A stretch of 61,177 nucleotides of DNA from Octopus bimaculoides (lineage: Eukaryota), in NCBI RefSeq assembly GCF_001194135.2, contig NC_068985.1, positions 69,388,108 to 69,449,284 of the forward strand, given 5' to 3'. Below, in pieces: positions 1-61,177 of this stretch (positions within the stretch are counted from its first letter, which is position 1; every line of letters begins with the position of its first letter). Below the pieces are notes generated by a model. It did no database searches. It had not been told where the DNA came from and was given only the letters and a program-made list of their open reading frames with translations. A program made the position numbers and the translations under genes.

Positions 1-1
1 A

Positions 2-1250
2 CAAGGGTTGGACAAAGTAATGTAAACTTTAAAGAAATTTATTTTAAGATGGGGTAGGACCGCTTTTGGCAGAAATTATAGCTTAAATTCTACGAGATAT
101 GGAATCGTACGAAGATTGAATTGTTTCCAAAGGAAATTTTGTCCATTCTTCAGCTAAAATAGTCTTCAGTTCTTGTAGTGATGATGGTAGAGGATACCGA
201 CTCCTTACCTGTTTTTCTAAAATGCACCATAAGTATTCCACAATATTGAAATCTGGAGACTCTTGTGACCACAAAGCATTTTGAACTTCACTACAATGTT
301 CCCCTTGCTGTTCAGTAACAACTTTAGTTGTGTGAATTGCTGCATCATCATCCTGAAAGATTGCGTTTATTTCCGGAAACAGTTCTGCAACAATAGCATG
401 AATTTGATCAGACAAAATGCTTAAATAGTCTTGACTACTAATTCTGCCATGAAGGAAACCATTGGGCCAGCATATTTCCAAGATATAGCTCCTCAGATCA
501 TTACAGATTCTCCTCCATGTCTGAAAGTTGGAAGAAAGCAGTGTGGGTCAAATCCTTCTTTGGTTGTCTCCACGCGTATACTCGGCCGGTGATCGGAAAT
601 AAGGTAAGGGATAACGCGTCCAAGAAAATAGCATTATTCCACTGCTCTAGGGATCAATTCTGTAGGTTGTTACTCCACTCTAAATGCTTTTTAACATTTC
701 TTTTTGAAACTAGTGGTTTTTTTATTGCAGCCCTCCCGTGAAATCCAGCTTTGTCCAGCTCCCGGTGAACGGTTTCTGTGCAAACTGGGTTCCCGAGGTG
801 GTCGTTATGCTCTGCAGTAATTTTGGGAGCTGCACTTTTGTGACACTTTCTTACAATTCGAGTAAGAGTCCGACGGTCCCTCTCTGGAAGTCTTGGCTTT
901 CTTCCGGAATTTATTTCGAAGAGGTGGTTTTTCTCTCTTTCTCAAAGGTTGTCATTACTTTCGAGACCGTACTTCTTGATGCACCAAATATTTCGTCTGC
1001 TTTCGTTACTCTAGCGCATGCCATACGAGCAACTACAATTAGACTTCTTTGAAAGTCCGATAGATCTATTATTTTAATGAATATTAATTACGTTCTAGTA
1101 ATGATATCTGAAAAGAAACAGCAACTTTAGCAAAACATATTAAGCAACACTAATAATAAATCAAAAAACAAAAACAAAGACGGTTTTATGGATATTTTAA
1201 AACTATGATGCTATGTTACTAAGTGTTTCCATTATTTTGTCCAACCCCTA
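2..1250 (-). mobile_element. Full-length decayed Tc1-family DNA transposon
   Basis: 26-bp TIRs: caagggttggacaaagtaatgtaaac (2-27) vs revcomp of 1225-1250 taggggttggacaaaataatggaaac (22/26 identical). TA follows the right end. Encloses a transposase remnant. Confidence 0.92.
83..1068 (-). pseudogene. Tc1 transposase pseudogene (HTH + DDE) with stops and frameshifts
   Basis: Minus-strand translation gives the N-terminal DLSDFQRSLIVVARM..ARVTKADEIFGASRSTVSKVMTTFEKE (Tc1 HTH) and SGRKPRL. C-terminal FQDDDAAIHT..WSQESPDFNIVEYLW matches FQQDNAPCH/WPSQSPDLNPIEHLW. Confidence 0.9.
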
Positions 1251-1627
1251 TATATATATATATATGTGTATCTGTTTTCGTTCACAACTTTGACCCTTCA
1301 TAGATGCAAAGTTTACAGTGATATTTATGGGAGCAACTGTATTCGATAATATATACGTATTATTCATATTATTGTTTAAATGAACGCTACTCATCTATTT
1401 ACAAATAAGTTTATCTTAACATTGTGTTGCGACTCTACTCTATACTGCCTCTCCCTCAACTTTCTCTAATTCCGTTTTTCCCCCTTCATTATTTTCTATC
1501 GCTCTCTCCTTCTCCCTCTTTCTCTTTCTCTCTCTCGTTGGTCACACGTGACCATCGTTCATGTTGCTTTTCCTCACGTGATCGTCTTTCTTTTCCTGCA
1601 TGACGTTCTAAGGACTGGACGTCTTCT

Positions 1628-1702
1628 GTCTCTGTCTCTGTCTGTCTTTCTTTCTCTCTCTCTCTCTCTCCCCCTCTCTCTCTCTCTTCTCTCCTTTCTC
1701 TT
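1628..1702. repeat. (CT)n/(CTGT)n microsatellite
   Basis: Read directly from the sequence. Confidence 0.9.
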
Positions 1703-2034
1703 TTCAAAGAAAATAATTCTCTTAGCGTTCACAATTTTCTGCTCGTTCTGGTCTAACGACTCTCCATATTTGTTTTTATTCGGTTCCTTGTATGCCTCAA
1801 TTGTCGTGATTTTGCTCTCAACTTTTACCAACCCCCCCCCACCCAGCATAAATCCAACATTTTATTTTTGGTATATACGGATACAACTGTCTTCAAAGAG
1901 TCATATTGTCGTTGATGCTCGATATGAGGAGTAGATTGACAACCGACAACTGCTGAAGGGTCGCTCTTTGTGTTACTTGTCCTATTTACCTTTTTTTCTC
2001 TTCTTTTTACGTATTTAACTCATTTGCTTTCGTA

Positions 2035-2038
2035 CCTG

Positions 2039-2070
<32 letters not shown>

Positions 2071-2119
2071 TATTTATTTTATAATTTAATTGAATGCCAC
2101 GCATCCATTTCCAAGTATG

Positions 2120-2172
<53 letters not shown>

Positions 2173-2296
2173 CTATATTTCTATATATATGTAGATATAT
2201 ACTTATATACATATATACGTATACATACGTCTTTCTGAGTGTGTGTGTGTGCGTTGTTCGTGTGCGTGGTGTGTGTGTGTGAGGGAGAGAGAGAGA
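2035..2296. repeat. Compound (TA)n/(GT)n/(GA)n microsatellite region
   Basis: Read directly from the sequence. Confidence 0.9.
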
Positions 2297-3188
2297 CTGT
2301 GCTCTATAAATAATTCTTCTGTATCAAGTAGACAATGAACTAATTATATGACAATTTTTATAACTTAAGCTGAAAATGTGCAGTTATTTTGATACTTTAG
2401 TATTGCTTTAGTGTTTGGGGATGCGTGTGTATATGTATGTTACAGTGAGTAGGTGAGTATGTGGTTGCGCATTTATGTTTTTGTATCTCTGATATTTCTC
2501 ATTCCATTTTTGTTTTATACTAAGTGGAAGAGATAAGTATAATTGTTCCAGATCATATTCCTTTCCCATATTACTCAGAACAAAAACAACATCATCAACA
2601 GCAGCATTAACTGTTAAACAACTGGCACCAAGAAACATCAGAGCTAATAATATTAATATTGTTTATCATCTTTAAAATGTCACAGATCTTTGACATTTTT
2701 AGCCAACAGAAGCACTTAGAAATATCACTAAACATTATAAATAATAGCACACTTATAGGAAAAATGTGTTTTGGGTTGGAATGGATTAAGAAAAACAGTA
2801 AATATAGAAATATCGAATTAAATAAATGGTGTGTTTATTCATGTTTACTTCGTTATTATTCTCCTTCTGATCAAGTAGCAAAAACAATGATGTCAAAATT
2901 CTCAAGAAGAAATAAATAGATAAATACACAAATGGATATTTAAATATAGAAAAGCTGAAAGTAAGTCATAAAATAAAATTATTTGTAATAGATTCTCACA
3001 AAGGCAAAAGGTCAGCAATTTTGAATGAATGGTTTTATTCGTTACTATAACCCCTCCCCATGTAGTTGGCTGTATATTTCATCACGCCACGGAAATTGAA
3101 CTCACATCATAAAGAAGATTGTCAGCTCACAACCATCAATAATAATATAAACGATGATGATGATGAAAATAATTGTCTCAAATTTTTT

Positions 3189-3387
3189 CCACAAGGGCAG
3201 CTTGGGGGAGTTGGAGATCAGTCGATTACATCGGCCCTAGTACTCAACTAGCAAAAAATATATCGATCTCGAAAGGATTAAAGGCAAAGTCAACATCGCC
3301 GGAATTTGAACTTAGAACGTAATGACGGGCGAAATTCTGCTAAGTACTTCGTCCAACGTGGTAACGATTTTGCCAGCTCGCCACCTT
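3189..3387 (-). mobile_element. tRNA-derived SINE, family A (GGCGAGCTGGCAGAATCGTTA.. head)
   Basis: Revcomp has GGTGGCGAGCTGGCAAAATCGTT, a B-box-like AGTTCAAATTCC and GACTTTGCCTTT..GTCGAT..GGGCCGATGTAATCGAC. Homologous to copies at 11.1, 30.6, 41.7 and 42.0 kb. Confidence 0.85.
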
Positions 3388-3404
3388 GATGATGATGACG
3401 ATAA

Positions 3405-4044
3405 GGGTCGAAAGCGTGACTCACATTGTTAGTGCTTGTGAAATTCTTGCACAGAATGCGTACAAGCGTGGACATGACAAGGTAGCCCAAATCCTCCACT
3501 TGCTACATTGCCTTAAGTATGAATATACAACGGAAAAGGTAATCCATGAAAAGCGGAAGGCAACAATTCTCTAGAACTTGAACTTGTAGACAAGCAGGGT
3601 ATTATAACATCGAAGGTCGTGTATAGTAACCGTTATGAGGGACAAACACGAGTGCCTAATAGTTGACGTGACAGTGCCTCCAGATCAACATATCATCATG
3701 AAAGAAAGAGAAAATGTTGATAAATATCGAGACATAAGAAGTGAGATCACTAAGATGAGACAGCCACGAGAGTCAAACATAAAGGTTATAGCTATAGTCA
3801 TCGGAGCCTTGGGTTCAAAACCACCCAATCTGAAAAAAATACCACATTTGAAGACTTTAGAAAAGCCCTACAGTTTGATGTATTGCAAAAGACGGCATTA
3901 TTTGGAACTGCAGGCATATTGCGTAAATTACTGTTCGTCTGAGGTCCTCGTGACTTGACACACAGTACAAATGTCCGGTAGATAAAATATTTTCGATCAA
4001 AAACCTCACAATATTGTATACTGTGCGACGTCTATAGTAATGAA

Positions 4045-4117
<73 letters not shown>
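3405..4117 (+). mobile_element. 5'-truncated R4/Dong-like non-LTR retrotransposon (zinc knuckle + restriction-like endonuclease) with (TAA)n tail, copy 1
   Basis: HIVSACEILAQNAYKRGHDKVAQILH; CLIVDVTVPPDQHIIMKERENVDKYRDIRSEITKM..VIAIVIGALG; QKTALFGTAGILRK. Ends in (AAT)n at 4045-4117. Confidence 0.85.
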
Positions 4118-4118
<1 letters not shown>

Positions 4119-4788
4119 CACACAAGTTCAACGGACTTGTGCTGAATGTATGAGAGGAGTGTCCAAAGTGTGACTCCCGTAGTTAGTGCTTGAGAATGTC
4201 TTGCGCAGAAAGACTACAAACGTAGACACGCCCATGTAGCCAAAAATCCGCTCTGGATACTACGCCATAAGTATGGATATGAAGTTACAGGTGCTTGGTA
4301 CAAACATACACCGCAAAACTTAATGGACGAAAAGGGGAAGACAAAAAACCACTCGGACTTTGACTTCCAAACAGAGAAAGTATTACAGCACCGAAGTCCA
4401 GATATAGTAGCCTTCAGGAGGGACAAACAAGAGAGCCTAGCAATTGACGAAGGAGTGGCAGGAAATTAACATATCATCATGAAAGAAAGAGAAAAAGTTG
4501 ATAAATATGGAAACTTAAGAATTGAGATCGCTAACATGTGACAGCTACGTGAATCAAACATAAAGTTTGTAGCTATTGTCATCGGAGCATTGGATTCAAT
4601 ACCAACCAGTCTGAAGAAGCATCTGGAAACTTTAGAAATACACTGCAATCTAGGTGTTTTGCAAAAGTCGGCATTTTGCGTAAAGTACTGTCTGTCTGAG
4701 GTCCTTGTGACTTGGCAAACAGTACAAACTACCGCTTGACATAATATCGTCAATCACCAACATCACATATTTTATACTGTGCGACGAC

Positions 4789-4857
<69 letters not shown>
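4118..4857 (+). mobile_element. 5'-truncated R4/Dong-like LINE, copy 2, directly after the tail of copy 1
   Basis: LAQKDYKRRHAHVA..WYKHTPQ..DFDFQTEKVLQHRSPDIV..KEREKVDKYGNLRIEI..AIVIGALDSIPTSLKKHLETL. Shares the 3' UTR end ..tactgtgcgacg with copy 1. (TAA)n tail at 4791-4857. Confidence 0.85.
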
Positions 4858-4859
<2 letters not shown>

Positions 4860-5289
4860 TGATTATCAGGTACTGGATCGCATTGTTTCTGATCTTAACT
4901 GATTGAAAGTGTCACCATGTACATTGTTTTGTCTTAGGACAAAAGATGGGCTAAAGCAAATATTATACTCTGTACCACTGATTTGCTTGTCAGTTATTTG
5001 ACCCTACTCAATTGAGCATATCTCATGACAGAAATAGTGGGGGAGCATCATAGCCATGTATTGAGAGGAATTCTTTAGGGTTTGCAAACAACTATTAAAC
5101 AACACTTATTCAGGGATCTTATGAGCAGGAAGGGTTACATGACCTGAAAACAATTCTAACTGGACCCCATCTGCAAGGTCATGCGTTGCTTATCTCGATA
5201 TGAAATCACCACATCGCACACATATGATTGTGATGTTTGTGCTTGGTATACCTTTATTCGACGTGTGATTATGATAGGTATATTAGGCT

Positions 5290-6655
5290 TAGTACCCCAG
5301 TGTCTATTTGATGGCATACACGGCTCTTGCACACAATCTCAGCTCTGAATGGATAGATTATAAAAAGGCCTTGGACAGCCTACCGCATTCATGGATATTG
5401 AAATCAATGGATATCTTCAAGATTCCTCATGTGAATTCAAATTTCCTGAGGCACAACATGTCAATGTAAAATACGAATCTACAATTATGCCTGTCTAATA
5501 CAGTACTGACTACAACAAATATTAATATCAACTGCGGCATTTTCCAAGGTGATTCACTTTCATTTTAATTTTCTGTATAGCCCTAATACCCATTACAAGT
5601 GAACTTGTCGGCATTTTGCGTAAAGTACTGTCTGTCTGAGGTCCCTGTGAACAGGGTATGGATATAAACCTGGCGACAAGAAAGTAAGTAATGTGTTTTA
5701 TATGGATGACTTAAAAATCTATAGGAAAGACAATAATTGGCGTGAAGGACTTGTACGTACTGTGAAAGTCATCTGTGATGACACTGGGATGGAATTTAGA
5801 CTTGCTAAATGTGCTAAGGCCACGTTGCAGAAAGGGAAACTGAAGACATTACATTTAATGCTGTTGGCTGTTGACACAGTCAGAAAAGAACTCGAGCAGG
5901 AACAAACTTACAAATATCTCGAAATAAATGAGAGGTCTGGCATTCAGCATGCAAGCATGAAAGAAGATCCGGAAGGAGTATTATAGGAAACTAGTTCGAG
6001 CAGTCCCAAAGTGCGAGTTAAAAGCATGTAACAAGGTGTTAGCTACGAATTCCTTGGCAGTTCTGATTGTTATTTACAGTTTCAGTGTATTGAACTGCAA
6101 TATGAACGAAATAAAGATGATTAACAAGAAAATCCGTAAGCTACTAACTCGCAAGAAGATGCACCGCTCAAAGGCACACGCACATCGTTTTTATCTACCC
6201 AGAGACCAAAGAGGTGGAGGATTGATCCAATTTGAAATCTACAAAATCACCAAAATTGGACTGGCAGAATATCATGAAACATCTGATAACTAGATACTAG
6301 AGTTCGTTGAAAATCTTGAAAGACGTAAGAAGCTTCATTCTGTTAAGCTGAATATTAAAACAAAACTTTCAAGTGAATTCATGCATAATACCCATGTAAA
6401 GTGCATGATGGAAATGCAGCAACTGCAATTGCAAAGAAGATCAAATTAATAGCTTTTGAACAATTGGCTGATAGATGGGAACAAAAAACGTCTGCATGGT
6501 AATATGCAGGCCGTAGGAAACGAGCTTATGTAGACCAGAAGCACGCCCATCAGTGGCTACGGTGCTTAGGGCGGCTAAAGGCAGAGAGTGAAGGATCTAT
6601 CTTGGCTGCCTAAGATCCGATCGTATTGACCCGTAACTATAAAGCCTTTCGATAC
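5290..6655 (+). mobile_element. R4/Dong-like LINE reverse transcriptase and thumb remnant
   Basis: WIDYKKALDSLPHSWI, GIFQGDSLS, FYMDDLKIY, GMEFRLAKCAK, YKYLEI, FYLPRDQRGGGL, LKAESEGSILAA*D..TRNYK. Many stops. Confidence 0.88.
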
Positions 6656-6713
6656 AGAGGCAGGAGAGCGTGGTAGTGAGTGAGAAAGTGAGAGAGAGAG
6701 TGATGATAGAATG

Positions 6714-6826
<113 letters not shown>

Positions 6827-7139
6827 CTTCTCCTTCGCATCATTTGGAGTTAAACGGAAATGTCAAGAATCGAATCTAAACTTAACGACACTAATATATC
6901 TGAAGCTTCTATTGAAAGTGTCCTTTTCAGTTATTATCCTGTGAAATAGCAACACATGCCCGGTGTTACTAAGACACTGCTGATCATGAACAGCAAAAGA
7001 GCTCAATATTCTGATCAGAACTGAACTGAAAATCCCAATAAAAATATTACATATTTGAGGCCGTGGAGCACGAATTAATAATGGTACAACAAAGAGCAAG
7101 CTTTGGTTTCGGTGCTACATTGCAACTCAAACATCAGAA

Positions 7140-7790
7140 ACGCCCGTAAAGTTTCACACATTTATTGTCTCTGTGGACGATTAATTTCAACTTTCCATAA
7201 CATATGCTAGTTCTAACTACAGGCCTTCAGTTTATTTTAATTCGATAAAATCTGGATGAGCCGTTTGTTGTTTTTCTATGTCCATGTTTGTACATTCAGA
7301 AAATTCAGACAGTACCTGTTAGATATTTAGAAACATTAGTGCAATACATTTCTCACCTATCAGTTAACAAGACTGTAATTTCCTCTATGAATAATGGCAT
7401 TCTAATCATCATATAATTCAAGCGTGAGGCGTTCATTAGAAGACTTCTACTTGTATAACTATTGATGTACACCTCGATGCTTGTTTAAAGTCCTTCAAAT
7501 CTGGTCAACTTCAGCTACTCAACTTGCTCTCTCTGTCCGAGAAGATGGTTAATATACTACGATTCAGACTTTTCAACACAGCGATTCTACCTCTCAATTT
7601 TTGTCAGCTTTTAAATATGTAACCAGTTTAGCCTCCTGAATTTAGCTCAAAAGCTCATACTTCCACAATCTTGACTCAATGATGACCACCACTTCTATAT
7701 CTAGTAACTTGAAGCCTTTGAGGCTCACGTACCAGATTACCCCTGGCAACATGTATTCACTGTGCCTGTTCTAAAGTCATGTCTTGTAAA
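7140..7790 (-). mobile_element. Decayed L1/Tx1-like apurinic endonuclease fragment
   Basis: Minus-strand fragments LDIEVVVIIESRL, RGRIAVLK..TIFSDRESKL, LIGE (vs GDWN) and YGKL (vs YWKLN) lie in the order expected for L1-clade APE. Heavily mutated. Confidence 0.5.
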
Positions 7791-8810
7791 GTACCTCTTA
7801 CTTTATTCCTGTGGAATGACAAGTGTCTCTTTTTCTTGCTGATGCTTCTTATTTACTCGCGTTAGTCATTGTATACACTTTTTAAAAACATAACATAATT
7901 TTTTTTCATTTAATCTGGAATTTTTAAAGTGTGCATGTGTTACTTAGATAACATTTATATGCGCCGATGTAATATGTGTACTACCGAATTACTTGTATTT
8001 TTATATTGACGCGTGTGGTTCATTATTCCTTTGTTAATTGAGGCTTTCGTCCTGTATTTTATGCTTTCTTTGTTCATTACGTTCGTGCTGGTCGGTGTTC
8101 TGGCTATTAAAATGTTTGTGCGTTTGTGTGGGGGGTACTTGTATGGGGGCTGATGCTTGTGTCTGCGTCAGAATCATGTTGAACTTGTCTCTGTAGTGTT
8201 GGTGGTGGTAGTGTGTCTGTGTCTCTGTGTGTGTTTGTATGTGTATTTGTATGTGGATTTGAGAATTCAATGCAAAAATATCGACTCCTGTACATTTATT
8301 TTGTCTTAACCATTGATTACATTGTGTCTGTCAGTTTCGCCATCTATCCTGTTATTAAGAAATTATATTAAAATATCGATCCGCCTACGGTCTCCGCATG
8401 TTAAATTAATAACATAGAATAACGGTTATTTCAAATATTTCTTTAATTATCAACGACTCGTTATAGCGTATGCGTTTGTATATGAAATATATAACGTTCA
8501 ATTCGACAGAAATTTAGTTAAATGTGTTATTGTTTTCTTGATATATTTTGTAACATGTTACAACCGCAGCGCTAAGATAATATAAAATAAATATCCCTAA
8601 ATACTATGAGTTAAATCCAAATTTATTATGTGTCATTACGGATAATTACATATACATATATACGTAGCTACATATATATGTATTTATGAGTGTGTAATTT
8701 TGTGACTAATGTATGCTTGTGTGTGTGCGTGTGGTGTATATATATATTTACATTCATATATATTCACACACACCCATACATATATAGACACAAACATACA
8801 TATAGAAAAA

Positions 8811-9113
8811 GTGCGTGGCTTAAAGGCTAGTGTATTTGATTCATGATTCCCAACGGTGCTTGTGTCTTTGAGCAAGTCACTTTATTTCACGTCGCTCCTG
8901 TCTACTTAGCTAGCAAAAATGAGTTGTACTTGTAATTTCAAAGAGGCAGCTTTGCCATATTGGGTGGGGGGTCACGCTGACTCTTACTTAGAACTACGTT
9001 TAGACTAAGTTTATCTGTGGCGTTCTCAGCCACTTGTCACTCAATTTCAAGGGTAGCCTGTTCCGTTCATCGGATCAACTGAAACATTCTTCGTCATAAC
9101 CGAGGAGAGACGG
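8811..9113 (+). mobile_element. CORE-like tRNA-derived SINE, family B
   Basis: Head gcgtggctt.., then gtgtctttgagcaagtcactttatttcac resembling the CORE motif (TGTGACCTTGGGCAAGTCACTT). Related fragments at 40.8 and 57.5 kb. Confidence 0.65.
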
Positions 9114-9515
9114 ACCACATATATGTGTGTACATGTGCGCGTGTGTGCGTGTATGTGTGGGTGTGTGGGTTGGTGTACGTGCGCGCGAGTGTGTATAGAG
9201 ATAGATAGATATGTGCATCATATAATTGTGTGAAACGCAGGAAAATCATATTGTTGGCGTCTTTAGTTGTTGATCGTAATCGTAAAAGTAATATCAACAA
9301 TAAACAAGCATTTGTTATGTACATAACTGTCAACAGAAGTCATCATATTTAAGTTTATTTTTCTTCTGTCTGTTGAATATCTTCTGTTATGTGAACTTAT
9401 AACTATTTTTCTTTCCATTATTTCATAGCCTGAGTTATATCGCATGTTAGAATGCAAAAGGGAAAATACTATATTACTTATAAATAAACGTGCTTTGAAA
9501 ATTCCAATAGGTCTT

Positions 9516-9550
<35 letters not shown>

Positions 9551-10097
9551 TAGCATGCAGCACCTAAAATGTAGGCAAATAGAGATTAACTCAAGCAAAT
9601 GTTATATAATCAGTCCTTCGATTATCCATTATTTACGAACAGCAGGAAAGCCCCTCAACCTTGACCCTCGATCATATTTATGGGTATAACTAATCTTTAC
9701 TATCATCAAAAGTCATGTATCCTAAACGGCAGAATTTATTTTTCATAAAGTACGCCCTGAGATTTCAGACGATTTCACCAGCAAACTGGAAGGTTTGCTG
9801 GTGTCTAGTTTATAATTTAGTAATTTAATTTTCTTTACAAACCAATGTCAGCCTCTTTGCGCGAGTATATAAAAATAGTAGTTCAGAAATCTATACAGAG
9901 TATCTTTTCAAAGCCATTTGTCTGTAGAAAATGTGAGGCCACTAAATATCCAATTAATAAATTGAATTTCAGACAGCATAGCTCCTCCATAAACAAAACA
10001 AAATCAAAAAATTGAAACGAAAAAATAACTCAAAGGAAATTAAGTGAAATGGCAAAATATTTGTAAGTTCAAGTACTTTTAATATTATTTTTAATAA

Positions 10098-10098
10098 C

Positions 10099-10159
<61 letters not shown>

Positions 10160-10364
10160 TTGGCGGCGGCAGCAGCAGTAGTAGTAGTCGTAGTAATAGT
10201 GGTAGTGGTGGTGGTGGTGGTGGTGAAATCGGGACGATGGTGAGGACGGTGGTGTTGGTGTTGGTGCTGGTGTTGATGATTGTAGCAACACCAGCAGTAG
10301 CCGATACACCAGTAGATTCACCAGCAATAATATCAGCAGCAGCAGAAGTAGTAGTAGTAGTAGC

Positions 10365-10409
<45 letters not shown>

Positions 10410-10432
10410 TGTAGTGGCAGCAGCAGCAGCAG
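10098..10432. repeat. Compound trinucleotide repeat (TAG)n/(CAG)n/(GGT)n
   Basis: Read directly. Explains the poly-T/L/V/Y ORFs at 9969-10470. Confidence 0.9.
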
Positions 10433-11147
10433 GCAAGAATAATAATGATTTATTGTCTGTCCGTCGTTGATTTTATGGATGAAGAGAAGGAATTTATTTT
10501 TTTCCCCATCTTAAGTTTATTCCTTTTCAATAATGATGTAGCTGTCGGTTTTTTTTTTACCAAATTTTGTTGGGTTTTTTTTCCAAATTCATTTCGCCTT
10601 TTATAGTGATTGCTGTTGTTTTATTTTTTCTTGTTAATTTATTGACAAGTTTGATTTAATGATTTAAAATTTAATTTCGATAAGACGGACAGACAGACTG
10701 ACACGTTAGTAAACAGAAATAACAACAATAATAGCAGAATACAATAATAAAAGAAACGGTTGGCAAAGCTCTACAAACACAATAATAGCAATTATAAACA
10801 ATTTACCAAGGAACATTGAGCGAAATAGAGTCCGCTTAGGTATATTTTTTGACTTGCGAGAAATAGTAGCTATAATCGCCACAAAATTATACTCTCATAG
10901 GAAGGAACGGAATATTTACAGCTACGTTGAGCTTTGGACAACAGTATTGGCTTGGGGTTGAACGATCATTAAAGCATGAGTCACTTCCACATAATGAATA
11001 TCAACAAGCGTACCATATGTACATAGAGAATCTCTGCTCATTAGCTTGTTTTACTAAAATTAGCAACAAAAACAAACTCAATATATAGACCATAATATAC
11101 AAATATAAGTACATATGGGATAAGATTTGTTTTTAATTTTTGCACAA

Positions 11148-11298
11148 AGCCAGCAATATTGGTGAAGAGGCTCAGTGGAGTAGATCGACCCCAGGATTCA
11201 AGTGTATGCAATGCAACGTCGACAACAGGACGTGAATTCAGCCAAAATACTGCTAAGTCTTTAGCCCAGGGTGCAAACGATTCTGCCATTTCACCGCT
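11148..11298 (-). mobile_element. Family A SINE, degenerate copy
   Basis: Revcomp: gcggtgaaatggcagaatcgtttgcaccctgggctaaagacttagcagtattttggctgaattcacg.., homologous to 42048-42260. Confidence 0.7.
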
Positions 11299-12060
11299 CT
11301 ACCGTATAGGATAATATCATCTAGAGGTAAAGTGTGAAAATAACAAAAGATAATTATGGACATAATAGCTTTTACAACGGCAGACTTTAGCAAATATATA
11401 AACAGTATCTGACTGCCAAAAACACAAAACTTTCTTGAAATGTTTTGCATTTCAAAATGCAAAGCTACAGAATTTTTTAAGAAACTATTTCTGTGTGATT
11501 GCCAATAGCTTAATAATTCGTTATATCGTTATCAATGTAAGAGTATATTTAAGAGTATACCTGCAAGAGTATATCTGCAAGAGCATATCTGCAAAAAATA
11601 CAAAACTCCTATTAAATATCAGAAGGAAGTGAAGTAATTCCTTATCAACAGTAATGTATTATTTTTTAATGCTCTTTGGGACATTCTAAAGAAGTTTATA
11701 ATTACAATGTTTTTTAAATGCCAGCATTAGCATAGATGAAGCAGAACTATAAGTAAACACAATTCAACTTCTAATTGTATTTCAGTGTTTATTTTCCTGA
11801 TTGAATTAAAAAATTCCTGCCCATTCTAATTTGCGTAATATGTAATTTATTGAGTTATATGTGTGCTATGTTTCAGAAAGAAAAAGAAGAGTGGTAATGG
11901 GAATATTTGATTGCTACTTTGGAATGTTCATCCACGGATACACTAGCGTTCACCTTAACTTGAGATACGTGTAGATGTTTACAGCGAAAATTCAAATAAT
12001 ATATTTACACTGAAATTATTTTCATGGCTCAGAAAATAATTTTAAATACACAGTTTACTT

Positions 12061-12395
12061 TTTTTCTTGCTTCAGTCACGAGACTGTGGCCTGATATTCA
12101 TACTATGTCACTTGTGCCGAAACTCTGTCTTACGGGGACGTAAACTTATAACGCCGGTTATCCAGCCTTAGTGCAGAAAAAAAAGACACACACATACAGA
12201 CGCGCGTACAAACACATACTTACACACTAACATGCACGCACGCACACACACACACGTATATTTATAAGATGGGCTTCCTTCACATTCCGTCAACCTAATC
12301 CGCACATAAGTATTTGGTCGGCCTCAAGTGATAGTAGAAGACACCCGACCTATGTGTCACGTCGTGGCAGTGAACCTAGAACGATGCGGCTGCTC
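12061..12395 (-). mobile_element. Family C tRNA/CORE-like SINE with internal (CA)n
   Basis: atgggcttccttcacattccgtc..ttggtcggcc..atagtagaagacac.., homologous to 26905-27070 and 42478-42862. The tail segment ttgcttcagtca..gtggcc..ttacggggacgtaaac lies on the other side of the microsatellite. Confidence 0.7.
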
Positions 12396-13689
12396 CCATG
12401 ATTTTTTGATAAATATACGAACAAAACTCCATTCTATATTCCCTTTACACAGCCTCTGTTATACTTGCAGAACACAGGGGAGAAACCTGCCGTGCTCCTG
12501 CTTATAAAATTACAAGTGGGGAGCAAACTAGACATAAAACACTAAATGACGGAAACTTCGACATTCTGCTCGCCGATATTCGACCTTTAATCACCATAAT
12601 ATAATGTAAGGGGAATGAATAATTCAGACCTTACCACTTACAACTTATGCAATACATAAATAGATGGATGAGATAACAAAACTTTAGTTGAATCTTCTTG
12701 CTATTAATACTTAAAGGAAACTCATTACAGCCTATCACACTTCGAAGTCCATGCATTTGCAATCCGAGAGCAGGAGTTTGTTACGAAATACCAAAATAAA
12801 CAAAAAGATAACGGCGTACTTTGAACCGGCTTTGCAATCGAAAATGTCGATTATGTCGGTCGTTTTATTATAGATATAGTACCTCATATATCTGTCCTAT
12901 TGTTTCGTCACTTTTCAACATGTAATTATTTTTATTATTATTATACTCATATGTAACTGTTGTAACTTTTCTGTCATTGCACTTCAAAACCTCTTGCAAT
13001 GTCTCAGCAGCTCTGCCTATACTTTCAGGATTATAGCTTGTTGTAATTTTTTTTCCTCGAGAACCATACCTGGTACACTTTATGCCTTGTTGTGCATTAG
13101 TGTTAAATTGCATCTTATAAAGTATTTTTGGCCGAGACATTCCTATCCATTCCTACATACTTGTGACCTAATTGAGTTGTCTGGGGAGCTAATAAATTTG
13201 TCTGGTCCTTCACATAACTAAAACATAATTTTTGCATCACTAACTGCTTTCCAAATTCTCGAGCTAATTCACTTTAAGGATAGCAGGAAAAAGTATTACT
13301 ATTTTGAAATTATTACTTATTGTGCCACGTGGTTTGTAACCTGATCCATGAAAGAGCTTTATTATGAGTACCACCCGATTAGTTAAATCCATATATTGTC
13401 AATTGAACACACACACGCACACATATGAGAATGAAGAATTTGGTCATTCAAAATTTATGTTTATTTACAGTTTCTATAATGATAAACTGGCTGTGAATGA
13501 GCGTTAAATTTGAATGTTCACATTTTTAATTCTCCTCACTTTAAGTAGCCAGAAAAAAACCCTGTAACATCGGATGGGAGTTAAAGGAAATTTAACATAG
13601 AACGCAACATGTTAAAGAACCTGCCTTTGCATTTTACATACTCGAAATCTGCCTGTATATTATAACCCACCTCGTAGTACACACACACA

Positions 13690-13726
<37 letters not shown>

Positions 13727-13770
13727 ACACACACACACAAATACATACACACACACACACACATACAAAC

Positions 13771-13804
<34 letters not shown>

Positions 13805-14926
13805 ATATATNNNNNNNNNNNNNNNNNNNNNNNNNNNNNNNNNNNNNNNNNNNNNNNNNNNNNNNNNNNNNNNNNNNNNNNNNNNNNNNNNNNNNNNNNN
13901 NNNNNNNNNNNNNNNNNNNNNNNNNNNNNNNNNNNNNNNNNNNNNNNNNNNNNNNNNNNNNNNNNNNNNNNNNNNNNNNNNNNNNNNNNNNNNNNNNNNN
14001 NNNNNNNNNNNNNNNNNNNNNNNNNNNNNNNNNNNNNNNNNNNNNNNNNNNNNNNNNNNNNNNNNNNNNNNNNNNNNNNNNNNNNNNNNNNNNNNNNNNN
14101 NNNNNNNNNNNNNNNNNNNNNNNNNNNNNNNNNNNNNNNNNNNNNNNNNNNNNNNNNNNNNNNNNNNNNNNNNNNNNNNNNNNNNNNNNNNNNNNNNNNN
14201 NNNNNNNNNNNNNNNNNNNNNNNNNNNNNNNNNNNNNNNNNNNNNNNNNNNNNNNNNNNNNNNNNNNNNNNNNNNNNNNNNNNNNNNNNNNNNNNNNNNN
14301 NNNNNNNNNNNNNNNNNNNNNNNNNNNNNNNNNNNNNNNNNNNNNNNNNNNNNNNNNNNNNNNNNNNNNNNNNNNNNNNNNNNNNNNNNNNNNNNNNNNN
14401 NNNNNNNNNNNNNNNNNNNNNNNNNNNNNNNNNNNNNNNNNNNNNNNNNNNNNNNNNNNNNNNNNNNNNNNNNNNNNNNNNNNNNNNNNNNNNNNNNNNN
14501 NNNNNNNNNNNNNNNNNNNNNNNNNNNNNNNNNNNNNNNNNNNNNNNNNNNNNNNNNNNNNNNNNNNNNNNNNNNNNNNNNNNNNNNNNNNNNNNNNNNN
14601 NNNNNNNNNNNNNNNNNNNNNNNNNNNNNNNNNNNNNNNNNNNNTATATATATATATATATATTCGCGGATCCACTATGAAAACTTATAAGAAATACCAG
14701 TTTGGTGCCTAACACGAAAAAGAAAAACCACAAGCTCCGAAGCGAAAACTTTTTGATAGCATAAACATATTAACTCGCCGATTAAAAAGGGAGTGTTTGC
14801 ATCTTAGGTAGAGAGTTCCTATCGAAAAATATACTTTATAACCGAGTCTTTGCAGACTAATCCATTATTTGTTCCGATATCTCGGACAAGATCTTATATT
14901 TTAAACCTTTTTTTACCCTACTGTAG

Positions 14927-14941
14927 GAATCCATTCGTCCA
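14927..14941 (+). other. Candidate 15-nt microexon (GAATCCATTCGTCCA; ESIRP in phase 0)
   Basis: Pyrimidine tract ccttttttttaccctactgtAG upstream and a perfect GTAAGT donor at 14942. Length is a multiple of 3. No transcript evidence. Confidence 0.35.
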
Positions 14942-15300
14942 GTAAGTGAAAACCAGTAATCATATTACAACATGTGAATTGTTGTATTGTTTCTTTCATT
15001 CATACGGTTGTCACAAGGAATATATAATTTTCATTGAACTTACTACATTTGCTATTGTTATTACTTATTTTAGTGTCTTCTGTTTTGCGGTATTCTTTTC
15101 TGAGCATTTGTGAACCTAGGTTTAGCAGAAAAACGATTAAGATTAGGAATTTTATTTGATACTTCCGACTCAAGAAGAGGAAACCTGACACTTCGCAATA
15201 TGGACGGGTATCATACTTAGTTTGATGGAGTTCACAATAGGGTGGTTTTTCTCTAGTTGTTTTCCAAACAACTTGCAAATTCAAGTGATATCAGTTAAAA

Positions 15301-15742
15301 CCTCCGCATACCGGATGCCAACATGTATATAGGGTCATCAATGGGAGAATAAGCGCCGTTTCGGGGCCTACTTTTCGACAGCACCATTGCGTACTGCCTC
15401 ACTCCTCACTGAAATGAGGCCCTGCTTGCTAAATCAACTGTTTATCAGATTTATCTCAATATTCTTCTAGCCATTGCTCATCATCTCTTCTTAACCAAAT
15501 CCAGTGGCTAGCCTTTTCCACTGTAGTTTGGATATCATGCGTGGTAGTATTTTGTTTACGAAGACTTAAGCCTAACATAGTGTCCAACGAACCCTCTACA
15601 TCCAACTTCGATCGGAAAATGCTCCGCCGATTGCATAATGCTCCGCTTTCCAGCCTGCTTCTCGAGAGGGTTTACATAACGGTTAATCTTTCAAGCCTGA
15701 GCAGCGTCCCTCTTATCTTCACGAGGAACGTTTAACTCGATT
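15301..15742 (-). mobile_element. HERO-like RLE LINE 3' fragment, copy 1
   Basis: IELNVPRED..HFPIEVGCRGFVG..TTVEKASHWIWLRR..WLEEY* matches the IELTVPWEE/PVEVGCRGF/AS.W.W C-terminus of HERO-clade elements. Homologous to 38722-39170. Confidence 0.75.
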
Positions 15743-17879
15743 AGATTTACCATTTCCTGTTTTTTTTTTTTGACACCATATTGATATCCGCTTTCTTCGT
15801 AACTGGAATGGAAAAGAATCCCTGGCACCCTGGTAAATCTGCAGTCACCAATAGTCGTTCTTTTCTAATTATTTGGTTTTGTTATGAATGAAGGCATATT
15901 ACCTACGTATTTAGCTATGCAAACATAACAGATGAATTTAGAATTGTTATGTGAATACAGGCGAATATCATCTGCCCAAAACATAAATAGCTTTGACCAT
16001 TCTCGAAATAAAGAGTTAATTTATCAAGAGGTGTTAGTGAAATACATTGATTTATTGTGGCATTTGGATTCTTCCATTCCGAAATTTAGGTTTTAAAGAA
16101 AAGTGGAATAAAGAAAATGGCACGTTTTTAACGATTATTTTAGATACATGAAACAATAAGCATATTTCCTCTACAAAAATTTAAACATTTTTCTTTATTT
16201 GTCTTAATGTTATTTACAATACAATTGAATCTATAGATTTTTCATCAATCAATATACTCTCCTAAATTCAATGAAGAGACTAAAAAGTAAAAGGACTGTG
16301 TCAATTATTATGTTTGGCATAATTTTTTATACTTTTTGTAATGGACCAAAAAACTAGAATGAGTAATGTTTCGCCAAAGAAATTTCCTCAAAAGATCATA
16401 GTCACATAATTTAAATCAGACATTTAAAAATTAGACGGGAAAATTTGGCAGTATACATTTGGTACTTGTTATGAGAATGAAATCCTAATTAAAATAAAAA
16501 GTAATACCCTAAATCGGACTCAACCTCCATTTTATTATCTTCTTTTATAATTTTAATTTATTTACTTGCTGCTATTTTCCCCCGAACTCTTAGATGTTTT
16601 GCAATTGATTTTTGGCATCGACATGTTGCTAGCCTTCAAAGCAATTTAATGTAAAGGTTTTGTTTTATTTCAGAATCAGATAAATAAAGAAAGAAAATAA
16701 AGATTTGAATGTTTTTCATTTTGTTTTCATTTTTTATGGAGTGGGGAAACGTATTCTATTCGTTGTAGCATCACATTATATTGAGAGTATTATTTTCGGT
16801 CGGTCGATGAAAGAGTATGAAATTCATTTAAAGGAAAGTAAATGACTGATAAAAGAAAATAAACAAACTATATATACAATAAACAAAAATCGTATTTTTT
16901 TAACGAAAAAATACATGAATAAAGAGATTTTCTAAATAATAGACAGCGAACTGTTTGTAAGATAACAAGCGTTAAGGTTAATGGAACAAACCTAGCACGT
17001 GGTGTTCAGTAAGTTATGTGGAAGACACATTTGATAAACAAATAACCAAAGCGCAATTCGTGTAATAAATCAAAGAATCAAGACTTAAGAATTCTCAGGT
17101 ATGTGTCGATATGTTTGCATCGTTGTAATCTGTAATTGACACGGGAGCTGACGAAGGAAGAGAGTAGGCAAAACTGCAATTCAATGAAGACTAGACAATA
17201 AGGCACACATAAAGACATTGACACCAAACACAAGCGTGCACGCATGTGTACACACACATACATATGTACATACACACATACATTAGGTGTGTATGTTTGT
17301 GTGTGTTTGTGTTTGTATTTAATTCACACTATGTGGATTTAAATATATTCACGGATTCAGTACGAAATCTTATAAGAAATACCAGTTTCGCACCTGAGAC
17401 AAATATCTACACCATTATCTGCGAAAGGAAGATGTTTCAACAGTCTAAGCATATTAAAGTGCGGATTATCAAGGAACATGTTTGGATCTTAGGTACAAGG
17501 ATCCTATCGAGAAATAACTTGTAGTCTACACCTAATGCTGATACAACCAGTTAGAAGCCTGCAAGTTGTTTAAGAAGGATAAAGTGAAAACGACGCAATG
17601 CATGTCCTGGAATATCGAAGCAGGTCCAGGAATGAACAACTGCTAGTGATTGCGAATAGGAATATCACAGAGTTTACAGATCGAGAGCAGTAACTAGAGA
17701 ATGAGGTGAAACCCTGCAAGCTACATATAGTTGGATGCTTGTTTGAAAGGTTCCATGTCTCTAGCGCTATAGATTTGGATGGAGAATAGAAATTACTCGA
17801 TCAAGTTTTAGCGCCAAATATATCTGCACAAACGGGAGTAGGATTCTAAAAAGCCTTCGACTACAAGATAGTGTTATGG

Positions 17880-18230
17880 AGTGGATCTAACTGGGCTGGA
17901 AAGATCTTCTTCAATACGATTAGGCTTAAATAATGACTACTGAAGCTGCTGCTAGTTTATGTAGCAAATCTTGAGGACAAATACATATCCTTCGTTCACA
18001 ACGTCACTGCAGCTTTAGATGTAGTTATGACCGAGTCATGTGTCCTACAACAATACTGTAATGCTCATGTTGCCACTGGTCACAAGACGTGGAAGAAATA
18101 GTAGAGCGACTGGGAGGAATATTGACTCTAAGATCAATGCGAATAGTGGGGCCTCACTAAACTTCCGCGATTGAAATGTTCTCGCTCACAAACCTCCCTT
18201 CCAATCATATGTCCATTTTTACACATGCTG
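17880..18230 (+). mobile_element. RTE-clade LINE apurinic endonuclease fragment
   Basis: VYVANLEDKYISFVHNVTAALDVVMTESCVLQQYCNAHVATGHKTWK resembles VYAP..LLGDFNAHVG.D..TW. An N-x-N-G..LL.F..N..F-like segment follows. Confidence 0.65.
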
Positions 18231-19210
18231 TTCTTTTATTTGTGAGATGCAGTAGCAGAAAGATTGAAACTGCCCAAAGCCTTGTTATGGGAGGACTTTA
18301 GTAATCTCACGTTAGATTGACCAATTTGCTATTCACCATTCGTTGACATTGTACTAAGAAGTGGTCTTCGACATCAGCCATTTAGAACTCTGCTAGGAGT
18401 CGTTCTCTCTGCAGAGCAGGTAATCCTTCAGAGATGAAGATATTACTTTGTGCATTCCTAAATCCAATCACAATAAAATCCCTCTGAGGACAAAATTCGC
18501 ACCAAGGGGCAAGACAAATCTCACCAAAGCTAAAGTCGCAGAGGGGACTGGATCACTCGAAGATGCCAAGTATCCTAGGGAGCATGAATTGCAGTCTCAG
18601 ATGTTAAAAGACTTACACATTTAAAGTATTCTCAGGCTTGGCATGTTTGCAATATGATAAGGTGGATATTTGCTAGTCGGGGTATTTTAACTGGATTGCC
18701 TTGTTCCTCCGCTTCATTTACTGCATTGCCAGAGGGGCTGTCTTCAAGTATTTCGTCGTGGATGAGCCCTTTCCAATGTCATTAAATGCAGATCATTGAT
18801 TAGTATGTATGCAAATCTGTGCTGCTTGCTAATGGGAACGAAGATAGAAACCATTTTCCTTCGTCCATGACGATTCAGTGTATAAATTATATTTCTGTCT
18901 ACGAGTTACCTTTGCTGATATTCGTATAAGCTGACGGTGAGAGACGAGCACTGAAGCGTATCTCTCTCGTCTAGAGCATGTGGCATTCATGCAGCAAGTG
19001 TGTTTGGACCTTACCTATGAAGTGAAGATAACGACCGACGCTAACATGAGACCTGGGCTTCCCTAATGGACTACCGCGATTTCTCGTAGATGAGTTGGTT
19101 CACGCAATCCTTATTGAACTGAACAAAGGCATTGTCTGTGAGACCGAATTTCCACTCCTTCAAGTGTGAAAAGAGTTTCCGCTTCATTTGTTTCAAACAT
19201 AGAGCATGAT

Positions 19211-19390
19211 ATTTACATTATTTACATTATTTACATTTGACGGATGTTTGTTGTTAACACATCGTTTCGGCTGATATATCCTCCAGCCTTTATCAGATGT
19301 CTTGGGGAAATCTCGAACCAGGTTTCGCATGCGTGAGACATTTTTCGATGTTGTTGTTGTTATTATTGTTATTGTTATTATTATTATTAA

Positions 19391-19444
<54 letters not shown>

Positions 19445-19520
19445 TATTGTCTTTATTTTTCAGGTCACTCCTTGGAATCGAACTCGGAATCTTGGGGTTA
19501 GTAACCACTACGCCATATGC
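19211..19520 (-). mobile_element. tRNA-headed, hammerhead-bearing SINE-like element (family H), copy 1
   Basis: Minus strand: GCATATGGCGTAGTGGTT (A box), GAGTTCGATTCC (B box), (AAT)n, GACATCTGATAAAGGCTGGAGGATATATCAGCCGAAACGATGTGTT, then (AATGTAAAT)n. Confidence 0.85.
19256..19301 (-). ncRNA. Degenerate minimal type I hammerhead ribozyme motif
   Basis: GACAU CUGAUAA A GGCUG(10-nt loop)CAGCC GAAAC GAU GUGUU. Carries G8A and U16.1A changes relative to the four-copy consensus. Confidence 0.65.
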
Positions 19521-19524
19521 GCAC

Positions 19525-19627
19525 GGGCATATGGCGTAGTGGTTAAGTGCACGGGCTACTAATCCCAAGATTCCGAGTTCGATTACTAACAACAACAATA
19601 ACAACAACAACAATAAAAATAATAATG

Positions 19628-19691
<64 letters not shown>

Positions 19692-19893
19692 TAATAATAA
19701 TAACATCGAAAAATATCTTAAGAATGAGAACCCAGGTTCGAAATGTCCCCAAGTCACATGATGAAGGCTAAAGGGTATATCAGTCGAAACGTTGTGTTCA
19801 CAACAAACAAGAATAGGACAAATATCCATCAAATGTAAATAATGTCAATAATGCAAATAATCTACATAATTTCTCATCTCTTAAATATAGAAC
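19525..19893 (+). mobile_element. Family H element, copy 2, head-to-head with copy 1
   Basis: cgggcatatggcgtagtggttaagtgcacgggctactaatcccaagattccgagttcgatt, (AAT)n at about 19588-19703, hammerhead-like motif at 19753-19798, 3' end ..aaatatagaact. Confidence 0.85.
19753..19798 (+). ncRNA. Degenerate minimal type I hammerhead ribozyme motif
   Basis: GUCAC AUGAUGA A GGCUA..CAGUC GAAAC GUU GUGUU. Carries a C3A change. Palindromic AACGUU stem III. Confidence 0.65.
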
Positions 19894-20561
19894 TGTATAG
19901 CGCTTACTAAATGCAGACTTGGAACCTTCATTTGGAAAGGATGTTGCCATTCTATACAGCAATGCTAGAAATAAAGGATTTTGTCCCTTCTACTGTGTTT
20001 GATATCGGGCTACACGACAACTACTATAAATAACAGGAAATAAAATTTATAATGTTCAAAACCAGAAATATCATTAAGCCAACAAACGTACACATCACTG
20101 TGTGTTCCAATAAAACTTTGATATAGATAGTTTATTCATGTATCAGTCTATCATTATACATACGTTCATCGATGTATATGTGTGTATGTCTATATATATA
20201 TATATATATATNNNNNNNNNNNNNNNNNNNNNNNNNNNNNNNNNNNNNNNNNNNNNNNNNNNNNNNNNNNNNNNNNNNNNNNNNNNNNNNNNNNNNNNNN
20301 NNNNNNNNNNNNNNNNNNNNNNNNNNNNNNNNNNNNNNNNNNNNNNNNNNNNNNNNNNNNNNNNNNNNNNNNNNNNNNNNNNNNNNNNNNNNNNNNNNNN
20401 NNNNNNNNNNNNNNNNNNNNNNNNNNNNNNNNNNNNNNNNNNNNNNNNNNNNNNNNNNNNNNNNNNNNNNNNNNNNNNNNNNNNNNNNNNNNNNNNNNNN
20501 NNNNNNNNNNNNNNNNNNNNNNNNNNNNNNNNNNNNNNNNNNNNNNNNNNNNNNNNNNNNN

Positions 20562-20606
<45 letters not shown>

Positions 20607-21459
20607 GTTCCTATTTCTTATATCTGTTTCCGTTTTCTCTTAGGGCTTTGAACCAATACATTCACTTGGAGCAAACCACTATGTAAACATCCTCTCTGAA
20701 ACATTTCTTATATTTTAAAGATAATATTTTAACCAATTCCAAGGAAGGTATTTACATAGGAACACATTTTCGTAGAAAATTTGTTTATGATCTTATCTTT
20801 GACATTTAGAAAATTTCTTTACTTTCTCCTTGTGTTCTTTGTATTTATCATCTCCAGCTCTTCGGGAGTTTTTCAACCCACACCCTTCTACTTAGTACGT
20901 GTCATTCTCAATAGCATCGCTATATCATTAGCTGTTGTTTTTATTATGTTTTTTAAAAATTTTTACATCAGGTTATTTCAGCGTAAAATGTGGGGAAAAT
21001 AAACGAAACTTCATGGCAGAATCTTTTTCCATTCCCTCTCTTTTTCCTATAGCATCGCATAAAAAAACGTGAAACAAAAAATAAAATTTTCCATATACAT
21101 CATATATATATAGGTATGTATACAGACATAGACATATAAGATTATGGTTATGTACGTATGTCTGTTCCTGCCTATACATATATATCTATATATATATATA
21201 TATGTTTTTGTGCGTGTGCGTGTGTATGTGTGTGTGTCAGCAATGTTTGTCGCCATTTCAACATGGCAAATCCATACGAACCGACGTTACTACCATTTCT
21301 AACCACAGCAGGACGTTCCCTCTAGGTAGATATCGATGCAAAGTGCACCCGATTATATTGCAAGCACGGGAGCGAAGCTTTACCTTCTAGCGACTTCACA
21401 GGACCTCCAGACTGTCCAGCTTCTGGCTGTTTCCTGGCTGCAAGCTCTCTAGCTCTCTC

Positions 21460-21509
<50 letters not shown>

Positions 21510-22214
21510 TATCTATACATTATACACATATACATATATTTTCAGCCGATGCTCGAACATTTTGCCTTATATGTTGTTATTAATTACGGCTGCTCATCCT
21601 TTCTACCAGGGAATGGAATTTCAACAATAAATCAGTGCATTAAAAAGTGGCTCTGAAGAGGGCTGGACTATATCGACCTGATTAGGCTCATTGCTGACAT
21701 CAGACGTAAGCCGTTTCCTAAGTCTTGTACCCCATTTTTGCAGTTATTGTTATTTTTATATACTGTATTATTATGTTTCTATTGATGTGTGTGTGTACGT
21801 GTATGTATGCATGAAAGGAACTAAAGATGTTAACATTACAGAGACGTCTATATCTTTTATCGCTGACAGTAAGATTATCAATAAGTATATGTTATTAATA
21901 TTTTTCAAGTATGTATATAAAAGAAAATTATGTTTAATATTAATATTAATTTTTAAACTCAGATTTAAGGGACATTTATATTAATAATAATTTTTATTAG
22001 TGTTAAACAAGATAGTAGTATAAATTGTGTATCACGTGATTACGTTGAATGCAATTTTAGTTTAATTTGAACAGGGATGTAGTGTTATGCCATCAAAATT
22101 ACTGTTGTTGATAGATTTACATTGTGTTCTGTTAATTACATGTATTATATCAGTGAAGTTTATCAATTTAAATAATCAATTTATTTTTAATTAGATTTTT
22201 GTTATATATATATA

Positions 22215-23862
22215 TGGTGGTTGTCTACTTCTTATACAGAGTTTGACCACCTCCTGTACCTACACCTTAGCAACATCATGGCGTCGGATGTGATTTTTTA
22301 AACCAGACAATGTTCTAAAAAGACACCCACATGGATTGCACTTCTGATTTCCACCACCAATACCTGCAGATAAGTTATGCTCTTTGTGGATCTTAACACG
22401 TCTTTTTAGGCCTCCATTGGCCTTGCAAATCTTCTGGCATACACTGCATTCAAAGGTGTGCACAGTCATATAGTCAGAATAGTTAGTGGAGGCTTGTTTT
22501 CCATGTGTTTACAGATGAGATTTGAGACCACCCAAAGTCAGGCATGGTCTGTCACAAACTGTGCACACAAAAAGGGCATTTTCGCTTACCTTCTCGATAG
22601 TTACATTCTTCCTTAAATCTCTTTTGAGTCTTTCTTACATTATCATGGCCTCTGCAAATGCTTTTACACCGCACCACACTTTTGTTCGCCATCCAACCAA
22701 ACGAAGCAAGGCTTTCTATGTCTTCTGGAACCATTCTAAGTGACTTCATAGTAGTCCTTATGCCGTCCTAAACCTTTTTTTAGGTTCACACCGATAACGT
22801 TTCCCCTCTGCAAGCTCAACTTAAAACATCTGTTTCGACACGCGTTCATCTGCCATTCGAACAATATGGCCACACCCTCTAAATTGGCTCCTCAAAATCA
22901 TAGCTTTAATTGAGGTGATGCCTGAAGATGCATGGACATCTGTGTTTAGAGTAAAATAACTCCATTTAATTTTTTAAATGCAATGAAAGCATTTTTGGTG
23001 GAATAATTCTAACAGTTTAAAATGCTTTTCATAACAAGTCCAAGTTTCACAGTAATACAACAGTCATGGTAAGACAAATGATTTGTAAAGTAGCAGCTTT
23101 GTATTCTTATTTATATGTTGCTGGCACCAAACACGTGACTCCAAGCGACCAAATGTTTTTGTAGTCCTTTGAATTCCCAGCTGTATTTCTGTAACAAGAT
23201 TTCCATCATTTTGAACAGCGCTTGCAAGGTAGACGAACGAATGAACGACCTCAAGTAACTTTCCATTAACAAAAGTTTTAGTGGGGTTACAAACAGCAAC
23301 ACACACAGATTGATGCATTACAACTATTTATTTTTGTTTCAAGTTGATGGTTAAGTCAAAATCATCACAAACTGATTCAAATGCAGATACAAGAGACTGC
23401 AGACCTGTTTCAGAATGAGTGAGAAGATTACAATCGTCAGCATACAAAGTTCCCTAATAAGTGAAGTGAAAAGTTTCGTTTTGAATTTCAGTCTGATCAG
23501 ATTAAAAACATTCCCTGTTGTTCGTTATTTTATGTAAATAGCCTCCTCGGAGTTTTGAAAAGCGTGTGACAACACAACAGTAAAGTATATTGCAAAGAGG
23601 GTGGGTGCATAAAGGTTTCTTGCTTTACTCCATTTTCCACAGCAAAAGGTTCAGAAATCCAGCGGAAATTAACTCTAGCTTTCATACATTGATGCTATGC
23701 CCTGACCATGTTTATAAATTTTTGTGGGTAACTTATTTTCCTTAGAATTACTCACAGAGCATTTCGATTAACAGTAGCGAATGCTTTGCTCAATTCAAGA
23801 AAGTAATAGTATAGAACAACATTGTGTTCAATGCACTTTTCTTGTAATTGCATGACGCAGGC
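22215..23862 (-). mobile_element. RTE/BovB-like LINE 3' half (RT, thumb, C-terminal C2H2 fingers), decayed
   Basis: QLQEKCIEHN..FLELSKAFATVNR; LYADDCNLLTHSETGL; VNGKLLEVVHSFVYLAS..FGRLESRVW..NTKLLLYKSFVLP; CSVCQKICKANGGLKRRVKIH..CNPCGCLFRTLSGLKNHIRRH. Confidence 0.9.
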
Positions 23863-25699
23863 ACACATACACACACACACACACACACATACACACACAC
23901 ACACACATACACACACACACACACACANNNNNNNNNNNNNNNNNNNNNNNNNTATATATATATATATATATTCATGCCTTTCGCTTCCTCCCAAAATATT
24001 ATCATACAGAATTTGCTCATATAGTAATTATATCACTTGTAATTGCACTGGATCGCTAAATTATCGTGATGTGTAATTTATATGTAAACTTACATGGAAG
24101 TGTGTTTACATGTCAAGTGTTGAAAATTCTCTACGAATAGAACTTGAAAACAAATCAACCTCTGTAAATGACACATATCATTTGGTGCCTATATCGAACA
24201 TTTCCATCAATAAATTTGTAAATTTCTATCAGAATAACGATAAAACATCATATATATTAAATTAAATGTTTAATTGCTTAGGCATTCTTATATTAATTTT
24301 ATGTAAGCTACGACTATATTTGAATATAACTCAATATTCAAATCGACGTGTGTCGGTCAATGTATTCTTCAAAATGCTGCGCACTATTAAGCACGTAAAC
24401 AACCTAAATAAAATGCACCCCATAAAAAGATTACACTTGAGATTATAGCTAATGCAACACAGACTGTTACGTCTGAAGTGTATGACATGTCAAGTAATCT
24501 TGGATAGCAATGTGTGTAGATATTTTAAAAGTGGCACGTATTCTATTGCCGGCATTCTGTTGGAGTACATTTCTATTATATTTAATTTTGGAACACCACG
24601 GTTCGAAATGCTGTGAATAATATTATATAATTACTTACAAAGCTCCAAGATATTGAAAAATGTTTGGAATGTGTCACTGAGATGTAGAATGTTTTTTTTT
24701 ACCTTCTACATATGCTCGAGCAGTGAGCTGTTGTTTACAAATCTAGGTAACACTGATGTACTGTCTTTTGAAATCCTTTTCAATACCGACCCCCAAAATT
24801 ATCACAATTTGAAATACATTACCTAACGAAAAAATTGATCAATTCTATGAATCAGAAGTAGAATTTCGATAGCTTCTCGTCGTAGCTTGGGTTTAATCGG
24901 TATCAGAGGCAGATTTGACCGTAGTGTTTGATATCTGAGACAATTCTGGTCAGGAGAGTTACATCGAGTAACATCGGAAATATTCAGCATATTATACTAG
25001 ATTTTCTACCAGTTCTGGTTTCATTCCACTGGTTGAATGATAATTTGTTCTCTCTTTCGAAAATTTCTCACCTCATTGATGTTCTGCAAGTTCCTTGTTA
25101 TAAAATGTAGGATGCTATTAAATATGAAGCTAAATTATTACATTGCTAAGTTTATTCAACTTAAATGTTTCTAATTATGCATACATATAAGTAGATTACA
25201 AGATATCCTCATTTGGTTTCATTAGATCTAATATATATCTGTAGTATTATATAAATGATTTTATTCTATTTGCGTATTCTGTTAATAATGTGTTAATATT
25301 GCTTTAATATCATTAGTAAATCTATTTATAATGTGACGATACTTATTCTCAGAAATTTGTCATCGCTCTACAACTGTGGGCCAATATGAATCTGATTAAA
25401 ATGTGCTCAATTTTGCACCGCACACAACGGAAATTTTCTTTCGCATGAAATTTCCTGGACGTCCAAGTGTATAAAATTAAACTTTGAACCAGAGAGTAAG
25501 ACCTGAATTTGTGGGAAAGGAAACGAAATTGTTAAGCACCAATTAATTGAATGCGGTAAACCAGCGCAAAATGAGTACAACTATACTCATGACTCTGTTA
25601 GTATCTGGATGTTAACCGAGTTTGTGGATTCCAAGTAGGAGAAAATGTGATATAAACATGAGCCAGTATCCTTGACAGGCAAATTTATAAGGGATCCCC

Positions 25700-26355
25700 G
25701 CGTAAATGACTAATGATGTCTAAAGTCTAATACTGGGGCATATAAGCCCTCGACGGAAAGAAAGTATGTTTTCCCGGACGCGTGGGGCTCGACCCCACAT
25801 TTCCTTATTTTCTCGACAAGTGTGATAGCCATTTACACCAACGAACAACCTGCTTCTTTCAGTCAGAGTTAAGAACTATAATTAGTTCACAGTGTGGTTT
25901 TATAAACAAACTTTCATGTGCTTTTAATGCGACCTTTTTTGCTAAGCAGCGTCGATTTTTTAAAAACCTCAAATAATAATTGTATTTTATAAGCTTCAAG
26001 CTTATAGTTTAATAATGGGGCATATATGCCCTCTACAGAAAAAAAGTACGTTTTCCCGCATGCGTGGGACTCGAACCCACACCTGTTTGTAAATGGTGTA
26101 GCACACTTGTCACGAGAGCAACACTACGAAATAAATATAGTTCATAAATCTGACGGAATGATGCAAGTTGTGCGTTGATGTAAATGGCTTCCACACTTGT
26201 TGCGAGAACAAAGGGGTGTGTATTCGAGTCCTGCACATACGGGAAAAACCTAATCTTTTCCATCAGCGGCTTATATGCCCCATTATTAGACTATTTTCTT
26301 TAGTCATTGCATGGTGATCGCTTATAAGCTTTAAGCTTATACTATAGTTATTATT
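25700..26355. mobile_element. Cluster of three copies of a tRNA-like repeat (family D): minus at 25700-25883, minus at 25975-26083, plus at 26134-26355
   Basis: Shared TGGTGTAAATGGCT..CACACTTGT (A-box-like), GGGTTCGAGTCCC (B-box-like), oligo-T, GGGC-ATATAA-GCCC hairpin and aagcttNaagcttat tail. Confidence 0.7.
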
Positions 26356-26418
26356 ATTTACACACACACACACACATATATATATACATAAACACACACA
26401 TATATATTACATATGCAC

Positions 26419-26464
<46 letters not shown>

Positions 26465-26466
<2 letters not shown>

Positions 26467-26850
26467 ATCTCTTCCGATGGTCATTCCTTGTCATGGTGGA
26501 AGATCTTGTGTCTTCCAATGATTCTGATAGTGATCCCGACTGGAGTAGTAGACTCCTAGTAGGGCCACCCGTAGCGGCAAGGTCGAGGATGAGGTCCTAG
26601 AGTAAACACGATCAAATACCAACGGCAGCGCAAGCGGACGAGGGCTGTCTCAAGCCCCCAAGGATTGACTCCGGCGGAAGAGGGAAACGCCTGTCGGGCT
26701 GGCCTGACAAACGCGGATAGACTCCGGCCGCTTCCTCCAACCACCTTCATCAAGACTGCACGTCTCAATTCTTGAGCCGCAATGGAGAAGTTCCTGGCCA
26801 AGTCCGTGCGCATGGCCGTCGCGCAGCCACGATCAACTCAAACAATTTAG
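26465..26850 (+). mobile_element. RTE/BovB-type LINE 5' UTR fragment
   Basis: ccttgtcatggtggaagatcttgtgtcttccaatga..tagggccaccc..ggcaaggtc matches the Bov-A/RTE 5' pattern CCTTGTCGTGGCGAAGGGGCTTG..CAATGA..CAGGGCCACCC..GGTC. Confidence 0.75.
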
Positions 26851-26904
26851 TCAGCGAATGGCTTCTTCTTTCCAATCTGATATTCTAATCTGTGTATGTA
26901 TTAG

Positions 26905-27070
26905 GCGGGCTTCTTTCGGTTTCCCTCTACGAAATACACTCGCAAGGCTTTGGAAAACCTGAAGCAACAGTAGAAGAAACTCGGTGATGGTGACACGCAG
27001 TGGGACACATCTCGAATACATGTGACTGCGAAGCAAGGTTCGTTCCACGCAGCCACACTTGCACCTATAT
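26905..27070 (-). mobile_element. Family C SINE (head and CORE-like part)
   Basis: Revcomp gtggctgcgtggaacgaaccttgcttcgcagtcacatg..gtcccactgcgtg..ttctactgttg..ccaaagccttgcgagtg..gaaaccgaaagaagcccg. Confidence 0.75.
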
Positions 27071-27932
27071 ATAGATATGTGTATGTGTGTGTGAGTGTGT
27101 GCGTGTGTGTGTGTGTGTGTGTTGAAGCATATGTTGTTGTGAGTGGGGAGAGTCATTCTCTTTTAGTGGCTTCTTATATAACACACTCACCATATAGTTT
27201 CCACTCATTTACTTATTTATATTGCTACCTTTTCAATAGTCGTTGATTCTTACCGTTATCCAAGCTGCATGTATGTTTTGTCTGATTGTGCGCATATGTG
27301 TGGGTCAATGTGCATGCACGTACACGTATGGATGTATGTACGTATATATATGTACGCATGTATGTGTGTGTTTTCATGTACGTGTATATATATATAGNNN
27401 NNNNNNNNNNNNNNNNNNNNNNNNNNNNNNNNNNNNNNNNNNNNNNNNNNNNNNNNNNNNNNNNNNNNNNNNNNNNNNNNNNNNNNNNNNNNNNNNNNNN
27501 NNNNNNNNNNNNNNNNNNNNNNNNNNNNNNNNNNNNNNNNNNNNNNNNNNNNNNNNNNNNNNNNNNNNNNNNNNNNNNNNNNNNNNNNNNNNNNNNNNNN
27601 NNNNNNNNNNNNNNNNNNNNNNNNNNNNNNNNNNNNNNNTGTGTGTGTGTGTGTGTGTGTGTGTGTATTTATGTATGTATGTGTACGTTTGTATGTATGT
27701 ATTCTGCATATTCATGTATTTCTGTGTTCGTTTTTGTGCGTTTGTGTGTCTATGTGTGTTTGCATGCGTGTGTGTACCTCTGTCTCCTTGTGTGTGTATG
27801 TTTGAATGTGTCTGTGTATGGGTTTTTGTGACTAGGTTCTGCGCCTTTTTTGTATGGATATGTGTCACCATATGTGTCTTTTGTAAAGTGAGTGTGTAAG
27901 TATGTTCACGTGCTTCAGTCTTCATTTGCGTA

Positions 27933-28109
27933 TATTATTTACATTATTTACACTTGACGGATGTTTGTCCTCATCTTGTTTGTTGTTAACACAACGTTTC
28001 GGCTGATATACTCTCCAGCATTCTTCTAGGGTCCTGGGAAATGTTCGAACCTGGGTTCTCATTTGTAAGTTATTTTTCGATATTCTTGTTGTTATTATTA
28101 TTAACATTA

Positions 28110-28184
<75 letters not shown>

Positions 28185-28270
28185 TTATTATTATTATTCA
28201 GGGCACTGGAATCGAACACGGAATCTTGGGGTTAGTATCTCGCGCCCTTAACCACTACGTCATATGCCCG
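27933..28270 (-). mobile_element. Family H element, copy 3 (full head)
   Basis: cgggcatatgacgtagtggttaagggcgcgagatactaaccccaagattccgtgttcgattcc, (AAT)n, then CTAGAAGAATGCTGGAGAGTATATCAGCCGAAACGTTGTGTT at 27988-28034. Confidence 0.85.
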
Positions 28271-28271
28271 T

Positions 28272-28390
28272 AGGCTGGAGAGTATATCAGCTGAAAAGTT
28301 GTGTTAGCAACAAACAAAATAAGGACACATATCCGTCGAATGTAAATAATGTAAATAATGTTTATAATTCCTTATCTATCAAATATAGAA
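28272..28390 (+). mobile_element. Family H element, copy 4 (5'-truncated at hammerhead stem II), inverted relative to copy 3
   Basis: aggctggagagtatatcagctgaaaagttgtgtt..aatgtaaataatgt..aaatatagaa. The copy 3+4 pair is flanked by the 13-bp direct repeat cttcatttgcgta (27920-27932 and 28391-28403). Confidence 0.85.
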
Positions 28391-28438
28391 CTTCATTTGC
28401 GTACGCAGGTGTATATGTGTGCGTGTCTGTTCATATTA

Positions 28439-28439
28439 C

Positions 28440-28499
<60 letters not shown>
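28439..28499. repeat. (TATC)n tetranucleotide repeat
   Basis: Read directly from the sequence. Confidence 0.95.
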
Positions 28500-30131
28500 T
28501 TCTATGTCTGTCTGTTTACATTCATATCCATTTACCTACATACGTATGCATATACATATACATATAAACATACGTATACATATATGTATAGAAATATTTT
28601 TACGCATATACATATACATATCCATATATACACATACATACACACATTGACACATATATCCACATAACAGCCCACTATTTATTGAAAAACGTACAAGACG
28701 TAACGGTAATTTTAGAAATAATCAACATGTAAACGAATGGAAACTAAACCGGTGTGTGTACTGAACAATAAGGCACTAAAAGAGAATGACTCTCAGCAGA
28801 CGCNNNNNNNNNNNNNNNNNNNNNNNNNNNNNNNNNNNNNNNNNNNNNNNNNNNNNNNNNNNNNNNNNNNNNNNNNNNNNNNNNNNNNNNNNNNNNNNNN
28901 NNNNNNNNNNNNNNNNNNNNNNNNNNNNNNNNNNNNNNNNNNNNNNNNNNNNNNNNNNNNNNNNNNNNNNNNNNNNNNNNNNNNNNNNNNNNNNNNNNNN
29001 NNNNNNNNNNNNNNNNNNNNNNNNNNNNNNNNNNNNNNNNNNNNNNNNNNNNNNNNNNNNNNNNNNNNNNNNNNNNNNNNNNNNNNNNNNNNNNNNNNNN
29101 NNNNNNNNNNNATATATAGGTAAATAGATAGACATATAGACATATAGACATTTTATAATATTATACAGCCCCATACATGCATAAACTGCGCACAACTTTC
29201 ATGTACTAGAATATGTTCCTATGCATGGATGTAACCTTGTGCGTGCGCGTGTATCTGAAAATTCTATTGATATTAATTTGTCACTAGCATATTTTGACTG
29301 TTAACATATGTACATAAATTGAATATCTGTACAGCAAAATACATGAAAAAAATTTACTTTGCTCTCATTTCAGTTTTACATGTTATTTAATACATCTCAA
29401 GTATCCAAAACACTTTCACTTCTATCCGACTGCTTCTGATTTTTTTATTAAATATTGTCAATATTTAATCACACTGCCAAACTGCAATAGATATTCTGGT
29501 ATATATGTACCATAACACTTCATATACTTTTAAAGAAACCGTTATTAGCCCTTAAGTTATACATTGCATTGAATATGTAATGCTTTCTATCTATTTAAAC
29601 TACTTTTCTTTTTCTTATACGGATTCCGTGCATGTTATTCTCATTGGGATTGGCTATTAAACGCAAGAGATGTGATGCGATTTTAGATTAAAAGCCCACC
29701 TCATTTCCTAAATTGCATGATAAATTAAGACGAGCAACATATATTTTAGTAGCATTTTAAATCATTTTTCGTGATACAAACTAGCCTATGGGTTTCAATT
29801 AATTTTAAATATATTGAAAAATTCGGAAATATTTAGTAACACAATTTATTTGATCTTTATTAAAAACCTTTGTAGAAAATATTTTTCAGCAGAATTTTAT
29901 CACAAAATTGTAATAGGAGGTTGAAATTATAAATATTTTAAAAGTTCATATCTTGTAAAGTTGTACATGGTATGATCACAGCTATATTGGAATAAAATTT
30001 GTTGTACTGCTGGAAATATTTCTTTGCATTCTTATGTTTTTGGAAGTGGATGGGATTTTAGAAACTCGATATGTTGTGACGTTTCGATTTGTGATTTCAA
30101 CCAGCTTTGAACATTGTATACGCCCACTGAT

Positions 30132-30134
<3 letters not shown>

Positions 30135-30185
<51 letters not shown>

Positions 30186-30207
30186 TCTCTCTCTCTCTCT
30201 CTCTCCT
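30135..30207. repeat. (CT)n microsatellite
   Basis: Read directly from the sequence. Confidence 0.95.
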
Positions 30208-30602
30208 TCTCTTGCCCGCGCGTGCACACACATACAGAAGTACTGTCTTGTATACCAGGTATTTGTATTGTTGCTGGAGTACTTTCCACTCTTCCGAGGT
30301 AGTTGTTTGTCTTTCACTTGCAATAAGGCTTATTTGACCATCTTTTCTACTCATTCGAATTTAGTCCACGATCACGTATTTAACGTATTTAGCACTCAAC
30401 ACTTGCCCATTATTTCTTCCCTAAAACATATTACGCATGCATGAAGGTAACCCTTGGGTTTATTTGCTTCCTGAAGTCGTCAACGTGTTTCTATTCAAGG
30501 CGTGGACAAAAGTGAAACACACCAGAGTTTTGAGGATCTACGACAGATATGGCAGAACATCTCCAGCAATTTTACATTTAAAAAACTATAATGCTTTATA
30601 AA

Positions 30603-30812
30603 AGCGACAAGCTGGCGGTGACGTCAGTACGACGGGCAAAATGCTTAGCGGCACTTCTTCCATCTTGCGTTTTGAGTTCAAATTCCGCCGAGGTCAATCT
30701 TGCTTTCTTGTATTCGGGCTCAATTAGACAAGTGCCCGTTGAGCACTGGAGTCGATGTAGCAAACTCAGCTGCCTATCCGAAATTGCTGGCCTTTTGCCG
30801 AAATGTAAAACC
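30603..30812 (+). mobile_element. Family A SINE
   Basis: gctggcggtgacgtcagtacgacgggcaaaatgcttagcggc..gagttcaaattccgccgaggtc..gagcactggagtcgatgta..ccgaaattgctggcc. Confidence 0.82.
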
Positions 30813-30918
30813 TTATTTCGAATAATCTCAGGGGTTGCTGCATTTTCTTTTACACATTTGTATCATACATATTAAAATCTTAATAAATGAGTTAATGGTG
30901 GACAGTAAAACATTTATA

Positions 30919-30952
<34 letters not shown>

Positions 30953-31619
30953 CATACATATATATATATATATATATATGTGTGTTTGTGTGTGTGTGTG
31001 TGTGTGTGTATGTTTGTGTCTGTGTGTGTGTCTGTGTGTGTGCCTGTGTGTTTGTGGCCAAAGCAAGATGTTCTCTGTCTGCCTCCCTAAACTCTGGGAG
31101 ATTTTAGGTATTGTTATACTAATGTGTCCATCTGTTCTAATTTAAATTCTATTTCTTTGTGCAGCTGAAAATTGCTCTGCATTTTAAATTGATGTAATGA
31201 TTACATTGTTCAATTAAATAGAGTTGCATGAAATGATCGTTCGGCATTACCTCTGGATATCCTTGTTGGTTATTTTGATTTTAATCCCGTTACTTTGAAA
31301 GTGTATGGTTAATACCGTACTAAATTCTGGTGCCTAAACTTAAGTACCATATTCACCTGAATCTAAATTTTTGCTCATATACTATATATATATATGTGTG
31401 TGTGTGTATGTGTGTGTATGTGTGTGTGTATGTGTATGTGTGTGTGTATGTGTGTGTATGTGTGTGTGTGTGTTGTTTTTTTTTGGGGGGATGTGTATGT
31501 ATGTATGAATATTCATGTCAAATTGGTAACTATAAGGCTGCATGTTTAGTTTACCGAGTTTAGTTGTGAAAGATTTCCCTCCGTAATGAAAACAGACTGA
31601 TGTCACTTTACCTTTTATT

Positions 31620-31870
31620 ATATCAGGTCATCCCATAAGTTCTGTCCAAATTTTAAGTAAAGAAAACAAGTGATTACACCAGTAACATTTCATAAGGAAA
31701 CTTATCTTACATGATTGTTGAATACATCTTTTTATTTCCTCAGTTCAAGATATGTATAACAAATAGGTATATTATCATCGTCACAAACTGAATAACAATG
31801 ATTTTAATTGAGGAAAAGTGAGGTGAAACCAATGTAACAAAAGACAGTCATTTGACATCACATCCAAAGT
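31620..31870 (+). mobile_element. Probable mariner 5' end fragment
   Basis: TA-TCAGGTCATCCCATAAGTTCTGTCC resembles a mariner TIR. A degenerate start-like segment (VTKDSH) lies downstream. No matching right end found. Confidence 0.35.
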
Positions 31871-33164
31871 TATTCAATCCTAGAATATATTTAGCGCTCA
31901 TTCTCTATTTCGTATTTTTTAATTTGAATCACAATCAACTTAGAAGTAATAAGTTGAACGTATTTAAATATTATCTGAAGAAATAAATGGGTACTAAATT
32001 TATTGCGTGAATTGCATCATATTGTATGTGATATGAAATAAACGGCGTTTTTTTTCACAGAAATATAACACTGTGTTGACTTTTCTTTTCATGAATTAGT
32101 CCATAGAAGTTATCCTTCGTGGACAGACATGCTGTGAAACTTTATCGAATATATATTTGCCTTTAAGTCAAAGGGCCTGTATTTTTTCATATTGTGAGGC
32201 TGATCTATTCTGAAATGTTCCTGATGGATACACGTGTATGCTATAATCTTCTGACACTTAGACTTTAATTTAATGAGTAGATATGAGAGAAAAAAAACAA
32301 TTGTATACTGTGCTCAGCTGCAACTTTCTCTGATCTGATAACTTAATCCTGTAACCCCTTGTGCCACACTGATTTCACGGGATAAAACTGCTGCATCAAA
32401 TTCGCCTTATGCAGAAAAATGAAAACATTTTCGTTGATTTAAGTGTTGATAAATTGTCAGGGCGTGCATTTTCTTAAAGCAAATGTTAATGTTCTTATTT
32501 CTATTATTTACTGTTTAATACGGATCAACTGTCGAAGGCATTCCAACAGCGGGTATAGTGGGATTTTCGGCTATATTGAATCTGATATTAACTTTTATAA
32601 ATAGTTTTCATTAAATTGAGAACGATAATACAAGCCAACGATAATAAAGGTATATTGTGTGATTCCATAGAGAAAGTACTGCCTGTTTCCCCATATTAGA
32701 ATAAGTGGTTTTATAATTAGTTGATTATTCAGCCATCATTGCGATGTTTTTCTGTAACCATCTACTGATGTCTTTCAAAAGGTAGAATGTTAGAACAGGC
32801 AATGAAATATATGGTCGATAACGACTTGGGTTTCTTTGAACATATTTGCGTTGAATGGAATCTGCGATGACAAGAATAACCGAGGGAAAAGTAGCACAGC
32901 TTAAAATTGAGGAGCCACTAGAGAAATTGACTTATCTGTATTTACTGGTGTCTACGGCTGTGTTTCCTCACTGAACTATGACACTAAGCTACCCGGTTAT
33001 ATATTTCCATTGAGATATATAGCTGTGTATTTCCAATGGTGCGCACATACCTCTACCTTCTGTAGAGCATATAGTGTGCGGTGGGTAAGTGAGGACAGAC
33101 AATTATCTTTATTAATCTCTTCAAGATATTTATATCTTTCAGATCCCCCATTGCTGACAAACTG

Positions 33165-33300
33165 CTAAATGAGGAAAGACCGTGTAACTAATGGTGCCAT
33201 ATGCGCGAAACATCAACGATTTAGAGATTATAAACTATGTAATGTAGCAAGATTTTTGTACGCAACGTTAGGATGAAGTTGGAAGCTTCTGGCAAGACTT
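33165..33300 (+). pseudogene. maT/DD37D-like (Tc1/mariner) transposase N-terminal fragment
   Basis: With frameshifts: MRKDRV..AICAKH-NDLEIINY..VARF/FVRNVRMKLEASG, a pattern like AI.A.HSDLEIA.FL.V.RSFV..VR.ELEAS. Family assignment is from memory. Confidence 0.5.
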
Positions 33301-33919
33301 CTTGAATTGTGTCAAACTCAAAGATATTCTAAGATTTCTGGCATCGCAATTAAGCGAACTGGTTACAAACATTATTGATGAAGATCCCGAGAAAACGATG
33401 AGAGCCATTATCAAATAACTTTACGTTTCCGAGTGGATTATGAAAATGTAGTGCAGTAGGATATTCGATATACGTTGTATGTAGTGGGGAGAGACGAATT
33501 CCTGCCAGTAAATCACAGAAAAACGATTTTATTCGTTTCAGGCAGAAGCATAACGATATTAATTCTCTCATGATCATGGCATATTTCGGTTCTTATCTGA
33601 TAAGAAAACCTGCAATCGAGACCAATATCATGCAAAAATAAATAAATAAATAAATAAATATTCAGTAAGTGTTCAGAAACTGCGATTGTGTTACTAGAGG
33701 TGAGTAAAAATTGCTCTGTCATTCCGCCAAGCATCATTAATCAGTCTTAGAATTATGCTGCTGAATACATTGCTGTGCTAGAGGTAGGTAACGCCTTATC
33801 TGGATGAAGTGCGTAGTGGAAGGCCATCCGTATTTCAATAAGACTGCACCTTCTCACGAACTCCGCATGGCATAAGAACGGAGATTCAGTAATATTTACC
33901 AATCCTGTAATGGGAAAAT

Positions 33920-34125
33920 TTGTCACCGTACGACTAGCCAGATGCCAGGTTTGAAGCGTAGAATAAAGGGAAACTAATCGAAATCCTCATGTAGGAGCTT
34001 CACTGAAGATCACAAATCGTCAGGAGCTGACCGCAAGGTATAAGGACCATCTAAGACGCGTATGTAAAGGATTCCTATCCCACATTCAGGCAGTCAACAA
34101 CGCTAACGTCGGTTACATAGAATAA
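33920..34125 (+). pseudogene. maT/Tc1-like transposase C-terminal fragment
   Basis: TNRNPH..SLK..KDHLRRVCKGFLSHIQAVNNANVGYIE* resembles the ending AC..FR.RIEAVI.A.GG.IE*. Confidence 0.55.
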
Positions 34126-34157
34126 TCGTATTGGAAAGATTAATGAAAACACGTATA

Positions 34158-35058
34158 CGAGGGTGTACCCGCAAGTAACCGGTTACCTTCTCTGTGGGAC
34201 AAGCCCTTTTAAGCTCAAGCTTTCATCGTTAGGAGTCATTTGATACGACCCTCAGGCATCAGTCTGCCTATCGGTGACGTCCTGTGACATCGTGCTGCTA
34301 CATTGTGCATCTTTTCTTTGTAGTTCTTATCTTCTGTTCCTCCATTTTTGCGATGGATGGGTGTAACGAAGGAACGGCGTTCTTCCGTGAATTTCTGTTT
34401 TGTGGCTAGGAAAGCTGCGGCCAACACAATGAAACAATTTTCATACTTTTAACAGTTTATAAGGACGCAGGAATGGGCAAAACACAAGTTTACAAGTACT
34501 TTAACGCTTAGGAATGGTCGTTTGTCGCGTGATGACCAACTTCGTTCAGAGCGTCCCTCGACCTCCCGAATAAAAAAAAAATCATAATGAACTGATCCTG
34601 GAAGACCATAACCCAAGAAATGACGAACTTGTTGATATGACTGTTGTGTCCTGAAGCTCCTACCGACGAATTTTGAGTAAGGCATTACAAATGAAAAGAG
34701 TTGCAGCACAATTTGCGTCTCGCTCGCTCATGAAAGATCAAAAGCAGTCACGACTGAATCCATGCCATGAGCTGAAAAAACAGTTGGAAATTGATCTGAT
34801 CCTTCTTTGGAAGGACATCAATTATGAGGAATGTTGATGCTACGGAATTTGCACATGTGAAAGAAGTGAAGAAAAACCGATGGATGCTTTAAAAGGCATC
34901 ACTTTGCCAGAGTTTCAGCACTGTTTCGAACGCGTCTGGCCCCATGCATTGCTTCAAACAGAGAATACTTTGAAGGTGGTAATACTGGAAACATGTAAAC
35001 CAAAGTGAAATAAAATAATATTGCAAAATTCCGATTTCTTTTTAGTACTCAGTTATGT
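34158..35058 (+). mobile_element. Internally deleted mariner element
   Basis: TA|CGAGGGTGTACCCGCAAGTAACCGG left TIR and a degenerate right TIR near 35025-35058. Transposase remnants: VYKDAGMGKTQVYKYF, DDQLRSERPSTS, LQMKRVAAQF, CHELKKQLE. The catalytic region is missing. Ends CIASNREYFEG. Confidence 0.85.
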
Positions 35059-35477
35059 ATACACATAACTGGACCATGCATTTTAGTGATTTAGCTGTGT
35101 TATATAATTAACAAACTTCGTTAGTTCACAAAAATATACTAATTGCTGTGTGTCCTAACATTCTCATAATTTTTTGTGGCAAATTACTAACCAGTGAAGA
35201 GTACCATGACATCTGAAGACAAGTGTGAGAAAAGGCATGTTTTATGATTTTTAGAATATTTGCATCGGAATGGAAATTTCAGAAAGCCATCATTCTCCTC
35301 GATATATCTCTCTGCGTTGAACTGAGATAGCTGAAAAACCAATAAAGACTGCTAGAAGAAAAGAGACATATGAGATAAGTGAGGTAGGGTAGCATCTAAT
35401 TTGTTCAGGGAAGCAAGTTTAGTGATGCTATTGTTGCAGCTGTTGCTATTATGGTTGATGTTGTTGTTATCGCTGCT

Positions 35478-35478
35478 G

Positions 35479-35536
<58 letters not shown>
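35478..35536. repeat. (CTA)n trinucleotide repeat
   Basis: Read directly from the sequence. Confidence 0.95.
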
Positions 35537-37597
35537 AATAAATAAGTTTCATTATTGCAGTAATAGTATAAATAGCATAGACCAAGTGAAGATGAAATAA
35601 CGCAGGTGTGAGCTTGAAACTTTAAATTCGACATCCATAAGCACTTCCAAGAAATAATTGGAAAAAAAATCAATAAAACGAAATACCTATAAGCACAGAT
35701 TTAAGTATTGTTTCCTTTCTGTTTGCAAGTAATAACGAGGGTAAAGTACAAACCTCTTAAAGCATTCATTTTTATCTCTATGCGATGCTATCCTTTATGA
35801 ATGCAGTTTTAAACATTTTCACTATTTTCTTCTTTTATATAAATGTTACTATTATTCAGCCTACTTGGACTAAATTGCAACTTGAGAAATGACAGAGAGA
35901 GTTATCAATATTTTCAAAGAACATTGTGATGTTATTTTCCTGGTTTTATTCGTGATTTTATCGGTAACGTGCGAGTGAGGGTTAGAATGAAATTTCCATC
36001 GTTTGTTTTCGTCACTTTTCCAATCTTTAGTTTGAAGTATTTCAGTTCAACTGATAATGGTTTGTTTTAAGATGACACGTTTTTGGATTAGAATAGTTTT
36101 CTCCAAGTATCTGTGTTTAAAAAAATTATGACAATTCAAGGATTTTATCGTATTTGTTTTTCTTAAAGATTACTTTTCGTAACATTATTATCAGGTGATG
36201 ATTTTCTAGGACCAGAATTATATGATCATGTTGTTTCATCAGATATTAACAAATTATATTTTGTTAAATATTGCACAGCAAAACGTCTTCATTTAGATTA
36301 AAATTTTCTATTTAATTTTATTAAAATTCTGGGTTAAATTTTATATTATTCATGCATGATTCCACAAGTTCTAGTATCCACTGCTATTCTTACTACCGAA
36401 ACGAAGTTCTTTTTTCCAAGTATCCATATTCTTGTTATCTTTCCAACCTTAATAACTGAAGTTTTTAACAGTGTTCCTAAACACAAATCTCAACTTAACT
36501 ATTTGAAACAAATTTAAATAAAAGTCACACAACTTGAGTCACTTTTTCGCTGAGAAATAAACACAGTTCCGCATTGATGTTGGTATTCTGGAAATGTCTA
36601 GCTCTATTAATTCTATATCATCATATTTAAACTCAATGACCTACATATGAGTCTGACTCTACAAAAAGTACCTTCAAACGAAGTAATTTGCATAAATGCT
36701 ATACTTTTCACTATGCACTTAATCCTGAACTACTTGTTTATTATTAACTAAGACAATTGTTTTATACGTTCAATTCGCTAAGGTTTTCAGAACAAGGCTG
36801 TATGGGAGTGTGATAAGAAGTGTTCCCTATAGATAGACCTCTTAGTATTATTTGTATTAGCAGCGCTGTAAACCTGAGGCATAGAATATTTCCTTACGCT
36901 TTAAGTTCAAACGTTTACGAACAATCTTCTTGGAACACAATTTAGCTAGCAATTTTTTTAGGAACACTATTGTATAATAATTATTCTACGAAGAATGGTA
37001 TCTGGGCAGTGATAAATACACTGAGATATATGAACAAAATTCTAAAAACTTCACCATATGAAACCACATTGTGCTCCTTAAGCAATGATTTATCGTCGAA
37101 ACGTTCGATTTTATACGATTTAGGCTCTTTGTACAGTGTATTATAAATACCATCTTGTAAAGAATATCATTTGAGTGAGGGCCACCGTTTACATGTGCAT
37201 GAACAATGTTTTATAAGCAATGTCCAATAAGCATTGTTCTATGGACAAGGTTATAGGAAGAATTTTTACTTCAATGACATTGAAAATGATTTTGAACCCT
37301 TCCTAAAGTATCAGTATTAATAGTTTTTCTCTAGTAAAATTTAATCTGTGACATTTGTTTCAATATTTGAACTAAAACGCAAAAGCACAAAAATCGCAAA
37401 GTCCTTAACCCATCAAAAATATCGAACATCTACCAAATTCTCTTATTCTAGAATTATTCTCAACCAGATCTATCTACCAGTCAATCGCACACATATATAA
37501 CCCACACCTAATATAATTGTAGCAGGCTTAGATAAGGTTACTCATGCAGGTCGTGACAATACTGAAACATGTCCAGAGATATAGGAATTATTTGCCA

Positions 37598-37643
37598 AAA
37601 CTACGAATTTCTTTTTCACAAAACTACGAATTTCTTTTTCACA
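37598..37643. repeat. Perfect 23-bp tandem duplication (aaactacgaatttctttttcaca x2)
   Basis: Read directly from the sequence. Confidence 0.9.
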
Positions 37644-38721
37644 ACGCTTAATTACTTCCAATTATCTTTCATTAATACGATTACACCTGATACGTTAACA
37701 TCAAGATAAATACATTTCTTAGAAAAACAGAACTGAGGATATCAATACAACTTGTTCCATGTTTAACAGTCATCGATGAGAATGTAGATCTCTTTCTATG
37801 TGGCATCGTGCTCTGTCCATTAGGTATGTTACTTCACAAGTATGCTTATACCTTCTAGATTGGAATGAAATCCGACGAACAGGATATGAGAAACATTACT
37901 AGAGAAACCTCTGATTTATTAGCGACCGAAATAAAGTGCTATTTTGTCATCATCTGATTTATTAAATGTACTTATCAAAATTGCTTAGTTTCACTATATA
38001 CTGCCTCTGTATAATTTTCAATTAGATAGAATAGAAACAACAAATTACGTTGGTTATTTTTACCGTTTAATTTCAAAGTAATTTTCAAATGATTTGAATG
38101 TTTAGCTACTGAAGTTTTAGATAGTCGTGCAATTTCTTTTTTTCCTTTTTAATATATCTTTTTAAATATATTTTACATGTTGCCTTATAATTTCCAGCTA
38201 TTTCTGACAAAATAATTTCAGACTGAAAAAAAGAAAATAAAAAAAAATGCATATATTTTACTTTTGTTTTATTCATATTTTAGGATCGTATATAATTTAT
38301 TTCATATTCCTACACACTTACGTGCTTTTTATAGATTTCGTTTGGTTATATAAAACCGTAATTTAAATATATTCGAACATATGTGAGCATGTAGATATTC
38401 ATATATTTCTGTATATACATACATTATTTATATTTAAATGCATAGATGCATACACATCTTAGAAGGTAGTTTCAAACTGGAATAAAATACAATGAAGCGC
38501 AATTAAGCGATAGAAAATTTCCAATATTCTTATGTTAAATCGAACGTTATTTATGTAAATATGTGGTGTGTCAGTTGTATATAGACTCCGTTTTCCATGC
38601 AACACTGATACACCCGCCATATATACATACGTGTATGTATATATATATATGTGTGTGTGCGTGTGTGTCTGTGTGTGTGTATACTTTGCAAATAACTTGC
38701 ACATTCAAGTGCTACTTGTCG

Positions 38722-39170
38722 CGAGCTCCGTATACCGGAAACCAGCAAGTGTATTGGGTCATCAGGAGAGAAAGCACACCATTTCGGGGCCTTCTTCTCA
38801 ACGGCAGCACAGCCCAACGGCCCCCAACACTGCAATGAGGCCCCGATTTCTAGATAAACTGGTTATCAAATATAACTCAGTATTCTTCTAGCCATCGCTC
38901 ATTGTTTCTTTTAAACTAAATCCAGTGGCTGGCCCTTTCCACTGTAGTTTGTGTATCGTTCATGGTCGCATTTACTTTACGAAGAGTTAGTTACACCTAA
39001 CGATAACAACAGTAGCTTCACTCTGTGTCCAACAAATCCTCTACATACGACTTTGATTGGAAAATGCTCCACTTTCCAGACTACGTCTTCGCATTCCTCA
39101 GGGAGACATACTTAGCATTCAATCTTTCGACCACAAGCGGCGTCCATGTTATCTTCAGGAAGAATTGTTT
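38722..39170 (-). mobile_element. HERO-like RLE LINE 3' fragment, copy 2
   Basis: PEDNMDAACGRK..WKVEHFPIKVVCRGFVGHRVKLLLLSLG..TTVERASHWI*FKRNNERWLEEY*. 3' UTR homologous to 15301-15500. Confidence 0.78.
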
Positions 39171-40670
39171 TATAAGCTTATGTCTATATGTCTATATATA
39201 TACATATATATATATACATGTATATATATATATATATATATNNNNNNNNNNNNNNNNNNNNNNNNNNNNNNNNNNNNNNNNNNNNNNNNNNNNNNNNNNN
39301 NNNNNNNNNNNNNNNNNNNNNNNNNNNNNNNNNNNNNNNNNNNNNNNNNNNNNNNNNNNNNNNNNNNNNNNNNNNNNNNNNNNNNNNNNNNNNNNNNNNN
39401 NNNNNNNNNNNNNNNNNNNNNNNNNNNNNNNNNNNNNNNNNNNNNNNNNNNNNNNNNNNNNNNTATATATATATATATATATCGATATATAGGTACATAT
39501 ATCGATATATTTATATGCGTATGTATTCTTAAAAATAATGCATACACACGCACACACGTACATATATGTGTACGTGAGTACGTGTCCCAATGTGTGTGTG
39601 TTATGCGATAATTTATAAGTATATACACCGGACTTGGGGTGAGGCTACGAATAAAATATGGGTTGCCTTTATCGCCGGCAGAATCTTTGAAGTGCTTCTT
39701 CTTTCCCATTTACCCACCAATGGCATATAAAGTTAGAAGGTCGTTAAGCTTATAAAAGCAATAGATGCCAGGTTGCAAATATTCAATATATAATATTCAA
39801 ATGTGTTGATACTTTCACAGGCCACTAGGATATTTTTCACACATATAATAGTGGCCGTGATGTTGTATGTTATATAACATTGTCTTTGCGGATATTAGTT
39901 AATATGAGAAGCATAATCTAGAAGAATTTTAGAAAGGCCGTGTAAATAATAATATTGTACCAATAAAATAACTGCGCATGTATATTACCAGAAGTATACA
40001 CATCAAAGAATTCTATACAAACGGATGGTATTCAATATTTGCGTGCAAGCGACACATTCGCGTACAGCTGCAACATATATCAAGTATATATTATATGTGA
40101 CAAATTGAAAGATTTCGATTCAATAACGTATGAATAAATACATTTTAGAATTCACATATAAATATATTGCACCTAAAACGTTTCCACATTTCAAAAACCA
40201 GCAGCAGCTAATAAATGGGTTATACATGTTAGACAGCAAAGTTATTCAATATCTGAGGTTTAAAATATTTGAAATTATTAGACATGCGTTACACGAACTT
40301 ATCTTATCCCTATCTTTGCGATGTCTACTGTTATCGCTCTATCTATCTTTCAATACATGTATGGCATGTATACATATACAAATGTAAGTGCTGTGTGCAA
40401 GCATGTTTATGTGTGTGGGAGAGAGAGAAAGAGAGAGAGAGGTTTTATGTATTTCAGAATTGAGGATTCTGAAATACATAGAACTTTTAATAATTAGAAT
40501 TATTTAGTATATAATTAAATGAAAATACAATTTCCAGCCTGTGAATATATATATAAAACTCCGGATGTCGGGGCGAAAACCCACGCCGCCATCTCTTCAG
40601 TTATCTGACCAACAATTTTTTCGATGGCCAGATAACTGAAGAGGCTACCGAATAATTTTCACATATTATT

Positions 40671-40717
<47 letters not shown>

Positions 40718-40824
40718 AGAGGGAGAGAGGGAGAGAGATACATACAGACATACACAACCACGTACATGGACATTTAAGTATGGATGTATGTATAATGATG
40801 TAACTTGGAGTCTAGAGTGTTCAT

Positions 40825-40900
40825 GACGGCGATGCTTTGTTCTTGAGCAAAGCACATAATACAATTTCAGCTGTTCCAATTTGCTCAGATGTCAACTGGT
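40825..40900 (+). mobile_element. Family B CORE-like SINE fragment
   Basis: gcgatgctttgttcttgagcaaagcacataat.. Confidence 0.45.
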
Positions 40901-41689
40901 AATCTTACGACATATTGGCATCCCTTTTAAAGGCTTGTCGGCTATTCCACCTAGCGAGTCTGTTTTTGGTGGGTGCGTTTGTTTCTGTATGTGTATGTTT
41001 AAGTACTGAATGTAGATAACGTACCTCACATACATGTGGCAATAGGCTTCCTGCACATATTTAAAACTACCTAAAGCAATTCATGGAGGTTTCTGGTCCT
41101 AAGATTATGCTAGGAATATCTTCTGGGCAAATTAATAAATCTGGCTCATCTTCAATGCCACAACGAATCATGAAACCGAAATTCCATCTCATTTTCAGCC
41201 ATAAATGCCGAGGTCACTAATAGCAGTAACATCTAGTACTATCAACCTGGAATTACCCATCCTCAGTTGGGGAGATGTCAAGAAGTAGTCTGACAGGGAT
41301 TACTCACGCCTTCGATAATCATAACAAGTCCCAGGGAAAATGGATCACCGCAACTAAATGAAATTTCCAGCAATTCAGGAAACTAACAGAAACACAATGT
41401 ATCACTTACAATGCATAGACAATGGATTTCTAAATGAAAGCTGCGTTAGAAAGTGACCAGGGAGTAAAGAAGGGCAAACTTCGACCAAATATTACGATCC
41501 CCATGTGACATTTTTTCACAGCAATTCAAAAGATCTCCAAAATAGGTTTGTGTATCTCTGTGTACGATACATAAATATTTGATTTATCAGGACTGCTTAA
41601 ATCAGCGTAAGTTAACGTGTAAATCTTTATCAATATACTTTGTTCTAATTAATGTGTTTTACTATATTGTTATTATTTAGCCGCCTAAC

Positions 41690-41850
41690 TGAGAGAATCG
41701 TTAGCTAGCTGGAGAAAATACTGAGCGCGATTTCATCCATCTTTATGTTCTGCATTGAGTACCACCGAGGTCTATTTTGCGTTTTATCATTTCCAGATCA
41801 GTGAAATGACTACTAGCTGAATTGTTGGTTCGATGTAATCGGAAAGTCTC
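41690..41850 (+). mobile_element. Family A SINE, degenerate
   Basis: gagaatcgttagc..aaaatactgagcg..ccgaggtctattttgc..ggttcgatgtaatcg. Confidence 0.6.
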
Positions 41851-42047
41851 TGACTCAAACCTTCAAACCTTATACCTATAGAATAGATTGTTTTGATCTT
41901 GTTACATTTCAGAGTAATTATGGTTTATAATCTTTTAAAATTCGTTCCATTACGTATATTCTAAAACGAATTTCAAGTTACCCATCGTCGGTTTAGTACT
42001 TCTCCGTTGTAATGAAAATATTACTCTTACTATTATTAGTATAATTA

Positions 42048-42260
42048 CAAGGCACGAAATGGCAGAATCGTTATCACGGTGGACGAAAATCTTAGCGGCA
42101 TTTCGCCGGTCACTACATTCTAAGTTCAAATTCCGCCCAGGTCTACTTTGCCTTTCATCCTTTCTGGGTCGATAAATTAAGTACAAGTGAAAAGCTGAGG
42201 TCGATGTAATCGACTAGTCTTCTTCCTCTAATGTCATGCTTTGTGCCTTTAGTAGAAAAA
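42048..42260 (+). mobile_element. Family A SINE with 16-bp target-site duplication
   Basis: ggcacgaaatggcagaatcgtt..agttcaaattccgcc..gtcgatgtaatcgac. Direct repeat attattagtataatta at 42032-42047 and 42261-42276. Confidence 0.9.
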
Positions 42261-42477
42261 ATTATTAGTATAATTAGGTTTTCCATCTATCCTCAGCAGT
42301 GATAATATATTCCTCGGAGCATAACAAATGCTGATATGTAACGATTTGTTCTAATGAGTGCCAAAGAGGCATTTTCCACTCAGTGTATTTTACTCCGATT
42401 TTCACTACTATATTAAAGCCTCGTTTTGTTTCTTTTTAGATATATTTCTTTAATTTCTTCTCTCCTATTTTTTACTT

Positions 42478-42632
42478 ATCTTAGTCATTTTTCTCTGGCC
42501 ATGCTGGAGCACCACCTTAAACGATTTTAGTCTTAAAAATCGACTTATTCTTTGCAAGATTAGTACTTATTCTATTGGTCCTTTTGCTGATCCGCTAAGT
42601 TAAAAGAGACACAGATACACATACATATATAT

Positions 42633-42721
<89 letters not shown>

Positions 42722-42862
42722 CGACGGGCTTCTTTAAGTTTCCGTCAATCAAATTCACTCACAAGTATTTGTTTGGCAAGAGGGTCTAGTATAAACCACT
42801 TGCCCAAGATGCTACGCAGAGAGACTGATCCAGAAAGTACGCGGTTAGGAAGTAAGCTCCTT
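42478..42862 (-). mobile_element. Family C SINE with internal (CA)n(TA)n
   Basis: Head side: cgacgggcttctttaagtttccgtc..cacttgcccaagatgctacgcag. Tail side: ggccatgctggagcaccacc..tacttattctattggtccttttgc..ccgctaagtta. Confidence 0.8.
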
Positions 42863-43429
42863 ATATTCTTTATTTCTTTGGCTTTTTCTTTTGAGGGCAC
42901 ATTATAACTGTGTACTGGCTCATCTAGCTGCTTATCCCGAAAGTATTTTTCGTCACTGATTGCAACATTTTGGCATCCTTATGCTTCGGGAGCCGCGTCA
43001 GCATCGATAGTTTGATTGTTCCAAATAGACAGAAACATTCAAATTTGAATGGTATTTGCGATTTTATTAACCAACGACTGCCTTATTTTCTCGGAAGATA
43101 TGTTGACGAGCTTATAGTATTGAAGCTGTATGTAATCACATGCATGGTTAACGTGTTTATGGCCGCAGAAGAGATTTCACTATATGATAGCATCTATTTT
43201 ATGTTTATGTTTCCTGTCATTAGTATGTGCGTAATTATATCTCTTCATAGACAACTAGATTTTTATAATATCCCTAAGATTCTAATTCTTTTATTCGGTA
43301 TCCCACTCTAGGGTATAGATGAAAGATTTTGATAGTTCCCTCTTATGAAGCCCAAAATGCATTTTGGTATCATATCTAAACTGTTTGACAGTATGAAAGA
43401 ACGACAGCAGTTACGAGTTCGCGATATTT

Positions 43430-44566
43430 TTTGAAATCAGCCATGAAGACAAGATGGTTGATATTCATCATACACCTTGTAAGCATATGTTTTCAATCAG
43501 GAGTATACCTAAGGCAGACTGCATTAAAAATAAGGACAAAGTATTTATAAGTTTCCGAGGAGGATTTCAGTTATCTAATACTTTCCTAATTATTCTACGC
43601 GTACCACCAGGCTATTTCGTACATACGATTTGTTGCATTTATCTATTTTTCGCATTTCTTCTTGACTATTCATGGGTAGAAGGTACATACAACATCAACA
43701 ATATAACACATGTGGTGCGTCTTATCGACCACCACAAGGTCCGCTTTATTATACTCTAGTACACATTCTGTTTGGATTGGGAAATCCCAGAAGATTTTGC
43801 TATTCTCCTACACCGCTATTTGCGTCTCTTTAGCCCTCACTTTTTGTACAGTTTCCAACGTACCACTTGCGCTACCTGATCGTGTCTCCACAACCTCTGG
43901 TGGTTTTTGGAAAGTCTAGGGCATTCGTTTGTGATATGGGCAATGGTTTCATCCATTGTATTACAAATGTGACACTTGCTCATTCCAGAGGTTGACTTTC
44001 TAGTTCGAGGCCAAAGCTTAGTCTTGCGCTGCCAGTATAGTCTTCTCGATCTCTTTTTTCAGTGTTCCGCTCTTTAGCCTTTCCACCTATACTTTCCAGC
44101 AACTTCCGCTGTGACTACATGGAATTGATTGTGTTCTCTCTTCTTGCGTAATTCTTCTTCATGTCCCTTTTGTACTTCTTCCTTTGTTTTTCCTTTTTTT
44201 ACTCTGCTTCCAATACTTCCCCTTTCCTGACACTACCAAGGTTTCCTTTCTTTGGGTTAGGTATATCTTTAAGCTCTCGAGTTCGATTCATACTCAGTCT
44301 TCTACACTTACCAGCCCTCTTTCTCCAATTGCTCTCTTCATGTTTAGGTCTGCACGTGGATAATGAGCCGTACGTATCGTTAGCAACTTTCTTGAGTCTT
44401 TATCTCTTTTATCTCCTCGTCTGTCCACTACAACATCACAAGGCCATACCAAACAACTGCGACTGCGCGCGAGTTTATCGCCGAAATTATGTTTCTAGCA
44501 TTCAGCTTTGAGGACAATACTTTTCTCACTCGCCGCAGATTCTCTCTTGTCCTTTCGTTCATGTCG

Positions 44567-44570
<4 letters not shown>
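43430..44570 (-). mobile_element. 5'-truncated R4/Dong-like LINE (thumb, CCHC, RLE)
   Basis: LRRVRKVLSSKLNARNIISAINSRAVAVV; LKSGTLKKEIEKTILAAQD; KCHICNTMDETIAHITNECPRL..RHDQVAQVVRWKL; IFWDFPIQTECVLEYNKADLVVVDK. Confidence 0.85.
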
Positions 44571-44650
<80 letters not shown>

Positions 44651-45200
44651 GTTATTATTAATGATAATAATAATAATATTTTTCCTTCGTAATATATTGT
44701 AGGTAAATATGCACCGATGTCTTTAGTCATCTGTTAAGCCACAAGAACCTCTGACAGATATTACTTTCCTTCAGATGTGAGCAGTATCCAATAAGGCTAC
44801 TTTTTGAAACACATCAATCTTGCATGGGATTTACAGTTGCCTTTAGAAGTCTTGAAGTTTCAATGGGATTGAGCCCAATGTTCCGATCACCACTGGTATC
44901 ACTTTCATATTACACTCTCGCATTCCATACAGCCTCGCTACATACAGTCTTGCTATTCCCATTTTCAAATCATAGTCCTAGAGTATCGTTACTTTTCTAT
45001 CCACCGGCATAATTTTTCTTGGTACACCCTCATACCAGTTCTCTGTCACTTCGTATTGGTATCTAAGACATAAGAGCCAATGAAAATACACACACAATTT
45101 ATCGTGGAGACGCTTCCATACATTTTGTGCAAATCTCTCACAACCACTTACCAAGTGGATCACATTTTCCACGCTCTTTCCACTTCTAGGTGTCAGAAGT
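44571..45200 (-). mobile_element. R4/Dong-like LINE 3' fragment whose (TAA)n tail (44571-44680) abuts the 5' end of the copy at 43430-44570
   Basis: ENVIHLVSGCERFAQNVWKRLHDKLCVYFHWLLC..WYEGVP..VTIL(WD). Ends KVALLDTAHI*RKV, then a short UTR and (AAT)n on the minus strand. Confidence 0.82.
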
Positions 45201-46471
45201 TTCCTATATGTTATATATATATCTATCTATCTAATATATATAAAACATTTTTTTGCCTCAAAATATTTTCATTTCCAAGTGTGTTATTAAAAATATAATT
45301 ATTACCTATGCTAGTAAAAGGGGAGAAATTTAAGGTGACATGAATTGTTACTTCTATATAATCCATTGATGCACTCCTCATTAATTTTGTTTACATTTAC
45401 AATCATCAAGCGATGTTTACATCAATAGATTTCGAACTCAGAACATATATCACATTTGCCATTTGCCAAACGCTCTAACGATCTTGTCTATCAACTGACC
45501 TTATATTATATAAAATGGCATTTTCTCCAAATTAAAGGAGTTGATTGCACAGTATTGTTGCCCCGTTTTTCTTATAAAATCTTATTAGAGAATGCTGGCT
45601 GGATCCGAATATTTTGTGTGAAATTAGACGTAAACTGTGGAAGCCAAATCGAACGGAATTATTCATGTAACAACCGAATTTATATCTAATTTTACACAAT
45701 CTATTGTGCTTTAGGTGCCTTTACTAGATCGACACTTGTAGAAGTATTAGAATAAAATACTAATATGCAGATAGCATTAATGTCACAGTTACTTCTTCCC
45801 TTTAATCAAACATTCGTGGAGGCTATACTAAACCATTATGGGTGGATGATAACTTTCCTCGTCTCAGCCGTAATGAAAGTGCAAAATAAAAAATACACTG
45901 ATTTTTTTATGTTTTTCGTTTATGGCTCTATACACGTCTAGTAGTATTGTTTGCTTTTAACTTACACTTCTACTTCATGTCTGAGTGGTTTGCAATAGAA
46001 GACCACTCAGGTGCAAAAACAATTGTTTTAATAAAAAAAAGCATCCAACTCCTCATAGCAAATAAAATTACAATATACTTCTATTATTATGGATTCATGT
46101 CTGCACATCTGTGTATGTATGAGTGCGTGTGTTTGTGTGCGTATGTGTGTGAGTGTGTGTGTGTGTGCATGTGTACGTGTTTGTGTGTGTGATGTTGTCT
46201 CGGTGTGAGGATTACTTGTCATTTTCAAATAATGTAATCTGCTTAATGAGAATTGCACAGACACACCACACACACACACACACACTTACACACATATACA
46301 CATACACATATATATACGCATGCGTATGTATATATGTGTGTGTTATGCATGTATGTATATTATGTCATACATATGCACACACTACATGCATGCATACATA
46401 CATATATATATATTGCAAACACACGCGCAGGCACACACACGCACACACACGCACACACACACACACACGCA

Positions 46472-46512
<41 letters not shown>

Positions 46513-46617
46513 NNNNNNNNNNNNNNNNNNNNNNNNNNNNNNNNNNNNNNNNNNNNNNNNNNNNNNNNNNNNNNNNNNNNNNNNNNNNNNNNNNNNNNNN
46601 NNNNNNNNNNNNNNNNN

Positions 46618-46648
<31 letters not shown>

Positions 46649-49600
46649 CATACACCCACATATGAATAGCAAACACTCACGCACAGAAATATATATTCAC
46701 ACTCACAAATACGCATAAAGAAAAAAAAAATCATGGAAATAAATCAGCAAAATTTACATTAACATAATGACCTTTTTTTAAAGTTGCATTCCTATTTTCA
46801 ATGACATTTCAAGCTAAATGAGCTAATTTCTCATATAAAAATATTTTATTCTGAAAGTCAAAAGACCCATTTTGCTAAGTCAATCAATCATTTGAATGAG
46901 AAGTCATTAGTAGCTTGAATTTAATTAATTACGTCCCATAATTACTCTGCTTGACTGTTAAGTATTGCTTGCTCAACTGAATGTAAAATAATTACAAAAA
47001 CGAAAAATTTGAAGAAAATGTCACGAAACACAAATATGATGGAAATATTTTGTTAGTCTTTGTGTTCAATAGTTCCTGTAGCGCAAAAGATCTTTCTGGT
47101 TTAGCTTTAGTGCCATATCAAGTAACCCATTTTACGCTTATATGAACTCTAATGAAAGTGTATAGCAACAAAATATCGTTCACTTCCTTAAACTTGCTTC
47201 AAACACAATAAGGTACAACATAGATCTACATATATATCTTTACACAGTAGTCTCAATGATTATAAGGAGAATGATCCTTTCTATATAATATTATGTTAAC
47301 ATTGGAAATATGGAATTGAAATAAGAAATATTTATAAAACATGCACATAAATCCTATATTTGTTTTTCGTTTTGTTTTTATCCAATTATTATGAAGTTGT
47401 TAAAATGTCTAGACGGTGTTAATAATGTATAGTACTATTTCAATCATTTTAGAAACCAGCAGTATGATATACCCTGTGATTCAGATCTTAGACATTTTAT
47501 AAAATAACAGATTTTATTATAGGTTGAATTTGTTACGACTTGGAGAATACTCGTGTATATTTTACTCTTTCTTTATACATTGTGATTAGTTTAGCAATAT
47601 AGTGTTTACATAGAGGATAATATCTGTTTCTATGTGCTTCTATGATATTCTACATTGTCAAATATTTAAGTAGTCAATAATTTCATTTTAACCACAGAAA
47701 CATTCCTTATACATACCTAGGTGTATTCTCTGAGGTGTAAATATTAGTTTCAAGCTCCCATTTCCGGTGGCTATATATCATATCTACAAATACCTCGCCA
47801 TATCGTCGTTCACCTATCACAGTTCAACTATCACGCTTTATTATTTAAGCTTACTTCGATTCTCTCGTGGTGTTCTTTCGCATTTAAAATAAAATAGATA
47901 TATACAAATCATAAATTACAGTACTTCGCTGATTGTCAACTATTACGCGAGCTTTCAAACATGACAACAGCGATAGTCGGTCGAGGGATTACTTTATGTA
48001 TGTTTATATATATATATGTGCTTTAATGCAATTCCAGTGTCATACCAGCAATCCAACAATCCAATAATATTAATCCGCATATACAAAAACAGCCACACTA
48101 ACAATCTAATATACTTCCTTCATCACCTGCCCCATGAATATCATTGTGGTTTCGACACCTGAGCAGTACCATTCAATCCGGTGGTGTCAATAGCACTATA
48201 ATAAGTGTTGTTTGGGAACAAAAAACAAAAGAAAGAACTTTCAAACATATTTATACATTCATGTACACATATATACAAANNNNNNNNNNNNNNNNNNNNN
48301 NNNNNNNNNNNNNNNNNNNNNNNNNNNNNNNNNNNNNNNNNNNNNNNNNNNNNNNNNNNNNNNNNNNNNNNNNNNNNNNNNNNNNNNNNNNNNNNNNNNN
48401 NNNNNNNNNNNNNNNNNNNNNNNNNNNNNNNNNNNNNNNNNNNNNNNNNNNNNNNNNNNNNNNNNNNNNNNNNNNNNNNNNNNNNNNNNNNNNNNNNNNN
48501 NNNNNNNNNNNNNNNNNNNNNNNNNNNNNNNNNNNNNNNNNNNNNNNNNNNNNNNNNNNNNNNNNNNNNNNNNNNNNNNNNNNNNNNNNNNNNNNNNNNN
48601 NNNNNNNNNNNNNNNNNNNNNNNNNNNNNNNNNNNNNNNNNNNNNNNNNNNNNNNNNNNNNNNNNNNNNNNNNNNNNNNNNNNNNNNNNNNNNNNNNNNN
48701 NNNNNNNNNNNNNNNNNNNNNNNNNNNNNNNNNNNNNNNNNNNNNNNNNNNNNNNNNNNNNNNNNNNNNNNNNNNNNNNNNNNNNNNNNNNNNNNNNNNN
48801 NNNNNNNNNNNNNNNNNNNNNNNNNNNNNNNNNNNNNNNNNNNNNNNNNNNNNNNNNNNNNNNNNNNNNNNNNNNNNNNNNNNATATATATATATATATA
48901 TATATAATAAAATGAGAGCAGGAAAATGACATCAAATTAATCATCACACAAGATATACGTCCAATATAATATTGTATTAATAGATGTATAAATATATAAA
49001 GAACGATTATTTAGATAGTTTAAAAGTTTAAAATACCTTACGATCGCTTCATGGATGCATTATTCATATCAATCTAAAATTGATAATCATTATTAGGTAA
49101 TACATCCACTCGTCAGAGAAAAATAGAATGAATATCTGTGTAGTGAATCGAATGCTATTTAAAAATATATGAAAAAGATGCTGTTTAAAGATGTTGTTTA
49201 AAAAGTTACTGGCATAGATATCTGTTGGTACAATCTTGTGCTAACAAGTTTGAAGAAATAATATACATCATAAACACATACATTTTCTATCTGTCTTTGT
49301 ACAAAAATGTCGCTTTACATGTTATTATATAAACAGGATATTTTAACGAATAAAAAGTGTTGAATGGTACAACAATGCACTATAATACAAACAATAGTCT
49401 ATATAGCTGTTGTAATTTAGTCATCCATAGTCTGATATAATATTTTGGAATAAAATTTCTTCTTCAGATAGTGTCTAATAAATATCAATGGGGGACTGGA
49501 TCTCGTGGGGTCGAAGCTGAACCCAAACGCCATTCCATTTGTTTTGTCATTTGTATTCCATTCGATTATATAATTTCATATTAAAATTTTAACTCATGGT

Positions 49601-51492
49601 AGGCAATAAAGAATTAATGGATCACACATACACATTAAACAGAACAGACTTATGGGATTTATATTTACACACTGCCATTATGTATTACCGCATAGGATTT
49701 TACCTCGGATGTATGTTATTTCTTCAAGATTTTAGCACAAGATTGTACCAACGCATATCTATGCCAGTAACCTGTTTAACAACATTTTAAACATGTCTGT
49801 GATATATTTTAAAATAGCATTCGATTGCCTATACGGAAATTCACTCTCTTTCTCTCTGACGAGTGGATGATAATGATTATCAATTTTAGATTCCATTGTG
49901 AAGGATAATACATTCATGAAACGATCGTAAGATCTTTTAAACTTTTTACATAATTATACTTTTTATATTTATACATCTATCTAGTAATACAATGTTATTG
50001 CAGACGTATATCTTTTGTGATGATTTTTTTATGTACTTCTCCGGGTGTAATTTTATAATATAATATATAATCGCTAAGTNNNNNNNNNNNNNNNNNNNNN
50101 NNNNNNNNNNNNNNNNNNATATATATATATTTAAATAAAAGCAATATGGCGAGGAAAAGAGTGCAAACGATAATATGTATGAAAATTCATATAATGAAGG
50201 ATAACACTGAAGTTATCAACATATTAAACTGCAAATGACAAGTAGATCGCTACTATACGAAGGATGAGATTGTAAGGATCATATATTTTTATATACCCCT
50301 AAATGATAAATTCCAACAGGCATTCGTATAATTTCTTTCGAATTCCCTGGGAAACAAATTTCGATACATCCATGGCAGTAACTCGTTGCTCCACGTGGAA
50401 TTTATTCTTTGTAAGTGAAATATGAAGCCAACACTACGCAACGCCACCTGCATGAGAGAGGTTAATCACGTTGGTGTTCGAAAACGCAGTGAACATTAAA
50501 GTTTGTAAATATCCAGAAAGCGAAGAAAGAAAGTGATTCTTCCTCGACTAATATTATATGTAATATTGTATACAACCTAGTAATATTAATAGGTTACCTC
50601 CATGTCGATAGTTTCGTTAGCTGCATCCGTTATTGAATTAGTATGAAACATTAAATGCATTACGGAGTTACTACACATACTTACTTAAATAATTGAATGA
50701 TAATTGACATTCAATAATATATATTATTGTTAAATAGTTTTATAATTTTCATTCCATTTATTACGATAAATGGAGCAAAATTTATCCGTTTTGTCATTCT
50801 ATGCAGAGGAGGCCCGTTAGTAGTCAATTCTTTATTCTCCAACGTATGTTAATATTCATACCTACTCGTATAGTCTAGTGACATTTTGCGTTCTGATATG
50901 ATGTCCATCTTTTTTTCAGTATTTACAGTGAAGGCTATCCCTATTTCACAAGCTTATCAGATCGAGTTACGACAAGAGCTGCCTTTCGATTGTACAGAAT
51001 AATTTACAAGTTGTTCGTTATTTGATAATATTCTACATTTTCTCTTTAATTTTTCCACGCCACATAATGCTTTATATTATTATTTCGGTCCACCCGACAC
51101 CCCTCATTATTATGATGACACTACTGTGACTTTTCTATAAATAACTAATATATTATTTTTTTATAAATTGACTTGTGCTGGACCTTACCGAAATATTTGC
51201 ATCACTATATAAATATAAAATATTATTGCTATGAAGAAATCGAAATATCTCTTCCGTACTCCCAATACAGCCTGGCAATGTGAGCCTTAACTTTGTCATT
51301 GATTATTCCATGAGAACTTACATTTATCCATTCTTACAAGTGATGGTGGAAAAATCGTCCTCCTTGAACATGCTAATAAACAGAAAGTGGGTTTGTATAT
51401 ATAGTAAAATACGCAGGTATGTATGTATGTATGTATGTACGTATATCCATTTTCCTTGTATATAGATGAATTTGGATCTCTGTGTGTATAGG

Positions 51493-51524
<32 letters not shown>

Positions 51525-51849
51525 NNNNNNNNNNNNNNNNNNNNNNNNNNNNNNNNNNNNNNNNNNNNNNNNNNNNNNNNNNNNNNNNNNNNNNNNNNNN
51601 NNNNNNNNNNNNNNNNNNNNNNNNNNNNNNNNNNNNNNNNNNNNNNNNNNNNNNNNNNNNNNNNNNNNNNNNNNNNNNNNNNNNNNNNNNNNNNNNNNNN
51701 NNNNNNNNNNNNNNNNNNNNNNNNNNNNNNNNNNNNNNNNNNNNNNNATTTTGCCTAAACAATGCAATTACAAATACAATATCCCTACATTCACTCTCTA
51801 TTTCCTAATTTGTGGAGTAAGAAAAATTTATTTCTTTTATTTCTCTCCG

Positions 51850-52290
51850 AGGAGATAAATTGGTATCTGGACAGATATTGATTTAAATATTTCGACCGGA
51901 TGCCTGGTCGCCGAATCCATTCTGTTACAAAGTTTTGAGACGTACAAAGTTTTGAGAATGGTTTACCACGTAATGGTGGTAACCCAAACTGCTTGGATCT
52001 TTGTAGGCAGCCCAAGGTTCGCTGTAAGTTATTGAGCCTGATCTGATATGTTTTTGGATCAGAGCAACCAGTGTCACTTTGTTACGCTTCTTATTGATAA
52101 GAGGCACGACAAAACGACCCTTACTGGTTCGCTCTGTTCCGCCAAACAAACAAACTTGGCTCAGAATTCAACCTCACCCGTACTTACGACGAACAATCAA
52201 AGTCTCATCAATTTCGATTTCGATTGATTCGCCACCGATCGGTTCGTGAGATTGAAGCCACTTTTCCGTGACTTCGGAACAAAACGAAAG
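51850..52290 (-). pseudogene. Merlin (IS1016/ISXO2-like) DDE transposase remnant
   Basis: SFCSEVTEKW..IGGE..IEIDETLIVRRKY..LFGGTERTSKGRFVVPL..R.KVTLVALIQKHIRSGSITYSEPWAAY..LGYHHYVVNHSQNFV..RPGIRSKYLNQYL. Confidence 0.88.
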
Positions 52291-52777
52291 CTGATATATA
52301 TTACAACAGGTATGTAGAACATATATTTCTGTACTATCTGTTTATTCGTATGAGTCATTGAAATTGTGCACGCACACACAAACACAAATTTTCTCCAGGT
52401 ATTTGGCTCCTATTTTTAAGATATTGACATTTATAGTGTCAGTCAGTTTGGAGTTTTTCATTGAAAATTTAAGATTAAAAAAAATTCCATATTCTTAATC
52501 TCTATATTTTTCCACGTACATTGAAAAATAGATTTAATTTTGTAAAAGTTTAGCGGTAGATGTGCAAATTTTATGATCTCCGTCACGCAAAGATATGTTC
52601 CTTTAAAATTGCTTCTATAGAGAAACAACGTTCTCCCCCACCATCACCACCACGACACACAAAATTAGTTTGCACGCGAAAGATTTTTTTTGTTTTTTCT
52701 TAATACGTTGCTACAAAGCTTGGCTGGTCTAGCATAAAAGTGTGTTTTGCTGAGAATTACTACATTTCTTTTTTCAG

Positions 52778-52783
52778 CAAGAT
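52778..52783 (+). other. Candidate 6-nt microexon (CAAGAT)
   Basis: tacatttcttttttCAG acceptor immediately followed by CAAGAT and a perfect GTAAGT donor. A TGC lies about 30 nt upstream. No transcript evidence. Confidence 0.35.
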
Positions 52784-52862
52784 GTAAGTAGCACTTTGTC
52801 TGAATTTTTACCTGCCTACATACATGCTATTATATATATGTATATACATACACCAAATCTAC

Positions 52863-52865
<3 letters not shown>

Positions 52866-52948
<83 letters not shown>
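52866..52948. repeat. Long (TA)n microsatellite
   Basis: Read directly from the sequence. Confidence 0.95.
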
Positions 52949-52950
<2 letters not shown>

Positions 52951-53098
52951 TGTATGTATATATTAATATTATCTCAGTTATTAAAACCTTTGATAATGTA
53001 AATATGTTAATAGTTACCAGAGGTAGCAAAATTTCACTAAAAAAACAAGATATCGCAGCCGTTTTACCAAGTTAAACTGATACATTTTGAGAAGATAT

Positions 53099-53871
53099 GG
53101 ATAATAATAAATGGAGCAAACCGCATTTAAAGAAATGTTCCTTTAATTCCTACACATGTTTCAAAATAAATGAAAGCTCTTTCACAAAGAAGTAAGAGTT
53201 GCTGGGATTCATCATATTTTTCTCTTCAGTGAGTTCATAATAAAACATATAATAGCAAGACAAAAACGAAATGATGAGGTAACTTACGAGCAGAGATGTT
53301 ACATGGTCAGTGACCGTTAAGAGGCTTGTTTACATAGAGATATAAAGGGGTCAATGATATTATTCCATGGGCTTTAGGAATAAGGACGCTTGTTTACATA
53401 GAGATATAAAAGGAGGGGGTTGTAAACGTGATGCTAAAGTTTAAGCTCATAGAGTTATTTAAATAGGGGGAGAAAGACAAGTATGTTGTAGTTCTGTTAA
53501 ATATGAAACAGTGTGAGCTAATTGGTGAGTCAAAAAAAGAAGAAGGGAGGGAACTTTATATCTCTATGTAAACAAGCGTTCTTATTCCTAAAGCCCATGG
53601 AATAATATCATTGACCCCTTTATATATATCTCTATGTAAACAAACCTCCTGACGGTCACTGATCATGTAACATCTTTGCTCGTAAGTTACCTCATCATTT
53701 CGTTTTTGTCTTGCTTTTATATGTTTTTATGAACTCCCTGAAGAGAAATATATGAGGAAGCCCAACAGTTCTTACTTTTTTGTGAAAGGATCTTCATTTA
53801 TTTTGAAACATGTCTAGGAATTAAAGGAACTTTTATTTATATGCGTTTTGCTCCATTTATAATTATTGTCC
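53099..53871. mobile_element. Non-autonomous foldback/MITE-like element with about 312-bp inverted arms
   Basis: Arms 53099-53410 and 53555-53871 are reverse complements with scattered mismatches. GG...CC termini, ATAT on both flanks, 144-bp spacer. Confidence 0.88.
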
Positions 53872-54379
53872 ATATATNNNNNNNNNNNNNNNNNNNNNNN
53901 NNNNNNNNNNNNNNNNNNNNNNNNNNNNNNNNNNNNNNNNNNNNNNNNNNNNNNNNNNNNNNNNNNNNNNNNNNNNNNNNNNNNNNNNNNNNNNNNNNNN
54001 NNNNNNNNNNNNNNNNNNNNNNNNNNNNNNNNNNNNNNNNNNNNNNNNNNNNNNNNNNNNNNNNNNNNNNNNNNNNNNNNNNNNNNNNNNNNNNNNNNNN
54101 NNNNNNNNNNNNNNNNNNNNNNNNNNNNNNNNNNNNNNNNNNNNNNNNNNNNNNNNNNNNNNNNNNNNNNNNNNNNNNNNNNNNNNNNNNNNNNNNNNNN
54201 NNNNNNNNNNNNNNNNNNNNNNNNNNNNNNNNNNNNNNNNNNNNNNNNNNNNNNNNNNNNNNNNNNNNNNNNNNNNNNNNNNNNNNNNNNNNNNNNNNNN
54301 NNNNNNNNNNNNNNNNNNNNNNNNNNNNNNNNNTATATATATATATATATATATATATAAGGCAGCGACTATTCCCGAT

Positions 54380-56926
54380 CTAGTTATATCCCCTCCTAGT
54401 GCTACTGTCGGTCAAAGCTGCATAGAATATATGTATTGGAGATGGTTGACTTGGAAATCTGCATCGGAGATCTGCATTCGAGAAGATTGCATGAAATGTT
54501 TGCATTGGATAAGGATGCATCGAGAGTTTGCATTGAAGATCTGCAGTGTAGAGTGGTGACTCAAAGATTTGGATTGGATAAAGTTGTATTAGAGATGTAC
54601 ACGAGAAGGTTGATCCAAAGATTTGCCTTGGGGTTATGGATTGGAGTAACTTAGGAAAACCTACCAACACCCTTCACCAAAAAGTAAGTGCCTGTCCCTT
54701 CTAGCTTAACGCTATGAGCAACTTAGGCAAGCACTGATATCGTCCGAGTGAGCATTGTTGTTGGAGAAGTCAGCATTGTGCAATAAAAAATAGGAAGTAT
54801 CTATGAGACATGTTGCGCTGCTTTGAGAGTATGTGAGGCCTATGCTTCCGGATCACCTGTTTATAACCACATCGGCTGCAATGACGACTTGTCGATAAAA
54901 CTTTGCTATAGACAACTTTGCGTGTTCTTCTCTGAGGAGCATACACAAAAAGAGCGTTTCTCCACCCCATACGGGAGCAGGCCACATAAAGTTGCCTATG
55001 TGAAAAGCATGGCTCCCTCAAACGGATGCCTGCCACCTTGGGATTTGTTGATGGACATGCCGAAGCATGGTCTCACCGTGAAGTGCGATCTGCGGAAGTT
55101 AAGCGGCATGTCTGTCCCCGAGGGATAAAGGTGCATCCTTGAATTTAAAACATTTGCATCCTTCCCACACCCTGTTCCAATTGTGGCTTCAGTGAAGGGG
55201 GGCGTCAGGCACTTGACTACTAAGCGGGTCCCATTGCACTGTTAAGGCGGAATCAAGTTTCTGATTGGCATAATTGGGTATCCAACCCTTAGCCTAAGAA
55301 TGTGAGGTGGAAGCCCTGCTGTCTCCAATGAGTTGAGAAAGTCGATGTCTTTGAGATCAGAGGTCCGGTCAACCGATTTGTAGATGCGGTCCTCACCCGG
55401 AATTTAGCTTATAAGCTGGTCGATGGTGGCACTGACAGCTACGTTTTTGGAGGCCAGGATAGTTCTTACAATGAGCCAACTGATGTCTGCATAGTTACTT
55501 TACAGATTGGGGAACACTGTTTCCAAAAGATCGGAAGTGTTGTCCACGGTGTTGCACAATTCAGAGATGGATATTTCACCCCTATCATTCCTAGCGACCT
55601 TGCCTTCTCCAAGAACTAAATTTTCTTCAAAAAATGCTGCAGACGTGCTATCACCAAGCAAGTGCGTACGCTTGTTTCTGCTTAGACTTAAAGTCTTAAC
55701 CTGGGGCCACAACGTGGTCAACTTAACGCATGCGCGCTCTACATCAGCCCTGCTCCCTTTAAGAATGACGGGACGGGTTTGCCAGAAATTTCCTGAAAGC
55801 AATAGACTTACACCACCAATAGAAGCAGCAGAATCCGTGATACCTTTCAGGGATCACCCTTATTGTCCATTCGTCGCAGACAATGAAACGGTATTGCCTA
55901 AAACTTTCAGCTTCCTCTGAAGTTTTGCCAATGTTTCAAGTAGGTGCCTCGGCTCTCACCGAATGCAAAGGCAGCTTGAATACCGAGTGCACCGTCCTAC
56001 CACCCGGCAATAACGTAGCAGCGATTCTCAAGGAGGCAACGGCTCGCGCAATTTGTTTATCACGACAAGTATTATTAATGCTTGTTTCTCGCAAGTATTA
56101 ATTGTGTTACAAAATATTTGCTGGTACCTCCAGGATCATCGAGAGGAAAAATGCATCCCATTCAAGATACGCCAAAAAGCCTCATTGCTGTTGATGTACC
56201 ATCCCGACAGGTACTCAGAAACCTCATCCCTTCCACTGGCAATTTGAAGGCAAAATACGGTGGCATCGGGTCCTTTGTTAATGTCCTTACAAATGTACTT
56301 TATAGCTTTAATGGAACTGCAAAAGTCTACGTTTATATGGGCCTTAAAATCCTTCAAGAGAAGCGGGCAGTAAGGGACACTCCATAGATTGTTGACTTTA
56401 TTTCCCTTTACTGTTGTTGTGAAGCTACTGTTCTCAGCGCGTCTCCGTCTGTACAGGGCGTACCCGTCTCCATTGGTCTCTCATCAGAGCCTGGCGTACG
56501 AAACTGTACTCAATGCAATTGAAACTGTTCTCAGGGCCGTTCTCAGTGCCTCCTGCGGGCACGCATGATGGCCATCAACAGCCATCCCACATGGACCATG
56601 GATCATGTTCATGCTGACGATGTCATATAACTCGTGGTCGATGGCAGGGTTACGAATCTCAGCCGAGTTGATTGCATCAACGTCATTAGATTTGACTTTC
56701 ATGGCTAGCTAAATCTGAATGTGAGCATGTGGCTTTCCTCTCTTCGGCCATTCCACTTAACTTGCCCAAAAATCTGTCCCAACACACACAAAATACACTA
56801 AGAAAAAATAAATCGGATTTTACATTTTTACTTTTGATGAACGATGTCACTTACTTTCTCTCTTCCTAACAGACACTTTCTCTTTACATTCATTTGTTAA
56901 ACGCTGTCAAAATCTCTCTCCCTTGC

Positions 56927-56959
<33 letters not shown>

Positions 56960-57351
56960 CACACACACACACATACACGCACACATACACACACACACAT
57001 ACACATGCACACACACACACACACATACACACACACATACACACCCACACACACATACACACGCACACACACTTTCACTTCGCTATGTCAAGAAGAAGAC
57101 TTGACTCATGTTAGCAAACTTGGAAATTGGTAAAGGTTATGGTTGGAATTCGGTTTTACTGCTATCTGCGGGTGCCTCGGGAAAAATAAGTTGACAAAAC
57201 CCAGCTAGGTTCGTGACGAATGTCCTCCTAAAATTGAAGCGACGTGCGTGCTAATTTGTGGGCGTGCATAAATTGTATTCATGTTGGCACACACACTCAC
57301 ACACGCACACACACACACACACACAAACACACACATTCTGCCTTTTATAGA
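54380..57351 (-). mobile_element. Internally deleted, decayed Helitron
   Basis: Putative 5' end A|TCTATAAAAGGCAG at 57351, a (TG)n-rich leader, RepHel remnants at 54895-56765, a repetitive 3' region and CTAG near 54380. The 3' end is uncertain. Confidence 0.75.
54895..56765 (-). pseudogene. Helitron Rep-helicase (RepHel) pseudogene
   Basis: EWPKRGKPHAHIQI (HUH); ISAEI..MIHGPCG; DGYALYRRR..VPYCPLL..FKAHINVDFCSSIKAIKYICK; PGGTSKYF (decayed Walker A); AATLLPGGRTVHSVFKLP; LSGNFWQTRPVI; CNGTRL; GMSINKSQG; PCFSHRQLYVACSR; VVYSKVL. Confidence 0.92.
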
Positions 57352-57355
57352 TATT

Positions 57356-57390
<35 letters not shown>

Positions 57391-57529
57391 AAAGAAAAGA
57401 CCTCTATTAACAAATTCAACAATGAAAGATGTCATTCAAAACATCTAGAAAAACAAATATATCACAAAAAGCCTATTCCCAAAATCAATAAATTACACAA
57501 TCAATAAATAAATAACGCGCGTAGATTCA

Positions 57530-57760
57530 TTTCCTAGATCGAATGATGCATTGTGTTATTGGGCAAAACACTTCATCTGACATTGCTCTGCGGTCACTTC
57601 CGTTCTGGGACACGTGTTACACTGAACAACAATTTAGGCAATGTCAATTTGATGGCGAGAGTGAGCTATTGGACTGCAGATTTATTTCATTACTATAAAC
57701 ACATTAGTTGTGCAGGTCGTCAGGCAAAACCTGAACACTCATATATTGTCTTCGACCGGA
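57530..57760 (+). mobile_element. Family B CORE-like SINE fragment
   Basis: ttcctagatcg..gatgcattgtgttattgggcaaaacacttcatc..ttgctctgcggtcact. Confidence 0.5.
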
Positions 57761-57864
57761 GAGTTCATCACATATGTACATATACACAAACATGTACTAC
57801 TTGTTCATAGATACACACAGAGACCTGTGTGTTTGTGTGTGTATGTGCGTGTGTATGTATGTGT

Positions 57865-57900
<36 letters not shown>

Positions 57901-59181
57901 TGTGCACGCGCGTGTGTATGAATTCACGTTAACCTCCAAATACGGCATATTTAAATCTTTCTCCGTAGAATGAGAAACAAAATACCCCGCCTCAATCGCC
58001 TTTATATGAACTGTGTTTGCTTCTCATCATAGGACTCTTCATGAATGAACCAATAACAGAAAAAACAAGTAACAAATCGCTGTACATACAAAACAAATCC
58101 AGTACTGCCAGAGAACTAGAGCTATAAGTTTGGATATTATAAGTGTTTGAACAATTAATTTAATAGGAGTAGTATTTTCTCTTATAGTCGTTAACGTTTA
58201 ATCCAATTCAACCTTTTATGTCATGACTCATTAGCCATCGTTTTCTAGGATAAATTAATTTGAGACTACACTCTCCAATGTATCCTGTTATCCTACTTAA
58301 ATGTGTGCATATGTTACCTGCATGTTATTTGTCTGCGATTAGTTGAAATTCGTAACCAAGTACAGGCACTCACATTGATTTACTGTATTTGTGAGTTATT
58401 TATATTTATTTTACTATTACTCGCTACTATATTTGTGCTTGCAATTGTGGGCTTTTTAAAAACAAATATTGATATTCTATTATTGTTATCTACACATCTA
58501 TATGGTAGAAAGTGGCATTCTATTTTCATAATGTTTTATTTTGTTATTGAAACAGGAAAGATTGAGCCAGCCATTTTAGATACCTACCAGAAGCAAAGTG
58601 CACAGTAAGAGATATTGAACTTGTGATACTCTGAAAGTAAAGGCGAGTAAACTATCGATTGCATGTTTTCACAGTTAATGAATTTAAGCGCTACAAAAAA
58701 TGGAACTCCGCCTCGTCAGGAACAGGAAAGGTGCACAGTTTTCAGTAACACTCATAAGAATTTGATACGTTGTGATGGCGTACAACATTGAGGGTGGAGG
58801 ACACACTTCTACTCGGGTCAATGTCAGGACATCATTCACGCTGGTTGTAAAATCATAACCGCAGATTTTTCTATTCTTTTCGGCAAACCCATTTATTTCA
58901 ATTTTGATATGTTTATGATGATCATCTAGTAAGTAGAAGAGTAATACCTTACTATTCAGCCATTCTAATGACAGTTAAATGTGAATATTTATGTGAGGTT
59001 AAATGAAAATGTAATGTCATTGCATTGTATGGCTGACAAGGTATCAAGTCAGTGAACAGAATATTTCAATGTATAATGAAGAATATTTCCTAATATATAA
59101 AAGGATTTGTTATAGATATATAAGCATTCATATGCACACAAACGTATACATATGTATTTATGCGTGTATGCTTGTATGTAT

Positions 59182-59259
<78 letters not shown>

Positions 59260-60819
59260 TTATACATATTCGTACATATCCATGTATACATATATGTATA
59301 CACACATTTAAGTATACATATATACATATGTGTGTATGCATGTATTTGTATTTGTCAGTGTGCAAGTGTGAAGTGTATAGGTGGGCACTTATGTCCGACT
59401 GTTTTATATGTGTATATTTTGTTATAATTTCTCGCATTCAAATATATTCATATGAAAAACTACAAAATATACAAGCACATATGCATACTTATTGAAATAT
59501 GTTAAATATATAGTTATATGCATACCAACACAAATATAATTAATGTGTACACCCTTACACATTGACTTCAAAATGCTGGTATTCTACTTAACTGAAGAAT
59601 AAGACCTGCTGTCATATTGTATTTTGGAATTCAATTTTCAGAAGCAAAGAACTTCATGAATAATTGGGGATTTGATTTGACAGAATTCCCTGAATCAAGT
59701 AAATCTTGTATAGATCTCTATTGATTTATTAGAGATTACATTACCAAATTATCTTGGAGAAATGCTATATTTCAATGGTGTAGTAGATTCCCTGCAAGAA
59801 TACAATGGCTCCCAATTCTTTAAATGATCCACATTGACAAATGGAATTTCCTAGCAGTTGCATCGATACGATATTATTAAAGATGAAATTCTTATTTAAA
59901 GCATGTGATAGCTGCTTTTAAATGTCTTTAGAATAGGAAGGATGAATTTATCATGATTGTTTTTATGTTTTTTATTCTATTTTATTGAACTGCAAGTCAT
60001 TCTATAGATTCTAAGCGAATAGACTGCTATTTTATAGTAGAACAATTTCGGTAGCTAAAAATTATATGCCATTTTATTTTAATAGTAATTCTGTAAATTC
60101 TAACAGACATGAATCTCATTTATTATCTATATGTTGCCACTTTGTCTATATTTTTATGGTATATATGAATCGGGTTTAAGCTAAAGCTTTAACAAATAAT
60201 CTATTGTTGTCTTTTGTTTCCTTCTAGAATATTTGAAAGTCATGTTATTTGTAGGTTCTGAAGATGACCTAGGAAATCTCAAATCATATTGATCCACATC
60301 AAGATAGACTACTTGGCTATTGTTATGATTTCCAATCATGAAAGAAACAGAAATATGCACAAAAATTGTTTTTAGTAAATGGAACCCGTCCTTTTTTTTA
60401 TCATAAAATGTTAAATCTCAATATAACTGTGCATTTAACCACTTTTAAAAGCACGCACTTGGAGAGATATGATTATTGATTAAATAAATCTAACAACTTT
60501 GAGTAAATACTAACACATATATGACCAGTGAATTATTATTTTTCATGCTGTAAAATCCCCAACCCCTTCTGTTCAAATCGATGTTGATAACGTCTTCTCA
60601 GTTGTGACACCCTCCTCTTTTATTTGAATCCTGCGCATATTGAATAATGTGAACAATTGTACTACATAACTTTGAATTTACTGGAGTCTGATTTGAGGGA
60701 ATTTGGCTGCTATATTTAGGAGTTGTTATTACTAATAAGTGGTTAACTCATGCGCGTATGTATGTCTGTCTGTGTATCCATGTGGGTCTACGAGTCTCCG
60801 TCCAAGTATATCTTTGCAT

Positions 60820-60950
60820 ATCTCGCCATCTTCAACACTTGACAACCGTCTCCGTAAGGTGGCAATTCGGCAAAAGAACACCGGTACGATCAGTACCAGA
60901 TACGTACTTAAATAGATTCATTGGACCTCATTACTAAAGATGGTACTTGT
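60820..60950 (+). mobile_element. Family C SINE tail fragment, degenerate
   Basis: cttgacaacc..ttcggcaaaaga..accg..agtac.., same orientation as the revcomp tail at 42478-42600. Confidence 0.45.
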
Positions 60951-61084
60951 TTATATTCGTAGTTGAATAACTGACAGAAGTAAACTATAAAAGATTGACT
61001 TCATGGTATGCATACACACGCACTCGTAAATATATGTGTATGCATATATGTGTGTATTGTGTGTGGGTATGTGTATACATATAT

Positions 61085-61117
61085 ATACATAGACACACAG
61101 ACACACACACACACACA

Positions 61118-61177
<60 letters not shown>
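61085..61177. repeat. (CA)n(TA)n microsatellite
   Basis: Read directly from the sequence. Confidence 0.95.

What the first reader, a model, noticed from the sequence alone, without database searches (positions are those of the whole stretch)
19211..19893. tRNA-headed SINE-like element carrying a Penelope-type minimal hammerhead ribozyme
Seen: four related copies (19211-19520 minus, 19525-19893 plus, 27933-28270 minus, 28272-28390 plus). The layout is an A/B-box tRNA-like head, an (AAT)n spacer, a hammerhead-like motif and an (AATGTAAAT)n end. Their consensus is GACAC-CUGAUGA-A-GGCUG(gagggtatat)CAGCC-GAA-AC-GU-U/-GUGUU. That gives stem I (GACAC/GUGUU), a full CUGANGA/GAAA core, a 5-bp stem II and a loopless palindromic stem III (AACGUU). 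Established: minimal type I hammerheads with a palindromic, dimer-dependent stem III mark Penelope-like element pseudo-LTRs. An extra base after A9 is tolerated in some natural hammerheads. Inference: this is a Pol III-driven non-autonomous RNA parasite that captured a Penelope terminus, rather than borrowing a LINE tail as typical SINEs do. Each copy here has at least one core change (G8A/U16.1A, C3A, an inserted A, truncation), so these copies are probably inactive.
Basis: partly seen in the sequence, partly recalled or inferred. Interest (0 to 1): 0.9.

Follow-up and report, generated by a model that had tools for sequence, protein, structure and literature searches.

The report
Octopus SINE with Penelope-type hammerhead
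The four repeats are decayed copies of an octopus short mobile element that joins a tRNA-like promoter head to a minimal hammerhead ribozyme of the kind found in Penelope-like retrotransposons. They sit in the head-to-head pairs typical of Penelope-type insertion, so this is a real and apparently undescribed variant of a design already known from schistosome SINEs and animal retrozymes.

Summary
Four related copies lie at the stated coordinates, each built as head, (AAT)n spacer, hammerhead-like module and (AATGTAAAT)n.

No window copy has an intact ribozyme, and the window alone leaves core base C3 undecided. I recovered further copies through their spurious ORFs:
- one UniProt entry and one RefSeq protein of Octopus bimaculoides;
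- about 1800 hits in public assemblies, of which 171 peptide stretches were tallied;
- eight extra DNA copies of the octopus type.

The 12-copy DNA consensus and the peptide tally both give an intact minimal type I hammerhead: ACAC-CUGANGA-A-GGCUGG...CAGCC-GAAAC-GU-U-GUGU. It has every trait published for Penelope-like-element hammerheads.

Full-length copies start at tRNA position +1. Seven of about ten independent loci are head-to-head inverted pairs. In three of them the inverted arm lacks the last 30-40 nt, and two are flanked by 12-13 bp direct repeats. This is the published Penelope insertion signature.

A related module in another organism forms 129-nt headless tandem arrays, like retrozymes.

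Not shown:
- homology to an actual Penelope element;
- Pol III transcription;
- cleavage.

Rfam and ARAGORN recognise neither the ribozyme nor the head.

Precedents (schistosome Sm-alpha, retrozymes) make this a new variant, not a new kind.

The parts
19211..19522 (-). Copy A. Full-length, but with a 13-nt deletion in the head and without the terminal ~30-nt tail. It is the left arm of inverted pair 1.
   Evidence: blastn/nhmmer; alignment
19523..19893 (+). Copy B. Full-length with the complete 3' tail. It is the right arm of inverted pair 1, and its 5' end abuts the 5' end of A.
27933..28271 (-). Copy C. Full-length but without the terminal tail. It is the left arm of inverted pair 2.
28272..28390 (+). 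Copy D. 5'-truncated inside hammerhead helix II, with the complete 3' tail. It is the right arm of inverted pair 2.
19532..19586 (+). Pol III-type box A (19532-19542, TGGCGTAGTGG) and box B (19575-19586, GAGTTCGATTAC) of copy B. The equivalents are 19505-19515 / 19474-19485 (-) in A and 28252-28262 / 28208-28219 (-) in C.
   Evidence: Not recognised as tRNA by ARAGORN or Rfam.
19597..19703 (+). (AAC)n(AAT)n internal microsatellite spacer of copy B. In A it is 19360-19448 and in C 28081-28198. In related copies elsewhere the spacer is only AATAATAAC (L010) or a degenerate AT-rich stretch (L005, L015).
   Evidence: TRF
19735..19742 (+). Second box-B-like GGTTCGAA, about 10 nt upstream of hammerhead helix I. 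In A it is 19312-19319 (-) and in C 28044-28051 (-). It is conserved in the group 2 elements too.
19753..19798 (+). Hammerhead segment of copy B (GTCAC-ATGATGA-A-GGCTA..CAGTC-GAAAC-GT-T-GTGTT). C3>A.
19256..19301 (-). Hammerhead segment of copy A (GACAT-CTGATAA-A-GGCTGG..CAGCC-GAAAC-GA-T-GTGTT). G8>A and U16.1>A.
27988..28033 (-). Hammerhead segment of copy C. The 5' box is scrambled (CCCTAGAAGAAT); the 3' half is intact (CAGCC-GAAAC-GT-T-GTGTT).
28272..28305 (+). 3' half of the hammerhead in copy D (AGGCTGG..CAGCT-GAAAA-GT-T-GTGTT). C11.1>U and C15.2>A, the same two changes as the O. bimaculoides copy P0005.
19862..19893 (+). Unique 3' terminal tail (..CTACATAATTTCTCATCTCTTAAATATAGAAC) of copy B. 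The D equivalent is 28361-28390. A and C lack it. It is present in P0005, L003 and L005.
27920..27932 (+). Left copy of the perfect 13-bp direct repeat CTTCATTTGCGTA flanking pair C+D. The right copy is at 28391-28403.
19182..19190 (+). CTTCATTTG lies 20 nt left of pair A+B, with a second copy at 19926-19934, 32 nt to the right. The four occurrences of this 9-mer in the window are exactly these flanks of the two pairs.
   Evidence: Unexplained: target preference or terminal microhomology.

Best explanation
The four repeats are old, dead copies (about 16% from consensus) of an octopus SINE-like retroelement of roughly 300-370 bp. It has two modules.

**Module 1, the head.** This is a tRNA-type head of about 70 nt with Pol III A and B boxes. 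It is followed by an expandable (AAT)n spacer.

**Module 2, the 3' module.** This is about 150-190 nt long. In the family consensus it encodes an intact minimal type I hammerhead: helix I ACAC/GUGU, CUGANGA, a bulged A, helix II GGCUGG/UCAGCC, GAAA, and a loopless ACGU palindrome in place of helix III, with cleavage after GUU. A conserved downstream block follows (AACAACAAACAAGAUGAGGAC..), then (AAUGUAAAU)n and a unique tail ending AAAUAUAGAAC.

**Proposed mechanism.**
1. Pol III starts at tRNA position +1 and transcribes the whole unit. This is inferred from the boxes and from the 5' ends of the copies.
2. The 3' module mimics the hammerhead-bearing terminus of a Penelope-like element and is used in trans by that element's RT and GIY-YIG endonuclease. 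This is inferred from the ribozyme type and the insertion architecture.
3. Integration leaves head-to-head inverted pairs, in some of which one arm lacks the last 30-40 nt, and at two loci 12-13 bp direct repeats flank the pair. This is seen directly in the sequence.
4. The hammerhead can act only when two sense copies pair through the ACGU palindrome, so monomeric SINE RNA stays whole. Tandem or bimolecular forms could be cut to unit length, as in retrozymes. This is inferred from the literature.
For: **Copies and layout.**

**Family membership beyond the window.** The sense-frame translation of the 3' module hits O. bimaculoides UniProt A0A0L8FV75 and RefSeq XP_052825882.1. It also hits 49 cluster representatives and 1823 proteins.

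**Intact consensus, peptide level.** The peptide consensus TP[DE]EGWR.YQPKRC is the exact translation of ACA CCU GAN GAA GGC UGG .. CAG CCG AAA CGU UGU. Over 171 stretches:
- the C3 codon is Pro in 85%;
- G5A6 are kept in 96%;
- G8A9 are kept in 94%;
- A13A14 are kept in 99%;
- U17G1.1 are kept in 92%.

Most losses are at CpG sites. Pro was absent from the query profile, so it is not an ascertainment artefact.

**Intact consensus, DNA level.** The 12-copy octopus-type DNA consensus is intact and passes the descriptor.

**Penelope-type traits.** All four published traits are present (PMC4209133).

**Copy ends.** Full-length 5' ends are at (AC)GGGCATATGG, with box A at +8, in B, C and L005 and, more diverged, in L010 and L015.

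**Inverted pairs.** They occur at window loci 1 and 2 and at L003, L010, L015, L008 and L009. L005 and L006 are solo, and L007 is cut by the contig end.

**Short inverted arm.** The inverted arm lacks the last 30-40 nt in A, C and L008.

**Flanking repeats.** 13/13 at locus 2 and 11/12 at L008.

**Match to the published signature.** These features match Craig et al. 2021, and the observation of 'dual min-HHRs 100-700 bp apart on opposite strands' in Cervera 2014.

**Related tandem form.** A headless 129-nt tandem array, 2.7 units at 98% identity, each unit with an intact minimal hammerhead, lies at L008 6030-6379.
Against: - No Penelope RT/GIY-YIG sequence of the species could be compared. The window holds only non-LTR RT fragments and a Tc1/mariner remnant.
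- Rfam hammerhead models and the tRNA model give no hit, even on intact-core copies. ARAGORN finds nothing. The head does not fold as a cloverleaf.
- There is no covariation beyond chance in helices I and II.
- Core positions decay as fast as the rest (13.8% against 16.0%). Nothing therefore shows selection on the ribozyme in genomic copies.
- The D/P0005 subfamily shares two changes that weaken helices II and III, so an intact ribozyme may not be needed for spread.
- No T4 Pol III terminator sits at a fixed place.
- The published in vitro activity of minimal hammerheads is low.
Confidence: 0.65

Rival explanations
1. This is a Pol III-promoted retrozyme rather than a SINE in the usual sense. 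The replicating unit would be the ~130-150 nt hammerhead unit, running from cleavage site to cleavage site. It would be cut out of multimeric or bimolecular RNA, circularised by a tRNA ligase and copied by rolling-circle reverse transcription. The tRNA-like head would only be a fused promoter.
For: A homologous module forms a headless 129-nt tandem array with 98% identical units. Its array boundaries lie 8 nt before the cleavage site and at the unit's 3' end. The 3' ends AAAUAUAGAAC (octopus type) and AAAUUUAGAC (group 2) are conserved. The retrozyme model is in PMC7229834 and PMC7761336.
Against: In the window and in all octopus-type contigs the head, spacer and 3' module move together as one unit, with fixed 5' ends. 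No octopus-type tandem array was seen. Cutting at the hammerhead would separate the head from the 3' end.
Confidence: 0.2
2. This is an ordinary LINE-dependent tRNA SINE. The short tandem (AATGTAAAT)n near the 3' end would be a LINE-type tail, and the hammerhead would be a relic that plays no part in mobility.
For: The 3' short tandem repeats and the 12-13 bp flanking repeats also fit LINE-type target-primed insertion. The window holds non-LTR RT fragments next to (ATA)n runs. The D/P0005 subfamily shares hammerhead-weakening changes.
Against: Seven of about ten loci are inverted duplicates with both arms carrying the same sequence. LINE twin priming on one RNA does not give this. The element does not end in the repeat; it ends in a unique conserved tail. 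The hammerhead and its downstream block are conserved between two families that differ elsewhere.
Confidence: 0.12
3. The hammerhead resemblance is chance, the module is really a small coding sequence, or the palindromic pairs are assembly artefacts.
For: No single window copy has a complete motif. Rfam is silent. A ~45-codon ORF is open in the consensus.
Against: The consensus from independent sources is a perfect descriptor match, with 0 hits in 20 Mb of simulation. There is no marked third-position excess of change (mismatch rate 0.136 / 0.159 / 0.179 at codon positions 1 / 2 / 3). The arms of each pair differ by 12-16%. Inverted pairs recur in unrelated assemblies.
Confidence: 0.03

Closest known systems
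Sm-alpha / Sj-alpha SINE-like elements of Schistosoma (Ferbeyre et al. 1998; Laha et al. 2000; summarised in PMC6765202)
   Same: Both are short non-coding dispersed repeats with a Pol III-type (tRNA-like) promoter followed by a type I hammerhead. In both, the ribozyme works best between two copies.
   Different: The schistosome ribozyme is a canonical type I hammerhead with loop-loop contacts and a short helix III hairpin. Here helix III is absent altogether (the Penelope-type minimal form). The octopus element also has an internal (AAT)n spacer and inserts as inverted pairs. Sequence homology to Sm-alpha was not tested.
Minimal hammerheads of Penelope-like element pseudo-LTRs (Cervera & de la Pena 2014, PMC4209133; Lunse et al. 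2016, cited)
   Same: Core boxes, bulged nucleotide after A9, G10.1-C11.1, palindromic 15.2/16.2 without loop 3, helix I of 4-5 bp, and frequent dual motifs on opposite strands a few hundred bp apart.
   Different: There the motif is defined in the repeats flanking an RT/GIY-YIG ORF, and the many dispersed solo motifs were guessed to be truncated elements. Here the carrier is a defined tRNA-headed unit with its own 5' end, and no Penelope ORF is nearby. Helix II is 5-6 bp rather than 7-8.
Animal non-LTR retrozymes (Cervera & de la Pena 2020, PMC7229834), proposed as non-autonomous Penelope derivatives (bioRxiv 10.64898/2026.07.22.740005)
   Same: Both are non-coding hammerhead-bearing repeats presumed to use Penelope machinery. 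A homologous module elsewhere (L008) is a tandem array with unit-length repeats.
   Different: Retrozymes are defined as tandem arrays of 170-400 nt units, mostly with classical type I hammerheads, and no tRNA-like or Pol III head is reported. The octopus copies are dispersed single units or inverted pairs with a tRNA-type head.
Non-autonomous Penelope-like elements (e.g. MRC1 in Chlamydomonas, Craig et al. 2021; short non-autonomous Penelope in Heliconius, PMC6685494)
   Same: Both are short and non-coding, with insertion structures bearing tandem or inverted copies and an extension at one end.
   Different: Those share their 3' ends demonstrably with autonomous partners and have no small-RNA-derived head. 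Here the partner is unknown and a tRNA-type head is present.

Membership tests
Hammerhead ribozyme, canonical type I (Rfam Hammerhead_1 and related models) | Conserved core: CUGANGA, GAAA, and a U-H cleavage site | tested here: met
   Met in the 12-copy DNA consensus and in 171 translated stretches. Not met in any of the four window copies.
Hammerhead ribozyme, canonical type I (Rfam Hammerhead_1 and related models) | Helix III hairpin closing the core | tested here: not met
   Only A15.1-C15.2 / G16.2-U16.1 with no loop, that is an ACGU palindrome.
Hammerhead ribozyme, canonical type I (Rfam Hammerhead_1 and related models) | Match to the Rfam covariance models | tested here: not met
   No hammerhead hit at gathering score or at E<=10, in the window or in intact-core copies L005/L006.
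Hammerhead ribozyme, canonical type I (Rfam Hammerhead_1 and related models) | Self-cleavage | not testable with these tools
   Needs in vitro transcription of monomer and dimer.
Penelope-type minimal hammerhead (Cervera & de la Pena 2014) | No helix III or loop 3; palindromic positions 15.2/16.2 allowing a dimeric helix III | tested here: met
   GAAAC-GU-U in the consensus and in B, C, L005, L006 and L008.
Penelope-type minimal hammerhead (Cervera & de la Pena 2014) | Unpaired nucleotide between A9 and G10.1 | tested here: met
   CUGANGA-A-GG in both families. The codon is Glu or Asp in 94% of stretches, which shows that G8 and A9 are kept and that an extra position follows.
Penelope-type minimal hammerhead (Cervera & de la Pena 2014) | G10.1-C11.1 pair; short helix I (4-5 bp); longer helix II | tested here: met
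   GGCUGG/UCAGCC (5 bp plus one G.U) and GACAC/GUGUU. 79% of cells are paired, against 21-53% when the partners are slid. Helix II is shorter than the 7-8 bp of the schistosome families.
Penelope-type minimal hammerhead (Cervera & de la Pena 2014) | Location in the pseudo-LTR of an element encoding RT and GIY-YIG endonuclease | not testable with these tools
   No Penelope sequence of the species was reachable. The ten window ORFs scanned show only RVT_1, zf-RVT and Tc1/mariner remnants.
tRNA-derived SINE (SINE2/tRNA) | Internal Pol III promoter: box A and box B at tRNA-like positions at the 5' end | tested here: met
   TGGCGTAGTGG at +8 and GAGTTCGATTCC at about +52. The strict joint pattern has 0 expected matches by chance.
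tRNA-derived SINE (SINE2/tRNA) | Recognisable similarity to a tRNA | tested here: inconclusive
   ARAGORN finds 0. There is no Rfam tRNA hit at E<=10 and no cloverleaf MFE. Acceptor and D-arm complementarity is visible by eye in copy C only.
tRNA-derived SINE (SINE2/tRNA) | Short, non-coding, dispersed, with fixed 5' end and flanking target duplications | tested here: met
   There is no marked codon-position bias.
tRNA-derived SINE (SINE2/tRNA) | 3' end shared with a partner LINE | not testable with these tools
   No LINE library of the species was available.
Penelope-like-element insertion architecture (Craig et al. 2021) | Inverted, often 5'-truncated copy abutting the 5' end of another copy | tested here: met
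   Window loci 1 and 2, and L003, L010, L015, L008 and L009.
Penelope-like-element insertion architecture (Craig et al. 2021) | 30-40 bp extension present at one end only | tested here: met
   B and D, but not A and C, carry the terminal ~30 nt. The same holds in L008. L003 is an exception: both arms have it.
Animal non-LTR retrozyme | Head-to-tail tandem array of hammerhead-bearing units | tested here: not met
   No tandem copies in the window or in octopus-type contigs. Met only by the related group 2 array in L008.

The most novel reading that the evidence does not exclude
A major octopus SINE family would be a Pol III-driven retrozyme hybrid. A tRNA-type promoter would be fused to an ancient hammerhead unit of about 150 nt that is shared across distant invertebrates. 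The hammerhead plus the conserved downstream block (AACAACAAACAAGAUGAGGAC) would be the element that Penelope reverse transcriptase recognises. Dimeric cleavage would yield small circular RNAs in octopus tissues. If so, this would explain the thousands of 'orphan' minimal hammerheads reported in animal genomes as the cargo of tRNA-headed SINEs rather than truncated Penelope elements.
Probability: 0.25. Interest if true: 0.7.

Novelty: new variant of a known kind. Interest (0 to 1): 0.5.

Why it matters
Minimal hammerheads are scattered by the thousand through animal genomes. They were provisionally written off as debris of truncated Penelope-like elements, and animal retrozymes were said to carry no motif pointing to their autonomous partner.

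This locus offers a defined carrier: a tRNA-headed unit with a fixed 5' end. It also offers an insertion signature that points to Penelope machinery, namely inverted pairs, a one-sided tail and flanking repeats.

If the link holds, three things follow:
- It would be a clear case of a Pol III SINE that parasitises a Penelope-like element rather than a LINE.
- It would tie together SINEs, retrozymes and Penelope elements.
- It would add a ribozyme-bearing repeat to octopus transcripts. One RefSeq gene model already starts inside a copy.

The copies in this window are themselves inert.

Tried and rejected
1. **Rfam scans.** Scans of the window at gathering score and of both loci at E<=10 gave no hammerhead or tRNA. 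Scans of the intact-core outside copies gave no hammerhead at their positions. I read this as a limit of the models for a helix-III-less ribozyme, not as evidence against the motif.
2. **ARAGORN and folding of the head.** No tRNA and no cloverleaf.
3. **Exact 23-mer of the 3' box** in JGI metagenomes and in GTDB genomes. 0 hits.
4. **Reaching more of the same genome through the Tc1/mariner ORF.** Only 60-68% relatives turned up, from one ENA assembly. Their 26 kb held no copy.
5. **Chromosome-level O. bimaculoides DNA via XP_052825882.1.** The gene range was too long and no DNA was returned.
6. **Covariation.** None beyond chance in nine DNA copies. W/R against Q/R at pair 10.4-11.4 shows no association (OR 1.26, p=0.6). 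The pattern fits independent CpG decay from a C-G master.
7. **Segmental duplication of the two loci.** Rejected, because the flanks share nothing beyond the element.
8. **Composite by repeated nested insertion into SINE tails.** Rejected, because head, spacer and tail recur as one unit with common ends in several sources, and direct repeats flank the whole pair.
9. **Assembly-artefact palindromes.** Rejected, because the arms differ by 12-16%.
10. **Micropeptide gene.** Rejected.
11. **P0166, a 538-aa member of a hit cluster.** It is a bacterial NuoF-like protein and irrelevant.
12. **Supplementary alignments of Cervera 2014.** Not held. Ferbeyre 1998, Lunse 2016 and Albertin 2015 are not held either.
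Full report
**1. What is in the window**

The window is low-GC (25-41%), microsatellite-rich draft sequence with eleven N gaps, which points to a eukaryote.

blastn and nhmmer, using the head and tail of one copy, find exactly four related copies:
- A, 19211-19522 (-)
- B, 19523-19893 (+)
- C, 27933-28271 (-)
- D, 28272-28390 (+)

A, B and C share one layout:
- a head of about 70 nt beginning (AC)GGGCATATGG, with box A TGGCGTAGTGG at +8 and box B GAGTTCGATTCC;
- (AAC)n(AAT)n of 30-39 units;
- a block CATCGAAAAAT..GAGAACCCAGGTTCGAAAT with a second box-B-like motif;
- the hammerhead-like segment;
- AACAACAAACAAGATGAGGACAAATATCCGTC;
- two or three AATGTAAAT units.

B and D continue into a unique ~30-nt tail ending AAATATAGAAC. 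A and C lack that tail. D begins inside helix II.

Within the shared 3' module the copies are 81-91% identical. The arms of one pair are no closer to each other than to copies at the other locus.

**2. The ribozyme motif in the window copies**

- A has CTGATAA (G8>A) and CGATG (U16.1>A).
- B has ATGATGA (C3>A) and one mismatch each in helices I and II.
- C has a scrambled 5' box.
- D lacks the 5' half and has C11.1>U and C15.2>A.

I wrote a descriptor for the minimal hammerhead. It asks for:
- helix I of at least 4 bp;
- CUGANGA;
- 0-1 extra nt;
- helix II of at least 4 bp with G10.1-C11.1;
- GAAA;
- a paired 15.2/16.2 with 0-4 nt between;
- U, then H.

It finds nothing in the window, even with two box mismatches allowed.

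Rfam finds no hammerhead or tRNA at gathering score or at E<=10. ARAGORN finds no tRNA.

**3. Getting more copies**

No eukaryotic DNA collection was searchable, so I used the spurious reading frame that runs through the 3' module.

- A profile of that frame from A-D hit UniProt A0A0L8FV75 of Octopus bimaculoides.
- An exhaustive HMMER search gave 49 cluster representatives.
- A second profile gave 1823 proteins.
- One hit is RefSeq XP_052825882.1 of O. bimaculoides, on a 97.8-Mb chromosome record of GCA_001194135.2.

The family is therefore an octopus repeat. The window is most likely octopus, but its species is not proven.

The hits fall into two groups.

*Group 1, octopus type.* The peptide pattern is ..KTPDEGWRVYQPKRCVNNKQDEDKYPSNVNNVNN.

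*Group 2.* These come mostly from one ENA assembly, ERZ21867824, and from NCBI GCA_052426985.1. Both organisms are unknown to me. The pattern is QTPEEGRRTYRPKRCGNNNKDEDNSPKTLNDKN, often in tandem.

Contigs fetched for some hits gave eight more octopus-type DNA copies at five loci (L003, L005, L007, L010, L015). They also gave copies at three group 2 loci (L006, L008, L009).

**4. The consensus is an intact Penelope-type minimal hammerhead**

The peptide consensus TP[DE]EGWR.YQPKRC is the exact translation of ACA CCU GAN GAA GGC UGG .. CAG CCG AAA CGU UGU. Over 171 stretches:
- the codon holding C3 is Pro in 85%;
- G5A6 are kept in 96%;
- G8A9 are kept in 94%;
- G10.1 is kept in 90%;
- C11.1 is kept in 80% (the main loss is Leu, a CpG transition);
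- A13A14 are kept in 99%;
- C15.2G16.2 are kept in 65% (the rest are almost all Cys or His, again CpG transitions);
- U17G1.1 are kept in 92%.

In the octopus-type subset C3 is C in 75%. Pro at that codon was absent from my first query profile, so it was not selected for.

The majority consensus of 12 octopus-type DNA copies reads GACAC-CTGAcGA-A-GGCTGG-AGgGTATAT-CAGCC-GAAAC-GT-T-GTGTT and passes the descriptor. Twenty Mb of simulated sequence gave 0 hits at up to one mismatch.

The motif shows all the traits that Cervera & de la Pena 2014 list as emerging from Penelope-element hammerheads beyond their search pattern:
- a nucleotide between A9 and G10.1;
- G10.1-C11.1;
- palindromic 15.2/16.2 with no loop 3;
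- a short helix I.

Rfam finds no hammerhead even in the intact-core copies L005 and L006. This is what one would expect if its type I models require the helix III hairpin that this class lacks by definition.

**5. No sign of selection in genomic copies**

- Helices I and II are supported by the consensus: 79% of cells are paired, against 21-53% when the partners are slid. There are no compensatory changes beyond chance.
- The one pair that differs between families is 10.4-11.4, U-A against C-G. All four combinations occur without association (OR 1.26, p=0.6), as expected from independent CpG decay of a C-G master.
- Core positions differ from the consensus as often as other positions (13.8% against 16.0%).
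- The three codon positions change at similar rates.

The copies are neutrally decaying retrocopies. The ORF is not a gene.

**6. Architecture and likely mobilisation**

*5' ends.* Full-length copies in the window and elsewhere start at the same base, tRNA position +1. This is what retrocopies of a Pol III transcript should do.

*Inverted pairs.* Both window loci are head-to-head pairs. Five more loci have the same arrangement:
- L003 has two 5'-truncated arms.
- L010 has two full arms.
- L015 has a short inverted 3' fragment abutting a full copy.
- L008 has an inverted SINE-like copy and, about 140 bp away, a plus-strand tandem array.
- L009 has two opposed copies.

L005 and L006 are solo. 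L007 is cut by the contig end.

*One-sided tail.* In A, C and L008 the inverted arm stops 30-40 nt short of the true 3' end.

*Flanking repeats.* Pair C+D is flanked by a perfect 13-bp direct repeat, CTTCATTTGCGTA. The L008 complex is flanked by CTTAAAAAYTGT, matching at 11 of 12 positions.

*Comparison with the literature.* Craig et al. 2021 describe Penelope-like insertions in these terms: an inverted 5'-truncated copy adjacent to the 5' end, and a 30-40 bp tail at one end only. They say these features are not seen with LINE-type insertion. Cervera 2014 noted dual minimal hammerheads 100-700 bp apart on opposite strands. LINE twin priming on one RNA would not duplicate the same sequence on both arms.

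I therefore favour mobilisation by Penelope RT/EN. I could not compare the module with any Penelope element, and the window itself holds none.

**7. Relation to retrozymes**

In L008 the group 2 module forms 2.7 head-to-tail units of 129 nt at 98% identity. Each unit has an intact CUGAAGA-A-GGCCGG..CGGCC-GAAAC-GU-U hammerhead and no head.

The same organism also has head-bearing single units (L006, and L008 minus strand). In these, box-like motifs precede the hammerhead.

Groups 1 and 2 share the box-B-like motif upstream, the hammerhead, the AA(C/T)AACAA.AAAGATGA(G/A)GACAA block and the AAAT(A/T)TAGA(A)C end. They differ elsewhere.

The octopus 3' module is thus a relative of small retrozyme-like units, here fused to a tRNA-type head.

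**8. What is known already**

- Pol III-promoter-plus-hammerhead SINE-like elements have been known in schistosomes since 1998.
- Minimal hammerheads mark Penelope pseudo-LTRs and are also dispersed by the thousand.
- Animal retrozymes have been called a kind of SINE. A 2026 preprint argues they are non-autonomous Penelope derivatives.
- Short non-autonomous Penelope elements are reported in butterflies and algae.

None of the papers I could search describes any of the following:
- a tRNA-type head on a minimal-hammerhead carrier;
- a hammerhead in an octopus SINE;
- the inverted-pair signature for such SINEs.

Whether this family equals one of the octopus SINEs OK, OR1 or OR2 of Ohshima & Okada 1994, or a Repbase or Dfam entry, I could not check.

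**9. Verdict**

Penelope dependence, Pol III transcription and catalysis remain inferred.

It is a new variant of a known kind and of moderate interest. The four window copies are dead.

Noticed in passing
window 19182-19190, 19926-19934, 27920-27928, 28391-28399: The 9-mer CTTCATTTG occurs exactly four times in 61 kb, all on the + strand, and all four flank the two inverted pairs. At locus 2 it is part of the 13-bp flanking repeat. At locus 1 it lies 20 and 32 nt outside the element ends. Similar strings follow the 3' end in other sources (L005 AACATTTAAG, L007 TTCATGTTTAAG). It may be a target preference or terminal microhomology.
   Followed up: partly
P0016 = RefSeq XP_052825882.1 (O. bimaculoides, GCA_001194135.2): The predicted 'dystrobrevin beta isoform X1' starts with about 30 residues (..GEGWRVYQPKCCVNNKQDEDKYPSK) translated from the SINE's hammerhead module. 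Either a copy is exonised or used as a first exon, or the gene model is wrong.
   Followed up: partly
L008 5713-6379 (ENA ERZ21867824, ctg121048l): A compound insertion flanked by a 12-bp repeat. It consists of an inverted head-bearing hammerhead unit, a second unrelated tRNA-like head (box A TGGCGTAACGG, box B GGTTCAATTC, minus strand, about 5930-6030), and then 2.7 headless 129-nt hammerhead units at 98% identity.
   Followed up: partly
window 19735-19742, 19312-19319 (-), 28044-28051 (-); L006 10080-10095: A second box-B-like motif (GGTTCGAA or GAGTTCGA) sits 10-20 nt upstream of the hammerhead in both families. The 3' module may itself descend from a tRNA-like unit.
   Followed up: no
window 86-941 (-): Tc1/mariner transposase remnant (HTH_Tnp_Tc3_2 and DDE_3). 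Its closest relatives, at 60-68% identity, are in the same ENA assembly that holds the group 2 hammerhead elements.
   Followed up: partly
window 3608-6290 (+), 23067-23327 (-), 43840-45226 (-): Non-LTR reverse-transcriptase fragments (RVT_1, zf-RVT), several ending next to (ATA)n/(TTA)n runs at 4034-4117, 4790-4857 and 44568-44660. This may be a LINE family with an (AAT)n tail, which could be the source of the SINE's internal (AAT)n.
   Followed up: no
window 54773-56708 (-): ORFs that look by eye like Helitron Rep/helicase remnants. Pfam gave no hit for the two pieces tested, so this is unconfirmed.
   Followed up: partly
L006 2728-3003 (-): Two fragments matching the 3' part of eukaryotic 28S rRNA (E=1e-8 and 6e-5, just below gathering score), in a non-rDNA context.
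   Followed up: no
window, 11 N runs (e.g. 13811-14644, 48280-48883): Most assembly gaps are bordered by (TA)n/(CA)n repeats. This is typical of a short-read scaffold, and repeats inside the gaps are unseen.
   Followed up: no
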